IMG/VR virus record: IMGVR_UViG_2718218131_000010
Location: 1 to 18,400 of that record
DNA: 18,400 nt
Source: a virus
Taxonomy: Duplodnaviria > Heunggongvirae > Uroviricota > Caudoviricetes
Reading direction: 5' to 3' (one strand)
Shown here: piece after piece, positions 1 through 18,400 of the stretch
Layout of the letters: every line of letters starts with the position of its first letter
How positions within the stretch are numbered: position 1 is the first letter of the stretch
The notes under the pieces: model-generated
Databases searched by the model: none
Told to the model about the DNA's origin: nothing
Seen by the model: the letters and a program-made list of their open reading frames with translations, nothing else
Position numbers and translations under genes: made by a program

Positions 1-582
1 ATGAAAGGCGAAGTGAAAGAGCGCGGCATGATTTTTAACGATGAGATGGTCCGGGCAATTCTTGGCGGGAATAAAACACAGACTCGCAGGATTGTTGAAG
101 AAAAATTCTATGGACGGGCAGTGGCCGCAGAGTTGCTTGCCAAGCATTGTCCATATGGTCAACCGGGCGATCGTATTTGGGTTCGCGAAACCTACCGGGT
201 ACATGGCAAAGCGACGGACGTCGCAACGCTGGTTTATCGCGCAAGTGTGCGTAACTCCTGGACAGAACAAACGCACCGGGTTCCGGTCGAGGTTTGTAAT
301 AAACCAGTATCAGAAAAGTGGACGCCATCAATTCACATGCCGCGCTGGGCATCGCGCATTCTTCTGGAAATTACCAACGTGCGCGTTGAGCGGTTGAACG
401 ATATCAGCGAATGCGATGCAAGGACTGAGGGCGCACCAACAGAATCGACCCTCATTGGCGATAAGCATTACCCAGGTTTCCGTAGCCTATGGAAATCAAT
501 TTATGGCGAAGATAGTTGGAACGCTAATCCCTGGGTGTGGGTAATCGAGTTTGAGCGTATTCAGGGGGCAACCAGTGAGTGA
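1..582 (+). CDS. ASCH/PUA-like domain protein (possibly 5' truncated at window edge; alternative start at 28)
   Basis: ORF track 193 aa; N-terminal MIFNDEMVRAILGGNKTQTRR...RIWVRETY resembles the ASCH-fold signature (GxKTxExR followed by beta strand). Stop TGA 580-582 overlaps the next gene start. Family assignment from memory of the motif, not a search. Confidence 0.5.
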   Translation: MKGEVKERGMIFNDEMVRAILGGNKTQTRRIVEEKFYGRAVAAELLAKHCPYGQPGDRIWVRETYRVHGKATDVATLVYRASVRNSWTEQTHRVPVEVCNKPVSEKWTPSIHMPRWASRILLEITNVRVERLNDISECDARTEGAPTESTLIGDKHYPGFRSLWKSIYGEDSWNANPWVWVIEFERIQGATSE

Positions 583-835
583 GTCAAAATGCCAAATTAA
601 TGGCAACAAGATAGAACCGTGCGCGGCGTTGGCACAATCCCTGGAGCATGACGCTGAATACACGACGCGAAAAGGTCTGCTGAAATACAAAATCTATAAC
701 CATGAATTAATTCATTCACGAGACCTGATCATGCTGCGGTCTGGTGAATTTTCTAAATCGCCTATTCGAGTTTCATTTTGCCCGTTCTGTGGTGAAAGTC
801 TGAAAACGTGGGAAGCGGAGGCAACCAGTGAGTAA
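575..835 (+). CDS. small Cys-rich (putative zinc-ribbon) protein, GTG start
   Basis: Frame-2 ORF; likely start GTG 575 preceded by GGGGCAACCA (SD-like); contains CxxxxxxxxxC and CPFC pairs; overlaps upstream stop by 8 nt (translational coupling). Confidence 0.4.
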   Translation: MSESKCQINGNKIEPCAALAQSLEHDAEYTTRKGLLKYKIYNHELIHSRDLIMLRSGEFSKSPIRVSFCPFCGESLKTWEAEATSE

Positions 836-1016
836 CCGTTTTTACATGATGTGCTTGCGTGAAACTGTGGGTAATAACGCCTCATTCCATTGCCATAACG
901 GCAATGGTTACAGTTCTTGGCGCGGCGGAAGCGTTTATGATGCAGAAGCATGGCGAGATGGCTATGAAGCAGGGAAAACGCCTGTCGAAGTATATTGTGA
1001 TGAGTGGGGTGGGTGA
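828..1016 (+). CDS. small hypothetical protein (62 aa), GTG start
   Basis: ORF track; GTG 828 preceded by GGAGGCAACCA; stop 1014-1016 abuts ATG 1017 of the next gene. Confidence 0.35.
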   Translation: MSNRFYMMCLRETVGNNASFHCHNGNGYSSWRGGSVYDAEAWRDGYEAGKTPVEVYCDEWGG

Positions 1017-1745
1017 ATGATTTGCCTTCACAACGCAGACTGCTTTGACATCTTTCCGCAAATCGCCAGCAACTCCGTAGATCTTGTATGTGCCGATATT
1101 CCATATGGAACAACTCGGTGTCGCTGGGATTCTGTTCTCGACCTGCAGTTGATGTGGAAGCAGATTTACCGTATTTCCAAACCGAACGCTGCAATTGTTC
1201 TGTTTTCCGCTCAGCCTTTTACCAGCGTGCTGGTCAACAGCAATCTTCGTGACTGGAAAACAGAATGGATTTGGGAAAAGCCACACGCGACAGGATTTTT
1301 GAACGCAAAAAAACAACCTTTAAGAGCGCATGAAAATATTGAAGTTTTTTACAGAAAGCAACCGACATACAACCCACAGATGACGTATGGGCACGCCAGA
1401 AAAACCTCAACAAGAGGTAGGCTGAATACTGATGTATATGGCGATGCGCTGAAAAAGGTCGTTTACGATTCAACAAGTCGCTATCCGAGAGACGTGCAGA
1501 AATTCTCCAGCGACAAGCAAAAGCAGGCACTTCATTCAACACAAAAGTCACTGGCTCTGGTGAGATATCTGATTGAAACATATAGCAATATTGGCGACAC
1601 GGTGTTGGATTTCACTATGGGTAGCGGAACTACTGGCGTTGCGTGCCAACAATCAGGACGCCGATTTACAGGAATAGAAAAAGATCCAGAAATTTTTCGT
1701 ATCGCATTAGAGCGTATGGGAATTAAACAGGAGCATGCAGCATGA
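1017..1745 (+). CDS. DNA N6-adenine/N4-cytosine methyltransferase (PF01555-like, beta class), orphan
   Basis: 242 aa; N-terminal SVDLVCADIPYG (motif IV, DPPY-like) and C-terminal HSTQKSLALVRYLIETYSNIGDTVLDFTMGSGTTGVACQQSGRRFTGIEKD (motif I FxGxG, AdoMet binding). No adjacent restriction endonuclease gene. Confidence 0.85.
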   Translation: MICLHNADCFDIFPQIASNSVDLVCADIPYGTTRCRWDSVLDLQLMWKQIYRISKPNAAIVLFSAQPFTSVLVNSNLRDWKTEWIWEKPHATGFLNAKKQPLRAHENIEVFYRKQPTYNPQMTYGHARKTSTRGRLNTDVYGDALKKVVYDSTSRYPRDVQKFSSDKQKQALHSTQKSLALVRYLIETYSNIGDTVLDFTMGSGTTGVACQQSGRRFTGIEKDPEIFRIALERMGIKQEHAA

Positions 1746-1763
1746 TTTTTGTGGAGGCAACCA

Positions 1764-1946
1764 GTGAGCGAAATTAACTATCAAGAACTGCGCGAGGCGG
1801 CGGAACAGGCAACGCAAGATGAATGGGTAGCATATATTTTGCCGGTCATAACGGCATTTATCCTGCGCGCACGTCTGAGGGTAGGCATTGCGGATACTTT
1901 ATTGACTGGCCTGGCGTCTGTCAGGGGCGGGAGAGCATCAGCATGA
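1764..1946 (+). CDS. small hypothetical protein (60 aa), GTG start; N-terminus paralogous to ORF 2560-2985
   Basis: GTG 1764 preceded by GGAGGCAACCA; first ~12 residues VSEINYQELREAA match VSKIDYQVLREAA of the 2560 gene; stop overlaps ATG 1943 (ATGA). Confidence 0.3.
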   Translation: MSEINYQELREAAEQATQDEWVAYILPVITAFILRARLRVGIADTLLTGLASVRGGRASA

Positions 1947-2563
1947 GCATCAGAACCTACGCAGTGAATTGCAATGACGCATGGCTAAACACCGAAGGTG
2001 ATGACATCTCCGGCTCATACGTTAAGTACAAAGACCATCAGGAAGTGGTTGCCGCTCTTGAGGCCAAGTGCGCGGCGCTGGCAGCGGAGAATGCAAGACT
2101 GAAGGCCGGGGCTATGTATTTCTCATATGGCTCTGAATTTAGTTTCGAGTGTCACAAAACTGCTGAGGAGGCTATCGCTGCTGCTGAGGCTGCAATTGAC
2201 GACTATAGAGGCGATGCTTGCGATGGATGGAGCGAAGAGGTCGAAAGCATTTGCTGGGGGGTAATTATTCAGCAGGCAACCAAGGTCGGTGAACGCAAGA
2301 AGAGGAAATGCGACAGAGTATCACCATGGATTGAAAGAGTTTGTGATTATGAGCTTCGACCTAATGTCGAAACCCCAGCCACCGATGCTTTCCTTGCTGA
2401 AGTTCGGGCGCAGGGCGTGGAGATGCTGGCAAAAAATCATCAAAGTATCGTCAATGCACTTAAGGGGGATTCTTTATTTTCTGATGGTGAATACCGGCAT
2501 GCAATTATCGCTTCCGCAGCAACATCTTTCGCCGCCCAGCTTCGCAAAGGAGGCAACCAGTGA
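1943..2563 (+). CDS. hypothetical protein (206 aa)
   Basis: ATG 1943 with GGGAG about 10 nt upstream; the track ORF 1823-2563 is trimmed to this start; stop TGA 2561-2563 overlaps GTG 2560 of the next gene. Confidence 0.5.
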   Translation: MSIRTYAVNCNDAWLNTEGDDISGSYVKYKDHQEVVAALEAKCAALAAENARLKAGAMYFSYGSEFSFECHKTAEEAIAAAEAAIDDYRGDACDGWSEEVESICWGVIIQQATKVGERKKRKCDRVSPWIERVCDYELRPNVETPATDAFLAEVRAQGVEMLAKNHQSIVNALKGDSLFSDGEYRHAIIASAATSFAAQLRKGGNQ

Positions 2564-2985
2564 GCAAGATTGACTATCAGGTACTGCGTGAGGCAGCAGT
2601 AGCAATTGAAACAGTAGCAACGCCTCAAAAATTGCTGGCATTTCGTATGAAAGTCACACCTCAGGTTGTGCTGGCACTACTGGATGAACGGGAAGCAGAC
2701 AAAAAGCGCATTGCAGAACTGGAAGCTCGGGAAATAAAACCAGCCAAAGGTGAAGTTCTTGTCGTTGTTTCTGGTTTTACTGGTTGCGGAAAAAGCGCCA
2801 TTGCCGGGGAAATAGAAATCGCGATGAAGGCTATTGGTGTACCGGTTCAGTGGACTAATGGCGATGCAGAAAAGCGCATGACTGGCGCTGACTGGCTGAC
2901 TGCGATTGAGATGTACAAACCAACTGTGCGCATCGTGGAAGTTAATGTGCCCCGCGCCGCAGGCATTCGCATCAAAGGAGAGTGA
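2560..2985 (+). CDS. hypothetical protein (141 aa) with Walker-A-like GFTGCGKS motif
   Basis: GTG start in the conserved GGAGGCAACCAGTGAG junction; motif VVVSGFTGCGKSA fits G-x4-GKS, but the protein is short for an NTPase and no Walker B was seen. Confidence 0.5.
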   Translation: MSKIDYQVLREAAVAIETVATPQKLLAFRMKVTPQVVLALLDEREADKKRIAELEAREIKPAKGEVLVVVSGFTGCGKSAIAGEIEIAMKAIGVPVQWTNGDAEKRMTGADWLTAIEMYKPTVRIVEVNVPRAAGIRIKGE

Positions 2986-2986
2986 T

Positions 2987-3502
2987 ATGGCGTTAACACA
3001 CCACGAACTCTGTCAGATTGCGTACAAGTTCCTTAAGCGCAACGGGTTCAAGGTTTGTTTTCATGACCGCTTTATAGCTGTAACCAGTACCGGAGAACAG
3101 CCAGATGCTATGGGATTCAGAAATTCAGCATCATGCCTGATAGAGGCGAAGTGTTCTCGTGCTGACTTGTTAGCAGATAGAAAAAAGCGTTTTCGTAAAA
3201 ATCCGTCTCTTGGAATGGGCGACTGGCGATTCTTTATTAGTGAGCCGGGAATTATTTCAATTGAGGATTTACCACCTGGCTGGGGGTTACTTCACGTTGT
3301 TAACGGAAGAGTACGGAAAGTACATGGGTGGCCCAAGGGTAATTGCTGTTGGGGTAATCCTGACGATAAGCCATTTACTGGAAATAAGCAGGTTGAATGC
3401 GATTACATGTTATCTGCATTAAGGCGCATGGAGTTGAGAGGGCACCTTAATGAAATATATGACGGTGTAATTGTTAATAAGAAAGAAGGAAACGCGGCAT
3501 GA
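2987..3502 (+). CDS. PD-(D/E)xK nuclease-fold protein (MmcB-like?), 171 aa
   Basis: ATG 2987 with AAAGGAGAG RBS; motif ...GEQPDAMGF...CLIEAKCSRADLL fits a D...(D/E)xK restriction-endonuclease-like core. Family call is tentative. Confidence 0.45.
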   Translation: MALTHHELCQIAYKFLKRNGFKVCFHDRFIAVTSTGEQPDAMGFRNSASCLIEAKCSRADLLADRKKRFRKNPSLGMGDWRFFISEPGIISIEDLPPGWGLLHVVNGRVRKVHGWPKGNCCWGNPDDKPFTGNKQVECDYMLSALRRMELRGHLNEIYDGVIVNKKEGNAA

Positions 3503-4485
3503 TCACTATTACCAAAGAGCGACTACTGACAATCAAGCAGTGGCGCGAAACATACGGACCTGGTAGCAACGTTGTACTGCCAGCAGAAGAAGCGGAAGAA
3601 CTGGCGCGGATTGCACTGGCATCACTGGAAGCAGATCCAGTTGCTTATATTTTCAAACATCCGGCCGGGAAATTATTCTGGGCTTTAACGGATGAAAGCA
3701 ATAAAGAGCAAGCTGACGTTATTCCTGTTTATGCTGCCGCGCCTGCGTCGGTTGTGCCGGATAATGCATCAGAGCCTCTTGCTTATGCTTACAAAGAGCT
3801 TACGCCTGAGATTATGCGCAACCATTTAGCTGTATTCGAGCGATATGGAATAGCCCCAAACGATAGCTCTACCACAATTCAGGCACTGCGAATCGCGCTG
3901 GATGGCATAGAGCGGAGCGGCGCCATGCTTCATGGTGCCGAACCTGTAAGCCAAACTTACAAGTTGCTAGTTAATACACCTTGCCAAGATGCGCCAGCCC
4001 ATATCTGGCTGCAAACAGCTGGAGTATGGCCAGAAGATGGCGAGTTAAGCGAATTAACGTGGTGCAGCCACAATCAGCACCATGATGACACGCTATATGT
4101 TCGAGCTGACCTTGTGAATGGCAACTATCCGGATATTCCGGATAGTTCGGTGCCAGGGCCAGGAAAGGGCGTCACCGGTGAACGTATCCGCATTAAACCG
4201 CATGTTTATCGCGAACTGGTTAACCGTCTCCACGATACAGCGATCAAGTGTGCGGGCACCCAGCAATTACGAGAAAGAATTAGCCGTGTTTTGGGCGACG
4301 TTATTACGCCAGATCATCATAAACAAGCCGAGAAAAGTGGCTTGGAAAGGTGTCACCTTGAGGCGGCATTAAACATTAAGCCGGGGCATACGCTTGGCAT
4401 TATTGATGCACTATTGGTTCATAAGATGGCCAGGGCTTTATTGCCGCTGGTGGATGCTGGCGATACAAGCGAGGGTGAAGTATGA
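3499..4485 (+). CDS. hypothetical protein (328 aa)
   Basis: ORF track; ATGA overlap with upstream stop; AAGAAGGAAACG RBS. Confidence 0.6.
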   Translation: MITITKERLLTIKQWRETYGPGSNVVLPAEEAEELARIALASLEADPVAYIFKHPAGKLFWALTDESNKEQADVIPVYAAAPASVVPDNASEPLAYAYKELTPEIMRNHLAVFERYGIAPNDSSTTIQALRIALDGIERSGAMLHGAEPVSQTYKLLVNTPCQDAPAHIWLQTAGVWPEDGELSELTWCSHNQHHDDTLYVRADLVNGNYPDIPDSSVPGPGKGVTGERIRIKPHVYRELVNRLHDTAIKCAGTQQLRERISRVLGDVITPDHHKQAEKSGLERCHLEAALNIKPGHTLGIIDALLVHKMARALLPLVDAGDTSEGEV

Positions 4486-4844
4486 GAGTTGCAGATCACA
4501 TCAAACACCTTGAAAGAATTATCGAAAACGGTGAACTCTTAAGAGATCAGATGAGACGCACGGCAGAAGTCAGAGAGGCGATAATCCGCAGTCAGGCTGG
4601 TAAATTAAAGCAATTGTCAGAGATTAACGCGCTATACAAGAACAGACGTAACCGGGCGGCGCTGCGGCTTCAGAAAGCACGTAATGAAATTAAATTGGTG
4701 GAGGCAAAACTGAAAAAACAGATTCAGCGTTACGATCAGCAAGATGCTTTTTATGCCGCCATCAAGGCGGCTGCTAATGAAATAGGCATCTGGAAGTTGC
4801 TGGTGGAGAAAGCAAAGACGAAGTTAAATGCCAACGAAAGCTGA
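4482..4844 (+). CDS. hypothetical coiled-coil protein (120 aa)
   Basis: ORF track; ATGA overlap with upstream gene; K/R/E-rich heptad-like composition. Confidence 0.55.
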   Translation: MRVADHIKHLERIIENGELLRDQMRRTAEVREAIIRSQAGKLKQLSEINALYKNRRNRAALRLQKARNEIKLVEAKLKKQIQRYDQQDAFYAAIKAAANEIGIWKLLVEKAKTKLNANES

Positions 4845-4918
4845 ACTACAGGTACCCACCAGCACATACAGAAAATGATTGTTTCCACATCAAGGAGATT
4901 TTAATGTTTCACTGAACA

Positions 4919-5056
4919 TTAAGTAAGCCAGTGCATAATTCCATTTTTTACTGACCTTAAAAGCAAAATCAAAACGATGATGAGGATGATCGCCAGAATC
5001 TGGCTAATAACAGGCGCATCTAAAAATGCACTCAGGAACTGAAAAAAAGCAGTCAT
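4919..5056 (-). CDS. candidate 45-aa hydrophobic single-TM peptide (MTAFFQFLSAFLDAPVISQILAIILIIVLILLLRSVKNGIMHWLT)
   Basis: Hand-translated minus-strand ORF below the 60-aa track cutoff; ATG at 5056-5054 with AGGA 9 nt upstream; one strongly hydrophobic helix followed by basic residues; stop at 4921-4919. Confidence 0.3.
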   Translation of the reverse strand: MTAFFQFLSAFLDAPVISQILAIILIIVLILLLRSVKNGIMHWLT

Positions 5057-5097
5057 TAAGGTGGTTCCTTGTCAAATGTAAAGGAGCACTTGCTCAC

Positions 5098-5126
5098 GTT
5101 GACGTAGAAACCCAACCCCTATATAG
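5098..5126 (+). promoter_or_regulatory. near-consensus sigma70 promoter (TTGACG-17 bp-TATAGT)
   Basis: -35 TTGACG 5098-5103, 17-bp spacer, -10 TATAGT 5121-5126; divergent from the small peptide gene; may drive hot via a long leader or a small RNA/ORF (5155-5352). Confidence 0.4.
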
Positions 5127-5505
5127 TTGGATTCGGTGAAAGAAAGTCGTTAACGTGAGCTTACGGCACATGTTTTCGGAACAACATCAGGGAACGGCTA
5201 ATTCCTTGATGCGGATGGGGTCTGTAATGCAGACCCTATCTATTAACGTCATGATTGCATCTCAAATTTTCTCCTTATCTTCATTAATCAAAATTCATTT
5301 CATTTGTGAAACATCACAATATTTAGAAAATGGCCCTCTTGCAAGTGCATAACTTTGTGGATAAATCAGGAAGAAAAAAGTTGATTCTGCGCACGGCAAG
5401 GCAGATAAGCTGTGCACAAAAATCAATGGGAGAAGAAAAAAAATTAAAAGTTACTTTGCTGGTTAAATAATAGTCGTTACTCAATTATTCTGGATGGGAT
5501 TTGAT

Positions 5506-5757
5506 ATGCACGATTGGAATATTGCAGCTAAAAGTCAGGAAGAACGGGATAAGGTTAACGTTGATCTGGCTGCCAGCGGTGTGGCGTACAAAGAGCGATT
5601 GAACATACCTGTCATAGCTGAACAGGTAGCCCGCGAGCAACCAGAGAATCTGCGCACCTATTTCATGGAACGGCTACGGCACTACCGGCAGTTAAGCCTC
5701 CAGTTGCCAAAAGGGAGCGATCCGGCATATCAGAAAGATGATGCCGTAAAGAAATAG
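5506..5757 (+). CDS. hot: Hot, homolog of DNA polymerase III theta subunit (HolE)
   Basis: [43 protein letters not shown] closely parallels E. coli HolE ([43 protein letters not shown]). Start at 5506 preferred (GGGA SD); in-frame alternative ATG at 5494. Confidence 0.85.
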
Positions 5758-5763
5758 CGGTAG

Positions 5764-6336
5764 TTAACCGTTTTGAACTTCTCGTATCCTGGCAATGACA
5801 GCTTCATGTTGGGCTTGGATAGCGGCTTTTTCGTTTTCAAGTCGGGCAATAGACATCTCTAATTCTTTGCTGTACCAGGCGAGTTGGGCCAGGTTCATCC
5901 GGTTGTGGTCGAGAGTTGGAGACACTTCGACGCGATCCCTTTCTTCCTGTTTTAATGAGAAGAGATTCATCTCATCCCTTGAGGAAAATTCAGCAACAAT
6001 TTCTTGTTGATGATCCGGTCGCTGCGGCATCCTCGCCAGTATAAATGGCGGTTCTTTTGAAAACATGAATGTCGGTTCAGAACGTGTTTTCACCCATCTA
6101 GCCTGCTGTCTTTCGGCAAGTTCACAGGCTTCATCATAGTTATTTGCCAAACCAAGCACGGATGGACGGTCCCACGCGCCACCATTCAGACAATAAACAA
6201 CAATTTTCCCGTCATGTTCTGTAACCCCATAGGGATGGTCCCACCAGGCGTCCAGCTGAGCTTTAGAGCGTTTCTCGTTAGGAGTGCAGTCAAAATTTTT
6301 GGGCAATACAGGATCGAGAGGAATGCGATTAGGCAT
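5764..6336 (-). CDS. hypothetical protein (190 aa), divergent from humD; position matches P1 lxr
   Basis: ORF track; lies between hot and humD as in the P1 gene order hot-lxr-humD (recalled, not verified by sequence). Confidence 0.55.
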   Translation of the reverse strand: MPNRIPLDPVLPKNFDCTPNEKRSKAQLDAWWDHPYGVTEHDGKIVVYCLNGGAWDRPSVLGLANNYDEACELAERQQARWVKTRSEPTFMFSKEPPFILARMPQRPDHQQEIVAEFSSRDEMNLFSLKQEERDRVEVSPTLDHNRMNLAQLAWYSKELEMSIARLENEKAAIQAQHEAVIARIREVQNG

Positions 6337-6471
6337 AGCTAATTCCTTATTAACTGATTGGCAACGAGGTTACGCTGATCCGTTGGTGATGAATAGTAGC
6401 AAAGAGCACAAAATCATCAGCGGTGGTTGATGTACGTAACGCGTTTGCACCAAAGGTGTCCCTTTAATGTA

Positions 6472-6491
6472 TACTGTATAAATGAACAGTA
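6472..6491. promoter_or_regulatory. LexA (SOS) box TACTGTATAAATGAACAGTA
   Basis: Matches the CTGT-N8-ACAG consensus exactly; 20 bp upstream of humD ATG; overlaps a TATAAA/TATACT -10 candidate with TTGCAC as a possible -35 at 6445-6450. Confidence 0.85.
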
Positions 6492-6510
6492 TTATTGAGG
6501 TGAAAACGCT

Positions 6511-6900
6511 ATGGGCTTCCCTTCTCCTGCGGCGGATTATGTTGAAAGCAGAATTTCTCTTGATCAGCAACTAATCAGGCATCCATCAGCGACCTACTTC
6601 ATGCGGGCGGCAGACAGCCATCACCGTGAGGGAATATTGCAGGGTGCTTTGCTGGTGGTTGATTCCTCGCTTACTCCGGTTGATGGTTCGCTGCTTGTCT
6701 GCGCTATGGAGGGTGAATATCGCATAAAGAGATACCGAAAGTATCCGCGCCAGCACCTGGAGGATTTAAGCACCGGGAAGAAAGAGGCGTTACCAGTAGA
6801 TGACGATGGTTACACGGGTAGTAATGCCGTGTTTGGTGTGATCACTCATGTCATCAATGATGCCCGGAGTGGGGAGTTTGATGATTGTCCGGTCATTTAA
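6511..6900 (+). CDS. humD: HumD, UmuD' homolog (translesion synthesis accessory)
   Basis: 129 aa; UmuD-like peptidase S24 C-terminal region (LLVCAMEGEYRIKRY...VFGVITHVIN); LexA box immediately upstream. Confidence 0.9.
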   Translation: MGFPSPAADYVESRISLDQQLIRHPSATYFMRAADSHHREGILQGALLVVDSSLTPVDGSLLVCAMEGEYRIKRYRKYPRQHLEDLSTGKKEALPVDDDGYTGSNAVFGVITHVINDARSGEFDDCPVI

Positions 6901-6972
6901 GCTGCAAAGTGCTGGTGCTTTATGCCTGTGAAGTTTATAATTGTGTACACATAACGAGTACACGAGGTGTTT

Positions 6973-7194
6973 ATGCAATCCATTAACTTCCGTACCGCGC
7001 GCGGCAACCTTTCTGAAGTGCTCAACAATGTTGAAGCCGGGGAAGAGGTTGAAATCACCCGCAGAGGCCGTGAGCCAGCAGTAATTGTCAGCAAGGCTAC
7101 TTTTGAAGCCTACAAAAAAGCGGCGCTGGATGCTGAATTTGCATCCCTGTTTGACACCCTGGACTCCACCAACAAGGAACTGGTTAACCGATAA
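6973..7194 (+). CDS. phd: Phd antitoxin (prevent host death)
   Basis: [49 protein letters not shown]... matches P1 Phd; TAATG overlap with doc. Confidence 0.95.
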
Positions 7195-7574
7195 TGAGGC
7201 ATATATCACCGGAAGAACTTATTGCGCTTCATGATGCGAATATAAACCGCTACGGCGGCTTGCCGGGAATGTCAGATCCGGGTAGGGCAGAGGCCATTAT
7301 CGGGAGAGTTCAGGCCAGAGTTGCCTACGAAGAGATCACCGACCTTTTCGAAGTCTCCGCCACCTACCTGGTGGCTACAGCGAGAGGGCATATATTCAAT
7401 GATGCCAATAAGCGTACCGCGCTAAACAGTGCGCTGTTATTTCTACGCCGTAACGGGGTGCAGGTATTTGATTCACCTGAACTGGCAGACCTTACTGTAG
7501 GCGCTGCGACTGGCGAGATATCTGTATCTTCTGTCGCCGACACGTTACGTAGATTGTATGGTTCTGCGGAGTAG
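7194..7574 (+). CDS. doc: Doc toxin (death on curing, Fic-fold kinase)
   Basis: 126 aa [22 protein letters not shown]...[11 protein letters not shown]... matches P1 Doc; 1-nt overlap with the phd stop. Confidence 0.95.
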
Positions 7575-7578
7575 ATTA

Positions 7579-7758
7579 ATGGCACGCAAATACAACAAAT
7601 TGTCCCGTGAAGCGTTAAAGATGCTTCTTGATGGCGTGAGTCGCCGCAAGGTAAAGCAATACCTGGTTGGTAAGCAAATTGGTGCCAGGACCGCTATTGC
7701 TGTGTTATGCCGTCAGGAAATGGTTGTGCTTAAACAGAGAATGCCGGGCAGCAGATAA
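7579..7758 (+). CDS. pdcA: small basic protein downstream of doc (pdcA by synteny)
   Basis: ATG 7579 with GGAG 7 nt upstream (track ORF begins at 7558 inside doc); symbol assigned from P1 gene order only. Confidence 0.5.
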   Translation: MARKYNKLSREALKMLLDGVSRRKVKQYLVGKQIGARTAIAVLCRQEMVVLKQRMPGSR

Positions 7759-7785
7759 AGCCCAATCAGTGATGAAAGGTGTGAT

Positions 7786-8829
7786 GTGAAAGCCGTAATT
7801 ACTCCCTTTGTACAAAAAGTGCTTGGCGTCGCCACATTCAAAGTGGATCAGGAAGTCAGAAAGCTGGTGGAGGCTGGCCGTAAATTTATTATGGAGCCGG
7901 TGCCGCGTGAGTTAATCGAGCACATGGACGACGGCCTCGTTGTTTCCGAGCAAACTATGGCAACAAATGAGGCGTTGCAGCCGTTTTTTAACAGCGATGA
8001 ACTGTTTCGCCGTATTGGTGGAATTGACTCGCTGGTGGCGTGGTTGCGCAGGAAAGAGGGGCAATGCCAGGCCGCAGATCGTAGTTGGTGTGACAACCAT
8101 ATTGTCCACGCTGAACGAGACAATAGCGCGGTGTTGTTGTGCTGGCATCACGATAACCATTACCGGATGCGTGGTTTTAATGAGCTGAAAGAAACGCTGC
8201 ATAATAATCGCGTTAACTGGATACTGGATGTCGCCCGTCAGGAAATGGGGCTTTCAGATGGCCATGATTTAAGTATTCAGGAACTGTGCTGGTGGGCTTT
8301 CATGCGCAACATGATGCACCTGATGCCGGAAGAAGTTTGCCGTATATCAATAAATAAGATGAAAGCCGCAACGCAGGATAGCGGACCTCTGAAAGAGGCG
8401 GATATTCGCCCGTATGACGATCGCGCTACAGCATATGTTCAGATGATGGAAGAACGCGCCGCGCCGATGCGTGCAAAAGTATGCCCTGTGGATGTAGACT
8501 CCGACCCTGGCATGGCGCATTTCAAAATACCAAAACTTCAATCGCTAAAATTGCCCGAGTACATGGACTTTGTGGCTTCCCGTCCATGCTGTGGCTGTGG
8601 AGCTGCGGGAGCTGGCGCTCACATTACGCCTTATATCGTTCGTCATAGTCGATTATGCGCGCATGACATTTATGCTATTCCTCTGTGCCAGTCATGCCAG
8701 CGTGATATTGAGCGTGACCTCGATAATTGGGAGAAGACGCACGGTAGGCTGGCGATGCATCAACGATTGTTCTTTGATTACGCGCTTGGAGTCGGCGCTA
8801 TCACAAGTCACTCGTCGAGCGTTAGATAA
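7786..8829 (+). CDS. pdcB: hypothetical protein 347 aa (pdcB by synteny); C-terminal Cys/His-rich region
   Basis: GTG start 7786 with AAAGG RBS; C-terminus contains [12 protein letters not shown]...C...H...C..C, a possible metal-binding/HNH-like region; symbol from P1 gene order. Confidence 0.6.
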
Positions 8830-8830
8830 A

Positions 8831-8847
8831 ATTGCTCTAATGTATTG
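8831..8847 (+). promoter_or_regulatory. C1 repressor operator-like site upstream of lpa (ATTGCTCTAATGTATTG)
   Basis: 13/17 match to the P1 C1 operator consensus ATTGCTCTAATAAATTT, including the invariant ATTGCTCTAAT core. Confidence 0.6.
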
Positions 8848-8917
8848 CTATTTCTTTAATCGAGGGTATTATATTCCACGTTGATTAGTTGACATGGGCT
8901 AATCAGTAGGTGACAGG

Positions 8918-9370
8918 ATGTTACTTAACTGGCAGGGACGCCACTTCATGGAAATAAATCACTCACGAATAACATCGTACGAGATTGCGGATTACATGAT
9001 CCGCACTAAATCTCTTCTATCAGCGAAAGAACTCGCAGCAATTCTTGAAAAGGAATACCCGCATCTGGATGTCGATAAGCGCGATGTTTATCTGCGCTTA
9101 AAGGCTATCGCTGTGTCTAAGTATTCGTCTGTTTTGATTGATGACAGTACACGCCCACGTAGATTTCAGATCCACTCTCTGAATCCTGAATTCTTTCGCC
9201 GCAGCCGCGCTCCGCGCCGGTTTGATGAAAAACTCCAGAACGAACTCTATATGACGCAGGACGAAAAGGAACGCCGGGAGCACCAGCCTTGGGTAATGGC
9301 GCGTCAACTTTTCAATAAGGTGGCCCGTCAGCACCGTCATTACGGTAATGCCACATCCGCACGTATCTGA
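8918..9370 (+). CDS. lpa: Lpa, late promoter activator
   Basis: 150-aa ORF directly preceded by a C1 operator and followed by pacA, as in P1; AGGTGA RBS before ATG 8918. Confidence 0.75.
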   Translation: MLLNWQGRHFMEINHSRITSYEIADYMIRTKSLLSAKELAAILEKEYPHLDVDKRDVYLRLKAIAVSKYSSVLIDDSTRPRRFQIHSLNPEFFRRSRAPRRFDEKLQNELYMTQDEKERREHQPWVMARQLFNKVARQHRHYGNATSARI

Positions 9371-9380
9371 TTGATTGCTT

Positions 9381-9399
9381 GCCCGTTCCGGGCCTTTTG
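9381..9399 (+). terminator. putative rho-independent terminator after lpa
   Basis: GCCCG-TTC-CGGGC stem-loop followed by CTTTTG. Confidence 0.4.
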
Positions 9400-9455
9400 A
9401 CATGTGACTTTCGTTACCCTCGCGTCAAAAAGAGTTTTTACGAAAGGAAGCATAA

Positions 9456-10649
9456 GTGACCTGGGACGATCACAAGAAGAATTTTGCTCGCCTGGCGCGA
9501 GATGGTGGTTACACCATCGCACAGTATGCCGCCGAGTTTAATCTTAACCCTAATACCGCACGTCGTTATCTCCGTGCCTTCAAAGAAGACACCAGGACTA
9601 CGGACAGCCGCAAGCCAAATAAGCCAGTCAGGAAGCCACTAAAAAGCATGATCATTGATCACTCTAATGATCAACATGCAGGTGATCACATTGCGGCTGA
9701 AATAGCGGAAAAACAAAGAGTTAATGCCGTTGTCAGTGCCGCAGTCGAGAATGTGAAGCGCCAAAATAAGCGCATAAATGATCGTTCAGATGATCATGAC
9801 GTGATCACCCGCGCCCACCGGACCTTACGTGATCGCCTGGAACGCGACACCCTGGATGATGATGGTGAACGCTTTGAATTCGAAGTTGGCGATTACCTGA
9901 TAGATAACGTTGAAGCGCGGAAGGCCGCGCGCGCTATGTTGCGTCGGTCCGGGGCCGATGTTCTGGAAACCACTCTTCTGGAAAAGTCTCTTTCTCATCT
10001 CCTTATGCTGGAGAATGCCAGGGATACGTGTATTCGCCTGGTGCAGGAAATGCGCGATCAGCAAAAAGACGATGATGAAGGTACTCCGCCTGAATACCGT
10101 ATCGCGAGCATGCTAAACAGCTGTTCCGCGCAGATAAGCAGCCTGATCAACACCATTTACAGCATCCGGAATAACTATCGAAAAGAAAGCCGGGAGGCGG
10201 AAAAGCACGCTTTGTCTATGGGGCAAGCTGGCATTGTTAAGCTGGCATACGAACGAAAGCGTGAAAATAACTGGTCAGTGCTGGAAGCAGCTGAATTCAT
10301 CGAGGCGCATGGCGGGAAAGTTCCGCCCCTGATGCTGGAGCAAATCAAAGCCGATCTGCGTGCTCCTAAGACCAATACCGATGATGAGGAAAGGCAGACA
10401 GCCGTCGGCGGCCCTTCTCTTGAAGATCTGGACAAAGTTGCGCGAGAACGGGCCGCCAACCGCCGCGCCGATGCCGCATTGTGGATTGAGCAGCGTAGGG
10501 AAGAAATCGCCGATATCGTTGATACAGGCGGTTATGGAGATGTTGATACTGAAGGTGTATCAAACGACCCATGGCTGGAACAAGACCTGGACGAAGACGA
10601 GGAGGAAGACGAAGAAGTTACCCGCAAGCTATACGGGGATGATGATTAA
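9456..10649 (+). CDS. pacA: PacA, terminase small/pac-recognition subunit
   Basis: 397 aa; contains the pac site internally; acidic C-terminal tail; GTG start with AAGGAAG RBS. Confidence 0.9.
9649..9807. other. pac packaging site: 4 + 3 TGATC(A/G) hexamers with Dam GATC cores
   Basis: TGATCA at 9649, 9656, 9668, 9683 and TGATCG/TGATCA at 9779, 9791, 9802 inside pacA; matches the known bipartite P1 pac architecture. Confidence 0.85.
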
Positions 10650-12133
10650 TGGCCAGAAGTTGCGTAACGGATCCACGTTGGCGCGAGCTGGTGGCGCTAT
10701 ATCGTTATGACTGGATTGCGGCCGCTGATGTTTTGTTTGGGAAGACACCAACCTGGCAGCAGGATGAGATCATTGAGTCCACGCAGCAGGACGGCAGTTG
10801 GACAAGTGTGACCTCCGGCCATGGTACTGGTAAGTCGGATATGACGAGTATCATTGCAATACTCTTCATCATGTTTTTCCCCGGCGCTCGCGTCATTCTG
10901 GTCGCTAACAAAAGACAGCAAGTCCTTGATGGTATTTTCAAATATATAAAGAGCAATTGGGCTACTGCTGTTAGCAGATTCCCGTGGTTGTCGAAGTATT
11001 TCATTCTTACAGAAACGTCTTTTTTTGAGGTGACTGGCAAGGGTGTTTGGACAATATTGATAAAGTCCTGTCGCCCCGGAAATGAGGAGGCGTTGGCTGG
11101 TGAACACGCCGATCATCTCTTGTATATCATCGACGAAGCGTCGGGTGTGAGTGATAAAGCATTCAGTGTGATAACAGGTGCGCTGACCGGTAAGGATAAC
11201 CGTATTCTGCTTCTTTCCCAGCCTACGCGACCTTCAGGCTATTTCTACGATTCACACCACAGACTAGCTATTCGCCCGGGAAATCCTGATGGATTGTTTA
11301 CTGCGATAATACTGAATAGTGAAGAATCTCCGCTTGTAGATGCAAAATTTATACGAGCAAAACTTGCGGAGTATGGCGGTCGTGATAACCCCATGTACAT
11401 GATCAAAGTACGTGGTGAATTTCCCAAATCTCAAGATGGCTTTCTTCTTGGTCGTGATGAGGTTGAGCGGGCGACGCGGCGAAAGGTCAAGATTGCCAAA
11501 GGATGGGGCTGGGTTGCATGTGTTGACGTTGCTGGTGGCACAGGACGAGATAAGTCCGTTATTAATATCATGATGGTGTCCGGCCAGCGAAATAAACGCC
11601 GTGTAATCAACTATCGTATGCTGGAATACACAGACGTTACAGAAACGCAGTTAGCCGCCAAGATTTTCGCAGAATGTAACCCAGAACGGTTCCCGAACAT
11701 AACCATAGCTATTGATGGCGATGGCTTGGGGAAATCGACGGCTGATCTGATGTACGAACGCTATGGTATTACCGTCCAGCGTATCCGCTGGGGTAAAAAG
11801 ATGCACAGCCGTGAAGATAAAAGCCTTTATTTCGATATGCGCGCTTTCGCGAATATTCAGGCGGCAGAAGCTGTAAAATCAGGGCGTATGCGGCTTGATA
11901 AGGGGGCTGCGACTATAGAGGAAGCATCAAAGATACCGGTCGGGATAAATTCCGCAGGTCAATGGAAGGTGATGTCAAAGGAAGATATGAAGAAAAAACT
12001 CAACCTGCACTCACCGGACCATTGGGATACATATTGTTTCGCTATGTTGGCGAACTATGTACCCCAAGATGAAGTGCTTAGCGTCGAAGACGAAGCGCAG
12101 GTTGATGAAGCTCTGGCATGGCTTAATGAGTAA
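10649..12133 (+). CDS. pacB: PacB, terminase large subunit
   Basis: 494 aa; start overlaps the pacA stop (TAATG); position and size as in P1. Confidence 0.9.
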
Positions 12134-12136
12134 AAA

Positions 12137-12153
12137 CTTGCTCTAATAAATTG
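12137..12153 (+). promoter_or_regulatory. C1 operator-like site (CTTGCTCTAATAAATTG)
   Basis: 15/17 match to the C1 operator consensus; sits 4 bp after the pacB stop at the head of the antirepressor module. Confidence 0.65.
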
Positions 12154-12154
12154 T

Positions 12155-12310
12155 GTTTTTTTGGCTGCCGATGTTACATTGAACCTGAACTCTTGCGCCT
12201 TGAGGCATTTTCGGTTTATGCTTATCAGGCACCTCATTAAAACGGGTGCCGGGATTGGAACCCCGGATAATGCAAAAGGCGACACAGACGCCAAAAGCGT
12301 CTTTTTTTGT
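12155..12310 (+). ncRNA. candidate C1-controlled small RNA or leader segment ending at an intrinsic terminator
   Basis: No ORF; contains GGCUGCC (12164-12170) and a hairpin CCGGG-AUUGGAAC-CCCGG (12249-12266); ends with GACGC-CAAAA-GCGTC followed by T7 (12287-12308). Confidence 0.3.
12287..12308 (+). terminator. rho-independent terminator (GACGCCAAAAGCGTC + TTTTTTT)
   Basis: 5-bp GC stem, 5-nt loop, 7 T run; flanked by GACACA / TGTGTC extending the stem. Confidence 0.6.
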
Positions 12311-12339
12311 GTCATGCCATCGCACAGCCATACGTAGCA

Positions 12340-12493
12340 CATAGCTCCGAGATCAATGGTAGTGCTGGCTGGGCTGCCGAAAGGCAGGCCGGTTCCCTTT
12401 TGCGCCGGTAGTTCCAACCCAGTCAGTGCTACCGCCATTGAGATTGGAACCTCACGCGGTAGCTCCTAAAGTTAGCAAAAGGAGGCTGCCATT
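12340..12493 (+). promoter_or_regulatory. structured leader upstream of the icd-like ORF with anti-SD and kissing-loop elements
   Basis: Local hairpin CUGCC-GAAA-GGCAG (12373-12387); hairpin CGGTAG...CTACCG with GUUCCAAC in its loop (12405-12435); second AUUGGAACC (12443-12451); GGCUGCC overlapping the SD GGAGG (12481-12490). Confidence 0.4.
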
Positions 12494-12715
12494 ATGGCTA
12501 CTATCCCTACCCCAACTCACCCTGAATTTATCTGGCGCTTTTACTCCTGCCAGAAACGTCACTATCACTTCGTTATCGCAACAACAGAAGATGAGGCCCG
12601 CTCTCAGCTTCCTGACGCCCCATGTATTTTCTCTGCCCGTTTTTCCACTGATTCACGCAATTCTCTCAGTTACTGGTGCCTCCCTGTTAACGCTTCTGCT
12701 CAGGAGGGACTATGA
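12494..12715 (+). CDS. small ORF translationally coupled to the antirepressor (icd-like position)
   Basis: 73 aa; GGAGG 8 nt upstream; stop TGA overlaps the ant ATG (ATGA), the same coupling architecture as icd-ant in P1 immI. Confidence 0.45.
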   Translation: MATIPTPTHPEFIWRFYSCQKRHYHFVIATTEDEARSQLPDAPCIFSARFSTDSRNSLSYWCLPVNASAQEGL

Positions 12716-13824
12716 GAACGTCATTAGTCACCCGTGAAGAGATGATCGAGGCAATTGAACGGCACACTGCCTGTATCAGTACCAGGGATATACCGGGCGT
12801 TATTGCCAACTACTTCATGATCACCAAACAACTTTACCGGAGAAAGGACAAGAACGCGGTTCACCGCATCCTGCTAACCGATATCCGTGAATACCTGCTC
12901 GAACAGGGTCATCTGAATTACGCAACCGTCGCAGCCGAAGCACGCAAGGAGGCACACAGAATGAAAGCAACTAACGTTAAATCAGAAAAAATTCATGCAC
13001 CTTCAGTTCAGGAATCGGAACTGGTGGTTGTTCAGAATCAGCCGGATGAAATTCCCGTTCTGGAATGGCAGGGAGTACGTGTCGTGACAACCGAAACTCT
13101 TGCTAGAGGGTATGGGGTCGATGAAGCCAATATTCGCAACAATTTGTCTCGCAACCTTGACCGCTTTGAAGAAGGTAAGCATTACTTTCTTCTAACTGGT
13201 TTAAAATTAAGAGAATTTAAGAACAGAGTAACCGGAAGTTACTCTGTTGGTAAGAACGCCAGAAGCCTTACACTCTGGACAGAGCGCGGCGCTGCACGCA
13301 TGTCTAAGATCGTGGACACAAATGAAGCATGGGCATTCTTTGAAAAACTGGAAGACAGCTACTTCCGGCAAAAAGAACAGCAACCGGTTGCAATCCCCCA
13401 GACGCTTCCAGAAGCTCTGCGCCTGGCTGCCGAACTGGCTGAACAAAAGCAGCTTCTGGAACAGAAAGCCCACCAGCTAAATCAGCAGCTGGTGGCCGCC
13501 GCTCCTAAAGTCGATTTTGCCGACCGGGTATCAGTAGCTAAAGGGATCCTGATTGGGAATTTTGCAAAGGTTGTTGGACTTAAGCAAAACGCGCTGTTTG
13601 CCTGGTTACGGGAGAACGGCATCCTGATAGCGTCCGGTGGACGTAAAAATGTGCCGTTCCAGCAGTACATCAATGCGGGGTATTTCACGGTGAAAGAAGT
13701 GGTGCTGGATGATGAAGATGGCTACCAGATACGGTTGACGCCTCAATTAACGGGTAAAGGCCAGCAGTGGTTGACGCGTAAACTGCTCGATGCTGGCTTG
13801 TTAAAACCGGTGGCGGCTGAATAA
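12712..13824 (+). CDS. phage antirepressor (Ant-like; ORF6N N-terminal and KilA-C/ANT C-terminal domains)
   Basis: 370 aa; VRVVTTETLARGYGVDEANIRNNLSRNLDRFEEGKHYF...LTLWTERGAARMSKIVDTNEAWAFFEKL (ORF6N-like) and FAKVVGLKQNALFAWLRENGIL...VPFQQYINAGYFTVKE (KilA-C/ANT-like). Confidence 0.75.
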   Translation: MRTSLVTREEMIEAIERHTACISTRDIPGVIANYFMITKQLYRRKDKNAVHRILLTDIREYLLEQGHLNYATVAAEARKEAHRMKATNVKSEKIHAPSVQESELVVVQNQPDEIPVLEWQGVRVVTTETLARGYGVDEANIRNNLSRNLDRFEEGKHYFLLTGLKLREFKNRVTGSYSVGKNARSLTLWTERGAARMSKIVDTNEAWAFFEKLEDSYFRQKEQQPVAIPQTLPEALRLAAELAEQKQLLEQKAHQLNQQLVAAAPKVDFADRVSVAKGILIGNFAKVVGLKQNALFAWLRENGILIASGGRKNVPFQQYINAGYFTVKEVVLDDEDGYQIRLTPQLTGKGQQWLTRKLLDAGLLKPVAAE

Positions 13825-13833
13825 TGGAAGAAT

Positions 13834-13862
13834 GCCCGGTTGATGCCGGGCATAATTTATTG
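13834..13862. terminator. convergent terminator hairpin between ant-like gene and c1
   Basis: GCCCGG-TTGATG-CCGGGC followed by ATAATTTATT; overlaps the c1 stop codon region. Confidence 0.5.
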
Positions 13863-14708
13863 CGCGCTTTCGGGGTTGTCGTTTACTGGCTGCCCCTTCT
13901 TGGTTTTACGGCTGCGCGTAACTGATGCGGCTGACTTAACCTTTTTCTCTTCGCGAGTGATGGCAATTTGTTTTTTTACATTTTCAATATCTGCCAGGCG
14001 ATATATTTTTGCTTGCGGCCAGCGGTCGCAGATGATCGGTTCTATGGAGTCATAAAGGCTAAATTTTGCTTTTTCGAATTCACCGTTGATGATAATTCCA
14101 TCACGGAGAGTTTCATCGCAGATAAACACGCCACACAGTGGCACATGGTAACTAACTGATTTACCATCATTGTAGTTAGGGCTACTGGAAATGTAGTGGA
14201 CGCGCAGCATTGTTTCGCTAAAGCCGTGTACGCGCATACGGAATTTTTCATCCTCCGGGTACTGCTTCATTAGCTCTTTTGTTGCTTCCAGGTTCTCTAT
14301 GTATTTCGCACTGTGCTCATTGATCCCCGCGCTTTTTTGGATGCGAATGTCCTTATCAATCAGATGAATAATGCGGCCAGCGGTCATGTTGACGCTGTTC
14401 ACAGCTTCTGTCTGATAAGTTGTAACCTTACGCACACCGCGAAGGATGTTAGGCACAGGATATAAAATAGTCTTTGGGATATTGAGATCTGGGTACTGTT
14501 CCAGTTCCCGCGCCATTAAAGTCCATTTATCAATTTCTGCCTGAATGCTGTCCGTTTCTTTGAACGGCAGAACGACAACCGGGCGTACAGGACGACCGTC
14601 GCTGGCGGCATCAACGTGTTGGGCGCGTGCAACAGCTTTTTTTAGAAAGAGATCCCTGAAGCTGACGAACTCCTGGTACAGTTGTTCGCCGTAGACATAA
14701 TTTATCAT
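13857..14708 (-). CDS. c1: C1 repressor of lysogeny
   Basis: 283 aa MINYVYGEQLYQEFVSFRDLFLKK... matches P1 C1 as recalled; multiple C1 operators in the vicinity. Confidence 0.95.
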   Translation of the reverse strand: MINYVYGEQLYQEFVSFRDLFLKKAVARAQHVDAASDGRPVRPVVVLPFKETDSIQAEIDKWTLMARELEQYPDLNIPKTILYPVPNILRGVRKVTTYQTEAVNSVNMTAGRIIHLIDKDIRIQKSAGINEHSAKYIENLEATKELMKQYPEDEKFRMRVHGFSETMLRVHYISSSPNYNDGKSVSYHVPLCGVFICDETLRDGIIINGEFEKAKFSLYDSIEPIICDRWPQAKIYRLADIENVKKQIAITREEKKVKSAASVTRSRKTKKGQPVNDNPESAQ

Positions 14709-14802
14709 TGATCCTCCTCCAGAATTGACATGGCCAACAACTCACAGCGGATAACACTGAGAGTTGTTGGGCACCATTATAGAAGGATCTAACGAAAATA
14801 AT

Positions 14803-14819
14803 AGATTTATTAGTGCATT
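14803..14819 (-). promoter_or_regulatory. C1 operator-like site between coi and c1
   Basis: Minus-strand AATGCACTAATAAATCT, 14/17 match to the consensus. Confidence 0.5.
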
Positions 14820-14821
14820 TA

Positions 14822-15028
14822 TTATGAGTCTGGCTGGTTAGTGGTCATGAGATATTCAATTGTGTCAGTGAGATCATCTAGGTCGTCGGGGGTGATACGG
14901 TACTCCTGATTGGATATCTTTGAGTAGTGTTCAGCAATGGCGCGAGCAGCGTCGGTTTCGGTGGGATCTACAGATAAAGCGTTAGAGCAATGTCTAACGT
15001 CGTCGATAGTTGGTGGAATGAAAGCCAT
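14822..15028 (-). CDS. coi: Coi, C1 inactivator
   Basis: 68-aa acidic ORF immediately upstream of c1 on the same strand, as in P1 immC. Confidence 0.8.
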   Translation of the reverse strand: MAFIPPTIDDVRHCSNALSVDPTETDAARAIAEHYSKISNQEYRITPDDLDDLTDTIEYLMTTNQPDS

Positions 15029-15250
15029 AATTATGCCTCACTGTATTTACAACACAGAGCCTGAAGCTCTGACCTACTGTTTCACCCATGATCCATGCTG
15101 GGGTTATCTAACAACATTGCGCTGTGTGTAAGATGAGCAATGCATAGCTGTAATGCCCTGTTTGCTCATTTCCTTCTGAGCCGCTCTACAACACTGAAGA
15201 CACATTAAATAGTGAATCCAAAGTCGTATTACGAAACGGCGGCAAAGCTA

Positions 15251-15267
15251 TAATTTATTAGAGCAAT
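15251..15267 (-). promoter_or_regulatory. C1 operator (Op99-type), minus orientation
   Basis: Reverse complement ATTGCTCTAATAAATTA, 16/17 match. Confidence 0.65.
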
Positions 15268-15333
15268 TGTCAAACAACTATGAAAAACAATCCAGTTTTT
15301 GGCTGGTGGAGTGGGATTTTACTCTCAAAATTT

Positions 15334-15350
15334 ATTGCTCTAATGATTCT
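15334..15350 (+). promoter_or_regulatory. C1 operator-like site (ATTGCTCTAATGATTCT)
   Basis: 14/17 match with intact ATTGCTCTAAT core; lies in the imcA/imcB control region between coi and loxP. Confidence 0.55.
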
Positions 15351-15393
15351 TGATTTTTGTGCGCAGCTGGACGTAAACTCCTCTTCGGACCTA

Positions 15394-15427
15394 ATAACTT
15401 CGTATAGCATACATTATACGAAGTTAT
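15394..15427. other. loxP site-specific recombination site
   Basis: Exact ATAACTTCGTATA-GCATACAT-TATACGAAGTTAT (13-bp inverted repeats and 8-bp spacer). Confidence 0.98.
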
Positions 15428-15446
15428 CTTAAGGGTTATTGAACAT

Positions 15447-15517
15447 GATCAATTTACCTGTAAATCCATACAGTTCAATACATTACAGGTCAAATAGTGA
15501 TCACTTGATCATTTGAT
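15447..15517. promoter_or_regulatory. Dam GATC cluster in the cre leader/promoter region
   Basis: GATC at 15447, 15499, 15507 and 15514 (TGATCA-type) between loxP and cre; cre promoters are known to be Dam-sensitive. Confidence 0.5.
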
Positions 15518-15615
15518 CAAGGTTGCGCTACGTAAAATCTGCGAAATGTTGGCAGTGTTAGTGCTCCAGATTTCGCGTAGCGCACTTAGCACCACCAATC
15601 AATCAGAGGTGAAAA

Positions 15616-15837
15616 ATGGGATATTCAGCTGCTAAAGTGTCCACTCATATTGAGCTTGAGAAAAACCGTGGTTACTGGCGGGCAAAAGGGTTTGATCGTG
15701 ATAGTTGTCAACTGTCATTATCGCGCGGTGAAGAGAAAATAGAACGCACGCGCGGTCGCTGGCGTTTCTATGACGAGAACCATAAACAGGTAAAGGCAGA
15801 GCCGATCCTGTACACTTTACTTAAAACCATTATCTGA
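15616..15837 (+). CDS. candidate small basic protein (73 aa) in the cre leader
   Basis: ATG 15616 with GAGGTG 5 nt upstream; stop 8 nt before the cre ATG; I do not recall an annotated gene here in P1, so this may be non-coding leader. Confidence 0.3.
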   Translation: MGYSAAKVSTHIELEKNRGYWRAKGFDRDSCQLSLSRGEEKIERTRGRWRFYDENHKQVKAEPILYTLLKTII

Positions 15838-15844
15838 GTGTTAA

Positions 15845-16876
15845 ATGTCCAATTTACTGACCGTACACCAAAATTTGCCTGCATTACCGGTCGATGCAAC
15901 GAGTGATGAGGTTCGCAAGAACCTGATGGACATGTTCAGGGATCGCCAGGCGTTTTCTGAGCATACCTGGAAAATGCTTCTGTCCGTTTGCCGGTCGTGG
16001 GCGGCATGGTGCAAGTTGAATAACCGGAAATGGTTTCCCGCAGAACCTGAAGATGTTCGCGATTATCTTCTATATCTTCAGGCGCGCGGTCTGGCAGTAA
16101 AAACTATCCAGCAACATTTGGGCCAGCTAAACATGCTTCATCGTCGGTCCGGGCTGCCACGACCAAGTGACAGCAATGCTGTTTCACTGGTCATGCGGCG
16201 GATCCGAAAAGAAAACGTTGATGCCGGTGAACGTGCAAAACAGGCACTGGCGTTCGAACGCACTGATTTCGACCAGGTTCGTTCACTCATAGAAAATAGC
16301 GATCGCTGCCAGGATATACGTAATCTGGCATTTCTGGGGATTGCTTATAACACCCTGTTACGTATAGCCGAAATTGCCAGGATCAGGGTCAAAGATATCT
16401 CACGTACTGACGGTGGGAGAATGTTAATCCATATTGGCAGAACGAAAACGCTGGTTAGCACCGCAGGTGTAGAGAAGGCACTTAGCCTGGGGGTAACTAA
16501 ACTGGTCGAGCGATGGATTTCTGTCTCTGGTGTAGCTGATGATCCGAATAACTACCTGTTTTGCCGCGTCAGAAAAAATGGTGTTGCCTCGCCATCATCC
16601 ACCAGCCAGCTATCAACTCGCGCCCTGGAAGGGATTTTTGAAGCAACTCACCGATTGATTTACGGAGCTAAGGATGACTCTGGCCAGAGGTACCTGGCCT
16701 GGTCTGGACACAGTGCCCGTGTCGGAGCCGCGCGAGATATGGCCCGCGCCGGAGTTTCAATACCGGAGATCATGCAAGCTGGTGGCTGGACCAACGTAAA
16801 TATTGTCATGAACTATATCCGTAACCTGGATAGTGAAACAGGGGCAATGGTGCGCCTGCTGGAAGATGGCGATTAG
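15845..16876 (+). CDS. cre: Cre tyrosine recombinase
   Basis: 343 aa MSNLLTVHQNLPALPVDATSDEVRKNLMDMFRDRQAFSEHTWKMLLSVCRSWAAWCKLNNRKWFPAEPEDVRDYLLYLQARGLAVKTIQQHL... matches Cre; begins 418 bp after loxP. Confidence 0.98.
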   Translation: MSNLLTVHQNLPALPVDATSDEVRKNLMDMFRDRQAFSEHTWKMLLSVCRSWAAWCKLNNRKWFPAEPEDVRDYLLYLQARGLAVKTIQQHLGQLNMLHRRSGLPRPSDSNAVSLVMRRIRKENVDAGERAKQALAFERTDFDQVRSLIENSDRCQDIRNLAFLGIAYNTLLRIAEIARIRVKDISRTDGGRMLIHIGRTKTLVSTAGVEKALSLGVTKLVERWISVSGVADDPNNYLFCRVRKNGVASPSSTSQLSTRALEGIFEATHRLIYGAKDDSGQRYLAWSGHSARVGAARDMARAGVSIPEIMQAGGWTNVNIVMNYIRNLDSETGAMVRLLEDGD

Positions 16877-16893
16877 CCATTAACGCGTAAATG

Positions 16894-16910
16894 ATTGCTC
16901 TAATTCTTTG
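16894..16910 (+). promoter_or_regulatory. C1 operator-like site upstream of cra (ATTGCTCTAATTCTTTG)
   Basis: 13/17 match with intact ATTGCTCTAAT core; position corresponds to P1 Op2. Confidence 0.55.
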
Positions 16911-16926
16911 ATATTTATGGCGACAT

Positions 16927-17214
16927 ATGAGAAAGAATTTCAACATCGACGGAAAATATGTAGTGCTGTCAGTGAGCACTAATATTCAGTCGCCAGCCGT
17001 CATTGTCACTGTAAAGCTGAGCGATAGAATGCCTGATATTGACTCAATATCCGTTGCGTTCCCTGTCAGAAGTATGCGTAGTGCTGAACATTTCGTGATG
17101 AATGCCACCGAGGAAGAAGGGGGCACCTCAGAAAACGGAATCTATGGTCACTCCCGTTTTTGCAACACCGATTTTGACGACAAGTTGGCTTGCTTGAATC
17201 TATCCGGCGTCTGA
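16927..17214 (+). CDS. cra: Cra (C1 repressor-controlled function), by position
   Basis: 95-aa ORF immediately downstream of cre and a C1 operator, as in P1; weak RBS, so the start is uncertain. Confidence 0.6.
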   Translation: MRKNFNIDGKYVVLSVSTNIQSPAVIVTVKLSDRMPDIDSISVAFPVRSMRSAEHFVMNATEEEGGTSENGIYGHSRFCNTDFDDKLACLNLSGV

Positions 17215-17395
17215 ATGGGATTTTATTCCCGCGCCTTGATGAGTTCCGCGCCTGATGAACCTCCAGAAAATATACGGCTTCAATGAGCCTTTCCGTTTTA
17301 CAGGTTCCTCAACAGGCCGGTGGGCCGTTAGTATCATCAATATCAGTATTCGCAAAACCAGATCAGTAATTCTTTAAACCGGTGTATTTCTGCCG
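17215..17395 (-). ncRNA. candidate noncoding 3' flank of the IS110-family element (possible bridge/guide RNA region)
   Basis: 180 bp with no ORF between cra and the transposase stop; contains tandem CCGCGCCT(T)GATGA repeats (17229-17258); which IS end carries the bridge RNA depends on subgroup, which I cannot determine. Confidence 0.25.
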
Positions 17396-18400
17396 TTATG
17401 CTACATAAGTTTGCTGTCGTGCCGTTAGGGCCCAGGCTATTCTGGCCAGCTTGTTTGCCAGAGCACAAGTGACGACAAAGTTGCTTTTCCGGCACAGTAA
17501 ATCCCTGACCCAATCGGCCAATTTGCCAGACTGGTGTTCCAGTTTTTGTATGAATACCCTGGCACACTGAACCAACAAAGTTCGGATCTTTTTATTACCT
17601 CGCTTACTAATTCCCAGCAATGTCGTCCTACCTCCCGTGCTGTACTGCCGAGGTACAAGCCCTGTTGCCGCCGCAAAGTCACGGCTGCTGGCGTACTGCT
17701 TCCCGTCGCCAATCTCAGTTGAAATAGTACTCGCTGTCAGTGTTCCGACGCAGGGAATGCTCAGCAAGCGCTGTCCAACCTCATCTTCGTCCAACTTTCG
17801 TTTCAACTGGGATTCCAGATCTTTAATCTGCTCAACAAGATAGTGATAATGCTGTTGTAATTTCAGCAATAACTGGCTGAGGTAAAGAGGCAAACTATTA
17901 TCCTCAAGAATGGTACTCAGTCGGCTAATAACGGCAGCTCCTCGGGGAACGCTAATGCCAAATTCCAGCAGAAAAGCATGCATTTGATTGGTTGTTTTCA
18001 CCTTATCCTGAACCAGGGATTCACGGACACGATGCAGAGCCCGCATTGCCTGCTGAGATTCCGTTCTGGGCTGCACAAAACGCATAGACGGACGCGATGC
18101 AGCTTCACAAATAGCTTCGGCGTCGACAAAGTCGTTTTTATTGCTTTTAACGAACGGGCGGACAAATTGTGGTGATATCAGCTTTGGGGAATGCCCCAAC
18201 TCTTCCAACTTGCGTGCCATAAAGTGAGAACCGCCACAGGCTTCCATTGCGATGGTTGTAGCGGGGCATGTCGCCAAAAATTCGATCAACTTTGGCCGGG
18301 TAAATTTTTTACGGTAAACAGCCTTCCCGCGACGATCCTGGCAATGAATATGGAAAGAGTTTTTACCCAGATCGATACCAATGAGCGCAATGTTTTCCAT
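17396..18400 (-). CDS. IS110-family (DEDD) transposase/recombinase, 334 aa; start codon at the window edge
   Basis: N-terminal MENIALIGIDLGKNSFH (RuvC-like fold with IGID motif) and a C-terminal region typical of the IS110 family; resembles IS4321/IS5075-type enzymes from memory. Confidence 0.9.
   Translation of the reverse strand: MENIALIGIDLGKNSFHIHCQDRRGKAVYRKKFTRPKLIEFLATCPATTIAMEACGGSHFMARKLEELGHSPKLISPQFVRPFVKSNKNDFVDAEAICEAASRPSMRFVQPRTESQQAMRALHRVRESLVQDKVKTTNQMHAFLLEFGISVPRGAAVISRLSTILEDNSLPLYLSQLLLKLQQHYHYLVEQIKDLESQLKRKLDEDEVGQRLLSIPCVGTLTASTISTEIGDGKQYASSRDFAAATGLVPRQYSTGGRTTLLGISKRGNKKIRTLLVQCARVFIQKLEHQSGKLADWVRDLLCRKSNFVVTCALANKLARIAWALTARQQTYVA

Follow-up and report, generated by a model that had tools for sequence, protein, structure and literature searches.

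A 16-nt translation-initiation sequence, here called J1, recurs four times in one operon of a P1-like phage-plasmid and is probably a short conserved boundary sequence, or linker, between accessory-gene cassettes that become joined through homology. Judged by comparison of sequences, J1 appears to mark points of gene gain, loss and exchange, which makes it a well-supported case of the conserved-boundary route. Mosaicism of phage genomes is a long-standing question. Conserved linkers were proposed in the modular theory; the prevailing view is that they are not found at most mosaic boundaries, and that illegitimate recombination and selection dominate. To this view the J1 locus provides an unusually clean, countable counter-example, resting on a single 16-nt sequence placed between dozens of different flank pairs, on precise linker-to-linker indels separating near-identical relatives and on occurrence in two unrelated phage types.

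A repeated initiation sequence in a hypervariable operon

The window—the whole stretch of 18,400 nucleotides that was analysed—is that of an IncY P1-like phage-plasmid. J1 sits in a hypervariable operon that takes the place of P1 pmgT-pmgU (Table 1). From window position 4119 onward, identity to P1 amounts to 98%, and the deletion in reference P1 has its ends at about 536 and 4119, away from J1. According to P1/P7 annotation, a C1 operator and a promoter lie upstream of the operon.

Table 1 Features of the J1-containing operon, in window coordinates
Feature	Start	End	Strand	Description
Gene 1, P7 upf86.8-like, phrog_874	1	582	+	Conserved left anchor; last 5 codons are J1 read-through
J1 copy 1	564	579	+	GGGGGCAACCAGTGAG; G at position 3; SD-like sequence, CAACCA and GTG; opens ORF 575–835
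upf87.4-like cassette, 86 aa	575	835	+	J1 at each end; a 253-bp unit found in some loci and missing from others
J1 copy 2	817	832	+	GGAGGCAACCAGTGAG; opens ORF 828–1016; read through by the 575–835 gene
62-aa chimeric gene	828	1016	+	phrog_2457 (upf87.6) head and phrog_519 tail
Orphan N6/N4 DNA methyltransferase cassette	1017	1745	+	PF01555, E=6.7e-28; also annotated
J1 copy 3	1753	1768	+	Start of Ea22-type head at 1764; opens ORF 1764–1946
Frameshifted Ea22-type gene	1764	2563	+	Split into 1764–1946 and 1943–2563; begins in J1 copy 3 and ends in copy 4
J1 copy 4	2549	2564	+	Start of the Ea22-like gene; opens ORF 2560–2985
Ead/Ea22-like gene, 141 aa	2560	2985	+	PF13935; ends …IRIKGE
J2, second conserved junction	2962	2989	+	GGCATTCGCATCAAAGGAGAGTGAtATG; Ea22 3′ end, SD and start of next gene
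J3, third recurrent junction/head	3499	3519	+	ATGATCACTATTACCAAAGAG; consensus ATGACCACTATTACCAAA; EaA/DUF551-type head MT/ITITKER
pmgV-like gene	4482	4844	+	Conserved anchor on the right side of the variable operon

The motif reads GG(A/G)GGCAACCAGTGAG. Searching both strands with the pattern GGRGGCAACCAGTGAG, at a tolerance of up to two mismatches, returned four exact matches, all on the + strand, and no further copy with two or fewer mismatches on either strand of the window. By chance, 0.01 copies would be expected, and none of 200 shuffled sequences reached four. A repeat finder recovered the same four copies, as repeats of 16–19 nt at spacings of 253, 936 and 796. The fourfold repeat reported in the preliminary description was thus recovered by two routes, with the first copy beginning at 564 rather than at 565. 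In the 100 kb searched of an identical 104.5-kb plasmid, J1 was found at no place beyond these four. A CRISPR array, which would show regular repeats of 24–48 nt and non-coding spacers of similar length, was rejected, as it had been before: the repeats are too short, their spacings irregular and the intervals protein-coding.

Each copy consists of GGAGG or GGGGG followed by CAACCA and GTG, at which an ORF opens, and every copy spans the place where one ORF gives way to another. Read from sequence only, J1 has the make-up of an SD initiation region, with a GGAGG-type SD 5–9 nt before the start and a stop codon that overlaps or adjoins it. This agrees with the earlier reading of each copy as SD, six nucleotides and a GTG gene start, and the upstream stop overlaps claimed for three cases, with protein ends ATSE or GGNQ, were seen at copies 1, 2 and 4. 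Gene 1 reads through copy 1 in frame 1 and ends in …IQGATSE (stop at 580–582), the 575–835 gene ends in …EAEATSE (stop at 833–835), and the 1943–2563 ORF upstream of copy 4 ends in …QLRKGGNQ, its TGA forming part of GTGA. The methyltransferase stop (1743–1745) precedes copy 3 by 8 nt.

The N-terminal coding sequence said to be common to the genes at 1764 and 2560 (VSEINYQELREAA versus VSKIDYQVLREAA) is real: around copies 3 and 4, similarity extends to 49 nt at 86% identity, and both genes have Ead_Ea22 heads (PF13935 scores of 35.9 and 40.2 bits, respectively; gathering cut-off 27). No PF13935 match was obtained in the genes that follow copies 1 and 2. In the 1764–2563 gene this head is joined to a tail matching phrog_368 positions 101–239, and an intact 195-aa counterpart in a related locus (L019) has the same residues in one frame. 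The upf87.6 homology of the 828–1016 gene stops at about 917.

Gene content and flanks of J1 in P1-like and lambdoid elements

A comparison of gene content across P1-like relatives had been set beforehand as the check on the cassette idea, and content does vary between J1 junctions. In 26 of 26 P1-like loci, which were picked without reference to J1, gene 1 ends in J1 and is followed by at least four different next genes; distant gene 1 homologues end in …EFKRIQ, without J1 and without the GATSE tail. Invariant gene content, or conservation of J1 as an ordinary RBS only, had been named as what would speak against the idea; in the 25 P1-like loci that have both anchor genes, the genes are arranged in 21 different orders, and 102 different spacers serve at comparable start sites (see below).

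Two indels relative to the window run from one J1 copy to another. One of 253 bp, with copy 2 as an endpoint, distinguishes L009/L137 (aligned blocks 1–580 and 820–917), and one of 1189 bp, with copy 3 as an endpoint, distinguishes L007/L146 (aligned blocks 1–579 and 1756–2403), the blocks being 99–100% identical in both cases. Between the two flanking alignments there is an overlap of 14 or 13 nt, corresponding to the J1 core, as recombination between J1 copies would leave. Such precise indels, together with varied gene orders and reassorted flanks, support the proposal that recombination reuses J1 as a cassette boundary, making it a hotspot of accessory-gene exchange.

Rather than being P1-specific, J1 is mainly a feature of the lambdoid exo-xis/Ea22 region and is shared by P1-like elements. 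Among the matches listed, more than 120 contigs carry it, with many combinations of flanks. At least 152 occurrences fall into 32 left and 18 right context clusters in 62 combinations; when clusters seen only once are set aside, at least 132 occurrences form 17 left by 9 right clusters in 42 combinations, with 40 complete two-by-two tables, 14 of which involve non-Ea22 genes. Since the viral contigs were chosen by the exact motif and are redundant, these figures describe the matches listed and are not counts of independent events. Among these matches, the right context is mostly an Ea22 head and the left one mostly ends in …QLRK, the context of copy 4 being the commonest type in lambdoid contigs.

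Across unrelated flanks, identity within J1 stays at 16/16, and outside it similarity falls to background at once in contexts other than …QLRK and Ea22. In at least five unrelated families, each represented two or more times, J1 forms the start and all similarity is lost right after GTGAG, and at least three unrelated gene families have J1 at both ends. Among the matches listed, upstream ORFs read J1 in frame 0 in at least 84 contexts and in frame 1 in about 50, the stop in the latter coming from the downstream gene; the use of two upstream reading frames points to conservation at the nucleotide level.

J1 precedes most Ea22 heads of the E. coli lineage without being invariant: of 24 contexts of Ea22 heads that were collected independently of the motif, 13 carry it exactly. 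The lambda and P22 versions of the junction differ from it, and HK620 has it with one mismatch (GGAGGCAGCCAGTGAG) at hkaH/hkaG. J1 or J2 is also where blocks of 96–98% identity shared by the P1-like window and lambdoid phages set in; the block with Stx2c phage EH1904 opens at base 817 (copy 2), and one with phage Lyz12581Vzw at 2545 (copy 4 region).

Homology breakpoints and further junctions

Of 1670 unique homology breakpoints, 121 lay no more than 12 nt from a J1 edge, compared with 14.3 ± 3.7 expected. This corresponds to an about 8-fold enrichment; the maximum in 1000 randomisations was 30. A breakpoint was present at 38 of 39 J1 junctions versus 131 of 199 (66%) other gene starts, and a motif-blind ranking of 12-mers by context diversity placed GGCAACCAGTGA near the top. 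J1 is not the only boundary in the operon, given the 66% of other starts and some breakpoints inside genes. Several further junctions of this kind exist, and many of the breakpoints fall away from J1.

J2 recurs in 4–6 left by 4–7 right contexts. Its sequence is also present before HK620 hkaF, and a homology block with Lyz12581Vzw starts at 2962. In the J3 region, HSP starts cluster at 3481–3500.

Possible mechanism, competing readings and known systems

Joining at J1 is most simply explained by homology. J1 has all parts of an initiation signal (a strong SD, a 6-nt A/C-rich spacer, GTG and, usually, an overlapping or abutting stop), and it is found within a repressor-controlled operon at the pmgT position in P1-like elements and, in lambdoid phages, within the exo-xis (Ea22) stretch of their early-left operon. 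Because all copies are identical and co-oriented, they could pair, leading to unequal exchange or deletion inside one array and to exchange between co-resident phages; whole genes would be lost, inserted or swapped. The new neighbours would retain a working RBS, a start codon and translational coupling, and an upstream gene that runs into J1 in any frame would receive a short linker-encoded tail, GGNQ or (E/G)ATSE. Homology-driven joining, translation by J1 and selective maintenance are each inferred.

Plausibly, the enzymes at work would be Rad52-type annealases (Red-beta, RecT, Erf) or RecA together with P1 Ref. According to published work, phage recombinases can use homology that is short or diverged. 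The published minimal efficient pairing segment is 23–27 bp for Red-beta and 31–34 bp for RecA, and RecET is reported to act on 5–13 bp at about 1e-8. With 16 nt of exact identity J1 is below the Red-beta and RecA segments, so events at J1 alone would be rare; where the left flank is …QLRK, identity extends to about 29–31 nt, and across Ea22 heads to 49 nt at 86%. In lambdoid phages, Rad52-type annealases are encoded beside the region.

J1 might alternatively be no recombination site at all, having been inherited as an Ea22 5′ end fused to the …QLRKGGNQ 3′ end of a neighbour and having reached other genes through remnants, tandem duplication and in-frame illegitimate fusions kept by selection. 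The prevalence of Ea22 heads on the right and of …QLRK on the left would fit this, as would the paralogous heads at copies 3 and 4 with their 49 nt in common, the chimeric and frameshifted genes in the operon, and the diverged junctions of the P22 and lambda lineages, which descent predicts. We nevertheless consider it unlikely, as the five unrelated families that start with J1 share nothing past GTGAG, unrelated upstream genes read J1 in another frame, both flanks of the J1-to-J1 indels are 99–100% identical and overlap exactly on J1, and 40 complete two-by-two tables are hard to obtain from descent and fusion alone. Very unlikely, in our estimate, is a convergently optimised, ordinary RBS in a genome made mosaic by illegitimate recombination and selection for intact genes. 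GGAGG, six nucleotides and a start are indeed canonical, stop/start overlaps are common in phage operons, most gene boundaries carry breakpoints with or without J1, and conserved sequence is, in the prevailing view, missing at most mosaic boundaries. However, RBS function constrains neither the spacer nor the two bases past the start codon, and among 169 GGAGG-N5-8-start sites the 102 spacers include CAACCA+GTG 22 times, its variant CAGCCA+GTG 7 times and the next 5 times. J1 is not accounted for by an ordinary RBS when so many spacers are in use and CAACCA+GTG dominates, being four times as common as any unrelated one; the 16/16 identity across unrelated flanks, the exact alignment overlap and the breakpoint enrichment speak against it as well.

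All copies lie on the transcribed strand and cover SD and start codon, where repressors and sRNAs act, and their conservation goes past the needs of an RBS, as would be expected of an RNA-level operator for one trans-acting sRNA or translational repressor. Such a role, which would be compatible with recombination, appears highly improbable: the 100 kb of plasmid and the window hold no complement to J1 (≤2 mismatches or ≥10 contiguous nt), the four sites have no common RNA structure (z-scores −1.6 to +1.4) and no Rfam match, and the P1-like and lambdoid contexts of J1 have no conserved candidate regulator gene in common. That J1 is the site of a site-specific recombinase or nuclease in an integron-like cassette system has a next to negligible probability, even if promoterless cassettes with a repeated site are arrayed behind one regulated promoter and the lambdoid region adjoins xis-int. 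J1 has neither dyad symmetry nor attC-like inverted repeats, lies within coding sequence in two reading frames and has no consistently adjacent recombinase; the only tyrosine recombinase of the P1-like plasmid is Cre, about 15 kb away and with its own lox.

A homology-driven linker thus remains our preferred reading of J1, and it may be part of something larger. We regard it as conceivable, if rather doubtful, that J1, J2, J3 and the GAAGGCGGTGCAGCATGA form of other lineages constitute a selectively maintained, recombinase-independent cassette system, in which a standard initiation linker would allow single accessory genes to pass by short-homology recombination between unrelated temperate phage families, the P1-like myovirus phage-plasmids and the lambdoid phages, the traded genes being expressed at once from a repressor-controlled promoter. 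If true, this would be an integron analogue based on homology, in which the linker forms of each lineage delimit pools of exchange. Integron arrays resemble the J1 operon in having promoterless accessory genes, a repeated site, gain, loss and reordering, and one upstream regulated promoter. The J1 locus differs in lacking an integrase and a structured attC, the repeat being a 16-nt initiation sequence in coding DNA: no IntI is annotated near the operon, and no attC-type imperfect inverted repeats or shared fold were found at J1.

As a linker, J1 makes the linker hypothesis directly testable; it would account for one known hypervariable region of P1-like phage-plasmids, which attract interest at present as carriers of resistance genes, and offers a natural model for designing cassettes whose genes stay expressed after exchange. 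In HK620, seven sequences are said to bound functional modules, according to the 2001 work of Clark and colleagues. From such linkers J1 differs by acting at the level of single genes and by being multi-copy in one operon; it also doubles as SD and start codon and is shared with P1-like phage-plasmids. Passages in later papers credit Susskind & Botstein and Clark et al. 2001 with the proposal that homologous recombination is focused on conserved boundary sequences and thereby assorts modules. Like their linkers, J1 is short, is found in a subset of related phages, lies at gene boundaries, stays identical between unrelated flanks and coincides with breakpoints. The boundary-sequence concept is already known; for the J1 sequence itself, a full-text literature search yielded no relevant paper containing it, and no description was found.

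A related case is that of mycobacteriophage Island3, in which the ends of the adjacent unrelated genes 67 and 68 share about 50 bp, read as the site of a gene-inserting recombination (Pope et al. 2011). It concerns one phage pair, whereas J1 is seen in more than 120 contigs and many combinations. The J1 operon is the same locus as the variable ‘region 8’ (pmgT…humD) of P1-like phage-plasmids, where JL22 has gp99-gp100-gp101-adsM-ra22-gp104 in place of pmgT (Microbiol Spectr 2022, PMC9603915); the passages of that paper on the region name no junction sequence or mechanism. For the Ead/Ea22 family, the relevant passages of Dydecka 2020 describe high diversity, a conserved K/RGE end and a pro-lysogenic protein function; they contain no conserved nucleotide junctions and no link to cassette exchange, and the paper uses neither of the terms ‘mosaic’ and ‘start codon’. 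The genes at 1764 and 2560 have heads of this lambda exo-xis family, and the 2560 gene shows the KGE end.

The repeated junction and its operon

The 16-nt sequence that the preliminary description had put forward as a four-fold translation-initiation junction (here J1) was recovered as four exact matches to GGRGGCAACCAGTGAG, all on the plus strand of the 18.4-kb window, against a chance expectation of 0.01. The positions given there hold for copies 2–4, while the first copy starts at 564, one nucleotide off. Scanning both strands of the 18.4-kb window revealed no fifth copy at up to two mismatches, and a repeat finder returned the same four, with successive spacings of 253, 936 and 796; between copies 3 and 4, similarity runs on to 49 nt at 86% identity. 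All four copies share one layout: GGAGG (GGGGG in copy 1), CAACCA and a GTG start, followed by an open reading frame (ORF). At three copies the upstream ORF ends inside or just past the motif (…GATSE, …EATSE or …GGNQ before the stop), and at the remaining one a methyltransferase gene stops 8 nt before it. The duplicated N-terminal coding sequence noted earlier is likewise real, and corresponds to the Ead/Ea22-family head (PF13935). The repeat-finder result speaks against a CRISPR array, in agreement with the preliminary description, and this candidate was ruled out. The genes that follow copies 1 and 2 bear no relation to Ea22, and the frames upstream are not uniform; an origin of the four copies by tandem duplication of a single gene was accordingly rejected as well.

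The J1-bearing genes form the operon after pap. Escherichia coli IncY plasmid NZ_CP148475.1, a P1-like phage-plasmid, is 100% identical to window positions 1–4500, and P7 and P1 annotation places a C1-repressor operator and sigma-70 promoters ahead of the operon, both upstream of the window. In PLSDB, matches came from 640 records of P1-like plasmids. Segments of the operon match the early-left (exo-xis, "ea") region of Stx phages and other lambdoid ones at 96–98% identity.

Features of the window, with positions
Feature	Position	Remarks
Gene 1	1-582	phrog_874, no assigned function; left anchor
J1, copies 1 to 4	564-579, 817-832, 1753-1768, 2549-2564	plus strand
upf87.4-like gene	575-835	86 aa
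Chimeric ORF	828-1016	62 aa; residues 1-30, phrog_2457 (P7 upf87.6) head; residues 30-61, phrog_519 tail
N6/N4 DNA methyltransferase	1017-1745	
Frameshifted Ea22-type gene, two halves	1764-1946 and 1943-2563	ends …QLRKGGNQ
Ea22-like gene	2560-2985	ends …IRIKGE
J2	2962-2989	Ea22 3' junction
Three more genes	after 2985	final one pmgV-like; right anchor
J3	3499-3519	EaA/DUF551 head
isrK-family RNA (Rfam)	12229-12307	62.4 bits; just upstream of C4
P1 immI C4 antisense RNA (Rfam)	12352-12439	76.7 bits
Mercury-resistance operon (merR, merT…)	~15845-18400	directly downstream of cre; plasmid 55750-58305

The chimeric ORF is without RefSeq annotation in the identical plasmid. The split Ea22-type gene is annotated as a 60-aa 'Ea22-like' gene and a 206-aa hypothetical gene, which are two frames of one gene; an intact 195-aa form is present on lambdoid contig L019 (L-numbers denote loci loaded for comparison), and the split form, which has its own PHROG (phrog_14804), was seen again in L007 and L146. 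It represents either a widespread frameshift pseudogene or programmed frameshifting.

Gene content and breakpoints in P1-like relatives

Comparison of gene content in P1-like relatives supported the earlier proposal that the operon may be a hotspot for gene exchange, with 21 different gene orders among the 25 loci that contain both anchor genes. Among the first nine relatives fetched, the gene 1 end (…gagcgtattcaggg followed by J1) was joined to three different downstream genes. In a motif-independent set of 80 loci, picked by gene 1 alone, gene 1 ends in J1 at 26 of 26 P1-like loci (at least 97% amino-acid identity; GTG changed to ATG in one), and at least four different genes come after it. 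Gene-1 homologues at 54–85% identity mostly end in …EFKRIQ and lack J1, implying that the GATSE tail is linker read-through.

Pairwise alignments located the ends of these differences. L009 and L137 align to window positions 1–580 and 820–917, and L007 and L146 to 1–579 and 1756–2403, all at 99–100% identity; in each relative the paired alignments share 14 or 13 nt, corresponding to the J1 core. The resulting J1-bounded differences of 253 bp and 1189 bp are what recombination between copies would be expected to produce, by either deletion or insertion. Relative to the window, JL22 carries a replacement from just inside the Ea22 head (1806) to 2704, suggesting that the longer homology of J1 plus head is also used. 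Reference P1 (NC_005856) contains pmgT-pmgU-pmgV alone at this operon, without the motif. Its pmgT joins the 5' part of window gene 1, out of frame, to the interior of window gene 9, and its pmgU is the tail (C-terminal third) of gene 9 (L333 6489–7558 against window 1–4485). Both genes of laboratory P1 therefore look like remnants of a deletion from ~536 to 4119 of the window that would have removed the whole cassette array; its endpoints are not at J1. Passages of a comparative study of P1-like phage-plasmids list the same locus as one of eight hypervariable regions and describe JL22 pmgT as "replaced by a series of gene clusters", junction and mechanism being absent from those passages (PMC9603915).

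In an all-against-all BLAST of P1-like operons with both anchor genes, 121 of 1670 unique breakpoints lay no more than 12 nt from the J1 edge concerned, compared with 14.3 ± 3.7 expected (maximum 30 in 1000 randomisations); as such totals depend on settings and are inflated by strict extension and by locus relatedness, they are used as relative enrichment only. A breakpoint lay within 25 nt of 38 of the 39 J1 junctions, as compared to 131 of 199 other gene starts, and many operon breakpoints lie away from J1.

Ranking 12-mers by flank diversity, blind to the motif, placed GGCAACCAGTGA near the top and also recovered an alternative junction (GGTGCAGCATGA), the Ea22 3' junction J2 (GGCATTCGCATCAAAGGAGAGTGAT), the EaA/DUF551 head J3 (ATGACCACTATTACCAAA) and ATTGCTCTAATAA, which matches what we take to be the P1 C1 operator sequence. 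J2, GGCATTCGCATCAAAGGAGAGTGAtATG, comprises the K/RGE end of Ea22, a Shine-Dalgarno (SD) sequence and the next start, and is also present before HK620 hkaF. J3 reads ATGA(C/T)CACTATTACCAAAGA and forms the head of EaA/DUF551-type genes. Each of the two occurs in several unrelated contexts.

Junction contexts and lineage forms across viral contigs

Among the matches listed, the exact 16-mer is present in at least 120 IMG/VR contigs, of which ~7 are P1-like; at least 33 listed contigs carry lambda-type int, xis, exo, bet or recT, and 44 further ones exo-xis-region genes only. This viral sample was picked by the exact motif, and the compared loci are related to one another, such that counts do not represent independent events. 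Across the loaded loci, 152 J1 occurrences were grouped by context into 32 left and 18 right clusters, in 62 combinations. Some singleton contexts may be chance matches, and our conclusions therefore rest on clusters seen at least twice (132 occurrences; 17 left and 9 right clusters; 42 combinations); in a 16-mer scan of 596 Gb of genomes, for which ~280 chance matches were expected, the listed matches were scattered singles in unrelated taxa. Within the robust set, 11 left clusters were each joined to at least two right clusters, and all nine right clusters to at least two left ones, giving 40 complete 2×2 tables, 14 of which include a non-Ea22 gene. Five unrelated non-Ea22 families start with J1, and three families (upf87.4, R11 and an R4-type Ea22 gene) have it at both ends.

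Homology to phage Lyz12581Vzw begins at window position 2545 and a second time at 2962, where J2 starts. Likewise, positions 6632–6732 of Stx2c phage EH1904 (L005) match window 817–917 at 97%, starting exactly where J1 copy 2 begins; the exact-motif regular expression flagged no J1 in this match, and the lambdoid copy presumably carries a variant base. Ea22-head contexts found without the motif (n = 24) comprised 13 exact J1 sequences, six one-base variants and five diverged ones. HK620 has GGAGGCAGCCAGTGAG at hkaH/hkaG and lambda retains only GTGAGCGAAATTAAC, while P22 (L132) shares the 26-nt CAGCCCAATGAGCAACATCGACAAAC between eaD (start 25499) and eaF (start 25855), spanning SD spacer, ATG and first codons as a diverged J1 counterpart repeated within P22. 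Junction forms therefore differ between lineages. Distant gene-1 lineages (L173, L176–L181, L184, L202, L204, L205, L208 and others) end their gene-1 homologue in another shared junction, GAAGGCGGTGCAGCATGA (~10,640 where gene 1 starts at 10,001). Six or more different genes come after it, among them a DPPW methyltransferase and Ea22-type heads, which suggests lineage-specific forms of the linker.

Accounting for the junction

The reading best supported by these sequence comparisons is that J1 serves as a conserved boundary sequence and that recombination over short homology would add, remove and swap cassettes there. Since J1 contains SD, spacer and start, a new neighbour would remain translatable and coupled. 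An ordinary ribosome-binding site combined with illegitimate recombination is contradicted by the alignments overlapping exactly on J1 and by spacer statistics: 169 distinct GGAGG-N5–8-start sites, each followed by at least 50 codons, contain 102 different spacers, with CAACCA+GTG at 22, the one-base variant CAGCCA+GTG at seven and any other at five or fewer. Judging from these counts, ribosome binding does not account for J1 conservation. Two frames are in use where upstream ORFs run into J1, namely frame 0 in 84 distinct contexts (…GGNQ, TGA lying inside GTGA) and frame 1 in ~50 (…(E/G)ATSE…, stop at +16, +22 or +28 from the downstream gene); given identity across two reading frames, protein-level constraint is not the explanation. 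Much of where J1 occurs can be explained by descent with the Ea22 family, which nevertheless fails to account for the unrelated genes on both sides of J1, the two reading frames and the complete 2×2 tables.

Two further rivals would make J1 an RNA operator or a site of site-specific recombination. With respect to the former, 100 kb of plasmid held no antisense or sRNA partner, the four sites share no RNA fold, and none has an Rfam match, the window's only matches (C4 and isrK) lying elsewhere. With respect to the latter, J1 is without symmetry and has no associated recombinase on the plasmid; the same recombinase search and repeat analysis ruled out an integron array.

As to the enzymology of joining under the boundary-sequence reading, exact identity amounts to 16 nt at J1 and ~29–31 nt in …QLRK contexts; for Ea22 heads, similarity extends over 49 nt at 86%. 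The shortest segments published as pairing efficiently are 23–27 bp for Red-beta and 31–34 bp for RecA, and RecET is reported to use 5–13 bp at ~1e-8, from which we infer that J1-alone events would be rare, yet feasible over evolutionary time. Phage recombination genes adjoin the region in lambdoid phages, and on the P1-like plasmid there are genes for RdgC and for a member of the Ref family. In P1, Ref acts as an enhancer of RecA-dependent recombination.

Clark et al. in 2001 reportedly described, for the metabolic domains of lambdoid phages, seven short conserved sequences that flank functional modules. Later papers describe conserved boundary sequences (Clark 2001) as proposed foci of homologous recombination, and state that most mosaic boundaries lack them. 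The concept is thus already known; the J1 sequence itself is without relevant description in the full text searched, where its sole exact match was an unrelated Drosophila paper. J1 is unmentioned in the searched passages of the Ea22 paper and of the P1-like comparative paper (PMC9603915), and a 2022 lambdoid co-transfer paper contains nothing on boundary sequences. What sets J1 apart is its single-gene resolution, its apparent double use as a translation-initiation signal, and its being common to P1-like phage-plasmids and lambdoid phages.

Start-codon annotation of the operon differs between records: RefSeq CDS starts in L001 (8605, 9167 and 9625) lie 45, 180 and 126 nt downstream of the J1, J2 and J3 starts, and the latter (window 2560, 2987 and 3499) are those used in the related records JL22, P7 and HK620. 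Other places on the same plasmid contain IS26 copies, a TnpB gene and an ompC gene.

Follow-up and report, generated by a model that had tools for sequence, protein, structure and literature searches.

The closest characterised relatives of the phage methyltransferase described here are M.Phi145I and M.Phi93I, near-identical orphan β-class m6A methyltransferases encoded by lactococcal 936-type phages (Murphy et al. 2014, PMC4190342). M.Phi145I has been shown, by SMRT sequencing and heterologous expression, to modify GGWG(m6A) and to confer protection against HphI (PMC4190342). These two proteins are the only characterised pair in the whole branch of the family whose catalytic motif IV reads D-aliphatic-P-Y, and literature searches for DIPY/DLPY methyltransferase motifs or for the protein accessions returned nothing relevant.

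Among solved structures, the best sequence matches are to M1.HpyAVI (PDB 5HEK/5HFJ; E=3e-15) and M.MboIIA (1G60; E=1e-12). Both are N6-adenine β-class enzymes of similar size (232-260 amino acids). However, they are members of bacterial restriction-modification systems rather than phage orphans, their motif IV is a canonical DPPY, they retain the FxGxG Phe, and their identity to the phage protein is low beyond motifs X and I. M.EcoGII and M.EcoGI of E. coli are orphan β-class adenine methyltransferases of the PF01555 type that reside in enterobacterial prophages, are silent in the lysogen and are proposed to become active on induction (PMC5778455). They differ in being 349 amino acids long, in having a canonical DPPY and in being non-specific (PMC5778455). 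M.EcoGII was considered as the closest known enzyme and rejected on its length and motif IV, since it is not close kin of the 242-amino-acid phage protein. In the rRNA adenine-N6 methyltransferases Erm (NIPY) and KsgA/Dim1 (NLPY; DIMT1), an aliphatic residue replaces the first proline of the tetrapeptide, and the chemistry therefore tolerates a residue other than proline there. These proteins provide a mechanistic precedent only, because they belong to another family with another motif order, act on RNA and begin the tetrapeptide with Asn. Rare NLPY variants are present in the REBASE gold-standard set.

Organization of the locus

The window, which is the whole 18,400-nucleotide stretch of viral DNA analysed, matches the P1-like phage JL22 and P7 and is, by sequence, a P1/P7-like phage-plasmid. 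Its positions 1-1745 contain four coupled ORFs, all on the + strand, for an ASCH-fold protein, an 86-amino-acid product, a 62-amino-acid gene remnant and a 242-amino-acid PF01555 methyltransferase. ORF1 (1..582; 193 amino acids) begins with an ATG at base 1 of the window, so its promoter lies outside. ORF2 (575..835; 86 amino acids, GTG start) overlaps the ORF1 stop by 8 nt (GTGAGTGA), and ORF3 (828..1016; 62 amino acids, GTG start) overlaps the ORF2 stop, also by 8 nt (GTGAGTAA). The ATG of the methyltransferase gene (1017..1745) follows the ORF3 TGA with no gap. The sequence statements of the initial annotation hold throughout, and stops and starts overlap or abut across all four genes, in line with the translational linkage that it proposed.

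ORF2 is a backbone gene coupled to ORF1. It matches phrog_4030 (E=1.3e-43), is 98.8% identical to P7 Upf87.4 and 100% identical to JL22 gp100, and carries a C-terminal CPFC along with two N-terminal Cys. ORF3 is 58.6% identical over amino acids 1-57 to the N-terminus of the 214-amino-acid P7 protein Upf87.6. Its PHROG matches are divided between phrog_2457 (amino acids 1-30) and phrog_519 (amino acids 30-61), and a chimera of two families was considered. This view was refined away, because 57 of the 62 residues align with the Upf87.6 N-terminus and the ORF is thus better called a truncated remnant of an Upf87.6-like gene. The version in JL22 and in the P22-like prophage of E. coli O114:H49 is 40 nt shorter, frame-shifted and 50 amino acids long. 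ORF3 makes up the left part of the transferred cassette and probably serves only to bring ribosomes to the methyltransferase start. Of the 'two tiny Cys-rich ORFs' described initially, both are present, with four and three Cys respectively, but 'Cys-rich' is a weak label, and ORF3 is what is left of a longer gene, not a small protein in its own right.

In P7, a C1 operator is annotated approximately 180 bp upstream of ORF1, which is outside the window. It is conserved in a plasmid that is 100% identical over the first 4,900 bases of the window. Given this operator, the operon is expected from the P7 annotation to be silent in the lysogen, and it would be switched on during lytic growth.

A methyltransferase with the signature of a large phage subfamily

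In a Pfam profile search, the methyltransferase matches PF01555 over profile positions 1-220 of 221 (E=6.7e-28, 98.6 bits), a whole-domain match far above the gathering cut-off of 26.7 bits that bears out the PF01555-type assignment made earlier. It also matches the PADLOC model MTase_II PDLC03251 (E=6.2e-72). The Pfam matches at E<=0.01 comprise only PF01555 and a sub-threshold AviRa hit, with MT-A70 (PF05063) absent. The motifs occur in the β-class order IV, TRD, X/I (DIPYG at residues 27-31, HSTQKS at 173-178, GSG at 202-204).

The initial annotation had pointed to DIPYG, HSTQKS and LDFT as strings in which three normally conserved prolines are replaced. Motif IV, the catalytic loop (D27-I28-P29-Y30-G31; 1095..1109, + strand), aligns with the DPPY of M1.HpyAVI, M.MboIIA and 9c3u. 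The motif X region (H173-S174-T-Q-K-S178; 1533..1550, + strand) includes a His whose M1.HpyAVI equivalent contacts the AdoMet carboxylate, and the Phe position of motif I, the AdoMet loop (L197-D-F199-T200-M-G202-S-G204; 1605..1628, + strand), was mapped on F195 of M1.HpyAVI. In residue-by-residue alignment to solved β-class enzymes the three strings face DPPY, HPTQK(P/S) and LDPF/LDCF-MGSG, and the proline positions were therefore correctly identified. Canonical motif IV, (D/N/S)-P-P-(Y/F/W), is not matched by this protein, which has Ile at position 2 and retains the D, P and Y. The FxGxG of motif I is partly present: G202 and G204 are kept, the Phe position is occupied by T200, and F199 lies one residue earlier. 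The FxGxG Phe stacks on the adenine of AdoMet. With Thr in place of this stacking residue, the cofactor pocket differs from that of every solved structure. The AdoMet contacts of M1.HpyAVI, as defined by mutagenesis, are D8, D29, H168, S198, T200 and E216 (PMC5173035). They align with D8, D27, H173, S203, T205 and E221 of the phage enzyme, where all are conserved, and D27, H173 and E221 are at least 90% conserved across the subfamily.

Two samples of homologues define what is normal for such proteins. The close set holds 120 homologues; the distant set holds the best 150 of about 2,000 50%-identity clusters that score E<=1e-30 to the methyltransferase, with one representative each. The protein is colinear over its full length with the members of both sets. 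Motif IV reads D-[L/I/M/V]-P-Y in 119 of the 120 close homologues (114 DIPYG and 5 DVPYG; the remaining one has DTPYG) and in 102 of the 150 best-scoring distant representatives, where position 28 is L in 90, P in 44, M in 5, I in 5 and V in 2. Nearly all close homologues have LDFTMGSG as motif I. Among the best 150 representatives, N (58) and F (45) outnumber P (19) at position 199, and position 200 is T (75), C (46) or A (14) in 135 cases and F in 8. As judged from these alignments, the normal signature of the subfamily is D-(L/I/M/V)-P-Y-G together with LD-(N/F)-(T/C)-MGSG, and DPPY and LDPF-x-GSG are in the minority. The subfamily proves to be very large within PF01555 and mainly phage- and prophage-borne.

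Ser174 has a different distribution. It occurs in 18 of the 120 close homologues and 8 of the 150 best representatives, and H-S-TQK goes together with one of two distinct central-region (presumed TRD) alleles that are found among otherwise similar enterobacterial methyltransferase genes. Thus, although three prolines are indeed missing, Ile28 and LDFT are typical of the subfamily, Ser174 is tied to a central-region allele, and only Ser178 is private to this lineage. Even M.MboIIA is without two of the three 'conserved' prolines (HITPKP, LDCFMGSG).

M.Phi145I belongs to the same PF01555 subfamily and aligns with most of the protein (38% identity, E=1e-58, query residues 4-242). The two enzymes share the motif order, D-L/I-P-Y-G-T-T and the loss of both the LDPF proline and the Phe; the motifs of M.Phi145I are CDLPYGTT, HPTQKP and VLDNCAGSFTT, with Cys at the Phe position. 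Each is an orphan and is phage-borne, and the present enzyme, like M.Phi145I, would be expressed alongside phage lytic genes. However, the M.Phi145I gene is flanked by the terminase genes in a virulent phage, whereas the gene studied here belongs to an early operon of accessory genes carried by a temperate phage-plasmid, and M.Phi145I has HPTQKP where the present enzyme has HSTQKS. M.Phi145I also has an insertion of about 30 amino acids in its central TRD, so the target of the present enzyme is probably other than GGWGA.

The initial annotation had taken the proline-less motifs as an anomaly and a possible sign of degeneracy, and had allowed that this reading would fall if DIPY proved to be frequent within a subfamily that is active. 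That is essentially what the alignments reveal. Because the D-aliphatic-P-Y form is the majority in the subfamily and is present in the active M.Phi145I, the textbook consensus is too narrow and this protein is no outlier. LDFT likewise ceases to be an oddity. In practice, DPPY, HPTQKP and LDPF-x-GSG fail to describe a large phage subfamily, and screens should not call D-(L/I/V/M)-P-Y enzymes degenerate.

Predicted activity and role

We consider it likely that the gene encodes an intact orphan phage DNA adenine methyltransferase of the ordinary anti-restriction type, which has recombined beside an unrelated ASCH gene in a P1-like phage-plasmid. Values of dN/dS are 0.071 against the copy from K. 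michiganensis and 0.061 against that from Salmonella. The predicted product is N6-methyladenine, and the D-type motif IV may also be compatible with N4-cytosine specificity.

Amino-methyltransferases of the M.TaqI type flip the target adenine into the motif IV pocket and move the AdoMet methyl group to N6. By the same chemistry, the target adenine would enter a pocket lined by D27, P29, Y30 and the main-chain carbonyl at position 28, and the methyl group would then pass to its N6. The side chain of residue 28 would not be required for this transfer, which fits the NIPY and NLPY of Erm and KsgA/DIMT1. Once the operon is on, the enzyme would methylate replicating phage DNA at a short motif and shield it against restriction enzymes with overlapping sites. 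The anti-restriction role suggested at the outset is the most plausible function by analogy with M.Phi145I. In this respect the protein adds another orphan phage methyltransferase to a region of P1-like phage-plasmids already recognised as hypervariable, and the cluster is already listed in the JL22 genome paper.

Exchange of the methyltransferase as a linker-bounded cassette

The interval from pmgT to humD is one of eight hypervariable regions in P1-like phage-plasmids, and the gp99-gp100-gp101-adsM-ra22 replacement has been noted by the authors of the JL22 sequence (PMC9603915). DNA identity between the window and other P1-like phages ends at approximately nt 917. A 16-bp linker, of which 0.01 copies would be expected, occurs four times in the window, each time on the + strand. 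Copy 1 (GGGGGCAACCAGTGAG, with one mismatch; 564..579) supplies a Shine-Dalgarno sequence and GTG start at the junction of ORF1 and ORF2. Copy 2 (GGAGGCAACCAGTGAG; 817..832) marks the left edge of a cassette consisting of the small ORF and the methyltransferase gene. Copy 3 (1753..1768) marks its right edge and provides the Shine-Dalgarno sequence and GTG start of an Ead/Ea22-like fragment at 1764-1946. Copy 4 (2549..2564) lies at the junction of an ORF at 1943-2563 and an Ead/Ea22-like gene at 2560-2985. Its frame differs from that of copies 1 and 2, and the linker is therefore conserved at the nucleotide level. The Ea22-like gene downstream was suspected of carrying a frameshift, but PGAP and an ATGA overlap at 1943 support 1764-1946 and 1943-2563 as separate ORFs.

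The exact 16-mer GGAGGCAACCAGTGAG also brackets the cassette in JL22 (4817, 5713) and in the O114:H49 prophage (5911, 6807), where the cassette occupies the early-left 'ea' region. The linker-bracketed form is thus found in three genomes. These comparisons show that the methyltransferase arrived in the pmgT-humD region within a roughly 0.9-kb cassette made up of the gene remnant and the methyltransferase gene. The gene is rare: among 5,426 complete genomes of E. coli, 17 carry it. Its homologues are found in lambdoid and P22-like prophages, in operons of the early lytic phase. The Shine-Dalgarno/GTG linker cassette is a clean example of accessory-gene exchange between P22-like prophages and P1-like phage-plasmids.

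An ASCH-fold protein with YqfB-type residues

ORF1 is a P1-family backbone gene, unrelated to the methyltransferase cassette, and its family includes P1 PmgT and P7 Upf86.8. By itself it matches no Pfam family at E<=10 and hence has no PF04266 match. Of 15 diverse homologues searched, seven hit PF04266 at E<=1, the best at 1.2e-4, and it is the only family to turn up repeatedly. An AF2 model, built from a 128-sequence alignment whose search was seeded with a distant homologue, has the ASCH/PUA-like β-barrel, which upholds at the fold level the 'ASCH-like' label given to the protein upstream. The octapeptide G23-N-K25-T-Q-T28-R-R30 is of the YqfB type and fits G-x-K-x-x-(E/T)-x-R. Across an alignment of 15 diverse sequences its K25, T28 and R30 do not vary; among the 128 aligned sequences K25 again never changes, and T28 and R30 reach at least 90% conservation. 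E143-G144 is invariant as well.

The threonine-type octapeptide GxKxxTxR is common to ORF1 and to YqfB and other ASCH N4-acetylcytidine amidohydrolases. In a weak HMM alignment, K21, T24, R26 and E74 of YqfB fall on K25, T28, R30 and E143, which are conserved in the ORF1 family. YqfB differs in having 103 amino acids rather than 193 with two large insertions, and in not sharing the phage context of the PmgT family. An ASCH fold with YqfB-type catalytic residues gives a widespread phage family a testable function.

Alternative explanations

Two alternatives give the methyltransferase a partner within the locus. The initial annotation had stated that there is no cognate restriction enzyme, and this is borne out: no restriction endonuclease gene adjoins the methyltransferase here or its homologues in six other distinct genomic contexts examined. 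Across the P1-like, P22-like and lambdoid contexts, the surrounding genes are Ead/Ea22, DUF551 and Nin genes and genes for recombination and replication. PADLOC finds no defence partner within the operon. The one candidate for a restriction-modification pair, an ORF 1.2 kb downstream on the same strand (2987-3502), shows by eye a D...E-x-K pattern (…QPDAMGF…LIEAKC…) like that of PD-(D/E)xK nucleases. It was rejected on its distribution, since it is 99.4% conserved in P7, which has no methyltransferase, and is missing from the prophage loci that carry one. It is also without a Pfam, NCBIfam or PADLOC match and is flagged as frameshifted by PGAP, which leaves such a pair barely credible. The co-operonic ASCH protein and methyltransferase might instead act as a functional two-enzyme module, for example with one protein reading or erasing a nucleic-acid mark and the other writing a different one. 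The two genes share a predicted operon and their reading frames are coupled, the PUA-like ASCH fold binds modified bases and its characterised members hydrolyse N4-acetylcytidine, and a DNA methyltransferase of another type lies within about 2 kb at 3 of the 12 unrelated phage loci where a PmgT-like ASCH gene is present. None of these twelve loci holds a methyltransferase of the D-aliphatic-P-Y subfamily, however, and HMM scans found no ASCH-like ORF within 4-6 kb of nine methyltransferase loci (six contexts) outside P1-like elements. P7 carries the ASCH gene and ORF2 without a methyltransferase, and the recombination boundaries of the cassette leave out ORF1 and ORF2. A meaningful module is accordingly very improbable; the pairing is an accident of mosaic recombination, and the two genes are not adjacent at the other loci scanned.

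The other alternatives concern the enzyme itself. Its remodelled pocket, with D-aliphatic-P-Y and no FxGxG Phe, might denote a non-standard substrate in the enterobacterial clade (ssDNA, RNA, N4-cytosine or adenine with almost no specificity). Points in favour are the likeness of the motif to the N-I/L-P-Y of rRNA adenine methyltransferases, the small size of the protein (242 amino acids) and its short central TRD. In addition, M1.HpyAVI, the solved enzyme closest to it in sequence, carries a DpnA-like annotation and is reportedly promiscuous, and M.EcoGII is a prophage β-class precedent for non-specificity and RNA activity. This is nevertheless quite improbable, as M.Phi145I, with DLPY, is a sequence-specific dsDNA m6A enzyme, homology is to DNA methyltransferases throughout, and the two central-region alleles form a pattern typical of sequence-specific enzymes that diversify their targets. 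A related and similarly improbable proposal is that the enterobacterial prophage clade rebuilt its cofactor and target pocket for ssDNA replication or packaging intermediates, RNA or relaxed specificity, with P178S as a tuning variant. Codon 178 (TCA; 1548-1550, + strand) is also the basis for supposing that the S178 allele is hypomorphic or dead, with P178S on top of S174 disabling AdoMet binding in the decaying cargo of one clonal phage-plasmid lineage. The change from HSTQKP to HSTQKS could lower AdoMet binding because the adjacent His contacts the cofactor. Pro178 is present in all 120 close homologues and in 145 of the 150 best distant representatives (97%), and at no other position with 90% or higher conservation does the protein depart from its relatives. 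The JL22 and O114-prophage copies differ from it in amino-acid sequence at residue 178 alone, and several remnants and PGAP-flagged pseudogenes lie in the neighbouring region. The allele was observed in only five chicken isolates; four of their genomes have consecutive strain and accession numbers, which suggests a single project. Such impairment is still unlikely. The ORF is full length and carries no further damage, with one non-synonymous and one synonymous change relative to the P178 allele; the active M1.HpyAVI naturally has Ser at the equivalent position (HPTQKS); and residue 178 would begin a helix, for which Ser is a good N-cap. An intact anti-restriction methyltransferase thus remains the preferred reading, and the natural P178/S178 allele pair offers a ready test of the conserved proline.

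A methyltransferase with the motifs of its subfamily

Four open reading frames occupy positions 1 to 1745, as the initial annotation had set out. ORF1 (1-582) is followed by ORF2 (575-835), with a GTG start within GTGAGTGA, by ORF3 (828-1016), with a GTG start within GTGAGTAA, and by the methyltransferase gene (1017-1745), whose ATG comes directly after the ORF3 TGA. The methyltransferase spans the full PF01555 profile (E=6.7e-28), in agreement with its earlier assignment, and MT-A70 is absent among its Pfam matches. Its DIPY, HSTQKS and LDFTMGSG motifs align with the DPPY, HPTQK(P/S) and LDPF/LDCF-MGSG motifs, respectively, of solved beta-class enzymes. The three proline positions named in the initial annotation were therefore rightly identified.

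Two of these substitutions prove to be usual. Close homologues (120 clusters, 73-99% identity) come from prophages of Klebsiella, Salmonella, Cronobacter, Citrobacter and E. coli. Their motif IV reads DIPYG in 114 clusters, DVPYG in five and DTPYG in one, and nearly all carry LDFTMGSG as motif I. When 1.84 billion cluster representatives were searched exhaustively with HMMER, 1,956 clusters scored E<=1e-30, and residues were tallied in the best 150 of these (39-59% identity). Among these best 150, position 28 is L in 90, P in 44, M in 5, I in 5 and V in 2; position 199 is N in 58, F in 45 and P in 19; and position 200, the canonical FxGxG phenylalanine site, is T in 75, C in 46, A in 14 and F in 8. 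The subfamily norm is therefore D-aliphatic-P-Y together with LD(N/F)(T/C)MGSG, and the DIPY and LDFT motifs that had seemed unusual for lack of proline conform to it.

The third motif is more variable. HPTQKP is present in 102 of the 120 close-homologue clusters and HSTQKP in the other 18; HSTQKS is found in none of them. In the best 150 of the 1,956 distant clusters, position 174 is P in 114 and S in 8, and position 178 is P in 145, T in 2, Q in 1 and S in 1. Ser178 is the sole departure of the methyltransferase among positions conserved at 90% or more in that set. A single C-to-T change in codon 178 (1548-1550) replaces a proline that is 97% conserved. The gene differs from the copy carried by the P1-like phage-plasmid JL22, and from that of a P22-like E. 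coli O114:H49 prophage, by one synonymous and one non-synonymous change, so that Ser178 is the only amino-acid difference. Proline occupies this position in all four close copies checked (JL22, the O114 prophage, E94 and P0001). The P178S allele occurs in five E. coli genomes, all chicken-derived, and twelve further complete genomes hold close copies with at least 99% nucleotide identity. It is unlikely that P178S substantially impairs this allele.

Evidence for activity

The initial annotation also considered a degenerate enzyme, a reading prompted by the motif substitutions. The gene is under strong purifying selection, as indicated by dN/dS values (Nei-Gojobori) of 0.071 against K. michiganensis and 0.061 against Salmonella. 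AdoMet-binding residues of M1.HpyAVI identified by mutagenesis (D8, D29, H168, S198, T200 and E216; PMC5173035) align with D8, D27, H173, S203, T205 and E221 of the methyltransferase. Active M1.HpyAVI carries HPTQKS, with serine at the last position as here, and active M.MboIIA carries HITPKP and LDCFMGSG. Among adenine-N6 RNA methyltransferases, DIMT1/KsgA have NLPY and Erm has NIPY, and rare NLPY variants are mentioned in a survey of REBASE gold-standard enzymes.

The most direct comparison is M.Phi145I, reached by descending the tblastn list of phage matches to the lactococcal 936-type phages. In phage phi145 its gene (KM091444, 781-1638) is flanked by terS and terL. SMRT sequencing and nisin-induced expression established that the enzyme makes GGWG(m6A) and blocks HphI (Murphy et al., PMC4190342). 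It carries CDLPYGTT, HPTQKP and VLDNCAGSFTT, and is 38% identical to the methyltransferase over most of its length (E=1e-58, query 4-242). A DIPY-type motif is thus a common variant in a subfamily with a proven active member, which speaks against the degenerate reading. The methyltransferase is an ordinary orphan beta-class phage DNA methyltransferase of the large D-aliphatic-P-Y subfamily. Its target is most likely N6-adenine.

Central-region alleles

Compared with the methyltransferase, close homologues with Pro174 are only 45-75% identical over residues 121-180, versus 80-100% in most flanking 20-residue windows. Two enterobacterial alleles exist in this region (approximately 1377-1556), as displayed with the Klebsiella homologues P0012 and P0040, and HSTQK and HPTQK variants sort with them. 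This segregation suggests exchange of the presumed TRD among enterobacterial homologues, with at least two specificities. Ser174, by these alignments, is a minority state linked to one allele of the presumed TRD. A 253-residue variant, present in the E. coli E94 prophage (L016, 6022-6783) and as protein P0001, has lost its stop codon and reads through the linker (…HAALNFVETTSEQD), so that it overlaps the next gene.

Genomic setting and expression

The first 4.5 kb of the window are 98.8% identical to Escherichia phage JL22 and match phage P7 piecewise. The first 4.9 kb are 100% identical to a plasmid from a chicken E. coli isolate, and also to a record labelled as a chromosome, from strain PK8241. 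The remainder consists of P1 backbone genes (hot, lxr, humD, phd-doc, pdcB, lpa, pacAB, antirepressor, c1 and cre). In JL22 and P7, the region from ORF1 to the methyltransferase position lies directly past pap. This pmgT-humD stretch counts among the eight 'highly variable regions' of P1-like phage-plasmids, and the gp99-gp100-gp101-adsM-ra22-gp104 cluster was previously recorded there by the authors on JL22 (PMC9603915).

Prophage-borne homologues from Klebsiella, Salmonella and Citrobacter reside in early operons, with replication or recombination genes on one side, nin/Q or xis/int on the other, and ATGA-type overlaps in every case. No endonuclease gene adjoins the homologue in any of these loci examined, which upholds the orphan status proposed earlier. 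By HMM scans of all fetched loci, an ASCH-like gene and this methyltransferase occur together in P1-like elements only. The coupled layout of the four genes stands, but the shared operon of these two is therefore incidental.

Three of twelve unrelated phages (L005 1063-2792, L006 114-2204 and L014 2226-2810) have a DNA methyltransferase of another family (Dam-like, C5 or unclassified) no more than about 2 kb from a PmgT-like ASCH gene, and in two further phages HNH endonuclease genes adjoin the ASCH gene. Such proximity may merely reflect common early-region content.

In the identical plasmid the C1 operator Op(hea), annotated in P7, is kept about 180 bp ahead of ORF1, which suggests that the operon is expressed in the lytic phase. 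The methyltransferase would shield phage DNA against restriction during lytic growth, and this protection is most likely its role. The interval between operator and ORF1 (L018, the identical plasmid, 2306-2500, upstream of the window start) also contains a GC-rich hairpin (ACATGCCGCAAGGCGCGGCATGT) and a 44-residue hydrophobic ORF (MNTAFKIIMAAIYFWLFSITFGGIVAHG) that is conserved in P7 and JL22.

A linker-bracketed cassette

DNA identity to other P1-like phages ends near nucleotide 917. A 16-bp linker, GGAGGCAACCAGTGAG, which combines a Shine-Dalgarno sequence and GTG start with an overlapped upstream stop, occurs four times in the window versus 0.01 expected, each time at a gene junction (564-579, 817-832, 1753-1768 and 2549-2564). 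Exact pairs flank the cassette of small ORF and methyltransferase in the window (817 and 1753), JL22 (L001, 4817 and 5713) and the O114:H49 prophage (L015, 5911 and 6807). In that prophage the cassette resides in the early-left 'ea' region, preceded by erf/rad52, abc and DUF2737 and followed by Ead/Ea22, DUF551 and xis. The linker reading frame differs between junctions; it is thus the nucleotide sequence that is conserved, as would be expected of a shared translation-initiation and recombination site. The linker looks like a site of recombination and translational coupling that shuffles accessory genes, and the cassette it brackets brought the methyltransferase into the P1-like phage-plasmid.

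P7 has a full 214-residue Upf87.6 at the ORF3/methyltransferase position, without the methyltransferase, and ORF3 is a truncated remnant of a Upf87.6-like gene. A 40-nt indel separates ORF3 (828-1016) from its counterparts (L001 4828-4980 and L015 5922-6074) in otherwise near-identical cassettes. The remnant has 62 residues in the window and 50, in another frame, in JL22 and the O114 prophage, yet both versions terminate at or over the methyltransferase ATG. This suggests that translational coupling alone, and not the peptide, is selected.

A further mosaic junction lies right downstream of the linker. A 60-residue ORF (1764-1946) retains only the conserved Ead/Ea22 N-terminus (VSEINYQELREAAE…) and leads via an ATGA overlap to an unrelated 206-residue ORF (1943-2563).

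The ASCH-fold protein

ORF1 has no direct Pfam match. Annotations of its distant phage homologues name ASCH, RNA-binding or PmgT proteins, and seven of fifteen of these homologues match PF04266. PGAP names its orthologue 'ASCH domain-containing protein', and an AF2 model from a 128-sequence alignment has a pLDDT of 84.7. The octapeptide G23-N-K-T-Q-T-R-R30 is a threonine-type (YqfB-type) ASCH motif, GxKxxTxR. In a weak HMM alignment, K25, T28, R30 and E143 fall on YqfB K21, T24, R26 and E74, residues that mutagenesis has found to matter for catalysis. Across the 128 aligned sequences K25 and E143 never vary, and conservation reaches at least 90% at T28 and R30. ORF1 thus has an ASCH fold, as first proposed. 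A putative hydrolase function is a reasonable lead; ORF1 could be a candidate phage N4-acylcytosine or ac4C hydrolase. The family, which includes P1 PmgT and P7 Upf86.8, has matches in 368 phage records that range from Salinibacter to Pseudomonas and Vibrio. The RefSeq label 'DNA primase' on the P7 counterpart is almost certainly wrong.

Other open reading frames

A 171-residue ORF (2987-3502), 99.4% identical to P7 Upf89.0, shows by eye a D…E-x-K pattern (QPDAMGF…LIEAKC) that recalls PD-(D/E)xK nucleases. It has no match in Pfam, NCBIfam or PADLOC; PGAP labels part of it 'frameshifted', and Vibrio phage Cla holds a 42%-identical relative. The 328-residue 'EaA' ORF (3499-4485), two partial pseudogenes in PGAP, apparently joins a DUF551 N-terminal portion in frame to an unrelated C-terminal portion. 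Flanked by pacB and c1, a 370-residue protein (12712-13824) with ORF6N and KilAC (antirepressor) domains gives weak PADLOC matches to the candidate defence family PDC-S05 (E=1.3e-7).

Follow-up and report, generated by a model that had tools for sequence, protein, structure and literature searches.

Known relatives of the block

The Ea22 proteins of phages lambda, phi24B and P27 are tetramers that favour lysogeny, and the lambda and Stx-phage variants carry variable C-terminal domains. Ead/Ea22 proteins have also been reported fused to Oad2, which has been shown to inhibit the OLD defence nuclease, and the study of Oad2 proposed a lambdoid recombination-related locus as an anti-immunity hotspot. 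The activity of Oad2 is allele-specific, and a homologue at 54% identity fails against OLD. In Caulobacter, MmcB is an SOS-induced PD-(D/E)xK endonuclease that acts in crosslink tolerance. In P1, the genes pmgT, pmgU and pmgV are dispensable by CRISPRi and by deletion.

The DNA analysed here (the window, 18,400 nt) is 100% identical to the IncY plasmid NZ_CP148475.1, 98.9% identical to phage JL22 and about 97% identical to P7. Four genes at 2560-4844, called A to D below, are the distal part of the early pmgT/'hea' operon of an IncY P1-like phage-plasmid. The cassette has already been sequenced many times and is common, and its members are of known kinds. An accessory hotspot, as a first-pass annotation had implied, is in keeping with the literature, which names this region 'variable region 8' in P1-like phage-plasmids and describes it as hypervariable.

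Layout and transcription of the operon

The features of the operon, in window coordinates, are these.

1-582, + strand: homologue of the N-terminal part of PmgT, proximal operon
within 1..2563, + strand: small ORFs, proximal operon
1017-1745, + strand: N6/N4 DNA methyltransferase, proximal operon
1764-1946, + strand: Ead N-terminal ORF, proximal operon
1943-2563, + strand: Oad2-like ORF, directly upstream of A and coupled to it
2560-2985, + strand: gene A, GTG start, 141 aa, Ead/Ea22-family protein
2749..2961, + strand: C-terminal module of A, ~residues 64-134, ~72 aa, with GxTGxGKS and hhhhE
2974..2986, + strand: module junction AAAGGAGAGTGAT, encoding the terminal K-G-E and stop of A and also the Shine-Dalgarno sequence of B
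2987-3502, + strand: gene B, ATG start, 171 aa, predicted PD-(D/E)xK endonuclease-fold protein
3499-4485, + strand: gene C, 328 aa, mosaic 'EaA-like' protein
4119..4844, + strand: right-hand anchor common with reference P1, made up of the PmgU-equivalent 3' part of C and of D, 97.5% nucleotide identity (blastn)
4482-4844, + strand: gene D, 120 aa, the same as P1 PmgV
5494-5757: hot, 87 aa, theta homologue, downstream of the A-D block

All four ORFs previously called at 2560-4844 are present at those coordinates on the + strand, and the translational coupling proposed for them can be read directly from the sequence. A GTGA overlap joins the upstream ORF to A, the gap between A and B is 1 nt with AAAGGAG 6 nt ahead of the ATG of B, and ATGA overlaps connect B to C and C to D. 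Chance does not account for these ORFs, as every one of them has many protein homologues, and the PHROG matches of the block proteins reach 9e-123. The N-terminal starts given in the first-pass annotation agree with those of the homologues, while RefSeq gives A, B and C of the identical plasmid shorter starts, and the mechanical ORF list stretches B to a TTG at 2906.

A scan of window positions 1-4844 found no promoter-like sites on the + strand and no excess of terminator-like sites, and Rfam found no RNA families within the block. Base composition gave no sharp foreign-DNA boundary, with GC at 45-52% throughout. A C1 operator, ATTGCTCTAATAAATAT, precedes window base 1 by 179-195 nt and matches P1 Op88 at 16 of 17 positions. 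Judging from P1 and from this sequence outside the window, the operon would be under C1 control, with the operator over its promoter.

Shared DNA with P1-like and Stx phages

Stx phages match the window from about 2529 to 3932 at 96.6% identity. Their gene order is gam-recT-exo-ssb, then, further on, an Ea22-like gene, B and a gene for a DUF551 protein, and finally int. A, B and C up to residue 146 are shared almost verbatim with the Stx-phage early-left region, between the recombination genes and int; the same 146 residues of C are common to Stx-phage DUF551-type proteins.

The right-hand side of the block belongs to P1. Residues 218-328 of C are P1 PmgU (104 of 111 identical, 94%), here a domain of a larger protein and not a separate gene, and D is identical to P1 PmgV at all 120 residues and holds the same position before upfM-O/hot. 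Reference P1 lacks window positions ~537-4118, its junction joining window ~536 to 4119, and so is without A, B and two-thirds of C. By this alignment, P1 pmgT is a chimera in which the first gene is fused to an out-of-frame piece of C, and P1 pmgU is the in-frame remnant of C after the deletion. In JL22 the same genes are annotated ra22/gp104/eaA/pmgV, and in P7 they are Upf88.3-90.8 of the 'hea operon'. The block as a whole is a patchwork of early accessory genes common to a P1-like phage-plasmid and lambda-type prophages.

Patchwork is also found within C, which is a mosaic EaA-like protein: its modules 1-26, 1-54, 46-73, 46-146 and 200-328 occur separately in different phages by tblastn. 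Searches with C (for the family scans, the whole protein and three segments) gave no Pfam, NCBIfam or PDB match. D is a lineage-specific helical protein. It is PHROG 4403 (E=7e-78), occurs in 199 plasmids, and is restricted to P1-like phages, leaving aside three Klebsiella phage records with matches at ~35% identity; scans of D against Pfam and NCBIfam had no match, and the coiled coil suggested for it in the first-pass annotation is a tentative label, backed by weak matches to coiled-coil families. PDB sequence searches with A, B, C and D returned nothing significant. The first-pass annotation had held that none of the four proteins could be placed, which no longer applies, with A in the Pfam family Ead_Ea22, D 100% PmgV and the C-terminus of C 94% PmgU.

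Gene A and its Walker-A module

The N-terminus of A is a Pfam PF13935 (Ead_Ea22) domain, found at residues 2-57 with E=6.3e-10 and 40.2 bits against a cutoff of 27. A matches PHROG 250 and 11761 and has thousands of homologues named 'ead/Ea22-like family protein', the best at E=4e-81. The Ead domain is followed by a putative coiled-coil linker that is very short, then by the conserved module of the C-terminal part and finally by KGE. The linker has about 15 residues, where homologues have 28-76 additional coiled-coil residues (alignment A2), and the C-terminal end, ...AAGIRIKGE, satisfies the terminal K/RGE motif of the family.

The Walker-A-like motif that had been noticed in A, GFTGCGKS, is at residues 72-79 (nt 2773-2796) and is conserved across homologues: 35 of them, with identities down to 55%, all keep its G, T, G, K and S (alignment A3). 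In the same alignment E127 of the segment VRIVE is invariant, and this is a candidate Walker B. The module around these motifs is covered by no Pfam family, yet it occurs in 447 clusters (50% identity), N- or C-terminally, in proteins of 110-623 aa, and is a portable domain of about 72 aa. Its diversity was taken from a search of representatives, and in a homologue search with the C-terminal domain alone the matches listed were all at least 94% identical.

For the module, searches gave only sub-threshold matches to APS_kinase, AAA_16 and FtsY, each anchored on the Walker-A motif. In the AF2 model (pLDDT 82.5) a predicted helix begins at the Walker-A Lys, and the module has no beta-sheet and no structural neighbours. 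The alpha/beta core of P-loop NTPases, with five or more strands, was recognised neither by profile nor by structure. Of the earlier label 'P-loop mini-protein', the conserved Walker-A motif stands, but a model that is without beta-sheet and has no structural match among P-loop NTPases does not bear out the fold.

Just behind the module lies the junction. Its 3' end, GCTGGCATTCGCATCAAAGGAGAGTGA, is also in lambda ea22, P7 and JL22, and homology to the IncI2 plasmid begins exactly at 2974..2986. A partner like B was looked for beside a distant homologue of the A module (L012), and the 170-aa neighbour there is not a B homologue.

Gene B, a putative nuclease

The best protein homologue of B has E=4e-116. 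In 35 homologues, residues D40, E53 and K55 never vary; in the predicted structure D40 is placed at the start of the strand 41-45 and E53 and K55 at the end of the strand 48-54, and the predicted fold resembles solved members of the PD-(D/E)xK superfamily. Motif conservation and predicted fold agree in supporting the PD-(D/E)xK-like nuclease that had been suspected, and we describe B as a PD-(D/E)xK endonuclease-fold protein, putatively a nuclease.

In a profile search 3dnx ranks first (E=0.31), with the alignment on E-x-K-x-SR-x-D..AD.K. This structure (SPO1766, DUF1052/PF06319) is the closest to B and has the motif after ExK in common with it. PF06319 does not match B or its 35 homologues even at E<=10, and the Hjc and AHJR-like matches of B are sub-threshold only, so the link to MmcB, which we take to belong to PF06319 (DUF1052), is structural and motif-level only.

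B corresponds to P7 Upf89.0 and JL22 gp104. Outside P1-like phages, lambdoid prophages of Lonsdalea and Morganella have it between NinB and NinG, Salmonella has it as a fusion with an Ead N-terminus, and IncI2 plasmids carry it as a separate cassette close to mobC/relaxase. Homologues at 30-55% identity occur in Vibrio phages and in Kuttervirus/Limestonevirus-type phages, presumably virulent Ackermannviridae. B-type genes are present in 17% of complete E. coli genomes, on about 300 plasmids (including IncI2 resistance plasmids) and in Stx-converting phages. Two ideas about the setting of B were dropped. An upstream gene order (193 aa + ~82 aa) seemingly shared with the Salmonella Ead::B prophage involves unrelated 193-aa proteins (E=0.64), and B does not make a restriction-modification pair with the methyltransferase, being mostly found without one.

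The Oad2 relative upstream

Oad2 is the sole experimentally characterised relative in the operon, and it points to counter-defence over DNA repair. The ORF at 1943-2563 is 31% identical to HK446 Oad2 (gp27), with E=3e-12 by pairwise BLASTP and E=6e-10 by tblastn, a level of identity that says little on activity since the homologue at 54% is inactive on OLD. The two proteins have LAAENA, VETPATDAFLAEVRAQ and a terminal QLRKGGNQ in common.

What the block may do

We think it somewhat probable that the block is a non-essential, recombinationally shuffled accessory cassette making up the distal half of an early operon with a C1 operator. Its left part (A, B and residues 1-146 of C) would come from early-left DNA of the Stx-lambdoid type, and its right part would be the PmgU/PmgV anchor of the P1 lineage. 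Once C1 repression is lost, a promoter that lies a little upstream of the window would drive transcription, with coupled translation of A-D one after another. B may be a Mg2+-dependent PD-(D/E)xK endonuclease of a DUF1052/MmcB-like structural clade, with damaged or branched DNA as its most likely substrate while the phage or plasmid establishes itself, replicates and recombines. A may be an oligomeric scaffold of the Ea22 type which presents a small module resembling phosphate- or nucleotide-binding ones, and C and D, whose homologues give no clue to an activity, may be partner or adaptor proteins. None of the four would have a role in virion assembly.

A rather unlikely alternative, though the best placed, is that A, B, C and/or D block or evade host immunity early in infection, with Ea22-type N-termini as a scaffold for swappable anti-immunity domains. 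The ORF immediately upstream of A and coupled to it is related to an OLD inhibitor that occurs fused to Ead/Ea22 proteins and comes from a proposed anti-immunity hotspot, and B is likewise found fused to an Ead N-terminus. The operon is probably off in lysogens, with early expression, and includes an orphan methyltransferase; B lies close to oriT-proximal genes on IncI2 plasmids, and the region is hypervariable. However, A-D showed no resemblance to any characterised anti-defence protein, the distant Oad2 relative adds little, and for the non-essential genes of P1 no antirestriction phenotype was reported from a deletion library. The first-pass annotation had expected equivalence to pmgT-V to speak against such functions; the equivalence is there, but with 'pmg' only a positional label and the genes not needed by P1, it is no proof of a role outside defence.

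It is improbable that the genes are modulators of the lysis-lysogeny decision or of host physiology, like the lambda and Stx Ea22 proteins that bias towards lysogeny. A is a bona fide member of the Ea22 family, with the N-terminal domain and the terminal KGE, and its lambda and Stx relatives are pro-lysogenic and tetrameric. But its C-terminal domain is unrelated to the solved one of lambda (no PDB sequence match), the immunity circuit of P1 is a different one (C1/Coi/Ant), B, C and D would be left unexplained, and the Kuttervirus/Limestonevirus-type phages that have B homologues are presumably virulent and without lysogeny.

To a broader idea we give about as little credence. Temperate phages, phage-plasmids and some conjugative plasmids would use the Ead/Ea22 N-terminus as a general scaffold to display interchangeable early effector modules. 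The Walker-A module would then be a natural minimal P-loop with a nucleotide, or an immune signal derived from one, as its ligand, and B would be a nuclease for counter-defence or establishment and not for repair. Modules found fused to the Ead N-terminus, or encoded right after it, are an Oad2-like domain, B, the ~72-aa Walker-A mini-domain, DUF551 and the lambda C-terminal domain. They would be swapped at the conserved junction (…GGCATTCGCATCAAAGGAGAGTGA), which is also the ribosome-binding site of the next gene.

It is very unlikely that the resident plasmid expresses the genes for prophage defence or superinfection exclusion. Variable regions of phage-plasmids often hold defence genes according to the literature, and a nuclease and a methyltransferase in one operon are superficially like a restriction-modification system. 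But B is mostly without a methyltransferase elsewhere, and the PADLOC scan that the first-pass annotation had recommended was run and found no defence match for A-D: in PADLOC-DB 2.0, A, B and C had none at E<=0.1, and the one match of D, PbeC at E=0.058, is noise from coiled coils. Superinfection exclusion had been suggested earlier; the C1 operator, homologous to P1 Op88, overlaps the operon promoter, so the operon should be silent in lysogens and exclusion is unlikely.

Morphogenetic ('pmg') functions in virion assembly can hardly be upheld, since all that suggests them is the historical positional names pmgT, pmgU and pmgV, while in P1 these genes are non-essential by CRISPRi and deletion, the pmg genes found essential in knock-outs do not include them, A, B and the N-terminal part of C derive from non-structural early lambdoid regions, and reference P1 makes virions without A, B and two-thirds of C.

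Significance

Nuclease genes of the B type are widespread in E. coli, on plasmids and in Stx phages, and carry no assigned function, and proteins of the Ea22 family influence the development of Stx phages. For the annotation of P1, the textbook 'pmgT' and 'pmgU' are the deletion scar of this cassette. The modules of the cassette have defined junctions, and an Oad2-like gene is in the same operon. A Walker-A mini-domain that truly bound nucleotides would count as an unusually small P-loop for a natural protein. Otherwise the block is ordinary temperate-phage accessory DNA.

Comparison with known systems

Like lambda Ea22, its Stx-phage variants and P22 Ead, A has an Ead domain, a variable C-terminal domain and a K/RGE end; it is also non-essential and, as far as can be inferred, expressed early. 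The last ~27 nt of lambda ea22 are identical in A. The differences are a putative coiled coil shrunk to about 15 residues, a Walker-A-bearing ~72-aa module unlike the solved C-terminal domain of lambda Ea22, and a place in a P1-type operon, where lambda ea22 is between exo and xis. With P-loop NTPases A shares GxxGxGKS after a hydrophobic strand-like segment, with a helix from the Lys, and a conserved hhhhE lies 48 residues past GxxGxGKS.

B differs from DUF1052/MmcB-like proteins in that the Pfam model does not detect it and in its extra invariant motifs GDWRF, GWGLL, KPF and NK..EC. Those proteins are on alphaproteobacterial chromosomes, whereas B is on phages and plasmids of Enterobacterales and Vibrio.

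The ORF at 1943-2563, which is outside the four-gene block, keeps three sequence blocks and the C-terminal QLRKGGNQ of Oad2, an anti-OLD protein like P22 EaE, although it is only 31% identical to Oad2 and has large insertions. It follows an Ead N-terminal ORF, which is similar to the reported Ead::Oad2 fusions.

The nearest system of all is the locus itself in other P1-like phages. P1 pmgT-pmgU-pmgV, P7 hea (Upf86.8-Upf90.8) and JL22 region 6 have the same locus, operator and promoter as the window; P7 differs in another Ead C-terminal domain and a longer C, and JL22 in that the Oad2-like gene pair is missing. The flanks are the same in all, with pap upstream and upfN/O, hot, lxr and humD downstream.

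Gene block and gene starts

The block at window positions 2560-4844 on the + strand is a common, already-sequenced mosaic accessory cassette. The first-pass annotation had described it as four uncharacterised, coupled genes, called here A to D, with possible anti-defence or superinfection-exclusion functions. The four ORFs and their motifs are present at the positions listed below, chained one to the next, and the interpretation held in part: the members are of known kinds (the Ea22 family, PD-(D/E)xK nucleases and P1 PmgU/PmgV), and the functions proposed for A-D are ones that we infer.

Genes of the block and its neighbours, in window coordinates.
1764-1946: 60-aa Ead N-terminal ORF (PHROG 14804, E=6e-41)
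1943-2563: 206-aa Oad2-like ORF (31% identical to HK446 gp27/Oad2, BLASTP E=3e-12)
2560-2985, + strand: gene A, GTG start, 141 aa
2987-3502, + strand: gene B, 171 aa
3499-4485, + strand: gene C, 328 aa
4482-4844, + strand: gene D, 120 aa
5494-5757: hot, downstream of the block

As read from the window sequence, A overlaps the preceding ORF as GTGA, a 1-nt gap separates A from B with AAAGGAG 6 nt 5' of the B ATG, and ATGA overlaps join both B to C and C to D. Residues 72-79 of A are GFTGCGKS, and D40/E53/K55 make up the PD...EAK core of B. A-D are genes and not chance ORFs, because each has abundant homologues that share the same N-termini. On the identical plasmid NZ_CP148475.1, RefSeq starts A, B and C further in (window 2605, 3167 and 3625), which by comparison with the N-termini of homologues and with the ribosome-binding sites is 15, 60 and 42 codons too late. 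The late starts truncate the Ead domain of A and leave nuclease B without its first helix and its conserved D27/D40.

Source, locus and operon control

Plasmid pZ1323CEC0005_1-2 (NZ_CP148475.1), an IncY, non-mobilizable plasmid of chicken E. coli, matches the first 5.5 kb of the window at 100% identity. For the block, identity is 98.9% with the P1-like phage JL22 and ~97% with P7. It is flanked by pap on one side and upfN/O-hot-lxr-humD-phd-doc on the other. This locus has been described as 'variable region 8' of P1-like phage-plasmids, where in JL22 'pmgT was replaced by gp99-gp100-gp101-adsM-ra22-gp104'.

The source plasmid carries the operator ATTGCTCTAATAAATAT 179-195 nt upstream of window base 1, where P1 has its C1 operator Op88/OpmgT (ATTGCTCTAATAAATCT), a site overlapping the pmgT promoters; the P7 record annotates the corresponding site as the operator of the 'hea operon'. 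Within window 1-4844, no + strand promoter-like sites were found and terminator-like sites were not enriched. We infer that A-D would be the distal part of one early transcript, repressed in lysogens. Since C1 should keep the operon repressed, a role in superinfection exclusion or resident defence is unlikely.

A conserved hydrophobic 28-codon ORF (MNTAFKIIMAAIYFWLFSITFGGIVAHG) was observed 9-95 nt upstream of window base 1 (source plasmid L011, 2906-2992). It is also present in P1 (L002, 4202-4288), between the C1-controlled promoter and the operon's first gene, and in the listed stretch of the P1 reference record no CDS is annotated for it. Between pmgV and hot, on the - strand at window 4919-5056, is a 45-aa strongly hydrophobic ORF (MTAFFQFLSAFLDAPVISQILAIILIIVLILLLRSVKNGIMHWLT), hypothetical gp107 in the JL22 annotation, which might encode a small membrane toxin or peptide; the region's best sigma-70-like site, TTGACG-17-TATAGT at window 5099-5127 (+), adjoins it. 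Elsewhere in the window, isrK (12229-12307, 62.4 bits) and a C4 antisense RNA (12352-12439, 76.7 bits) match Rfam above the gathering score.

Gene A and the proposed K/RGE junction

Gene A matches Pfam Ead_Ea22 (40.2 bits against a cutoff of 27), and its near-identical relatives are named 'ead/Ea22-like family protein' by NCBI. In published accounts, Ea22 proteins begin with an N-terminal segment, continue through a coiled coil and finish with a variable C-terminal domain. In lambda and Stx phages they form tetramers and favour lysogeny, and the C-terminal end is always K/RGE, 'of unknown significance'.

The C-terminal ~72 aa of A are a separate portable module, newly recognised here as a widespread un-annotated domain. 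Scanning 1.84 billion representatives in full with HMMER gave 447 clusters that carry it, at either end of proteins 110-623 aa long, and the contigs examined for two distant carriers place it among phage-type or integrase-linked genes. GxTGxGKS, EIEI, W, EK, T and DW are invariant across 35 sequences, down to 55% identity, as are E, Y.P and the E of VRIVE; on this alignment the Walker-A motif of A is real and conserved. The module does not qualify as a canonical P-loop NTPase: profile and PDB searches returned only sub-threshold P-loop kinases, AAA_16 and FtsY, every one anchored on the motif.

The 3' end of A (GCAGGCATTCGCATCAAAGGAGAGTGA, window 2959-2986) matches those of lambda ea22 (L014, 1348 region), P7 upf88.3 and JL22 ra22 at 26/27 nt, and these three are mutually identical (GCTGGCATTCGCATCAAAGGAGAGTGA; records L001, L003 and L004 compared). 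The K/RGE codons are AAA GGA GAG, and the same bases are the Shine-Dalgarno of the coupled downstream gene. Homology between the window and the IncI2 plasmid described below also begins precisely at this point (2974). This suggests a new and simple explanation of the motif, which would be a conserved module junction holding the next gene's Shine-Dalgarno.

Gene B, a predicted nuclease

B has 324 detectable homologues across Enterobacterales; in 35 of its homologues, D40, E53 and K55 never vary, and neither do further motifs. The AF2 model is confident (pLDDT 85, pTM 0.80) and has an alpha-beta-beta-beta-alpha-beta core, in which D40 starts beta2 and E53-x-K55 ends beta3. In a new structural placement, the model sits beside DUF1052/PF06319, whose structure is 3dnx and which we take to be the family of Caulobacter MmcB. 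MmcB is an SOS-induced PD-(D/E)xK endonuclease required for mitomycin/cisplatin tolerance. The PF06319 Pfam model did not match B, the only matches being sub-threshold Hjc and AHJR-like ones; B is filed as a predicted PD-(D/E)xK nuclease, structurally nearest to, though not placed within, the MmcB-like family.

B is very mobile. Among 5,426 complete E. coli genomes, 927 have it, chiefly within chromosomal prophages; 295 plasmids, 107 of which are conjugative, also carry it. In Stx phages it comes after an Ea22-like gene, with gam-recT-exo-ssb on its upstream side and int on its downstream side; in Lonsdalea and Morganella prophages it sits in the nin region, flanked by NinB and NinG; and in Salmonella an Ead N-terminus is fused to B. 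An IncI2 plasmid (L016, NZ_KY012275.1, 6988-7527) holds window 2974-3513 as a discrete 540-bp B cassette at 95.6% identity, the homology starting precisely at the AAAGGAGAGTGAT junction (2974) and stopping 11 nt beyond the B stop codon (3513). On IncI2 conjugative resistance plasmids the cassette lies ~3 kb from mobC/relaxase, adjoins a HicAB module and may be in the leading region. Homologues of 30-55% identity are found in Vibrio phages and in Kuttervirus/Limestonevirus-type phages, presumably virulent Ackermannviridae.

Read against the established layout of lambdoid operons, all of these settings are ones 'expressed early after DNA entry or derepression', the IncI2 case by conjecture, and several are beside recombination genes. 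Because of these settings, the favoured reading is that B would help to repair or recombine DNA during establishment; the same context pattern would be expected of a counter-defence gene.

The anti-defence question

The anti-defence idea meets a blank PADLOC result for A-D on one side and some indirect support from an Oad2-like neighbour on the other, which assigns nothing to A-D themselves. The 60-aa Ead ORF overlaps the 206-aa ORF as ATGA, the latter is coupled to A, and window 1764-2563 appears to be an Ea22-like gene split in two. ORF 1943-2563 and Oad2 have LAAENA, VETPATDAFLAEVRAQ and the terminal QLRKGGNQ in common, and this Oad2-like gene adjoining the block is newly noted here. A 2026 preprint reports that Oad2 (HK446 gp27) binds and inhibits the P2 OLD nuclease, that its relatives occur fused to Ead/Ea22 proteins and that a 54%-identical homologue is inactive, and it puts forward the recombination-linked locus of lambdoid phages as a hotspot of anti-immunity.

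Genes C and D and the origin of P1 pmgT/pmgU

C and D gave no family, structure or defence match. D is 100% identical to P1 PmgV; beyond P1-like elements, its only matches are ~35% identical and come from three Klebsiella phage records. C is built as a patchwork, in which residues 1-26, 1-54, 46-73 and 46-146 recur separately in lambdoid/P22-like 'EaA'/DUF551 proteins, and residues 218-328 are 94% identical to P1 PmgU.

Window 1-582 and 4119-4485 were compared with P1 (L002, 4298-5367). Residues 1-232 of P1 pmgT correspond to the window's first gene (1-582), and the homology jumps from ~536 to 4119 across 8 filler bases; P1 pmgT therefore reads the 3' part of C in an alternative frame up to its end, and pmgU is the in-frame remnant of C. 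In a new reading of this alignment, P1 pmgT/pmgU are a deletion chimera. The P1-type junction is in only 5 PLSDB plasmids, versus 199 with pmgV. Both CRISPRi and deletion have found pmgT, pmgU and pmgV non-essential in P1, which argues against a morphogenetic role.

Comparison with known systems

Reference P1 is missing ~3.6 kb relative to the window: the methyltransferase, both Ea22-like genes, B and two-thirds of C. Gene A broadly conforms to the published description of Ea22, but its putative coiled coil is nearly deleted, homologues having 28-76 residues more. B is Upf89.0 of P7 and gp104 of JL22.

Follow-up and report, generated by a model that had tools for sequence, protein, structure and literature searches.

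Probable structured RNA facing a candidate membrane-peptide gene in the pmgV–hot spacer of phage P1

Organization of the pmgV–hot spacer

The window, the whole 18,400-nt stretch of viral DNA analysed here, is 99.2% identical to phage P1 (NC_005856), the reference phage and prototype phage-plasmid, and the locus of interest is its pmgV–hot spacer. An initial annotation of the window had pointed to a long gap ahead of hot, and the gap indeed spans ~650 nt, from the end of pmgV at 4844 to the start of hot at 5494 (alternative start, 5506). The same annotation had likened the spacer to small toxic-peptide or small-RNA loci, a likeness that our sequence comparisons favour, while two of its particulars, concerning a 65-aa open reading frame (ORF) and antisense overlap, proved wrong (see below). 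The neighbours are replication and SOS genes (hot, a homologue of Pol III theta, lxr and humD), a setting that we count in favour of a toxin–antitoxin-like module; the LexA box near the locus belongs to lxr/humD.

The P1 RefSeq record annotates the spacer with three plus-strand ORFs (upfM, 5026-5139; upfN, 5155-5352, 65 aa; and upfO, 5330-5470), a 'predicted PupfN' promoter, the late promoter LPhot and a DnaA-box segment, and in the literature searched no description of transcripts or function for the spacer was found. The 65-aa GTG ORF at 5155-5352 had been noted as unannotated; it is present, but it is the upfN of RefSeq and its frame is not conserved. All three upf ORFs contain in-frame stops in the clade here called c78, upfN and upfO are additionally frameshifted in the P7 clade, and PGAP makes no call for any of them. 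Because their reading frames are broken by stops and frameshifts in relatives, upfM, upfN and upfO were ruled out as real genes, which they probably are not.

The candidate peptide gene and its putative nrdA-like promoter

On the minus strand, a 45-aa ATG ORF at 4919..5056 (pep45; MTAFFQFLSAFLDAPVISQILAIILIIVLILLLRSVKNGIMHWLT) is a candidate gene for a small membrane peptide or toxin, in which an amphipathic N-terminus precedes a single very hydrophobic helix and a basic tail at the C-terminus. The ORF had been singled out as a single-helix peptide gene with a plausible ribosome-binding site, and both points held: the best 19-residue Kyte–Doolittle mean is 3.08 in P1 and 2.59 in c78, with a predicted transmembrane helix, and a Shine–Dalgarno (SD) sequence read from the DNA, AAGGAA (5065..5070, minus strand), lies 8 nt before the ATG and is retained as GAGGA in c78, though the surrounding 5057-5092 is just 61% identical. 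The product is annotated as a hypothetical protein in phage JL22, in SJ46 and by PGAP (WP_000123562.1), and no match was found among Pfam, PHROG, NCBIfam and PADLOC families.

The frame is open, at 45 aa, in 76 of 76 copies and in all three clades examined, and pep45 is the sole ORF in the spacer to stay open across all clades, which speaks for a toxin–antitoxin-like module; 27 of the 45 residues are identical between the P1 and c78 clades. Several measures speak against it: pep45 matches no known toxin family, its differences by codon position (11/8/12) show no third-position bias, compared with 4/3/18 in hot, the ORF was kept open in 17% of randomly mutated copies, and its BLOSUM score is only within the top 18%. 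The coding signal suggested by these comparisons is modest.

Downstream of the ORF, a putative 3′ untranslated region (UTR) of the pep45 mRNA (4857..4918, minus strand) would carry three elements: a hairpin overlapping the stop codon (~4899-4921), a CCUUG anti-SD motif (4891-4895, CAAGG on the plus strand) and a conserved terminal element (~4857-4880). Within the stop-codon hairpin, one pair has changed in a compensatory manner (UA to CG) and another from GC to GU; the latter change is compatible with the minus strand alone and speaks for the module. The helix between SD and anti-SD comprises 5 bp with one A-U to G-U change. As evidence for structure in the 3′ UTR, the hairpin and the SD/anti-SD helix are suggestive. 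A weak terminator-like site was found inside pep45 on the minus strand, and no other terminator-like site was found.

The candidate promoter for this mRNA is a leftward, nrdA-like promoter at 5316..5364 (minus strand; predicted start ~5306-5312), comprising a −35 element (TTGCAA, 5339-5344), a −10 element (TATTGT, 5316-5321) and two DnaA boxes (TTATGCACT, 5344-5352, and TTATCCACA, 5356-5364); the M95666 record lists both a 'nrdA-like promoter' and a 'dnaA box' for the complement strand. Over 115 nt, the segment shares 82.6% identity with the part of the E. coli chromosome directly ahead of nrdA, where, in the orientation of the window, nrdA lies on the minus strand and starts ~110 nt downstream. 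Of the E. coli nrdAB region, the two DnaA boxes, the TTGCAA hexamer and the distance between the hexamers are retained here, and the P7 clade is closer still, but what was captured is limited to the promoter and the sequence upstream of it: the transcribed portion bears no relation to the nrdA leader, and the gene downstream is pep45 rather than ribonucleotide reductase. These comparisons identify the promoter as derived from E. coli nrdA and oriented toward pep45. In E. coli, DnaA-ATP represses nrdAB, and DnaA-ADP or low DnaA-ATP activates it (PMC8203912).

Conservation is uneven around this promoter. In c78 the core (5325-5364) shows 92.5% identity, and P7, c78 and D6-like elements all retain the two hexamers; the adjoining 5285-5324 is hypervariable (44% identical, with a 19-nt insertion). 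Across 5057-5400 of the minus strand, the nrdA-like promoter is the sole promoter-like site with a match of at least 8/12, which favours the module, and a search for a closer pep45 promoter yielded none at that threshold; its own consensus match is just 8/12, which weighs against the module.

The predicted leader of the pep45 mRNA contains a possible SD (AAGGAG, 5271-5276), a mini-ORF (ATG CAA TCA TGA, 5249-5260) and a 21-aa leader ORF (5187-5252), all on the minus strand. The 21-aa ORF is open in 76 of 76 copies, possibly because the surrounding block is conserved; of the seven substitutions that change its codons, however, six are non-synonymous, and in c78 the mini-ORF reads ATG-TAA. Translation signals in this part of the leader (5187..5276) are speculative.

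Some substitutions and predicted folds bear on structure in the mRNA as a whole. The change G5159A converts G-C to G-U in a hairpin enclosing the plus-strand promoter and fits the minus-strand RNA alone, a point in favour of the module. In c78, a duplex of −28.1 kcal/mol (0 of 1,000 shuffles as good) would join the initial 20 nt of the predicted mRNA to the final conserved 20 nt of the cassette, which speaks for the module. The same 5′–3′ fold-back in P1 and P7 reaches −13 to −16 kcal/mol (p = 0.05-0.16), and the 3′ tail of P1 and P7 has no outstanding pairing partner, which counts against it; a hok-like fold-back, strong in c78 alone, was set aside as a general feature. Long-range mRNA helices proposed by alifold tolerate every one-sided change and are weak in energy. 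Substitution support for the whole-mRNA minimum free energy (MFE) fold was also rejected, with P1-only pairs split 13 kept to 22 broken on the minus strand versus 11 to 18 on the plus strand, which is no better.

The plus-strand promoter and candidate RNA domain

Facing pep45, a predicted, near-consensus sigma-70 promoter (TTGACG-17-TATAGT; 'PupfN') lies on the plus strand at 5099..5127, one base from where it had first been placed (5098-5126), and matches the consensus at 10 of 12 positions, with a predicted start at ~5134. The match alone is not above chance (2 promoter-like sites found versus 2.3 expected in shuffles). Between 5093 and 5133, however, there is a single difference in 41 nt relative to c78, with the promoter spacer conserved too, compared with 44-74% identity in flanking non-coding sequence of c78; it is the conservation of this promoter, as judged from the alignment, rather than the match itself that exceeds chance.

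Immediately downstream, a candidate structured non-coding RNA domain, and candidate antisense RNA, occupies 5134..5284 (plus strand), as indicated by fold statistics and conservation. Its predicted fold consists of a closing helix (5135-5147 with 5266-5279) and three stem-loops: SL1 (5152-5174), SL2 (5185-5211) and SL3 (5213-5241), the last with a 12-13 bp stem. The core of SL3 is the hairpin GGGTCTG-TAATG-CAGACCC of the initial annotation, which exists as described but at 5218-5236, not at 5230-5248. The plus-strand RNA has an MFE of −49.4 kcal/mol (z = −3.97; 0 of 200 shuffles folded as well), and the c78 RNA independently yielded the same architecture (z = −3.85), compared with z-scores of −1.63 and −2.03 for the complementary strand in the same two clades.

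Promoter and RNA together form a block (5093-5284) that is 90.7% identical between P1 and c78, where the coding sequence of hot reaches 89.5% and the flanks 44-74%, and the first 87 nt of the block are 98% identical. Within the RNA, substitutions fall at 6 of 100 paired versus 12 of 57 unpaired positions (p = 0.008), and one stem pair of SL3 carries a compensatory change (T5221C/A5233G); three clades were compared, effectively two independent lineages, and the covariation rests on a handful of events. By eye, a candidate C1 operator in the block matches the C1 consensus at 10 of 17 positions and, as a candidate NrdR box, a CTATATAG core in the block is one TA too short; neither was adopted.

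These patterns bear on one alternative, namely that nothing but the promoters is functional, the block being the product of recent recombination, or of hitch-hiking, between phage-plasmids that share a cell, and pep45 and the fold being chance products of AT-rich accessory DNA. P1-like plasmids have eight mosaic regions of high variability, of which this is one (PMC9603915), one element (L029) is a P1/P7 recombinant with its junction within the block, the clades number only three, and the 17% chance of the pep45 frame remaining open is in keeping with such an origin. Conservation is graded, however (98%, then 85%), and stops at the predicted end of the closing helix; substitutions avoid stems, with one pair compensated, and the z-scores of the fold approach −4 in P1 and c78 alike. 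In addition, 18 of the 25 differences in hot are at third positions, which shows that DNA free of constraint has had time to diverge between the lineages. We regard this explanation as very improbable.

A stand-alone phage RNA that acts in trans on host or phage functions or binds protein, with its position opposite pep45 incidental, would account for the strong conserved promoter, the compact and conserved multi-stem fold, the strand asymmetry, the lack of coding capacity and a nearly invariant, seed-like first 46 nt. The RNA lacks the terminator or U-tail typical of Hfq-dependent small RNAs, however, and pep45 and the facing promoter accompany it wherever it occurs. It also matches no Rfam family: in a search of Rfam 15 over 4400-6000 (E ≤ 10) the best matches scored 11-18 bits, far under threshold, while the same library detected C4 and isrK elsewhere in the window. 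A covariance model of the plus-strand RNA retrieved known copies alone, and DNA scans gave no relatives; one match, in L197 (4798-4926, 20.7 bits), was dismissed as it is without SL1 and SL3. A trans-acting or protein-binding role of this kind appears to us distinctly unlikely.

An intrinsic terminator behind the SL3 hairpin was considered and rejected, since SL3 is followed by AUUAACG, and none was found after the RNA, which counts against a toxin–antitoxin-like module. Without an intrinsic terminator the RNA may read through into hot, and a third alternative, the main rival, holds that the promoter is the lysogenic sigma-70 promoter of hot (or of humD in hot-less clades), with the RNA a regulatory or stabilizing leader and pep45 unrelated or fortuitous. 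No terminator is predicted between 5134 and hot, the promoter is upstream of plus-strand hot and/or humD in every clade, the late LPhot is the sole mapped hot promoter, hot is reported to be expressed in both lysogeny and lytic growth (according to the title of Chikova & Schaaper 2007, cited in PMC4713147), and the modest coding evidence for pep45 fits as well. Set against this, the locus proved separable from hot, in line with the initial annotation, which had not seen it as an obvious part of the hot gene: P7 and SJ46 carry it without hot, and RCS47 carries hot, 33 nt after another gene, with the block absent. Such a transcript would also have to traverse a head-on promoter with DnaA boxes and the hypervariable 5285-5324, the left boundary of the shared cassette takes in pep45 and its 3′ flank, and a plain leader leaves the conserved promoter spacer and the region before the start site unexplained. 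We consider a hot leader alone unlikely, if deserving of serious weight, and partly compatible with an antisense module, as one RNA could serve both roles.

A candidate antisense module and its distribution

The spacer probably holds, on comparative grounds, a non-coding RNA that is conserved and folds tightly and, opposite to it, a gene for a small membrane peptide under a promoter copied from host nrdA. That these parts amount to a cis-antisense module resembling type I toxin–antitoxin systems, and belonging to a new sequence family, is a reading that we put forward tentatively, at somewhat less than an even chance. In such a module, two convergent transcription units would replace the three annotated upf ORFs. 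From the strong sigma-70 promoter (5099-5127, plus strand) would come a non-coding RNA whose first ~150 nt form the closing helix and three stem-loops, and from the weak, host-derived promoter with DnaA boxes (5316-5364, minus strand) an mRNA with a ~250-nt leader exactly complementary to that RNA, followed by the 45-aa single-helix membrane peptide (5056 to 4919). The peptide would be kept off both by pairing of the abundant RNA with the mRNA leader and by collision of transcription from the facing promoters, and DnaA control of its promoter would couple peptide expression to replication status, as expected of a type I toxin–antitoxin or a divergently overlapping cis-antisense locus. We infer, from this arrangement, the firing of both promoters, the transcript ends, the translation and toxicity of the peptide and the antisense regulation.

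No antisense overlap had been evident at first inspection, a view that does not hold: with the only minus-strand promoter-like site upstream of pep45 at 5316-5344, predicted starts at ~5134 (plus) and ~5309 (minus) give a predicted overlap of ~175 nt. The consensus matches of the two promoters (RNA, 10/12; peptide mRNA, 8/12), a sequence-level proxy for promoter strength, also fit a type I module. Counting against it, the RNA starts 78 nt upstream of the pep45 ATG and does not cover the pep45 ribosome-binding site.

Antisense RNAs that leave the toxin ribosome-binding site uncovered are familiar from the E. coli long direct repeat (ldr/rdl) type I toxin–antitoxin systems (for example, the 35-aa LdrD and the RdlD antisense RNA), in which the mRNA of a small hydrophobic peptide carries a long 5′ UTR and the antisense gene, with a strong promoter, lies inside that UTR and is divergent from the ORF. 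LdrD and pep45 share a weak local likeness (LDAPVISQILAIILI versus LAAPVIAGILASMIV, 8 of 15 identical, pairwise E = 0.001), but membership of the Ldr family (PF13940) was rejected, as neither pep45 variant matches at E ≤ 10 (LdrD control, 6.5e-27). There is also no Rfam rdlD match here, Rdl is ~60 nt compared with an antisense domain of ~150 nt with four helices and without a terminator, and the toxin promoter here is nrdA-derived.

The plasmid-borne hok/sok system (for example, of plasmid R1) similarly sets a weak toxin promoter against a strong antisense promoter, its antisense RNA is directed at the leader and a reading frame within it, not at the toxin ribosome-binding site, and its mRNA is locked by 5′–3′ pairing. 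As in hok/sok, a possible leader SD and ORF here would lie under the antisense RNA, and c78 has strong predicted pairing between the 5′ and 3′ ends; unlike in hok/sok, the predicted fold-back falls short of significance in P1 and P7, and mok-like translational coupling would not be possible because the leader ORF ends ~130 nt before pep45. Assignment to Hok/Gef and Sok was rejected, with no Pfam match and no Rfam Sok match (E ≤ 10).

In the E. coli modules tisB/istR-1, dinQ/agrB and symE/symR, small membrane toxins with promoters that respond to DNA damage are checked by a constitutive small RNA. The present locus resembles this group in lying amid hot, lxr and humD and in taking its promoter from a replication-stress-responsive gene, and differs in that the predicted control is by DnaA boxes, not LexA, with no family match, and in that the predicted pairing is cis-antisense with full complementarity rather than the short trans complementarity of that group.

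If the proposed module is real, the P1 annotation should lose three long-standing upf genes and take up a non-coding RNA and a small membrane protein in their place; in addition to phd/doc, P1 would have a second addiction or stress module, based on RNA; and the locus would clearly exemplify how a phage can take over a cell-cycle promoter of its host (nrdA, with DnaA boxes) to time a small-peptide gene. A more specific proposal is that a DnaA-gated toxin module is common to P1-like and SSU5-like phage-plasmids, in which the nrdA promoter drives a new membrane-peptide family and a 150-nt, four-helix antisense RNA silences it and doubles as a lysogenic leader or promoter for hot. We think this full version quite unlikely; were it true, the peptide would be set free when the plasmid is lost or replication stops, and addiction or abortive infection would result, besides phd/doc.

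More distant relatives were sought for additional covariation: three DNA scans of viral contigs, one genome scan and one metagenome scan, along with protein searches by word index and by HMMER in full, gave only the same three clades or chance matches. An SSU5-like plasmid that is unrelated in other respects shares only 4857-5742 and humD with the window, which favours the module, and the homology with the cassette of that plasmid starts at 4857, ~60 nt beyond the pep45 stop. From these shared boundaries, the module moves as a cassette. Approximately 4% of complete E. coli genomes carry it, nearly always on plasmids.

A predicted promoter and structured RNA between pmgV and hot

The best-supported reading of the putative module between pmgV (end at 4844) and hot (5494-5757; alternative start, 5506) is a sense/antisense pair of transcripts from convergent promoters, which we put forward tentatively and at somewhat less than even confidence. 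The window is DNA of the phage P1 type: bases 4400-5900 are 99.2% identical to P1 (NC_005856) and 99.9% identical to phage JL22. P1 RefSeq already annotates this spacer with upfM (5026-5139), upfN (5155-5352) and upfO (5330-5470), with predicted sigma-70 promoters (PupfN among them), with the late promoter LPhot, and with 56 bp that contain two DnaA boxes and share 94% identity with an E. coli region; in an older entry, M95666, the opposite strand carries the labels "nrdA-like promoter" and "dnaA box". What the initial annotation observed here is largely real, apart from the position of a hairpin and the label of an ORF: its promoter TTGACG-17-TATAGT exists (10 of 12 consensus positions; true position 5099-5127) and is PupfN, its hairpin GGGTCTG-TAATG-CAGACCC lies 12 nt further left, at 5218-5236, and its 65-aa "unannotated" ORF (5155-5352) is upfN. 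Such a promoter-like match is by itself no more than expected by chance (2 sites versus 2.3 expected).

We compared P1 along the spacer with c78, a clade about 78-81% identical to the window that is carried on SSU5-like phage-plasmids of unrelated backbone. Identity was 67% in the 3' flank (4857-4918) of pep45, a candidate small membrane peptide gene, 77.5% in pep45 itself (4919-5056, minus strand), 61% at 5057-5092, 97.6% across the promoter (5093-5133), 97.8% at 5134-5179, 85% at 5180-5284, 44% at 5285-5324 (with a 19-nt insertion in c78), 92.5% in the nrd core (5325-5364) and 89.5% in the hot coding sequence. Given these identities, the promoter and ~150 nt downstream are as constrained as a protein gene, although the upfN frame is broken: all three upf frames contain in-frame stops in c78, and upfN and upfO are frameshifted in the P7 clade. 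All three upf ORFs are therefore probably not genes.

The plus-strand RNA (5134-5300) is predicted to fold at −49.4 kcal/mol (z = −3.97; 0 of 200 shuffles as stable), with a closing helix (5135-5147 with 5266-5279) enclosing stem-loops SL1 (5152-5174), SL2 (5185-5211) and SL3 (5213-5241), the hairpin at 5218-5236 extending to a 12-13 bp stem. The c78 RNA, folded independently, gave the same architecture (z = −3.85); the complementary strand folds much more weakly (z = −1.63 and −2.03), because many pairs are G-U. Substitutions fell at 6 of 100 paired versus 12 of 57 unpaired positions (p = 0.008), with a compensatory change in SL3 (T5221C/A5233G) and variation in the SL2 loop and the SL1-SL2 linker, and the limit of conservation coincides with the end of the closing helix. 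That the block is conserved through recombination, without function, we hold to be improbable. The block had no Rfam match even at E ≤ 10, with a library whose C4 and isrK models did score in another part of the window, and a covariance model built from it found no further copies.

No intrinsic terminator was found downstream of the plus-strand RNA, so that none separates it from hot. This favours the main rival explanation, in which the promoter serves hot during lysogeny and the structured RNA is the leader of its transcript, as does the expression of hot reported for lysogens (going by the title of Chikova & Schaaper 2007). We consider this account unlikely, if serious, and compatible with the sense/antisense pair.

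A near-palindrome, AACCCAAC-N9-GTTGGATT (5108-5135), holds the −10 of the plus-strand promoter in its loop. Its core CCCCTATATAGT resembles, minus one TA, the palindrome CCCCCTATATATAGTG of the E. coli nrdA leader, possibly an NrdR box. The near-palindrome could be an operator, or only the predicted minus-strand RNA hairpin.

An nrdA-like promoter and a candidate small peptide gene on the minus strand

Window positions 5326-5440 match the E. coli chromosome at 82.6% identity. Translation of the flank there places the nrdA start ~110 nt downstream, on the minus strand, and the copied promoter therefore points leftward in the window (minus-strand −35 TTGCAA, 5339-5344, and −10 TATTGT, 5316-5321; DnaA boxes, 5344-5352 and 5356-5364). 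Its hexamers are kept in P7 (TATTGT), c78 (TACTGT) and a D6/SSU5-like plasmid (TTGCAT-17-TATCTT), and a relaxed minus-strand scan from pep45 to 5400 found no other promoter-like site (≥8/12). The captured DNA comprises the promoter and its upstream region alone, and the part that would be transcribed bears no relation to the nrdA leader. In E. coli, high DnaA-ATP represses nrdAB, whereas DnaA-ADP or low DnaA-ATP activates it (PMC8203912). Once this promoter is counted, a predicted antisense overlap, of which the initial annotation saw no sign, becomes evident; its suggestion of a toxic-peptide or small-RNA locus is partly supported and thereby sharpened.

If active, the nrdA-like promoter would start a transcript at ~5306-5312 that crosses the structured-RNA segment in antisense and reaches pep45 after a ~250-nt leader. 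This predicted leader contains a strong Shine–Dalgarno sequence (AAGGAG, 5271-5276, minus strand), followed by a mini-ORF and a 21-aa ORF that is open in all clades, with mostly non-synonymous substitutions. For the minus strand, RNAalifold on the clade alignment predicted SL2 and SL3 in mirror image and a long hairpin around the plus-strand promoter, where the c78 change G5159A turns G-C into G-U only on this strand. It also predicted a hairpin that spans the stop codon of pep45 (one compensatory pair), 5-bp pairing of the pep45 Shine–Dalgarno sequence with CCUUG of the 3' UTR, and a 13-bp helix that joins the leader ATG region to the final conserved bases at the 3' end, in which 3 of 3 changes preserve pairing. 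The long-range helices are weak in energy, and in P1 and P7 no better than shuffled controls; in c78, pairing between the 5'-terminal 20 nt of the predicted mRNA and the terminal 20 nt of the cassette reaches −28.1 kcal/mol (equalled by 0 of 1000 shuffles). These predicted features are suggestive only, because there are effectively two lineages and the structure was derived from the same alignment; an independent test with P1-only MFE favoured neither strand overall.

The 45-aa ORF itself is present as first described (4919-5056), with a plausible ribosome-binding site (AAGGAA, 8 nt upstream of the ATG). P1 RefSeq omits it; JL22, SJ46 and PGAP (WP_000123562.1) list it as a hypothetical protein. 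Its coding evidence, judged from sequence comparison, is only moderate. The frame is open at 45 aa in 76 of 76 copies examined, as were 17% of randomly mutated copies in simulation, and the observed BLOSUM score is in the top 18% of the open simulated copies; the 31 of 138 nt that differ between P1 and c78 show no third-position bias (11/8/12 by codon position, versus 4/3/18 in hot). The hydrophobic helix and basic tail are retained, and the N-terminal FFQFLSAFL(D/N)AP is almost invariant. No family match was found in Pfam, PHROG, NCBIfam or PADLOC. Despite weak resemblance to LdrD (8/15), pep45 was rejected as an Ldr toxin (no match to the Ldr_toxin profile; LdrD control, 6.5e-27).

Among 1.84 billion proteins, a full HMMER search returned only C-terminally altered copies of pep45, at least one of which, like plasmid L200, reflects an IS1 insertion at the pep45 3' end. 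In L200 (P1-type; NZ_AP026785.1, ~204-973), IS1 lies within the last pep45 codons (...KNGVMTPTY*), and a c78-type protein variant (P0003) has the same VMTPTY ending. These sequences point to two independent insertions, each removing the 3' UTR.

A mobile cassette and its possible function

No clades were found beyond P1-like (at least 99% identity), P7/SJ46-like (96-98%, without hot) and c78 among plasmids, phages, IMG/VR, metagenomes and GTDB genomes, or in two protein searches. A c78 plasmid has only 4857-5742 (81%) and, over humD, 6462-6899 (85%) in common with the window, so the pep45-to-hot unit and humD move as a cassette; the left edge of this cassette lies ~60 nt past the pep45 stop. 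RCS47 has hot and lacks the spacer content, and P7/SJ46 show the reverse. The module occurs in 215 of 5,426 complete E. coli genomes, with 221 of 222 copies plasmid-borne. P1-like plasmids have eight highly variable regions, and the spacer falls within one of them (PMC9603915).

One IMG/VR record (L029) is a natural recombinant, P1-type at the pep45 side and P7-type at the nrd side, with its junction within or beside the conserved block; exchange between clades therefore occurs at this locus. The nrd upstream copy of P7/SJ46 is far nearer to E. coli than is the P1 copy (5382-5440) and continues straight into the LexA-box/humD region, which suggests an ancestral nrd-like/humD junction into which hot and lxr were inserted, or from which the P7 arrangement was deleted. 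A D6/SSU5-like plasmid without pep45 or the block (NZ_CP020118.1, 1087-1260) carries the nrdA-like promoter and DnaA boxes back-to-back with the LexA-box/humD region, and a strong bidirectional terminator (AAAAAGCCCAG...CTGGGCTTTTT) follows on the minus strand after ~75 nt; that promoter may be the source of its own short RNA.

Under the sense/antisense reading, the strong plus-strand promoter would make a structured non-coding RNA and the weak DnaA-box promoter the mRNA of a small membrane peptide, its predicted leader fully complementary to that RNA. Such a layout is that of "divergently overlapping" type I toxin–antitoxin loci, among them ldr/rdl and hok/sok, and with hot, lxr and humD as its neighbours the module parallels those type I toxins of E. 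coli that are induced by damage. The module, if real, would be a new family, because it belongs to none of the known toxin or RNA families tested. Action of the plus-strand RNA in trans, as a small RNA, seems improbable. CRISPRi knock-down of upfN, upfO and hot left P1 plaque formation unaffected (PMC10695390), which fits an accessory module and does not tell the models apart.

The probable hot start and RNA family matches elsewhere in the window

Judged by sequence, the ATG at 5506, giving 83 aa, is a likelier start of hot than 5494: it is the PGAP choice, and c78, whose hot is called at 252 nt (83 aa), retains it. Between pacB and c1, Rfam gathering-level matches were found to the Hfq-binding RNA isrK (12229-12307, plus strand; 62.4 bits) and to C4 antisense RNA (12352-12439, plus strand; 76.7 bits), followed by ORFs at 12426-12737 and 12712-13824; the isrK/C4 region (12229-12439) looks like an immunity or antirepressor-type cassette.

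Follow-up and report, generated by a model that had tools for sequence, protein, structure and literature searches.

The region between the terminase subunit gene pacB and the repressor gene c1 in an 18,400-nt stretch of Caudoviricetes DNA (positions 1 to 18,400 of IMG/VR record IMGVR_UViG_2718218131_000010, hereinafter the window) raises the question of why an antirepressor locus resides at this place, and whether it is a displaced or an additional copy of the immI system known from phage P1. In the P1 reference, the ends of pacB and c1, at 93206 and 93231, leave a 24-nt spacer, and immI lies far off, at 48140-49731, in agreement with the initial annotation; alignment of this reference at the pacB-c1 position reveals no antirepressor genes there. 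In the window, the place of the spacer is taken by a cassette at 12134-13856 (plus strand, as are all features below unless stated otherwise), delimited by comparison with P1 and with the copies in JL22, RCS47 and 673R5. It is preceded by pacB (10649-12133; identified by its ORF, the P1 alignment and the pacB annotation in JL22 and RCS47) and followed by c1 on the minus strand (13857-14708), whose product matches the NCBIfam equivalog phage_rep_C1 (NF041318) with 610.9 bits and is identical to C1.100 of P1 at 282 of 283 positions. The homology to P1 ends exactly at the stop codon of pacB and restarts about 15 nt before the stop codon of c1, at about 13842.

Our analysis has confirmed that this 1.7 kb interval is a complete extra copy of immI, an antisense-RNA-controlled antirepressor switch; all the elements that had been initially listed as filling it (a C1 operator, a structured RNA leader, a small coupled ORF and a 370-aa Ant-like protein) are found at their coordinates. 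The initial annotation had also emphasized transcription of the antirepressor gene head-on into the 3' end of c1. The convergence is indeed present, but the arrangement is not special, as pacB already converges on c1 in P1. Moreover, the ant and c1 stop codons are separated by a strong G+C-rich hairpin (13832-13853, no strand assigned; -18 kcal/mol, z = -3.15), probably a bidirectional terminator.

The cassette does not represent a relocated immI; it is a second one. Plasmid pSLK172-1, matching the window at 100%, also has the canonical icd-ant-kilA-repL locus about 50 kb away, with its own C4, and the canonical c4-icd-ant locus is retained beside the cassette in JL22, RCS47 and 673R5. Thus, of the options considered initially (a relocated immI, a second immI or a lineage-specific gain), the second copy stands, while relocation was rejected, since both loci coexist in these four replicons. 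The same cassette, in the same site and gene order, is present in other P1-like phage-plasmids, namely in JL22 (97% identity), RCS47 (NC_042128; 94%) and vB_EcoM-673R5 (88%), as well as in plasmid pTZ20_1P, at 88-97% in this set, with differing a/b specificity of the RNA elements described below. Among the 797 matching PLSDB plasmids, 259 carry the cassette, or roughly one in three P1-like plasmids; of the 5426 complete E. coli genomes, 242 do.

Being common in P1-like plasmids and already present in the literature, the cassette is not new, and its novelty and interest had been overstated: its ant gene is annotated in the RCS47 record, and ant plus two small ORFs between pacB and c1 were reported by Venturini 2019 (PMC6906374). 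It is not discussed in the JL22 paper (PMC9603915), and the records of JL22, RCS47 and 673R5 annotate proteins only, with no C4- or isrK-type RNA and no operator. Added here are the full anatomy of the cassette, its orthogonality to the canonical module and its link to the Gifsy-1 IsrK locus of Salmonella.

The first element of the cassette is a C1 operator-like site, CTTGCTCTAATAAATTG (12137-12153), identified by consensus match and by alignment with Oc4. Of its 17 positions, 15 agree with the consensus of the P1 C1 operator, and it aligns with Oc4 (Op51) of both P1 and P7. The consensus with at most three mismatches has six matches in the whole window, versus 0.07 expected by chance. The site is kept in all 23 P1-context copies of the cassette present in the alignment, and no counterpart is seen in the commonest non-P1 variants of the same alignment. 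From this predicted operator we infer that ant of the cassette belongs to the C1 regulon.

Two putative promoters follow. The one likely controlled by C1 (12151-12180; -35 box TTGTGT at 12151-12156, -10 box TACATT at 12175-12180) overlaps the operator, and its boxes are offset by +14 and +38 from the start of the operator, exactly as in the annotated P2c4 (P51a) of P1. The other one (12193-12222; TTGCGC and TATGCT), with a predicted transcription start near 12229, would be operator-independent; its offsets, +56 and +80, resemble those of P1c4 (P51b) in P1 (+55 and +78), and it is here that homology to the operator-less locus 2 of D6 (see below) begins. Neither candidate is called by a simple consensus promoter scan, both having been proposed solely by positional homology to the annotated P1 promoters.

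The leader RNA (12229-12309) belongs to the isrK type (Rfam RF01394), the match at 12229-12307 covering model positions 1-77 with 62.4 bits (gathering score 50). Cassette leaders match isrK and not c4-a1b1 (RF03163), the family matched by canonical loci. The leader contains two putative decoy targets, a1 (TTGGAAC, 12255-12261, in a hairpin loop according to the fold) and b1 (GCAAAAGG, 12272-12279), and its 3' end is an intrinsic terminator (12286-12302 plus a T-run). The plus-strand ORFs of this region (12161-12337, 12246-12344, 12307-12411) have no Pfam or NCBIfam match where tested, and were treated as non-coding.

The leader is followed by a C4-type antisense RNA gene (12352-12439; Rfam RF01695, 76.7 bits, gathering score 45), which folds with -46.4 kcal/mol (z = -5.46) and carries the recognition elements b' (CCTTTTGC, 12396-12403) in a hairpin loop and a' (GTTCCAA, 12411-12417) in a single-stranded joint. 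The mRNA target region (12444-12482), identified by complementarity to C4 and by duplex energies, comprises a2 (TTGGAAC, 12444-12450) and b2 (GCAAAAGG, 12475-12482), the latter overlapping the icd Shine-Dalgarno sequence AAGGAGG. Complementarity is exact: the 7 nt of a' pair with both a1 and a2, and the 8 nt of b' with both b1 and b2. A CDS called by PGAP at 12356-12469 ('ash family protein') was rejected as a gene, being a reading of the C4 RNA gene.

In the co-variation analysis of 74 distinct related sequences, 99.8% of cells keep the a1:a' pairing, and five of its seven pairs show compensatory changes; for the C4 stems, pairing is at 99.8-100%, and 17 of the 27 pairs have changed in a compensatory way. 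The fixed-column counts are low for b1:b' (51.5% of cells) and a':a2 (78%), which we attribute to register shifts in the MAFFT alignment. A register-free count, used in place of the fixed-column pair counts, supports this explanation: cognate Watson-Crick runs are 7-10 nt long in most sequences, versus a mean of 3-4 nt for non-cognate ones, though a few sequences pair only through G-U wobbles. In total, 36 a/b specificity combinations were observed among the 74 sequences, with co-variation of the three sites. At the pacB-c1 site itself there are four specificity types, all three sites changing together: TTGGAAC/GCAAAAGG in the window, TTGAGAC/GCAAAAGG in JL22, TTGAGAC/GTCAAAGG in RCS47 and TTGGCCT/GTCTAAGG in 673R5.

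The C4 loops of the cassette fit its own targets, both in the leader and at the ribosome-binding site of icd, and not those of the canonical module, the predicted energies of loop-target duplexes being -23.7 to -24.5 kcal/mol for cognate pairs versus -9.5 to -15.5 kcal/mol for cassette-canonical ones. The canonical immI of the same replicon has a wholly different a/b specificity, so the two modules should be blind to each other.

The first gene under this putative control is an icd homologue (12494-12715, 73 aa; PHROG 1426), matching NCBIfam phage_ICD_like (NF033153) and 80% identical to Icd of P1. It is translationally coupled, via an ATGA overlap, to the ant1-like gene (12712-13824, 370 aa; identified by Pfam and PHROG 63), whose product has an Ant1-type N-terminus, an ORF6N middle part and a KilAC C-terminal domain. 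The two domains initially proposed for this protein were confirmed by the Pfam search, with ORF6N (PF10543) at residues 116-200 (E 2.5e-18, 66.6 bits, gathering score 27.8) and ANT/KilAC (PF03374) at residues 258-359 (E 1.5e-31, 109.3 bits, gathering score 25.3); moreover, PHROG 63, 'anti-repressor Ant', spans the full length (E 7e-136). A search of solved structures with Ant gave only weak matches, to ribosomal protein L9. Overall identity to Ant1 of P1 is 57%, most of the similarity falling within the first 100 or so and the last 145 or so residues, the latter being nearly identical to P1 Ant1/Ant2, while the middle parts are unrelated. A putative in-frame internal start, an ATG preceded by AAGGAGG, would yield an Ant2-like protein of 287 aa (12961-13824). 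Its context, AAGGAGGCACACAGAATGA, matches that of the P1 ant2 start, AAGGAGGCACATAGAATGA, and is identical in 20 of 20 P1-context copies of the cassette, suggesting nested Ant1-like and Ant2-like products of a single frame.

Taken together, these data make it likely that a P1-like phage-plasmid has, in this cassette, a second immunity module of the immI type, one that is functionally independent. In a lysogen, C1 bound at 12137-12153 would shut the overlapping promoter (as suggested by the sequence and by the homology to Oc4 and P2c4), and a weaker downstream promoter would sustain the transcript of the leader and C4. Many transcripts would end at the leader terminator, a structure evident from the sequence, their expression as an IsrK-like short RNA with a1 and b1 being presumed. 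Read-through transcripts would be processed to C4 RNA, whose a' and b' would pair with a2 and b2 and thus mask the ribosome-binding site of icd; for this step we observe the complementarity and the co-variation, repression being the expected outcome. Because of the ATGA overlap of icd and ant, a block of icd would also block the Ant1-like and Ant2-like products, by analogy with P1. Upon the loss of C1 control, or upon entry into a cell without a matching C4 RNA, Icd and Ant would be made, and Ant would antagonise C1, as Ant1/Ant2 of P1 do, shifting the phage towards lytic growth.

The last step admits another explanation, in which the regulation is as described, while Ant acts via its variable ORF6N domain on something other than P1 C1. 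The target could be the repressor of another resident prophage, leading to cross-induction, or else, in a Roi- or KilA-type manner, DNA or a host factor. The middle part of Ant, unrelated to that of P1 Ant1, is hypervariable, with 59-100% identity between cassette copies and 95-100% per-column conservation of the N- and C-terminal parts, so the target may differ from C1. (For the middle part in locus L043 compared with the window, tblastn gave 100% and the extracted ORF 68%; we relied on the latter.) C1 is nearly invariant (97-100%), hence the variation of Ant does not track that of C1. Outside P1-like phages, the middle part has its nearest relatives (42-56% identity) in antirepressor-type proteins encoded by Stx phages and others, and ant is annotated as Roi in the JL22 record. 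Moreover, the C-terminal domain of Ant is shared by P1 KilA (60% identity), yet KilA is annotated as having a host-killing function. Against this explanation, the C-terminal part is almost the same as in P1 Ant1/Ant2, conservation extends to the N-terminus specific to Ant1 and to the ant2 start, and the predicted operator would place the gene within the C1 regulon. On balance, we consider a target other than C1 unlikely, though worth keeping in mind.

The mosaic make-up of the cassette, with the leader 93% identical to that of D6 locus 2, the 3' end of ant matching P1 ant at 86% and its middle resembling neither, might suggest a functionless, decaying remnant of recombination. However, all ORFs are intact, both the coupling and the internal start have been retained, the three RNA sites vary in concert, and the cassette is widespread at 88-100% identity, which makes such decay very improbable. 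Even less credence is due to the idea that the cassette is the sole immI of the genome, moved from the kilA-repL neighbourhood: nothing beyond the homology of its parts to immI speaks for it, while the canonical locus accompanies the cassette in the four replicons named above, and for each of the 13 full-length plasmid matches sampled the record contains another matching place. Hence a second, independent immunity module is retained as the preferred reading.

This module resembles immI of P1 and P7 in the order of parts, the operator/promoter spacing, the Rfam family of C4, the logic of a1/b1, a'/b' and a2/b2, Icd, the N-terminus of Ant, the ant2 start and the near-identical C-terminal domain. 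It differs in location (pacB-c1, versus between sim and kilA, on the kilA-repL side, in P1 and P7), in the leader family (isrK versus c4-a1b1), in the a/b sequences, which are unrelated to those of P1 and P7, and in the middle of Ant, ORF6N here and devoid of Pfam matches in P1 Ant1; it is, moreover, additional to the canonical locus. Of these differences, leader family and location are traits of the canonical locus and not of how such a module works. D6 also has two icd-ant modules, and in its locus 2 (NC_050154, about 74.0-75.5 kb; icd and a Rha-type Ant) the leader, C4 and the icd start are 93% identical to the window, with matches to both isrK and C4. Unlike the cassette, D6 locus 2 has no C1 operator, encodes a Rha/HTH-type Ant instead of an ORF6N-KilAC one, and lies in another neighbourhood. 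The CI RNA of satellite phage P4, an RNA immunity factor processed from a leader transcript, shows a distant likeness to C4, at 69% across some 150 nt; it causes transcription termination on its own operon, is not known to act on an icd-ant message, and is not known to involve an antirepressor.

As in the cassette, the isrK-orf45-anrP locus of Gifsy-1 has, in this order, a terminator-bearing leader of the isrK family, an RNA of the C4 family and an antirepressor gene, with b2 covering the antirepressor Shine-Dalgarno sequence, but it has neither icd nor a C1 operator. According to Hershko-Shalev 2016 (PMC4825925), IsrK is a short terminated RNA that switches on translation of the downstream antirepressor in trans, the antirepressor induces a Q-type antiterminator, and breaking and restoring the G28:C162 and G31:C159 pairs controls this translation. 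By coordinate count, these pairs are a1:a', to which the published helix b-I corresponds; the Gifsy-1 mutants therefore count as experimental evidence, at a homologous locus, in favour of the mechanism proposed for the cassette. The C4 stretch was interpreted there as coding 'orf45', and C4 is not mentioned. We observe that isrK-orf45-anrP has the same architecture, with 'orf45' overlying a C4 RNA, a link that may be new; c4-a1b1 and isrK are both absent from the main text of Weinberg 2017.

In E. coli and Salmonella, resistance genes are often carried by P1-like phage-plasmids, whose immunity groups decide on coexistence, superinfection and induction within a cell. A second switch with its own antisense specificity probably redefines these groups for a large share of the family: two immunity keys change the set of relatives to which a phage is immune or which it can induce, and the a and b types provide a simple sequence read-out for predicting the groups. 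A wider reading, composed of two parts and offered tentatively, as we hold it somewhat more open to doubt than to belief, is for both of its parts one that we found stated in no paper. Its first part is that two mutually blind switches operate under one C1 in roughly every third P1-like phage-plasmid, with a/b types reassorting freely (the 36 combinations), as a combinatorial two-key C4/Ant immunity code; if true, the code would govern coexistence, exclusion and induction among relatives. Its second part is that the IsrK family is the terminated a1/b1 leader of such modules, serving as a decoy for C4; if so, the stories of Gifsy-1 IsrK and P1 C4 would merge into one, and 'orf45' would be an ORF laid over a C4 RNA gene.

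The gene order of the window (lpa, pacA, pacB, c1, coi, cre) is that of a P1-like phage-plasmid segment. Over the 3 kb tested it matches pSLK172-1 (NZ_CP017632.1) at 100%; this plasmid, an E. coli cointegrate of 369 kb (IncHI2A/IncN/IncY), is conjugative, and thus the P1-like element is fused into a large replicon, not a standalone phage-plasmid of ~95 kb. The P1 reference has 24 nt between the ends of pacB (93206) and c1 (93231), and its immI (Oc4, c4, icd, ant1/2) is located at 48140-49731. In the window, homology with P1 ends at the stop codon of pacB (10649-12133, plus strand) and restarts at ~13842, ~15 nt before the stop codon of c1 (13857-14708, minus strand), so that 12134-13856 stands in for the P1 spacer. 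The initial annotation had the P1 map and the cassette coordinates right, and its antirepressor cassette between pacB and c1 (operator, RNA leader, small coupled ORF, ORF6N/KilAC Ant-like protein) is confirmed. The C1 repressor is an ordinary P1 C1, identical to C1.100 in 282 of 283 residues; the sole difference is a G at residue 193 (14132 region) where the reference has C, C1.100 being annotated as thermosensitive in the P1 reference. In cassette-bearing loci, pacB forms two main allele groups (~88-89% and 95-100% protein identity to that of the window), and since both carry the cassette, it either passed from one backbone to another or is older than their divergence.

The cassette opens with a C1 operator-like site (CTTGCTCTAATAAATTG, 12137-12153, plus strand) matching the operator consensus in 15 of 17 positions; six such sites are observed in the whole window, with 0.07 expected by chance. 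The operator is kept in all P1-context cassette copies present in the alignment, and the commonest non-P1 variants have nothing operator-like at the aligned position. Two promoter-like hexamer pairs follow on the plus strand (12151-12180 and 12193-12222), at offsets from the operator close to those of the annotated P2c4 and P1c4 of P1, respectively; neither is called by a simple consensus promoter scan. The leader contains an isrK-family RNA (12229-12307, plus strand; Rfam, 62.4 bits), ended by an intrinsic terminator (12286-12302, then a T-run), and is followed by a C4 antisense RNA (12352-12439, plus strand; Rfam, 76.7 bits), which folds into the family structure (-46.4 kcal/mol, z = -5.46), a hairpin loop holding one recognition element and a single-stranded joint the other. 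Element b' (CCTTTTGC, 12396-12403) is the exact complement of b1 (12272-12279) and b2 (12475-12482), and a' (GTTCCAA, 12411-12417) is that of a1 (12255-12261) and a2 (12444-12450); b2 overlaps the icd Shine-Dalgarno sequence. As read from the sequence, the antisense logic of the cassette is intact and specific.

In addition, the C4 outer stem has a complement to its 3' strand (12427-12434, GCTACCGC) located 3' of a2, at 12456-12463 (GCGGTAGC), and by eye the two sites co-change in related sequences (e.g. GGTGGTGAG with CTCACCACC), which suggests an alternative pairing in the unprocessed transcript. RefSeq/PGAP places a 37-aa "ash family protein" CDS (12356-12469, plus strand) over the C4 RNA gene, both in pSLK172-1 and in numerous further plasmids, and this protein family probably results from an RNA gene being read as coding; in P4, the old "put. 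ash gene" overlies a region distantly similar to the C4 stretch.

The icd homologue (12494-12715, plus strand; 73 aa, NCBIfam phage_ICD_like) is 80% identical to P1 Icd and overlaps the ant ORF by ATGA. The 370-aa Ant (12712-13824, plus strand; Pfam ORF6N and ANT/KilAC) matches PHROG 63 "anti-repressor Ant" end to end. It shows clear similarity to P1 Ant1 over its N-terminal ~100 residues and near identity over its C-terminal ~145; the two proteins are unrelated in the middle, where P1 Ant1 has no counterpart of the ORF6N domain. The in-frame internal start (Ant2 in P1) is kept at 12961 with its Shine-Dalgarno sequence, identically in 20 of 20 related copies, and a strong hairpin (13832-13853) lies between ant and c1. 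Between cassette copies ORF6N is a variation hot-spot (window ~13110-13300, Ant residues ~135-195; 59-100% identity), whereas the N- and C-terminal parts show 95-100% per-column conservation. This variation has no link to C4 type, and elsewhere the domain has its nearest relatives among antirepressor-type proteins from Stx phages and others.

The initial annotation had considered a relocated or a second immI. For the matching replicon, relocation is ruled out by the canonical icd-ant-kilA-repL locus, which is present ~50 kb from the cassette in pSLK172-1 and also kept in the P1-like phages JL22, RCS47 and 673R5; this coexistence supports a second module. In the canonical C4 of pSLK172-1, a' is CTGCTAA and b' is CGTAAGTG. 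Cognate loop-target pairs are predicted to form duplexes of -23.7 to -24.5 kcal/mol, compared to -9.5 to -15.5 kcal/mol between cassette and canonical partners, and therefore the two switches should be blind to each other. GTTAGCA (12470-12476), adjoining b2, is a 7-nt complement of the canonical a' of the same plasmid; with a predicted duplex no stronger than -15.5 kcal/mol, the match is probably fortuitous, but could allow weak cross-talk. Canonical loci reassort specificity too: in that of pSLK172-1 (~12000-12240 in L011, our extract of this plasmid) the a site is of P7 type (TTAGCAG) and the b site of D6-locus-1 type (ACTTACG), and in that of JL22 (L009) the a and b sites are of P1 and P7 type, respectively.

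P1 has a' CTGTCAA and b' TCACTAAC, to which the cassette elements bear no relation. At the same pacB-c1 site the cassette types are TTGAGAC/GCAAAAGG in JL22, TTGAGAC/GTCAAAGG in RCS47 and TTGGCCT/GTCTAAGG in 673R5, and among copies at this site all three sites change jointly in every case. We collected 119 IMG/VR loci with the cassette-type leader and counted co-variation in 74 distinct sequences. In these, pairing holds in 99.8% of cells for a1:a', where five of seven pairs show compensatory changes, and in 99.8-100% for the C4 stems; the a types number 15, the b types 29 and their combinations 36. For most cognate loop-target pairs, register-free Watson-Crick runs span 7-10 nt, compared to a mean of 3-4 nt for non-cognate ones.

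Beside these observed features and co-variation, a working of the cassette can be proposed by homology. As in the homologous P1 immI, C1 would bind and shut the operator-overlapping promoter, and the downstream one would go on supplying leader and C4 transcripts. Processed C4 RNA would then cover the icd ribosome-binding site and, through translational coupling, keep Icd and the Ant products off. If C1 control were lost, or if the DNA entered a cell lacking the cognate C4 RNA, Ant would be released and would presumably antagonise C1.

The leader of the window has the same design as that of Gifsy-1 (NC_010392.1), where, in the isrK locus (34131-34329, minus strand), isrK RNA is followed by a full C4-family match (69 bits) and then by the antirepressor gene anrP; the isrK stretch there also matches Rfam c4-a1b1. 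The C4 match falls exactly at "orf45" of Hershko-Shalev et al. (PMC4825925), who genetically validated pairs G28:C162 and G31:C159 of helix b-I; C4, P1 and RNase P are unmentioned in that paper. By coordinate count, these are a1:a' pairs, and together with the C4 match this suggests that IsrK-type short RNAs act as a1/b1 decoys for C4.

The cassette itself is already recorded and not new: ant is annotated at this site in the RCS47 record, and Venturini et al. (PMC6906374) describe ant and two small ORFs between pacB and c1, naming RCS47. The RNAs and the operator are not annotated in the inspected records (JL22, RCS47, 673R5, pSLK172-1), and our literature search found no paper describing the cassette as a second, orthogonal immI. 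A two-key immunity code and the unification of IsrK with C4 are jointly put forward as a tentative proposal, held with somewhat more doubt than confidence. The full pacB-cassette-c1 arrangement occurs in 259 of 797 matching PLSDB records and 242 of 5426 complete E. coli genomes, and pacB and/or c1 flank 24 of the 119 IMG/VR loci; the cassette is ordinary for the P1-like phage family. It is absent from the pacB-c1 site of P1, and P7 has no match to its leader, icd or the 5' half of ant. The cassette shares every sequence-testable defining feature of P1-type immI with two exceptions, the leader, which is of the isrK type instead of c4-a1b1, and the genomic position. Phage D6 likewise has two icd-ant modules, the leader of one being 93% identical to that of the cassette.

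What the first reader, a model, noticed from the sequence alone, without database searches (positions are those of the whole stretch)
12155..12500. Repeated complementary loop elements suggest an antisense/kissing-loop translational switch for the antirepressor
Two short motifs recur on the plus strand together with their complements. GGCUGCC occurs at 12164, 12372 and 12484, the last overlapping the Shine-Dalgarno of the small ORF. AUUGGAAC(C) occurs at 12254 and 12443, the first in the loop of a CCGGG/CCCGG hairpin. The complement GGCAG sits in a GAAA-tetraloop hairpin at 12383, and GUUCCAAC sits in the loop of a CGGTAG/CTACCG hairpin at 12411. An intrinsic terminator at 12287-12308 separates the upstream copy set from the leader. 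This resembles the a1/b1, a'/b', a2/b2 arrangement of the P1 c4 antisense RNA, but the sequences are not recognisably c4.
Basis: seen in the sequence. Interest (0 to 1): 0.65.

Follow-up and report, generated by a model that had tools for sequence, protein, structure and literature searches.

The report
Second c4 antisense immunity module
The repeated complementary motifs are real and belong to a well-known kind of phage switch, a P1-type c4 antisense RNA with its upstream IsrK-like decoy RNA, which controls translation of a cell-division inhibitor and an antirepressor; here it sits as an extra cassette in a P1-like plasmid prophage.

Summary
The finding is real but ordinary. Rfam finds a full-length C4 antisense RNA at 12352-12439 (76.7 bits, cut-off 45) and an isrK RNA at 12229-12307 (62.4 bits, cut-off 50).

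The true complementary sets are:
- a1 AUUGGAAC (12254), a' GUUCCAA (12411), a2 AUUGGAAC (12443)
- b1 GCAAAAGG (12272), b' CCUUUUGC (12396), b2 GCAAAAGG (12475); b2 overlaps the Shine-Dalgarno sequence of an icd homologue

Its GGCUGCC/GGCAG set is not an interaction set.

Across 73 distinct related modules, a1/a'/a2 and b1/b'/b2 co-vary three ways, with at least 16 a alleles and about 30 b alleles. The closest relative, JL22, differs from the window by a compensated 2-nt swap in all three a sites.

The module is a 1724-bp cassette (12134-13857) inserted between pacB and c1 of a P1-like phage-plasmid. It holds a C1 operator, an IsrK-like RNA, c4, icd and ant. Relatives keep the canonical immI locus as well.

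Most likely mechanism: c4 blocks icd translation and, through translational coupling, ant. The IsrK-like RNA carries decoy sites that relieve the block.

Verdict: a new member of a known kind, of low to moderate interest.

The parts
12137..12153 (+). C1-repressor operator-like site (CTTGCTCTAATAAATTG), the counterpart of P1 Op51/Oc4
   Evidence: It has 2 mismatches to the P1 operator consensus. The window holds 6 such sites against 0.07 expected. It sits in the same position as Oc4 in P1 immI. Binding by C1 is inferred.
12151..12180 (+). Putative C1-controlled promoter: -35 TTGTGT at 12151-12156, extended -10 TGtTACATT at 12172-12180. Counterpart of P1 P51a.
   Evidence: Read from the sequence by alignment with P1 (TGcTATCTT). 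The strict consensus scan did not call it. Inferred.
12193..12222 (+). Putative promoter of the IsrK-like RNA: -35 TTGCGC, 18-nt spacer, -10 TATGCT, +1 near G12229
   Evidence: The position is conserved in D6 (TTGCGC/TATATT) and F039 (TTGACT/TATATT) upstream of the isrK model start. It matches the consensus weakly and was not called. Inferred.
12229..12309 (+). IsrK-family small RNA (the a1/b1 element): hairpin 1 at 12229-12249, hairpin 2 at 12250-12265, single-stranded linker, terminator at 12286-12309
   Evidence: Rfam RF01394 scores 62.4 bits against a cut-off of 50, full length. A sub-threshold c4-a1b1 RF03163 match covers the same hairpins (23.1 bits, E 0.0012). Fold, terminator.
12254..12261 (+). 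a1 site AUUGGAAC, in the 8-nt loop of hairpin 2
   Evidence: It is 7/7 complementary to a' here and in 72 of 73 distinct modules, across at least 16 alleles. The equivalent pairing was shown by compensatory mutations in Gifsy-1 (PMC4825925).
12272..12279 (+). b1 site GCAAAAGG, in the single-stranded linker before the terminator
   Evidence: The b1:b' run is at least 8 in 67 of 73 modules, against a permuted mean of 5.1.
12358..12436 (+). c4 antisense RNA. These are the predicted mature ends, by alignment with the 77-nt P1 c4. The covariance-model match spans 12352-12439.
   Evidence: Rfam RF01695 scores 76.7 bits against a cut-off of 45. MFE is -46.6 kcal/mol, z = -5.7, and the fold matches the Rfam fold. 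95.2% of cells are paired and 17 pairs show compensatory changes. The mature ends are inferred.
12396..12403 (+). b' CCUUUUGC, in the loop of c4 hairpin 2
   Evidence: cognate duplex -12.4 kcal/mol.
12411..12417 (+). a' GUUCCAA, in the single-stranded junction of the c4 multiloop
12439..12454 (+). a2 hairpin: UGAG stem, loop AUUGGAAC (a2, 12443-12450), CUCA stem
   Evidence: Fold. The stem covaries in 38 leaders. The a2:a' run is at least 7 in 71 of 73 modules.
12456..12463 (+). Third conserved leader element GCGGUAGC, complementary to the c4 3' arm and tail GCUACCGC (12428-12435)
   Evidence: The cognate mean run is 7.95 against a permuted mean of 7.25 (maximum 7.64 in 500 permutations). Its role is unknown. 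It may be an alternative pairing in the unprocessed transcript.
12475..12485 (+). b2 site GCAAAAGG (12475-12482), overlapping the Shine-Dalgarno AAGGAGG (12479-12485) of icd
   Evidence: b2 abuts or overlaps the Shine-Dalgarno sequence in essentially all 73 modules.
12494..12715 (+). icd homologue (73 aa)
   Evidence: 80% identical to P1 Icd. Matches NCBIfam phage_ICD_like.
12712..13824 (+). Antirepressor (370 aa). Its start overlaps the icd stop (ATGA). An internal Ant2-like start lies at 12961, preceded by AAGGAGG.
   Evidence: 57% identical to P1 Ant1, with conserved N and C termini. Pfam finds ORF6N and ANT/KilAC domains. The overlap is read from the sequence.
13831..13852 (.). Hairpin ATGCCCGG/CCGGGCAT between the convergent ant and c1 genes; possibly a bidirectional terminator
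   Evidence: Read from the sequence. Not tested.

Best explanation
The region 12134-13857 is a self-contained P1 immI-type immunity cassette inserted between pacB and c1 of a P1-like plasmid prophage.

Proposed mechanism:
1. Transcription starts upstream of 12229. One promoter probably overlaps a C1 operator.
2. Most transcripts stop at the terminator 12286-12309. This gives an IsrK-family small RNA of about 80 nt. It displays site a1 in a hairpin loop and site b1 in a single-stranded linker.
3. Read-through transcripts contain the c4 RNA (12358-12436). This is a tRNA-like three-helix fold that is probably cut out by RNase P.
4. The single-stranded a' and b' of c4 pair with a2 (12443-12450, in a hairpin loop) and b2 (12475-12482) in the leader.
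5. The b2 duplex covers the Shine-Dalgarno sequence of icd, so icd is not translated.
6. Because ant starts within the icd stop codon (ATGA), ant is not made either. The C1 repressor therefore stays active.
7. The IsrK-like RNA carries the same a and b sequences as the target. It acts as a competitor for c4, in cis within the read-through transcript and in trans as the short RNA, and so relieves the block.
8. The a and b sequences set the immunity specificity. This copy is orthogonal to the canonical P1/P7 immI.

Shown here: family membership, the RNA fold, the complementarities and their covariation, and gene homology.
Inferred: the promoters, C1 control, RNase P processing, the translational block, and the decoy role.
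For: Family membership and fold:
- Rfam C4 and isrK both score above their gathering cut-offs, full length.
- The c4 fold has z = -5.7, with a' and b' unpaired.
- 17 compensatory pairs support the fold in 17 distinct sequences.

The complementary sites:
- In 73 distinct modules, a1:a' is 7/7 in 72, a2:a' is at least 7 in 71, b1:b' is at least 8 in 67, and b2:b' is at least 8 in 68. Permuted means are 5.1, 5.1 and 6.1.
- Cognate duplex energies are -8.8 and -12.4 kcal/mol. Non-cognate values are about -2 to -7.
- JL22 differs from the window by a compensated GA-to-AG swap in a1, a' and a2.

Genes and layout:
- icd is 80% and ant 57% identical to the P1 genes.
- The layout matches the annotated P1 immI: Oc4, P51a/b, a1, b1, c4, a2, b2, icd, ant1/2.

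Outside support:
- In Gifsy-1, mutations in the IsrK middle hairpin are compensated by mutations in the downstream RNA, and IsrK supplied in trans activates translation of the coupled ORF and antirepressor (PMC4825925).
Against: - There are no expression data for this element.
- The promoters match the sigma-70 consensus poorly, and the scan called none.
- The IsrK-like RNA on its own is not unusually stable (z = -1.4).
- In Gifsy-1, co-expression of the downstream RNA did not weaken the effect of IsrK as a simple titration model would predict (PMC4825925).
- Loop-to-junction pairings are pseudoknotted, so cofold could not score the whole complex.
Confidence: 0.88

Rival explanations
1. P4-type control. 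The c4-like RNA acts mainly by causing premature transcription termination when it pairs with the flanking sites, as P4 CI RNA does with seqA and seqC. It does not act by blocking translation.
For: C4 and the P4-type RNAs are related (Rfam clan CL00128). The authors of the IsrK paper themselves compared IsrK with P4 seqA and the downstream RNA with CI (PMC4825925). A terminator lies between the a1/b1 sites and c4.
Against: b2 overlaps the Shine-Dalgarno sequence in essentially every module. The downstream genes are icd and ant, homologues of the P1 genes, with the coupled ATGA arrangement. From my own knowledge (Biere, Citron and Schuster 1992, not read here), termination in P1 is a secondary, Rho-dependent consequence of the translational block.
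Confidence: 0.07
2. The region encodes small proteins rather than RNAs. Candidates are the 'ash family protein' ORF at 12356-12469, as annotated by PGAP, or the ORF at 12131-12337 annotated in JL22. On this view the repeats are incidental.
For: PGAP annotates 12356-12469 as an ash family protein in identical plasmids. Its translation matches Pfam PF10554 at 31.8 bits against a cut-off of 26.
Against: The ORF that starts at the conserved AUG ranges from 14 to more than 117 codons among 61 distinct c4 sequences. The c4 length varies by single nucleotides, from 81 to 88 nt, and P1 has in-frame stops. The substitutions are compensatory base-pair changes and three-way changes in the a and b sites, which a coding constraint does not explain.
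Confidence: 0.03
3. The motif recurrence is a chance feature of an intergenic region and has no function.
For: Each motif alone is only weakly unusual in the whole window. AUUGGAAC occurs 2 times against 0.66 expected, and 27 of 200 shuffles reach that count.
Against: The joint pattern of two copies plus a complement has P of about 0.01-0.02. The covariation across 73 modules cannot arise by chance. The Rfam E-values are 1e-11 to 1e-14.
Confidence: 0.01

Closest known systems
Bacteriophage P1/P7 immI locus (Oc4, P51a/b, a1, b1, c4, a2, b2, icd, ant1/2)
   Same: The order of every element is the same. The c4 fold is the same. a' and b' pair with a2 and b2, and the downstream site covers the icd ribosome-binding site. 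Upstream a1 and b1 copies are present. Icd has 73 aa and is 80% identical. Ant1 is 57% identical, with an internal Ant2-like start. A C1 operator lies at the left end.
   Different: The a and b sequences differ: UUGGAAC and GCAAAAGG here, against UUGACAG and GUUAGUG in P1. The a1/b1 element matches Rfam isrK rather than c4-a1b1. a2 sits in a hairpin loop 4 nt after c4 rather than abutting it. The middle of Ant carries an ORF6N domain. The cassette lies between pacB and c1 rather than next to sim/kilA/repL, and it co-exists with the canonical locus in relatives.
Gifsy-1 isrK-orf45-anrP locus of Salmonella (IsrK sRNA and the processed RNA STnc1160)
   Same: It has an IsrK-family RNA with its own terminator and read-through into a processed RNA of about 80 nt. 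A small ORF is translationally coupled to an antirepressor. The IsrK middle-hairpin loop pairs with the downstream RNA.
   Different: In the window the small ORF is an Icd homologue, separate from c4. The Gifsy-1 paper never names the downstream RNA as c4. The host element is a P1-like plasmid prophage, not a lambdoid prophage. No AntQ-type antiterminator target is evident here.
Satellite phage P4 immunity (CI RNA with seqA and seqC)
   Same: A processed, tRNA-like antisense RNA is flanked upstream and downstream by complementary sites. It belongs to the same Rfam clan as C4.
   Different: P4 CI acts by transcription termination on an untranslated leader. Here the downstream site covers a ribosome-binding site, and the regulated genes are icd and ant.

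Membership tests
C4 antisense RNA (Rfam RF01695) | Covariance-model score at or above the curated gathering score, full length | tested here: met
   76.7 bits against 45, model positions 1-87 of 87.
C4 antisense RNA (Rfam RF01695) | A long outer stem enclosing two hairpins, supported by covariation | tested here: met
   The MFE fold equals the Rfam fold, z = -5.7. 95.2% of cells are paired, 17 pairs have compensatory changes, and 0 of 500 shuffles reach this.
C4 antisense RNA (Rfam RF01695) | Single-stranded a' and b' are complementary to a2 and b2 in the leader of the downstream operon, and the downstream site covers the ribosome-binding site | tested here: met
   a':a2 is 7 bp. b':b2 is 8 bp and overlaps AAGGAGG. 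Both covary in 73 modules.
C4 antisense RNA (Rfam RF01695) | Lies upstream of translationally coupled icd and ant genes | tested here: met
   Icd is 80% and Ant1 57% identical to the P1 proteins. The ATGA overlap is at 12712-12715.
C4 antisense RNA (Rfam RF01695) | Processed from a longer transcript by RNase P to about 77 nt | not testable with these tools
   The sequence is consistent with this: U at -1, G at +1, and a GCCA tail after the acceptor-like stem. The requirement itself is from my own knowledge (Hartmann et al. 1995, not read here).
C4 antisense RNA (Rfam RF01695) | Represses ant and confers immunity specificity in vivo | not testable with these tools
   Indirect only. Allele-specific three-way covariation and diagonal-dominant duplex energies.
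isrK Hfq-binding RNA (Rfam RF01394) | Covariance-model score at or above the gathering score, with two 5' hairpins and a Rho-independent terminator | tested here: met
   62.4 bits against 50, model positions 1-77 of 77. Terminator, fold.
isrK Hfq-binding RNA (Rfam RF01394) | Read-through into a small ORF coupled to an antirepressor; the middle-hairpin loop pairs with the downstream RNA | tested here: met
   The architecture matches. a1:a' is 7/7 in 72 of 73 modules. The pairing was shown experimentally only in Gifsy-1.
isrK Hfq-binding RNA (Rfam RF01394) | Binds Hfq and activates translation in trans | not testable with these tools
   No data for this element.
c4-a1b1 motif (Rfam RF03163) | Covariance-model score at or above the gathering score | tested here: not met
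   23.1 bits against 46.7 (E 0.0012 in a 461-nt search) at 12216-12269. P1 itself scores 51 bits. The two hairpins are shared, with a1 in the second loop, so the window's element works like c4-a1b1 but is filed under isrK.

The most novel reading that the evidence does not exclude
The IsrK family and the P1 a1/b1 element are the same device: a terminated small RNA that mimics the mRNA target of c4 and so acts as an anti-antisense RNA. On this reading, c4 modules form a large combinatorial specificity system, with at least 16 a alleles and about 30 b alleles that reassort freely. This lets one phage-plasmid carry two or more orthogonal RNA-gated antirepressor switches. A third covarying leader element (12456-12463), complementary to the 3' arm of c4, would add a cis-acting folding switch that the P1 and Gifsy-1 sources available here do not describe.
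Probability: 0.45. Interest if true: 0.5.

Novelty: new member of a known kind. Interest (0 to 1): 0.27.

Why it matters
For this window it settles the annotation. The intergenic stretch holds two known RNA genes, which PGAP currently renders as an 'ash family protein'. The 'extra ant' noted between pacB and c1 in P1-like resistance plasmids is a complete second immI module with its own RNA specificity.

More generally, the comparison links two literatures that do not cite each other in the papers I could read: P1 c4 and Salmonella IsrK. It also shows how diverse and modular the a/b recognition code is. That is useful for predicting heteroimmunity among P1-like phage-plasmids, which spread resistance genes. 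It may also be useful as a set of orthogonal RNA switches.

Tried and rejected
- RNAcofold of c4 with the leader, or with the IsrK-like RNA, gave uninformative values. Loop-to-junction pairings are pseudoknots that cofold cannot form. I replaced it with duplex energies of the segments.
- A genome-contig scan with the isrK hairpin pattern GGTGYCGGGATTNNNNNCCCG was too unspecific. Only 5 of the 120 returned stretches had a c4 downstream: Brenneria, E. albertii, a marine bacterium and two others.
- The same pattern worked on viral contigs. 105 of 119 loci had a c4 within 420 nt.
- The sigma-70 consensus scan found no promoter. The promoter assignments rest only on alignment with P1, D6 and F039.
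- An SD-sequestering hairpin (12458-12467 with 12480-12490) appears in the single-sequence fold. RNAalifold did not recover it as a consensus in 38 leaders, so I do not claim it.

Full report
**What the window is.** Megablast places the 18.4-kb window in P1-like phage-plasmids (genus Punavirus). The best match is phage JL22 at 96%, followed by P1, P7, RCS47 and SJ46. The gene order is pacA (9456-10649), pacB (10649-12133), the region under study, then c1 (13857-14708, minus strand), coi and cre.

A direct comparison with P1 shows that window 9001-12133 and 13858-15410 are collinear with P1 at 96-98% identity. The 25 bp between the pacB and c1 stop codons of P1 are replaced here by 1724 bp, 12134-13857. 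The finding lies at the left end of this cassette.

**Check of the observation.**
- AUUGGAAC occurs only at 12254 and 12443.
- GGCTGCC occurs at 12163, 12372 and 12484, with four further copies elsewhere in the window.
- The terminator is found at 12286-12302 with a U-run.
- I scanned 12134-12500 without bias for words present twice with their complement on the same strand. At k=7 this returns only UUGGAAC and GCAAAAGG. Shuffles give a mean of 0.27 such words, P about 0.01.

**Identity.** Rfam at gathering thresholds reports C4 antisense RNA at 12352-12439 (76.7 bits, cut-off 45) and isrK at 12229-12307 (62.4 bits, cut-off 50). Both matches are full length. The statement that the sequences are not recognisably c4 is therefore wrong.

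The predicted mature c4 (12358-12436) folds at -46.6 kcal/mol (z = -5.7) into the Rfam structure. GUUCCAA (a') is single-stranded in the multiloop junction and CCUUUUGC (b') is in the loop of hairpin 2.

I built a covariance model from five c4 sequences. It found a c4 about 55 nt upstream of the icd homologue in all but two of 80 IMG/VR loci retrieved with the Icd-like protein, and one of those two has no upstream sequence. On that alignment 95.2% of cells pair and 17 of 27 pairs show compensatory changes. No shuffle or slid register comes close.

**Comparison with P1.** The P1 record annotates Oc4 (Op51), P51a, P51b, a1, b1, c4, a2, b2, icd and ant1/ant2, in that order. The window has the same order:

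| Element | Window coordinates | Sequence or note |
|---|---|---|
| Operator-like site | 12137-12153 | 2 mismatches to consensus; 6 such sites in the window against 0.07 expected |
| a1 | 12254-12261 | AUUGGAAC |
| b1 | 12272-12279 | GCAAAAGG |
| Terminator | 12286-12309 | |
| c4 | 12358-12436 | b' at 12396-12403, a' at 12411-12417 |
| a2 | 12443-12450 | AUUGGAAC |
| b2 | 12475-12482 | GCAAAAGG; overlaps the Shine-Dalgarno AAGGAGG |
| icd homologue | 12494-12715 | 73 aa, 80% identical to P1 Icd |
| Antirepressor | 12712-13824 | 370 aa, 57% identical to P1 Ant1 |

- The ant start overlaps the icd stop (ATGA).
- Ant has conserved termini, an ORF6N domain in the middle and a KilAC domain.
- An internal Ant2-like start lies at 12961.
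- P1's own a1/b1 region matches Rfam c4-a1b1 (51 bits). The window's a1/b1 region matches isrK and gives only a sub-threshold c4-a1b1 hit over the same two hairpins (23.1 bits). The two Rfam families therefore describe variants of one element.

**Covariation between molecules.** The four first relatives already show it.

| Element | a1/a2 | a' | b1/b2 | b' |
|---|---|---|---|---|
| Window | UUGGAAC | GUUCCAA | GCAAAAGG | CCUUUUGC |
| JL22 and D6 | UUGAGAC | GUCUCAA | GCAAAAGG | CCUUUUGC |
| F039 | UUAGGAC | GUCCUAA | CAAUCGAGG (b1), CAAUCAAGG (b2) | CCUUGAUUG |
| P1 | UUGACAG | CUGUCAA | GUUAGUG | CACUAAC |

JL22 is 94% identical to the window over the leader, yet it differs by the same 2-nt swap in all three a sites.

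A scan of viral contigs for the isrK hairpin gave 119 loci, of which 105 have a c4 within 420 nt. Among 73 distinct modules:
- a1:a' is 7/7 Watson-Crick in 72.
- a2:a' is at least 7 in 71.
- b1:b' is at least 8 in 67.
- b2:b' is at least 8 in 68.
- Permuted pairings average 5.1, 5.1 and 6.1.
- b2 always abuts the Shine-Dalgarno sequence.
- There are at least 16 a alleles and about 30 b alleles, and they reassort. All four combinations of two a and two b alleles occur among the close relatives.

Segment duplex energies are strongest on the diagonal. For the window, a' with a2 is -8.8 kcal/mol, against -2.3 on JL22's a2. b' with b2 is -12.4, against -4 to -7 on non-cognate sites.

**The GGCUGCC set.**
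- The copy at 12484 belongs to a constant GGAGGCUGCCAUUAUGGCU block. It is kept even where c4 hairpin 1 is CCGAC/GUCGG.
- The copy at 12372 is part of the c4 stems.
- The copy at 12163 lies in the putative promoter spacer and reads AGCTACC in JL22.
- GGCAG is the 3' arm of the GAAA-capped hairpin 1.
- None of these copies covaries with another, so the set is not an interaction set.

**Mechanism.** By homology with P1 (partly from the annotated record, and partly from my own knowledge of Citron and Schuster 1990 and Biere et al. 1992, which I could not read here), c4 pairs with a2 and b2 and occludes the icd ribosome-binding site. This prevents ant expression, which depends on icd translation.

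The Gifsy-1 study (PMC4825925) supplies the other half:
- The short IsrK RNA activates translation of the coupled small ORF and antirepressor.
- Mutations G28A and G31A in the IsrK middle hairpin are compensated by C162U and C159U in the downstream RNA.
- An RNA of about 80 nt (STnc1160) is processed from the read-through transcript.
- Read against the present alignment, that helix is a1:a' and STnc1160 is the local c4. This mapping is my inference.
- That paper compares the system with P4 seqA/CI and does not mention P1 c4.
- A paper on APSE phages notes that c4 and isrK occur together but does not link them mechanistically (PMC7313666).

I therefore propose that the 12229-12309 RNA is a target mimic that titrates c4 or refolds the precursor. 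This step is inferred. One Gifsy-1 result does not fit simple titration.

**Context and prevalence.**
- JL22, RCS47, vB_EcoM-673R5 and D6 carry both the canonical immI and this second module.
- JL22's canonical copy uses UUGACAG and GAUUGUG, so its two switches are orthogonal.
- The insertion of 'two short orfs and ant' between pacB and c1 has been noted for pTZ20_1P and RCS47, without any mention of the RNAs (PMC6906374).
- The leader matches 465 of 5426 complete E. coli genomes, mostly on plasmids. It is 100% identical in pSLK172-1 and several chicken isolates.
- The cassette also occurs on Salmonella and Klebsiella plasmids.
- A few GenBank records already annotate both ncRNAs, for example the Stx2 phage F039.

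**Verdict.** The feature is a new, uncharacterised member (a specificity allele and a second genomic site) of a kind known since 1990. Interest is low to moderate. The value lies in correcting the annotation and in the link between IsrK and the c4 a1/b1 sites.

Noticed in passing
window 12356-12469 (+): PGAP annotates this stretch as an 'ash family protein' in identical plasmids, and its translation matches Pfam PF10554 Phage_ASH (31.8 bits). It is the c4 RNA gene read as protein. The ORF length from the conserved AUG varies from 14 to more than 117 codons among 61 c4 variants, and P1 has in-frame stops. So the Pfam family probably models, at least in part, a translated RNA gene.
   Followed up: partly
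window 12456-12463 and 12428-12435: The leader segment GCGGUAGC, between a2 and b2, is complementary to the 3' arm and tail of c4 (GCUACCGC). It covaries with that arm across modules: cognate mean run 7.95 against a permuted mean of 7.25, maximum 7.64 in 500 permutations. It could be an alternative pairing in the unprocessed transcript. No annotation in the P1 record covers it.
   Followed up: partly
L005 1282-1308 (P1 record 48282-48308): Canonical P1 immI also has a terminator-like hairpin with a U-run (ACCGCA...TGCGGTATTTTT) between b1 and c4. P1 may therefore also make a short a1/b1 RNA analogous to IsrK. The record does not annotate one.
   Followed up: no
L003 2613-2692 (phage D6): A second, weaker c4-like match (44.7 bits with my model) lies about 470 nt upstream of D6's main c4. 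It has its own complementary site (TGGAACA) just downstream. Locus L010 likewise has two c4 copies 1.5 kb apart, and one IMG/VR contig carries two P1-type modules in opposite orientation (L072 and L080).
   Followed up: no
window 13831-13852: An 8-bp hairpin ATGCCCGG/CCGGGCAT lies in the 33 nt between the convergent ant and c1 stop codons. It may be a bidirectional terminator that stops ant transcription from running antisense into c1.
   Followed up: no
window 12484-12499: The block GGAGGCUGCCAUUAUGGCU is nearly invariant across otherwise diverse modules. It forms a small GCCA/UGGC hairpin around the start codon in the RNAalifold consensus, with some compensatory changes.
   Followed up: partly
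window 8831-8847, 11345-11361, 14803-14819, 15251-15267, 15334-15350: Five further C1-operator-like sites (1-3 mismatches) are present. The positions upstream of lpa and around c1/coi fit known P1 operators. The one inside pacB (11345, minus strand) is unexplained.
   Followed up: no

Follow-up and report, generated by a model that had tools for sequence, protein, structure and literature searches.

The window analysed in this study, a stretch of DNA of 18,400 nucleotides, belongs to a P1-like phage-plasmid: sequence comparison gave 93–100% identity to P1-like phages (genus Punavirus) and IncY phage-plasmids. The features discussed below are collected in Table 1. The gene order is pacA, pacB, an insert of 1.7 kb, c1, coi and cre. 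pacB is collinear with P1 pacB. The C1 protein is identical to P1 C1.100 at 282 of its 283 residues (99%), the single difference being residue 193. This identity, with coi and the upstream operators conserved, assigns the region to immC. When up to three mismatches were allowed, six C1 operator-like sites were found in the window (0.07 expected). The sites at 14803, 15251 and 15334 correspond to the known immC operators, and the site at 11345 lies inside pacB.

Table 1 Features of the window between pacA and cre, with other C1 operator-like sites
Feature	Position	Strand	Description
C1 operator-like sites elsewhere in the window	8831–8847, 11345–11361, 14803–14819, 15251–15267, 15334–15350		1–3 mismatches
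pacA	9456–10649
pacB	10649–12133	+	Terminase subunit; 494-aa ORF; stop codon 12131–12133; left flank of the cassette
Accessory immI-type cassette	12134–13856	+	About 1.72 kb; replaces the 24-nt pacB-c1 spacer of P1
C1 operator-like site	12137–12153	+	CTTGCTCTAATAAATTG; 15/17 match to consensus; 3 nt past the pacB stop; left cassette edge
isrK-like leader RNA	12229–12307	+	Rfam RF01394, 62.4 bits (gathering score 50); own strong terminator at 12286–12302, then T7
a1 (C4 target copy in leader)	12255–12261	+	TTGGAAC; complementary to C4
b1 (C4 target copy in leader)	12272–12279	+	GCAAAAGG; complementary to C4
C4 antisense RNA gene	12352–12439	+	Rfam RF01695, 76.7 bits (gathering score 45), full length
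C4 recognition loop b′	12396–12403		CCTTTTGC
C4 recognition loop a′	12411–12417		GTTCCAA
a2 (C4 target site downstream of c4)	12444–12450	+	TTGGAAC; P1-like a2/b2 spacing
b2 (C4 target site downstream of c4)	12475–12482	+	GCAAAAGG; P1-like a2/b2 spacing
icd-like gene	12494–12715	+	73 aa; overlaps the ant start at 12712–12715; RefSeq: Icd-like protein
ant, antirepressor gene	12712–13824	+	370 aa; Pfam PF10543 (ORF6N) 2.5e-18, PF03374 (ANT/KilAC) 1.5e-31
Perfect 8-bp GC-rich hairpin	13832–13853	.	ATGCCCGG-ttgatg-CCGGGCAT; cassette 3′ end; candidate partial bidirectional terminator and 3′-end stabiliser
T-rich tail of hairpin	13854–13861	+	AATTTATT; c1 stop codon (13857–13859) and cassette/backbone junction lie within it
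c1	13857–14708	−	Primary repressor of P1-type phages; 283 aa; stop TAA, read as 'tta' at 13857–13859
coi	14822–15028	−
cre	15845–16876

In P1, the end of pacB and c1 are separated by 24 nt. P1, P7, SJ46 and phiW39 possess neither the cassette nor the hairpin described below, and their pacB and c1 genes converge across the 24-nt spacer ctcattaaccatgccggatggaaa. The cassette is present in RCS47, JL22, vB_EcoM-673R5, phi456 (partial) and 307 PLSDB plasmids, whereas the P1-type junction is kept in about 314 PLSDB records. Thus, the presence of the cassette is polymorphic, at roughly half and half. On the right-hand side, homology to P1 begins again at 13858, in the c1 stop codon, which is CTA (TAG) in P1 and TTA (TAA) in the window. 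Therefore, the right cassette junction lies within the c1 stop codon, and the whole c1 3′ untranslated region would be the putative cassette terminator read backwards.

The cassette has all sequence elements of a P1 immI operon

The operator-like site at the left edge of the cassette aligns with P1 Op51/Oc4, and hexamers resembling P51a and P51b align as well. This site appears to overlap the −35 element of the P51a-like promoter (TTGTGT near 12151; −10 TACATT near 12175). Downstream, the sites a1 and a2 are exact complements of the a′ loop of the C4 RNA, the sites b1 and b2 are exact complements of the b′ loop, and the layout of a1/b1 and a2/b2 is as annotated in P1. The recognition loops themselves differ from those of P1, which are TCACTAAC (b′) and CTGTCAA (a′). 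The b2 site overlaps the icd ribosome-binding site AAGGAGG.

Because exact copies of the C4 targets are located inside the isrK element, this element occupies the a1/b1 leader position. In other words, the Rfam isrK element of the cassette takes the place of the a1/b1 leader of P1 (RF03163, c4-a1b1), and the families RF01394 and RF03163 seem to be two variants of a single upstream component of C4 operons. Rfam assigned the isrK leader type to the pacB-side cassettes of the window and of loci L013, L052 and L084, and the c4-a1b1 type to P1 immI and to L009, L036, L073 and L081. Both leader types co-occur in single contigs, with different C4 loops. The pacB-side cassette of L052 contains, at 2553–2669, a match to the ALIL pseudoknot (a frameshift element of the IS3 family; 121 bits), and an insertion sequence lies between C4 and ant in that contig.

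P1-like contigs have two or three ant modules, each at its own locus. We aligned the C4 loop alleles of the window, L013, L052, L084, L018, L009, L073, L081, L036 and P1. Across P1-like modules there are at least six allele combinations, for example CCCTTTTGCG/GTTCCAAC, ACCTTGGACG/AGGCCAAC, CACTAACG/CTGTCAAC and CGTAAGTG/CTGCTAAC. Single contigs with two or three modules of different C4 alleles suggest stacked heteroimmunity specificities.

It should be mentioned that public annotation hides this anatomy. The RNA genes of the cassette are missing from RefSeq, and a 37-aa 'ash family protein' CDS (WP_075362742.1; NZ_CP148508.1, L006 1757–1870; about 12356–12469 in the window) is placed almost exactly over the C4 gene. 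This CDS is probably a mis-annotated RNA gene.

The initial annotation had called the two facing genes ant-like and c1 from the letters of the window, and both identities were borne out: C1 is almost that of P1, and the product of the plus-strand gene carries ORF6N and ANT/KilAC domains and is 57% identical overall to P1 Ant1. The identity to Ant1 exceeds 90% over the last ~145 aa, and the N-terminal ~100 aa are conserved. The middle third (about aa 100–225, the ORF6N domain) is unrelated to that of P1 Ant1; with both ends conserved, this is a domain swap. As its last ~145 aa are more than 90% identical to P1 Ant1/2, the cassette Ant is predicted to inactivate C1. The cassette Icd is identical to P1 Icd at 53 of 66 aligned residues (80%).

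The stem-loop between ant and c1 belongs to the ant module

The stop codons of ant (TAA, 13822–13824) and c1 face each other across a spacer of 32 nt (13825–13856), the distance given in the initial annotation. The inverted repeat reported there is real and is longer than first stated. Its arms (13832–13839 and 13846–13853) are complementary at all eight positions, six of the pairs are GC, and the loop has 6 nt. The hairpin starts 7 nt past the ant stop and lies 3 nt from the c1 stop, a position suitable for a terminator. It had also been proposed that the hairpin overlaps the c1 stop codon. This proved incorrect, since the stem ends at 13853, 3 nt short of the stop; the codon is covered only by the T-rich tail and by a weak, G·U-containing outer helix, which is predicted for the plus-strand RNA only.

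The RNA free energy of the hairpin is −16.2 kcal/mol on the plus strand and −14.1 kcal/mol on the minus strand, and the folding z-scores of the 51 nt around it are −2.5 and −3.35. The corresponding P1 spacer region has no stable hairpin (−7 and −3.9 kcal/mol; z-scores of −0.97 and +1.34). The window contains four distinct perfect hairpins of at least 8 bp with at least 5 GC, against 0.5 expected from first-order Markov simulations (8-fold enrichment). From these counts, the chance of such a hairpin in a given 32-nt spacer is about 0.001. A perfect 11-bp palindrome, AACTATCCGGA-TAT-TCCGGATAGTT, is located at 4123–4147 within a plus-strand ORF and has no T-tract.

All 56 pacB-cassette-c1 sequences are identical over 13819–13898, including the hairpin, and such invariant sequences offer no compensatory changes as evidence from covariation. 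Outside this set, the only variants observed were a 2-nt insertion in the loop (L036) and loss of the last T (L057). No Rfam match to isrJ or another 3′ RNA element was obtained over 13650–14000 up to E = 1. An exact-match scan for the hairpin, with one genome per species, returned four contigs that are P1-like and one from an unrelated Bacteroidales genome, and thus did not point to a family of dispersed repeats. In this Bacteroidales metagenome-assembled genome from sheep reticulum (L088, 6267–6292), the identical 26-nt hairpin plus tail, ATGCCCGGTTGATGCCGGGCATAATT, follows an unrelated ORF in intergenic DNA that is AT-rich; the copy may be a coincidence or a shared terminator. A promoter-like match at 13798–13825 (plus strand), which would fire through the hairpin, was rejected: there are 4 such matches against 4.5 expected.

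We surveyed the context of the hairpin in 78 IMG/VR loci encoding Ant relatives. The identical stem-loop follows the ant stop in four downstream contexts. In 49 loci c1 is downstream, the stem-loop is located 7–8 nt past the ant stop, and ant is 59–100% identical to that of the window. In the other contexts, the downstream sequence is aatttcttcaggaggtgg (L014, L080, L081 and L084), gattaaatgtctcttc (L009, L041 and L036) or aaagggcggg (L057). The breakpoints between the contexts are 0–8 nt past the stem, and CATAATTT is common to the window and to loci where c1 is not downstream. In L084 the hairpin is followed by a convergent baseplate-like operon, and in L009 by co-directional HTH and DUF3944 genes. 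Because the same hairpin follows ant in four contexts, it is part of the ant module by this comparison and does not belong to c1. Thus, the hairpin, which had been described as shared by the two genes, is not shared by origin: it arrives with the ant cassette, and P1, P7, SJ46 and phiW39 lack it.

Other ant alleles end in other hairpins. In P1 immI, the GC hairpin CCTGCCAG-caaa-CTGGCAGG is found at the same position after ant, and L018-type ant loci end in GGCGGCC-tttc-GGCCGCC, again at the same position. These different GC hairpins support a conserved role for the stem-loop after ant, whatever its sequence.

Predicted termination and the role of the hairpin

The T-tract of the hairpin on the plus strand is AAUUUAUU (5/8), and the hairpin passes a simple terminator scan on this strand; on the minus strand the tract is UCUUCCAU (4/8). 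The weighted T score is 1.15 (plus) and 2.06 (minus), as compared with 4.7 for the isrK terminator. A d'Aubenton-Carafa-type discriminant, checked only on internal controls (isrK terminator, d = +10; P1 ant hairpin, d = +2 and +55), was negative on both strands (−25 on the plus strand and −17.5 on the minus strand). Among the perfect hairpins in the whole window, the hairpin nevertheless ranks best on the minus strand and third best on the plus strand. Since the T-tracts are weak on both strands, termination is probably partial both ways, and some read-through is plausible in either direction. The hairpin thus probably serves as a partial terminator in both directions and as a stem-loop that protects 3′ ends.

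The isrK-like terminator is the sole hairpin in the window with a positive score, and thus the only canonical intrinsic terminator in the 18.4 kb. It is located 153 nt past pacB and therefore may also end the late pacAB transcript. The P1 ant hairpin (L007 2445–2475, after ant1/2) reaches d = +55 in the reverse orientation, where it has a T7 tail, and d = +2 in the ant orientation. The antisense kilA transcript (PaskilA) has its annotated start ~170 nt away. Because it is stronger in reverse and near this start, the P1 hairpin may chiefly terminate that antisense RNA.

We consider it likely that the hairpin of the window is the 3′-terminal stem-loop of an accessory immI-type operon, which replaced the 24-nt spacer of the convergent pacB and c1 genes. 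The elements of this operon are, in order, C1 operator, putative promoters, isrK-like leader with a1/b1, C4 antisense RNA, a2/b2, icd and ant. The hairpin would act as a Rho-independent terminator and as a 3′-exonuclease barrier for the icd-ant transcript and, being palindromic, would likewise affect c1 transcripts that come from the opposite side. The minus-strand RNA past the hairpin is C-rich and G-poor (C/G ~2 over roughly 300 nt). Because c1 read-through RNA would be untranslated and has this composition, it is a probable Rho substrate and would probably be terminated by Rho in the next few hundred nucleotides. An internal hairpin at 13470–13495 was considered as a back-up terminator for c1 read-through and was rejected, as it scores poorly (d = −35). 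The net role of the hairpin would be insulation between two adjacent units and not designed coupling. Judged by its sequence, it is an ordinary end-of-operon stem-loop, and nothing marks it as a special regulatory device.

The initial annotation had read the same arrangement as a layer of transcriptional interference in the lysis-lysogeny switch: a leaky hairpin would allow read-through between ant and c1, and the resulting antisense RNA or collision of RNA polymerases would act in cis. The weak U-tracts on both strands make read-through plausible, ant and c1 are only 32 nt apart, and c1 is transcribed in lysogens from C1-autoregulated promoters, which counts in favour of this idea. However, the same hairpin ends ant where there is no convergent gene (L009) and beside unrelated genes, and c1 and pacB converge without any hairpin in the phages that lack the cassette. 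Moreover, about half of the P1-like plasmids do not possess the cassette, and thus the ant/c1 arrangement is dispensable. For these reasons, we argue that ant came to converge with c1 as a by-product of where the cassette inserted, the convergence being inherited from pacB and c1, and that the hairpin insulates the two units. The composition of the minus-strand RNA, which favours Rho termination of c1 read-through, also speaks against interference, as do the control elements that ant already has upstream, namely the C1 operator-like site and the C4 antisense RNA with its a/b sites. The comparative evidence, in which the hairpin moves with ant and the convergence of pacB and c1 is the older arrangement, therefore lends no support to an evolved interference layer, and we regard such a layer as rather unlikely. 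In a fuller version, the cassette would be a second, heterospecific immI module on the P1 immunity circuit, and its immediate contact with c1 would be of functional importance. In lysogens, constitutive transcription of c1 would pass the weak hairpin and proceed antisense into ant, and induced transcription of ant would proceed antisense into c1. If this were true, a cis-acting bistable link would be added on top of the C4 and C1 controls; we think this quite improbable.

The shared 3′ ends might also mean that the hairpin is mainly a boundary or recombination sequence for exchange of ant cassettes, its terminator activity being secondary. The four downstream contexts diverge 0–8 nt from the stem, ant alleles of 59–100% identity share their 3′ end and hairpin, two or three ant modules occur in different places of P1-like contigs, and the right arm of the hairpin matches the P1 spacer over 7 nt (ATGCCGG). 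However, breakpoints at module ends are expected for any sequence from selection for viable recombinants, the ATGCCGG match has a chance probability of ~0.03 by our own estimate, and the real junction with the P1 backbone is the c1 stop codon and not ATGCCGG. In addition, the cassette has neither a recombinase gene nor a repeated site at its flanks, and its left end has no copy of the hairpin. We therefore hold this explanation to be unlikely. Derivation of the hairpin from the P1 spacer via ATGCCGG was rejected, because contexts in which the P1 spacer was never present also possess the right arm, and the true junction is the c1 stop codon. That the hairpin is a chance palindrome without function is very improbable. 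The lack of compensatory changes in the 56 invariant sequences and the sub-threshold terminator score would be compatible with this possibility, but the probability of ~0.001 for such a hairpin in a given 32-nt spacer, its retention across four contexts and the unrelated GC hairpins at the equivalent place after other ant alleles argue against it.

Comparison with known systems

The hairpin alone matters little, being yet another terminator-like stem-loop where two genes converge. As in intrinsic terminators between such genes, a GC-rich perfect stem-loop is located a few nucleotides past two stop codons that face each other. It is flanked by partly A-rich sequence upstream and partly T-rich sequence downstream, so that a hairpin followed by some U is presented on either strand, as in bidirectional terminators. 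Unlike in these terminators, both strands have short, interrupted U-tracts and a negative score in the classical discriminant.

The cassette is the more interesting object, that is, a second C4-icd-ant module, which abuts c1 and whose C4 specificity differs from that of P1 immI. C4 specificity sets the heteroimmunity of P1 and P7. Therefore, stacked modules could shape which P1-like phage-plasmids, many of which carry resistance genes, coexist or displace each other.

The presence of a cassette between pacB and c1 is already known; its RNA anatomy and differing C4 specificity are the more interesting part. An ant insertion between pacB and c1 has been reported in pTZ20_1P and RCS47, together with icd-ant homologues at a further locus in pSvP1 (Venturini et al. 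2019, PMC6906374). The insertion is the same cassette at the same site, and that of RCS47 is 90–95% identical and has the identical hairpin. The RNAs, operator and terminator are not described in that report, and we found no description of them.

In the Gifsy-1 isrK-orf45-anrP-isrJ locus of Salmonella (Hershko-Shalev et al. 2016, PMC4825925), as in the cassette, an isrK-family RNA with its own leaky terminator precedes a small ORF and an antirepressor-like gene. In contrast to Gifsy-1, the cassette has a C4 RNA between isrK and the small ORF, the small ORF is icd-like, no isrJ match follows ant in the window, and the presumed target repressor is P1 C1. This likeness is known at the level of sequence.

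A further comparison is with the immI operon of P1 and P7. The cassette lies between pacB and c1, whereas immI of P1 and P7 lies between sim and kilA. The cassette leader is of the isrK type (RF01394) and the P1 leader of the c4-a1b1 type (RF03163). The C4 loops of the cassette are also not those of P1, an ORF6N domain is located in the middle of Ant, and the sequence of the terminal hairpin is another one. Nevertheless, all elements of the immI operon (Op51, P51a/b, a1 b1, c4, a2 b2, icd and ant1/2) have counterparts in the cassette in the same order, and in both cases a GC hairpin follows ant.

Follow-up and report, generated by a model that had tools for sequence, protein, structure and literature searches.

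Between lox and cre in a P1-like phage-plasmid: the known cre control region, a small cra-cre operon and a conserved palindrome

The window analysed here, a stretch of 18,400 nt comprising positions 1 to 18,400 of IMG/VR record IMGVR_UViG_2718218131_000010, carries on its + strand, in this order, loxP (15394-15427), a 73-codon open reading frame (15616-15837) and cre, which encodes 343 amino acids (15845-16876). The lox site consists of a perfect 13-nt inverted repeat (13-bp arms) around the 8-bp spacer GCATACAT, and aligns to the lox of X03453 and AF234172. Comparison of the region with P1, P7, SJ46 and other punaviruses returned 97-99% identity, the matched stretches of these phages bearing annotated cra, cre and lox, and an annotated cra lies under the nucleotide match in 20 phage records. 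Relative to the P1 cre regulatory region (X03453; AF234172/NC_005856) this is the same locus, 97% identical from lox to the start of cre. The feature tables of AF234172 and X03453 hold, at homologous positions, Dam sites 1-3, the promoter P2coi, a LexA box, the rightward promoters pR1, pR2 and pR3, cra (ORF1) and cre, and the window has the same hexamers for the three rightward promoters and the same LexA box, P2coi and Dam sites 1-3. Judged by its sequence, the whole interval is ordinary in the sense that it is the control region already described for cre, the recombinase gene of P1-like phage-plasmids. Our explanation for the interval as a whole, which we regard as very probable, is that of a known cre regulatory region in which a leftward and a rightward control unit diverge from each other and a small cra-cre operon follows. 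The original study of this region in P1 is reportedly that of Sternberg, Sauer, Hoess and Abremski in 1986 (J Mol Biol 187:197), with the sequence in GenBank as X03453.

The leftward promoter, P2coi, is an annotated sigma-70 promoter that was transferred by alignment from AF234172 41-68 to 15451-15478 on the - strand (-10 at 15451-15456, -35 at 15473-15478). The LexA box (15456-15475; AF234172 protein_bind 46-65) has its CTGT-N8-ACAG pattern at 15458-15473, between the two P2coi hexamers; LexA control is assigned by the annotation. The window has two occurrences of this pattern, where 0.22 would be expected, and the box is kept in seven of the eight diverged lineages compared, L009 having CTGG. 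GATC site 1 (15447-15450), which is P1 Dam site 1 (37-40 in the P1 annotation, by alignment), adjoins the P2coi -10. Five of the eight lineages keep it; L016 and L018/L019 have lost it, and the close relatives L027-L029 have GATT at this position. Mean pairwise identity over the eight lineages reaches 0.73 at GATC site 1 and 0.79 at the LexA box, compared with 0.36-0.49 in the spacers of the leader. In the leftward unit, P2coi, controlled through the LexA box and with GATC site 1 next to its -10, would fire across lox toward coi/c1.

Four GATC sites are present upstream of cre, as the initial annotation had it, at 15447, 15499, 15507 and 15515; the end coordinate that it gave for the cluster was off by one, since the last site spans 15515-15518. 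These are the sites annotated in P1 as "Dam methylation sites within the regulatory region of cre", the difference being one further GATC here, at 15499, which is GACC in reference P1 and GATC in many relatives. This site and P1 Dam sites 2 and 3 (15507 and 15515) fall in three 8-bp TGATCA repeat units (15498-15521), one of which is deleted in L026/L027. By count, the cluster is only modestly unusual: 38 of 500 dinucleotide shuffles of the window contained at least four GATC in some 72-bp stretch, and 23 of 500 contained at least three within 20 bp. Conservation across lineages is the stronger evidence, with at least two GATC kept just upstream of the inverted repeat described below in seven of the eight lineages, and none in L016.

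The first rightward promoter, pR1 (P3cre; 15513-15538, + strand; AF234172 104-129, X03453 147-180), overlaps these repeats. Its -35, TTGATC at 15513-15518, holds GATC 15515, an alternative -35 at 15505-15510 holds GATC 15507, and the -10 is TAAAAT at 15533-15538, so that the spacing of the hexamers is non-optimal with either choice (14 or 22 nt). The other two promoters on this strand are pR2 (P2cre; 15692-15721; AF234172 283-312), inside cra, whose -35 TTGATC holds GATC 15694, and pR3 (P1cre; 15809-15833; AF234172 400-424), with the -35 TGTACA, at the 3' end of cra. Because a consensus scan of the region picked out no strong promoter, the annotated rightward promoters are weak, non-consensus ones. 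The pR1 -10 is not kept in L009, L012 and L020, which leaves the position of their transcription start uncertain, and the pR2 -35 hexamer is not conserved beyond the P1 clade. At the pR3 -35, the synonymous positions of CTGTACACT (15808-15816) are invariant in the eight lineages, with the other synonymous sites saturated.

Classical Dam-methylation-sensitive promoters, namely those of the IS10 transposase (pIN), trpR and sulA, carry a GATC in a core hexamer. The locus resembles them in having GATC inside the annotated -35 of both pR1 and pR2 and in retaining the GATC cluster in most lineages; it differs from them in that the GATCs come as tandem 8-bp TGATCA units, whose copy number is three here and two in L026/L027. 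To go by its title and the GenBank notes, the 1986 study reportedly found that full Dam methylation damps pR1 and that under-methylation raises it. We infer a similar effect in this element, in which the rightward unit would start from a weak, Dam-sensitive pR1 with its -35 inside the TGATCA repeats.

The 73-aa frame had been picked out from the sequence as a possible upstream ORF with a strong Shine-Dalgarno sequence, ending 8 nt before the cre ATG and matching no gene known to be annotated at this spot in P1. The ORF is there, with an ATG start at 15616 and GAGGTG at 15606-15611 (an RBS is annotated at the homologous 245-252 of X03453), and it does end just before cre, with 7 nt between its stop and the cre ATG. 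It is, in contrast, an annotated gene: cra in AF234172/NC_005856 (CDS 207..428 of AF234172), where it is described as "putative cre associated function", and ORF1 in X03453. The same ORF in P7 is called upf0.2 in the full genome record AF503408 and cra in the fragment AY751747, and cra is drawn between loxP and cre in published maps (PMC2409434, PMC5786510). The gene of the window differs from P1 cra at three nucleotides, two of them amino-acid changing, which leaves 71 of the 73 residues identical to P1 Cra (AAQ13977).

Six to eight diverged lineages, whose loci were gathered by searching for contigs that encode Cra relatives (a direct scan of genome contigs gave three loci), yielded dN/dS values of 0.04-0.27 for cra with saturated dS. 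Changes were seen at 28-37 of about 48 synonymous sites, and twenty-odd codons that are invariant in their amino acid vary at synonymous positions. Because of these ratios at saturated dS, cra reads clearly as a real protein-coding gene under purifying selection, more than leader sequence, despite the annotated pR2 and pR3 within it and despite its disruption in close relatives, two observations that the initial annotation had named as ones that would refute its reading. The frame is otherwise maintained, the exceptions being L027, where a 1-nt deletion shifts it, and L029, where higBA stands in place of cra. With these two losses, and with cra found non-essential for plaque formation by CRISPRi (PMC10695390), the gene is dispensable, and coupling of cre to cra specifically is therefore not obligatory.

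Cra is a small, basic, Arg/Lys/Trp-rich protein with invariant RGYWRAKG and RG.W motifs. It matches phrog_804, a PHROG of unknown function, at 8e-35 over the full length of the HMM, and has no match in Pfam, NCBIfam or PADLOC. Two AlphaFold models (pLDDT 66 and 61) differ in the N-terminal half, and a Foldseek comparison of the models with the PDB gave no match with E<0.8. Annotation pipelines label Cra as "creatininase", an annotation error worth flagging. The family extends to SSU5-like phage-plasmids and to lytic Kuttervirus-type phages of about 157 kb, whose homologues share the motif E[IL]EK..GYWRAKGF and have in common with Cra its GYWRAKGF core. In these remote relatives the neighbour of cra is a Rep3 replication gene (SSU5-like phage-plasmids) or a Pyr_excise gene (the lytic phages), with no recombinase nearby. 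A family-wide "Cre-associated" linkage was therefore rejected: linkage to cre is seen in the punavirus members only, where, in all sampled lineages with an intact cra, the gene directly precedes cre, apart from the variant L028, in which orf131 intervenes.

The start of cre has no real Shine-Dalgarno sequence: over 11 loci, the best anti-Shine-Dalgarno match upstream of cre was GAG (3 nt) or none. It also lies no more than 7 nt from the preceding stop codon, or overlaps it, in every lineage, whether the preceding gene is cra, orf131 or higA. Both traits are those of translationally coupled gene pairs, and coupling of cre to the preceding gene is plausible from the sequence; the difference from such pairs is that cre also has promoters, pR2 and pR3, inside the upstream gene. 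In the proposed operon, pR1 would transcribe cra and cre together. Since cre lacks a Shine-Dalgarno sequence of its own and the cra stop is only 7 nt away, its translation from this long transcript would most likely depend on ribosomes coming straight from cra (termination-reinitiation). Since pR2 and pR3 are embedded in the cra coding sequence, part of cre expression would bypass the coupling, and the pR3 transcript may be a nearly leaderless cre mRNA.

Between the GATC repeats and cra lies the inverted repeat (15524-15584). It was first described as a 15-bp imperfect repeat paired through the hexamer CGAAAT (15542-15547) with a 9-nt bulge. The repeat is real, but that register is not the conserved one, the hexamer being specific to the clade of this window (TGAAAA in P1). 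The conserved register has ungapped 18-nt arms, 15524-15541 and 15567-15584, complementary at 16 of 18 positions and separated by a 25-nt loop, and forms the core of a 63-nt element (15523-15585) that shows no indels in 12 sequences from eight lineages. Identity across the eight lineages is 0.77 in the left arm, 0.89 in the right arm and 0.47 in the loop, and the half-sites GCTACG and CGTAGC are invariant, and at a fixed distance, in the 12 sequences. The loop of the window has six substitutions relative to P1, and the 1986 sequence X03453 differs from AF234172 by two gaps, both within the right arm. The palindrome is not a feature in either of these entries; it is, by sequence comparison, the one unannotated feature of the region and the best-conserved non-coding block of the leader. 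It straddles the -10/start region of pR1, upstream of the ORF and overlapping the annotated -10, and would run to about +40 as the right-hand edge of the conserved leader. No second copy was found in the window, and P1-type copies in IMG/VR were found only beside lox, in a search whose loose half-site pattern returned mostly chance matches. A regulon for the half-site GCGCTACGT was also sought and rejected, as nothing above chance appeared in the window.

The initial annotation had suggested that the 73-aa ORF may couple or attenuate the expression of cre; in a full version of this reading the ORF is a regulatory upstream frame or leader, and the palindrome an attenuator hairpin. The short stop-start gap and the missing Shine-Dalgarno sequence of cre do fit coupling. 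Attenuation, on the other hand, found no support: there are no terminator-like sites in 15300-15950 on either strand, nor a T-run after either arm, so that neither the ORF nor the palindrome is followed by anything resembling a terminator, and a terminator or attenuator was rejected as a reading of the palindrome. The palindrome, moreover, which is the only strong hairpin, precedes the ORF; between the ORF and cre there are only 7 nt. The conservation of the Cra amino-acid sequence through saturated synonymous change is unlike that of a leader peptide, members of the family occur in phages in which no recombinase follows, and the tight junction with cre is kept where higBA replaces cra or orf131 follows it. 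We consider this reading distinctly improbable.

An alternative that takes cra as a gene has its product serve the Cre-lox module, either as an accessory factor or as a regulator that binds DNA; it might, for instance, control its own expression by binding to the palindrome arms at pR1. The position of intact cra directly before cre in the punaviruses (L028 again with orf131 between), the basic composition and invariant motifs of the protein, and arms conserved in sequence like operator half-sites would all suit such a role. Against it stand the remote relatives beside Rep3 or Pyr_excise genes, the persistence of the palindrome in L029 after loss of cra together with the frameshift in L027, and a protein that matches nothing in the domain and defence databases, with poor, disagreeing models and no fold match. 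A regulatory Cra of this kind seems improbable to us.

A stronger competitor places the function of the palindrome in the RNA, as a hairpin in transcripts starting upstream of 15524. There it would govern how stable the cra-cre mRNA is or how it is processed, by protecting the 5' end or by serving as an RNase III site. The predicted fold is stable (-27 kcal/mol, z = -4.0, with none of 200 shuffles as stable), and all lineages have a strong hairpin (-22 to -31 kcal/mol). Some changes are of the kind expected for a helix: pair 12/52, an A.C mismatch, has been restored to A-U in L003, to G-C in L012 and L020 and to G-U in L009; pair 15/49 switches from A-U to U-A in L009 and L012; and the left arm of L012 shifts toward the right arm at the cost of the -10 hexamer. 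However, the annotated pR1 -10 puts the start inside the loop, so that the left arm would be absent from pR1 RNA, and the 5' UTR initiated there shows no unusual structure (z = +0.34). No significant covariation was detected in the 12 sequences from eight lineages, which gave 85.6% paired against 85.4% in shuffles, with two double-change pairs against 2.5 expected and an RNAalifold covariation term of +0.32. Wobble is not strand-consistent at pair 11/53, where four sequences have U.G and three have C.A, and the arms are conserved by sequence, not by compensation. With covariation no higher than in the shuffle control and no Rfam family matching the palindrome, its reading as a structured RNA was rejected, and a hairpin acting in the transcript is in our view unlikely.

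Our best guess is that the palindrome most likely works as DNA, tuning pR1 in the manner of an operator or through a tendency to extrude a cruciform. A simple operator would not typically have 18-bp arms with 25 bp between them. Downstream of it, directly before the RBS of the first gene of the operon, is another conserved box, CCAATCAATCA (15595-15605, + strand), with an identity of 0.89 across the eight lineages, and in L006 this box is repeated before orf356. The genes between the palindrome and cre vary by lineage, being cra alone, orf356 and cra, orf68, orf356 and cra, cra and orf131, or higBA, and cre is always the last. In L029 the higBA replacement starts right after the right arm, so that the palindrome is kept where cra is lost. 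Both orf356 and orf68 match only PHROGs of unknown function (phrog_7674 and phrog_19934), with no match in Pfam, NCBIfam or PADLOC. There is also a broader proposal, which we advance tentatively and would rate at somewhat below an even chance: the 63-nt palindrome and the CCAATCAATCA box may together form an undescribed control element of a lox-proximal operon, bordering a cargo slot in which cre always comes last, without a Shine-Dalgarno sequence and coupled. This element could be the operator of a regulator (possibly Cra) or a 5' hairpin setting the fate of the mRNA.

A reading in which both the ORF and the palindrome arose in the leader by chance, without a function of their own, would agree with the dispensability of cra, which is sometimes broken or replaced, and with a GATC cluster only marginally unusual by count. 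It is contradicted already by the purifying selection on cra across saturated divergence and by the leader, where the LexA box and both arms of the palindrome stand out as conserved islands from sequence otherwise 36-49% identical; the z of -4 for the palindrome also speaks against it. We regard chance as extremely improbable.

The discovery value of the locus itself is small, as its dissection dates from 1986 and its annotation from the P1 genome of 2004. Comparison across lineages shows more clearly than P1 by itself did the selection on cra, the -35 of pR3 versus that of pR2, the missing RBS of cre and the conservation of the palindrome. For users of Cre-lox, a clone of the native upstream region of cre will also contain cra, a LexA box, a strong palindrome and three promoters, all of them weak.

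The window is a P1-like phage-plasmid, and its positions 1-17140 are 100% identical to the E. coli plasmid NZ_CP148475. It carries loxP (15394-15427, a perfect 13-nt inverted repeat) and cre (15845-16876, 343 aa), which are separated by 417 bp. Searched by megablast against phage records, 15380-15900 matched P1, P7, SJ46, phiW39, RCS47 and others with 97-99% identity, and the ORF beneath these matches is labelled cra ("putative Cre-associated protein"). The P1 record AF234172 annotates three Dam methylation sites "within the regulatory region of cre" (sites 1-3, at 37, 98 and 106). It places the sigma-70 promoter P2coi, which reads leftward and carries a LexA binding site (46-65), at 41-68, and has three promoters that read rightward, P3cre or pR1 (104-129), P2cre or pR2 (283-312) and P1cre or pR3 (400-424); cra occupies 207-428 and cre 436-1467. 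By our alignment with P1, window coordinates equal P1 + 15410 before P1 77 and P1 + 15409 after it. The 1986 record X03453 also shows pR1-pR3 and enters this ORF as "pot. ORF1 (aa 1-73)". The initial annotation had stated that no annotated gene was known at this spot in P1; given these records, that statement was wrong. The finding is therefore a re-discovery of the P1 cre regulatory region, and the earlier observations were accurate apart from the register of the palindrome discussed below. Published maps also place cra between loxP and cre (PMC2409434; PMC5786510), and a genome-wide CRISPRi screen found it non-essential for plaque formation (PMC10695390).

Beyond cre, the c8 homologue (16927-17214) keeps 95% identity to P1 C8 through about 64 codons before it diverges, a transposase of the IS110 family (DEDD_Tnp_IS110 and Transposase_20) follows on the minus strand at 17396-18400, and the identity to NZ_CP148475 stops at 17140, which together suggests that an IS was inserted into c8. 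Sequences at 15249-15265 and 15329-15345, left of lox, and at 16894-16910, after cre, resemble the P1 C1 operator consensus (ATTGCTCTAATAAATTT). The LexA-box-like pattern CTGT-N8-ACAG occurs twice in the window, against 0.22 expected, the second site being CTGTATAAATGAACAG at 6474-6489.

The 73-aa ORF lies at 15616-15837 and, as first described, has a strong Shine-Dalgarno sequence (GAGGTG, four bases before its ATG) and ends close to cre, 7 nt from the cre ATG. P1-like elements of Enterobacteriaceae, among them Salmonella, Klebsiella and Cronobacter, carry homologues with 58-74% identity. Pairwise Nei-Gojobori comparison counted changes at 28-37 of roughly 48 synonymous sites, which amounts to saturation, with dN of 0.09-0.35; the dN/dS of 0.04-0.27 (cre, 0.04-0.09) places the reading frame under purifying selection, and in about twenty codons the amino acid is invariant while the third position varies. 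Because dN/dS is low at saturation and invariant residues have varying third positions, cra is, on these comparisons, a real gene whose conservation does not come merely from the embedded promoters. As for those promoters, CTGTACACT (15808-15816, codons L65-Y66-T67), which includes the annotated pR3 -35 TGTACA, is invariant in eight diverged P1-like lineages; the pR2 -35 TTGATC is not conserved beyond the P1 clade. The cra of one close relative, E. coli O157:H7 pTX376-2 (L027), has lost 1 nt from codon 8 and is thereby a pseudogene.

Cra matched nothing in Pfam, NCBIfam or PADLOC, so "creatininase", the NCBI/PGAP name of the 73-aa protein in hundreds of records from E. coli, Salmonella and Klebsiella, is almost certainly an annotation error that may stem from a confusion of gene symbols. 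AlphaFold models of Cra were poor and mutually inconsistent, and a fold search with them gave no match. The family was extended by searching 1.8 billion representatives with a profile and by a further, word-indexed search; its members carry the motif E[IL]EK..GYWRAKGF...W...LL..I. In SSU5-like phage-plasmids (L021, L025) the family gene closes an operon of small genes and adjoins a Rep3 replication gene, and in lytic Salmonella phages of about 157 kb (L023) it adjoins a Pyr_excise gene. These contexts rule out a family-wide association with Cre, which is thus a property of the punaviruses.

The slot between the leader and cre is variable. All fetched loci of the 58-74% identical cra homologues share the order lox, homologous leader, orf68 where present, orf356, cra, 7 nt and cre; cra in the diverged loci is 71 aa long and has an ATGA overlap with orf356. 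The 356-aa gene (phrog_7674) lies between leader and cra in L006 (1188-2504) and at equivalent positions in L009, L012, L015, L016 and L018-L020, and four of these diverged elements also carry the 68-aa orf68 (phrog_19934) there, whereas P1 lacks both. The sequence CCAATCAATCA...AGAGG..ATGG precedes orf356 in the diverged elements and cra in P1, suggesting that orf356 and orf68 were deleted in the P1 clade. Neither protein matched Pfam, NCBIfam or PADLOC. The slot varies even within close relatives: L028 (NZ_CP027443 19301-19696) has a 131-aa ORF, orf131, inserted between cra and cre and overlapping the cre start, and in L029 (NZ_CP100503 26457-27122) a higB/higA toxin-antitoxin pair replaces cra.

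Whichever gene precedes cre (cra, orf131 or higA), the junction is tight, the cre ATG lying at most 7 nt from, or overlapping, the preceding stop in 11 loci. In these 11 loci the best anti-Shine-Dalgarno match within the 20 nt upstream of this ATG is either a GAG of 3 nt, overlapping the TGA of cra, or missing altogether. Since such stop-start geometry is what termination-reinitiation requires, translational coupling of cre by this route, and with it the coupling idea of the initial annotation, is plausible. The proposal that the ORF may attenuate cre found no support, as 15300-15950 contains no terminator-like site and the one strong hairpin precedes the ORF.

The four Dam sites noted near loxP are present, at 15447, 15499, 15507 and 15515. 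Among 500 dinucleotide shuffles of the window, 38 had four or more GATC within some 72-bp stretch and 23 had three or more within 20 bp; by count alone the cluster is only marginally unusual. The only other clusters of at least four per 72 bp, at 9650-9687 and 9780-9834 (four each), seem to match in layout the P1 pac site with its Dam-regulated hexamer repeats. At the equivalent of 15499 reference P1 has GACC where the window has GATC; because most close relatives, and the two diverged lineages L006 and L018, share the GATC of the window, GACC is probably the derived state. The last three sites form 8-bp TGATCA units, one of which is deleted in the close relatives L026 and L027; L027-L029 have GATT at site 1. 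At least two GATC directly upstream of the palindrome are kept in seven of the eight lineages, L016 having none. In the ENA metagenome contigs L016 and L017 all leader GATC are gone (GAGC, GTTC) and the LexA box and palindrome are retained, which may reflect a host without Dam or relaxed constraint.

Mean pairwise identity across the eight lineages was 0.36-0.49 in the spacer blocks of the leader, 0.56 in the GATC cluster, 0.73 at GATC site 1, 0.77 in the left arm of the palindrome, 0.79 in the LexA box, and 0.89 both in the right arm and in the CCAATCAATCA box that precedes the first ribosome-binding site. The imperfect inverted repeat of the initial annotation is present, but its register did not stand, the CGAAAT hexamer being TGAAAA in P1. 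We find two ungapped 18-nt arms (15524-15541 and 15567-15584), complementary at 16 of 18 positions and 25 nt apart. The 63-nt length (15523-15585) is exact, without indels, in all 12 palindrome sequences; GCTACG/CGTAGC is invariant, both arms are conserved in sequence, and the loop is 47% identical. From lox to the cre start (467 bp, 15394-15860) the window differs from P1 at 13 positions, six in the loop and none in the arms.

As RNA the palindrome would fold at -27 kcal/mol (z = -4.0; 0 of 200 shuffles equally stable). Covariation was not significant (cells paired 85.6% vs 85.4% in shuffles; RNAalifold term +0.32), with a few suggestive repairs at pairs 12/52 and 15/49 and wobble positions that are not strand-consistent, and there was no Rfam match; we consider a role as an RNA hairpin, in transcripts starting further upstream, rather unlikely. 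The annotated pR1 -10 (TAAAAT, 15533-15538) lies inside the left arm, so a pR1 transcript would start in the loop and contain only the right arm, and the pR1-initiated 5' UTR had no unusual structure (z = +0.34). The palindrome might instead act by DNA-level control of pR1, a possibility to which we give somewhat less than an even chance. The 1986 P1 sequence has two gaps relative to AF234172 (2004 genome) in the right-arm GCGC (15576-15579; X03453 about 218-221), as compression on a sequencing gel at a hairpin would produce.

In IMG/VR, P1-type copies of the palindrome occur only beside lox, and it is absent from the feature tables of AF234172 and X03453. In L029 the higBA cassette starts directly after the right arm, so the palindrome bounds the conserved control region. 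We conclude that it is a functional element, undescribed or at least unannotated, and the interest that remains in this locus lies in the conserved palindrome and in the cargo slot, variable in content, that separates it from cre.

Follow-up and report, generated by a model that had tools for sequence, protein, structure and literature searches.

The window, by which we mean the whole 18,400-nt stretch of DNA analysed, carries towards its right edge a P1-like backbone with cra, cre and a truncated c8, followed by a fragment of a Tn21-family end repeat and an insertion sequence (IS) on the minus strand (Table 1). The gene c8 of P1 serves the establishment of lysogeny. In P1 (AF234172) the order is cra (207–428), cre (436–1467), c8 (1518–1829) and ref, and the order cra-cre-c8 is common to P1 and the window. 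The cre-c8-ref region of P1 shares 97.5% nucleotide identity with the window as far as P1 nt 1710. When positions 16800–18400 were searched, P1 homology was limited to 16800–17119, with its edge at 17118/17119, that is at P1 nt 1709/1710 within c8. Compared with P1, the window lacks at this place everything of c8 past codon 64, where the gene is cut, as well as Oref and ref. The ORF at this edge had been taken for cra in an earlier note on this DNA. Its residues 1–64 match P1 C8, while the true cra lies upstream of cre; the ORF is a chimera that runs on into foreign DNA, and in RefSeq it is listed as a "hypothetical protein" (plasmid NZ_JBRYYF010000002). The same note spoke of a C1-controlled cra operon. 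This is unsupported: from cra through cre to c8 the P1 annotation shows no C1 operator (Oref, past the breakpoint, is the closest), and a scan of the window with the C1-operator consensus gave sites at or before 15350 only and none from cra to the IS.

Table 1. Positions of the features in the window. A slash within a sequence marks the insertion point here and in the text, or, in the circular form, the joint between the IS ends.
Feature	Position	Strand	Basis
cra (true, P1-like backbone)	15616–15837	+	71 of 73 aa identical to P1 Cra; P1 annotation
cre, recombinase gene	15845–16876	+	343-aa ORF; aligns with P1 cre (P1 436–1467)
c8′, first 64 codons of P1 c8	16927–17118	+	62 of 65 aa identical to P1 C8
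Chimeric 95-aa ORF, 64 c8 codons plus 31 read-through codons (IRmer, IS right end)	16927–17214	+	
IRmer (38-bp terminal inverted repeat), outer 22 bp, GGGGGCACCTCAGAAAACGGAA	17119–17140		IS-free sister plasmids
IS4321, 1260 of 1327 bp; 67 bp of the left end lie past the window	17141–18400	−	NZ_CP029118 copy
Right terminal extension, 3 bp, AGA in IS orientation	17141–17143	−	
Right subterminal inverted repeat, GGGAGTGACCAT	17144–17155	−	Reverse complement of left-end ATGGTCACTCCC (full copies)
TTGCAA, −35 half of putative junction promoter	17160–17165	−	Read from the sequence
Non-coding region, 255 nt, downstream of tnp; predicted seekRNA/bridge RNA source	17141–17395	−	
Second RNA module, AACUCAUC ... 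hairpin GGGAAUAAAAUCCC ... GGAUAGAUU; candidate donor-end-binding part	17192–17249	−	
Segment GGAUAGAUU of the second module	17196–17205	−	
Segment AACUCAUC of the second module	17238–17245	−	
Imperfect direct repeat, RNA sense UCAUCAGGCGCGG-AAC-UCAUCAAGGCGCGG	17229–17258		
Motif CCGCGCCTTGATGA of the repeat	17229–17242		
Motif CCGCGCCTGATGA of the repeat	17246–17258		
Predicted target-binding stem-loop, stem GCCUGUUGAGGAACCU / AGGUUCAUCAGGC, terminal hairpin GGCUCAUUGAAGCC	17250–17317	−	Fold predictions
Putative 3′ guide UAUUUUC	17266–17272	−	Same as top strand TATT/TTC, pairs with bottom strand
Putative 5′ guide AAAACGGAAA	17290–17299	−	Complementary to target top strand T/TTCCGTTTT, 10-nt match
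tnp, 334-aa DEDD transposase WP_000427623.1	17396–18400	−	ORF, Pfam, NCBIfam

The empty site and the boundaries of the insertion

Positions 1–17140 of the window are 100.0% identical to the IncY P1-like plasmids CP148475 and CP148467 from Korean chicken E. coli, and the same holds for part of the PK8241 chromosome record. In these IS-free sister plasmids an intact 38-bp repeat, GGGGGCACCTCAGAAAACGGAAAATAAAGCACGCTAAG, stands at the same place and is followed by merRTPCADE. The empty-site records run ...GAGGAAGAA GGGGGCACCTCAGAAAACGGAA AATAAAGCACGCTAAG GCATAG..., and then into merR and merTPCADE; the window passes from base 22 of IRmer to TCTATGGTCACTCCC... The repeat is a Tn21-family end (GGGG...ACGCTAAG) beside merR, and its outer 22 bp in the window match the isogenic plasmids. 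These 22 bp are also what the window and the sister plasmids have in common with mercury transposons of the Tn21 family (Tn3 superfamily); compared with a full transposon of this family, the window contains only this outer part of IRmer. Past the right edge of the window one would expect the remaining 16 bp of the repeat and the mer genes, which were read in the sister plasmids. A complete 1327-bp copy of the IS in the IncC plasmid NZ_CP029118 splits the same repeat into 22 and 16 bp, with merR adjoining. Filled and empty sites thus add up, 22 + 16 = 38 bp, with one ambiguous T and no target-site duplication. As we read it from these comparisons, the structure is P1 c8′, then IRmer(1–22), then the IS (right end ... 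tnp ...), and it is the mercury transposon, not the IS, that has displaced the ref neighbourhood.

An IS110-family insertion made directly in P1 DNA near cra, with its end at about 17215 and with a bridge RNA and repeats held in 180 bp of ORF-free DNA, was the earlier note's reading, in which the IS itself replaced the ref neighbourhood. It was right about the family of the recombinase, about its subgroup and about the side on which the non-coding RNA would lie, and the distance was close, as 181 bases (17215–17395) separate the two stop codons. These bases do not separate a P1 gene from the IS but are wholly part of the IS themselves, as are a further 74 bases to their left (17141–17214). Moreover, the neighbouring ORF is c8′, the 22 bp of the Tn21-family end repeat lie between P1 DNA and the IS, so that the element sits in that repeat and not in P1 DNA immediately downstream of cra, and the empty-site comparison places the IS end at 17141, inside the chimeric ORF. 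We give this reading practically no credence.

From 17118/17119 onwards the sequence matches at 100% thousands of plasmid copies annotated as "IS110-like element IS4321 family". The 1260 bp present in the window are identical to the complete copy of NZ_CP029118, and at least 2679 plasmid records carry the element at ≥99% identity. The minus-strand gene at the right edge encodes, as had been proposed, a DEDD recombinase of the IS110 family: the product matches DEDD_Tnp_IS110 (PF01548, E 1.3e-20) and Transposase_20 (PF02371, E 4.4e-20), which correspond to an N-terminal DEDD (RuvC-like) and a C-terminal IS116/IS110/IS902 domain, and it scores 341 bits against a cut-off of 140 with the NCBIfam equivalog "IS110 family RNA-guided transposase" (NF033542). 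In IS orientation a full copy consists of TAATGAG and ATGGTCACTCCC, tnp (nt 68–1072), the 255-nt non-coding region, and GGGAGTGACCAT with AGA. Of the two ends, GGGAGTGACCAT with AGA (17141–17155) lies in the window, and TAATGAG with ATGGTCACTCCC was taken from identical full copies only. If the element is intact, as we assume, the left 67 bp and their flank lie outside the window, and on the plus strand these 67 bp are predicted to end in ...GGGAGTGACCATCTCATTA.

Such ends are of the IS1111 type, a family with subterminal repeats of 11–13 bp, asymmetric extensions (left 7 bp, right 3 bp) and a non-coding region downstream of the transposase gene (PMC11187229). The assignment to this subgroup made earlier was confirmed, with the 255-nt downstream region inside the window. 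There are 255 nt of non-coding DNA downstream of tnp vs. 67 nt upstream; the non-coding end is the one on the window side and not the other, and this flank gives no alignment to the P1 c8-ref region. The insertion orientation was the same in all copies inspected. According to the title of Partridge and Hall 2003, as cited in PMC11187229, IS4321 targets one position, in one orientation, in the 38-bp end repeats of the Tn21 family; the window copy and all others inspected agree with this.

The name of the element required some care: IS4321 and its sister isoform IS5075, each of 1327 bp, have their ends and target in common, and one is frequently taken for the other. A copy deposited as IS4321 in AB571791 is just 93.6% identical to the window, and this had led us to an assignment to IS5075 that was later dropped. 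The matter is decided by the type plasmid, IncP-beta plasmid R751, which has two copies of IS4321, IS4321L and IS4321R (Partridge and Hall 2003, J Bacteriol 185:6371, as cited in PMC11187229). IS4321R shows 99.5% nucleotide identity to the window copy (6 mismatches in 1260 bp, 2 amino acid differences) and IS4321L 96.8%. The R751 elements have the same 12-bp subterminal repeats, TAATGAG and AGA extensions and 1327-bp length (as judged from full copies), and they lie in Tn21-type end repeats at the same position and in the same orientation. Furthermore, NCBI names the exact protein of the window "IS4321 family" and the AB571791-type protein "IS5075 family". IS5075 resembles the window copy in length, ends, target and guide strands, yet differs from it at about 93.6% nucleotide identity and by 6 amino acids. 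That the element is IS5075 is thus very improbable, and we assign it to IS4321, of the IS1111 group of the IS110 family.

The predicted target-reading stem-loop and its relatives

The 255-nt region downstream of tnp is predicted to fold, in RNA sense, into a target-binding stem-loop (17250–17317) in which an internal loop separates the terminal hairpin from the stem, the two sides of the loop being the putative guides. This stem-loop appears both in the single-sequence fold and in the consensus fold of relatives, where it has the compensatory pairs 47/116 and 54/109; a further such pair, 139/146, lies in the hairpin of the second module. The 3′ guide match extends over 7 nt across the insertion point and overlaps there with the 10-nt match, which falls on the other target strand. 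A search of 16800–18400 with the covariance models of Rfam 15, a step that had been suggested for this flank, returned no match at E ≤ 1; most likely a matching family is absent from Rfam.

Similar arrangements are described for other elements. In ISEc11, ISKpn4 and ISPa11 the RNA is expressed, binds the transposase and is needed for transposition, and segments of such a seekRNA pair with the target's top strand and its bottom strand and overlap where the element inserts (PMC11187229). The seekRNAs of ISEc11, ISKpn4, ISPa11 and ISPst6 (Siddiquee et al. 2024, PMC11187229) have in common with IS4321 the place of the non-coding region, downstream of tnp, a pair of short segments, each matching one target strand, with an overlap at the insertion point, and the placement of the segment pairing with the top strand 5′ of the other. 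In these four elements the guides and the target differ from those of IS4321, whose RNA is a predicted one. Durrant et al. 2024 (PMC11208160) predicted the bridge RNA of the IS1111 group in the right end, and their supplementary tables place IS4321/IS5075 in this group. The bridge RNA of IS621, from the IS110 group (same paper), likewise works with a DEDD recombinase and reads both target strands by an internal loop; it differs from IS4321 in that it lies in the left (5′) end, has the guide order reversed and possesses a distinct donor-binding loop, where IS4321 offers a candidate module only.

Relatives were collected by a scan of one genome per species, which yielded 80 loci. Among these are relatives of about 70–77% protein identity from Xenorhabdus, Photorhabdus, Yersinia, Buttiauxella and a Klebsiella plasmid, and one, L055, of about 90%. 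Where ends could be identified, TAATGAG and AGA were kept, with the exception of the left end of L075. We aligned the cores of the non-coding region (221 of 255 nt) from 22 distinct relatives. The alignment is 85% identical overall and contains two hypervariable blocks, which coincide with the two strands of the loop. The changes follow the elements' own insertion sites. L067 has the 5′ guide AGCAUGAAAA and the 3′ guide ACACUUUUU at the site CCACACT/TTTTCATGCT; L076 has GAAACAAAA and GGGAGUUUU at GGGAGT/TTTGTTTC; L069 has CAUAAAA and GGUUUUA at AAGG/TTTTATG; and L055 has AUAUCG and AUAAUUU at ATAAT/TTCGATAT. For eight elements with different guides the mean fit was 14.5 nt on their own flanks vs. 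8.3 nt on the flanks of the other elements, and in a label permutation test none of 20000 permutations reached the observed value. The fit was weak in L060, L073 and L083. As the loop strands vary with the element's own insertion site and the stems carry compensatory changes, these results support an RNA-guided choice of target for this clade, IS4321 included.

The target might instead be read by the transposase protein, with the non-coding region acting as no more than a 3′ UTR or terminator and an end-recognition site. Such a role would fit with the motif AAAACGG found within the right end itself and with the empty Rfam search, the RNA of IS4321 being a predicted one. However, hypervariability in the 221-nt core is confined to the loop segments, the rest being conserved, and these segments track each element's own flanks; moreover, sister IS1111 elements need the RNA of this region and can be retargeted through it (PMC11187229). 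We see little chance for a target read by protein. The complementarity of guides and target, together with the covariation in relatives, shows that the flank 17141–17395 carries a putative target-reading guide RNA, which agrees with the placement of such an RNA in this flank by the earlier note.

The direct repeat and the second RNA module

The two motifs of the imperfect direct repeat, reported earlier as tandem repeats, are present in the flank at 17229–17258, and such a pair of motifs is rarer than expected by chance, since only 6 of 5000 sequences in a custom shuffle test reach the observed score. The pair nevertheless falls below the thresholds of two repeat finders, one of them Tandem Repeats Finder, and was reported by neither. 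In the predicted RNA the basal stem of the target loop has the first copy as its 3′ strand, and a further module (17192–17249) is opened by the second; both copies are conserved in relatives.

Could the repeat be a functional site of its own, either an iteron to which a protein binds or a duplication that arose by slippage in this copy alone, outside any RNA scaffold? Its statistical rarity would suit such a site, as would the position of the second copy in a module whose role is a candidate one. Against it, the repeat occurs in every IS4321/IS5075 copy and is kept in relatives at 70% identity, and its first copy is the 3′ strand of a stem that covaries. We hold a separate site to be improbable; as the folds and alignments suggest, the direct repeat is part of the conserved scaffold of the predicted guide RNA.

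The second module is near-invariant in the relatives, and its hairpin varies in a compensatory manner at 139/146 (CG in 11, AU in 7 and UA in 3). It is a candidate for the part that may read the donor ends. Matches between the module and the joined IS ends, ...CCATAGA/TAATGAG..., amount to 5–6 nt, which is about chance level: ACUCAU matches the left end, AUAGAU spans the joined ends and CUCAUU lies in the hairpin loop. The last of these was dropped as a donor guide, as it is not conserved in L060, L069 and L073. The element ends are invariant among relatives, and for this reason covariation is uninformative on a donor-binding module. We also observed that the strand with which the target loop ends recurs nearly unchanged as the first strand of the second module.

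Probable history of the locus and possible recombination in strain E3

Very probably, the locus is best explained by a nested insertion, P1 c8 :: Tn21-family IRmer :: IS4321, with an RNA-guided mechanism for the last step. In this history, a mercury-resistance transposon of the Tn21 family would first have entered c8 of a P1-like IncY phage-plasmid. Later, IS4321 would have inserted into IRmer between bases 22 and 23, in the canonical orientation and without target duplication. IS4321 is expected to leave a donor by excision as a circle, in which the joined ends would read ...CCATAGATAATGAGATGG... and could build a promoter, TTGCAA-N17-GA/TAAT, across the joint; a junction promoter of this kind was described for ISEc11 (PMC11187229). 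The DEDD transposase would then be guided by an RNA (seekRNA or bridge RNA) cut from the 3′ non-coding region. In the stem-loop, AAAACGGAAA would find its partner on the top strand, right of the cut, and UAUUUUC its partner on the bottom strand, spanning the cut. These two guide strands would account for the constant landing at ...TATT/TTCCGTTTT... in Tn21-type end repeats. By analogy with the sister elements ISEc11, ISKpn4, ISPa11 and IS621, we expect the RNA to be made by processing of the tnp transcript and the transposase to bind it, and we expect the junction promoter to be active.

All observations fit the published knowledge on the IS1111 family. IS4321 is here a textbook copy at a known target, in a known type of transposon and in a P1-like phage-plasmid, and as such is already known. 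The main value of the analysis lies in annotation: the gene disrupted beside cre is c8 and not cra, the 95-aa ORF is chimeric, and the boundaries to be annotated are 17118/17119 between phage-plasmid and acquired DNA and 17141 for the IS. The locus records two successive gains in a lineage of P1-like phage-plasmids from poultry E. coli, first of a mercury transposon and then of IS4321, which blocks the end of that transposon and offers homology for more rearrangements. With an isogenic empty site and relatives whose guide loops appear to be naturally reprogrammed, it also provides a clean natural example of what would be an RNA-guided insertion.

The whole c8::IRmer::IS junction was not found in PLSDB plasmids. 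Among complete RefSeq E. coli genomes it occurred in one record, a 271-kb plasmid of the poultry strain E3, which aligns to the window over 15156–18400 only, at 99.6%. There, the left flank of the IS is AATATCCCACGCTAAG, adjoining a gene annotated as glutathione synthase; this flank belongs to another Tn3-family end repeat than IRmer and makes up its inner part. A second IS4321 lies inverted 9 kb away. Taken together, the E3 arrangement points to recombination between IS copies. The IS4321 copy of the window may likewise have been a site of later recombination.

Two further readings, both of which we regard as rather doubtful, go beyond the nested insertion. The copy in the window may be a crossover that joined a P1-like phage-plasmid to a multiresistance region, and if so, IS4321 would serve as portable homology driving fusions between phage-plasmids and resistance plasmids. 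Similarly, if the second module does bind the donor, the direct repeat would be the trace of one RNA module duplicated into a target-reading and a donor-reading module.

Target specificity of IS4321 and a relative in Xenorhabdus

Inspection of the flanks at four loci (L006, L027, L047 and L041) revealed that some copies of the IS110-family insertion sequence IS4321 lie outside recognisable Tn21-type repeats. One such insertion site, on the chromosome of Klebsiella michiganensis, reads ...CATAATATT|TTCCGTTTTATTCC; another, from Serratia, reads ...GGGATATT|TTCCGTTTACTTGC. Nearly all copies retain TTCCGTTT as their right flank, and the left flank varies (TATT, TAAT, TTTT, AAAT, TGTT, TACT); from this, the specificity of IS4321 seems to be dominated by the 10-nt 5′ guide, one of the two loop strands of its guide RNA. 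A 1351-bp relative with approximately 71% protein identity was found as numerous copies in Xenorhabdus ehlersii and X. khoisanae (L076-L082). Its recurring insertion site, ...CAGGCTACGGGAGT|TTTNTTTCGCC..., is probably part of a repetitive extragenic element, and its guide loops, GAAACAAAA and GGGAGUUUU, fit this site.

Phage-plasmid backbone, C1-operator-like sites and the E3 plasmid

Positions 1-17140 of the window are 100.0% identical to CP148475 and CP148467, two IncY P1-like plasmids of Korean chicken E. coli that do not carry the IS. The same 100.0% identity was observed for positions 4905574-4922713 of CP080139, an entry whose label gives it as the chromosome of PK8241, a strain from chicken; this stretch could represent a phage-plasmid integrated in the chromosome or an assembly join. 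Scanning of the window with the P1 C1-operator consensus ATTGCTCTAATAAATTT gave six matches at a tolerance of 3 mismatches or fewer, vs. 0.07 expected by chance. All six are located upstream of cra, and no match to the consensus at this threshold was seen near the IS. A half-site, ATTGCTCTAAT, was also found.

The plasmid of E. coli E3 (NZ_JBRYYF010000002.1) carries two mutually inverted IS4321 copies, at 18642-19968 and 28738-30064, with mismatched flanks: the outer part of IRmer (the end repeat of a Tn21-family mercury transposon) and AATATCCCACGCTAAG from another Tn3-family repeat for copy 1, the standard inner part and GGGATCGCCTCAGAAAACGGAA for copy 2. Such mismatch suggests recombination between the IS copies, resulting in inversion or fusion. 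The reductase operon of E3 is not present in the window.

C1-operator-like sites of the window and the additional operon of the E3 plasmid
Feature	Location	Details
C1-operator-like match	window 15251-15267	consensus scan
C1-operator-like match	window 15334-15350	consensus scan
C1-operator-like match	window 14803-14819	consensus scan
C1-operator-like match	window 12137-12153	consensus scan
C1-operator-like match	window 8831-8847	consensus scan
C1-operator half-site	window 16895-16905	between cre and c8; 4 mismatches across full 17 nt
DMSO/selenate-reductase-family operon	E3 plasmid 9035-16651	IS1 and ISKpn26 on its flanks; between c1 and cra of P1-like backbone

Copies in doubtful or mislabelled records

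IS4321 or its sister isoform IS5075 was also detected, at 98-99% protein identity, in assemblies named Kitasatospora, Brachybacterium, Streptomyces and Streptacidiphilus. The contigs concerned are shorter than 2 kb (L036, L038, L041, L057) or 6187 bp long (L043), and these occurrences look like assembly contamination, not true hosts. The element annotated as IS4321 in a Salmonella genomic island (AB571791.1, 10588-11904; L086) probably bears the label of the wrong isoform, as its protein is 'IS5075 family' in NCBI naming and it shares only approximately 93% identity with the IS4321 copies of plasmid R751. This record, although a bacterial genomic island, is filed in a 'phages' collection.
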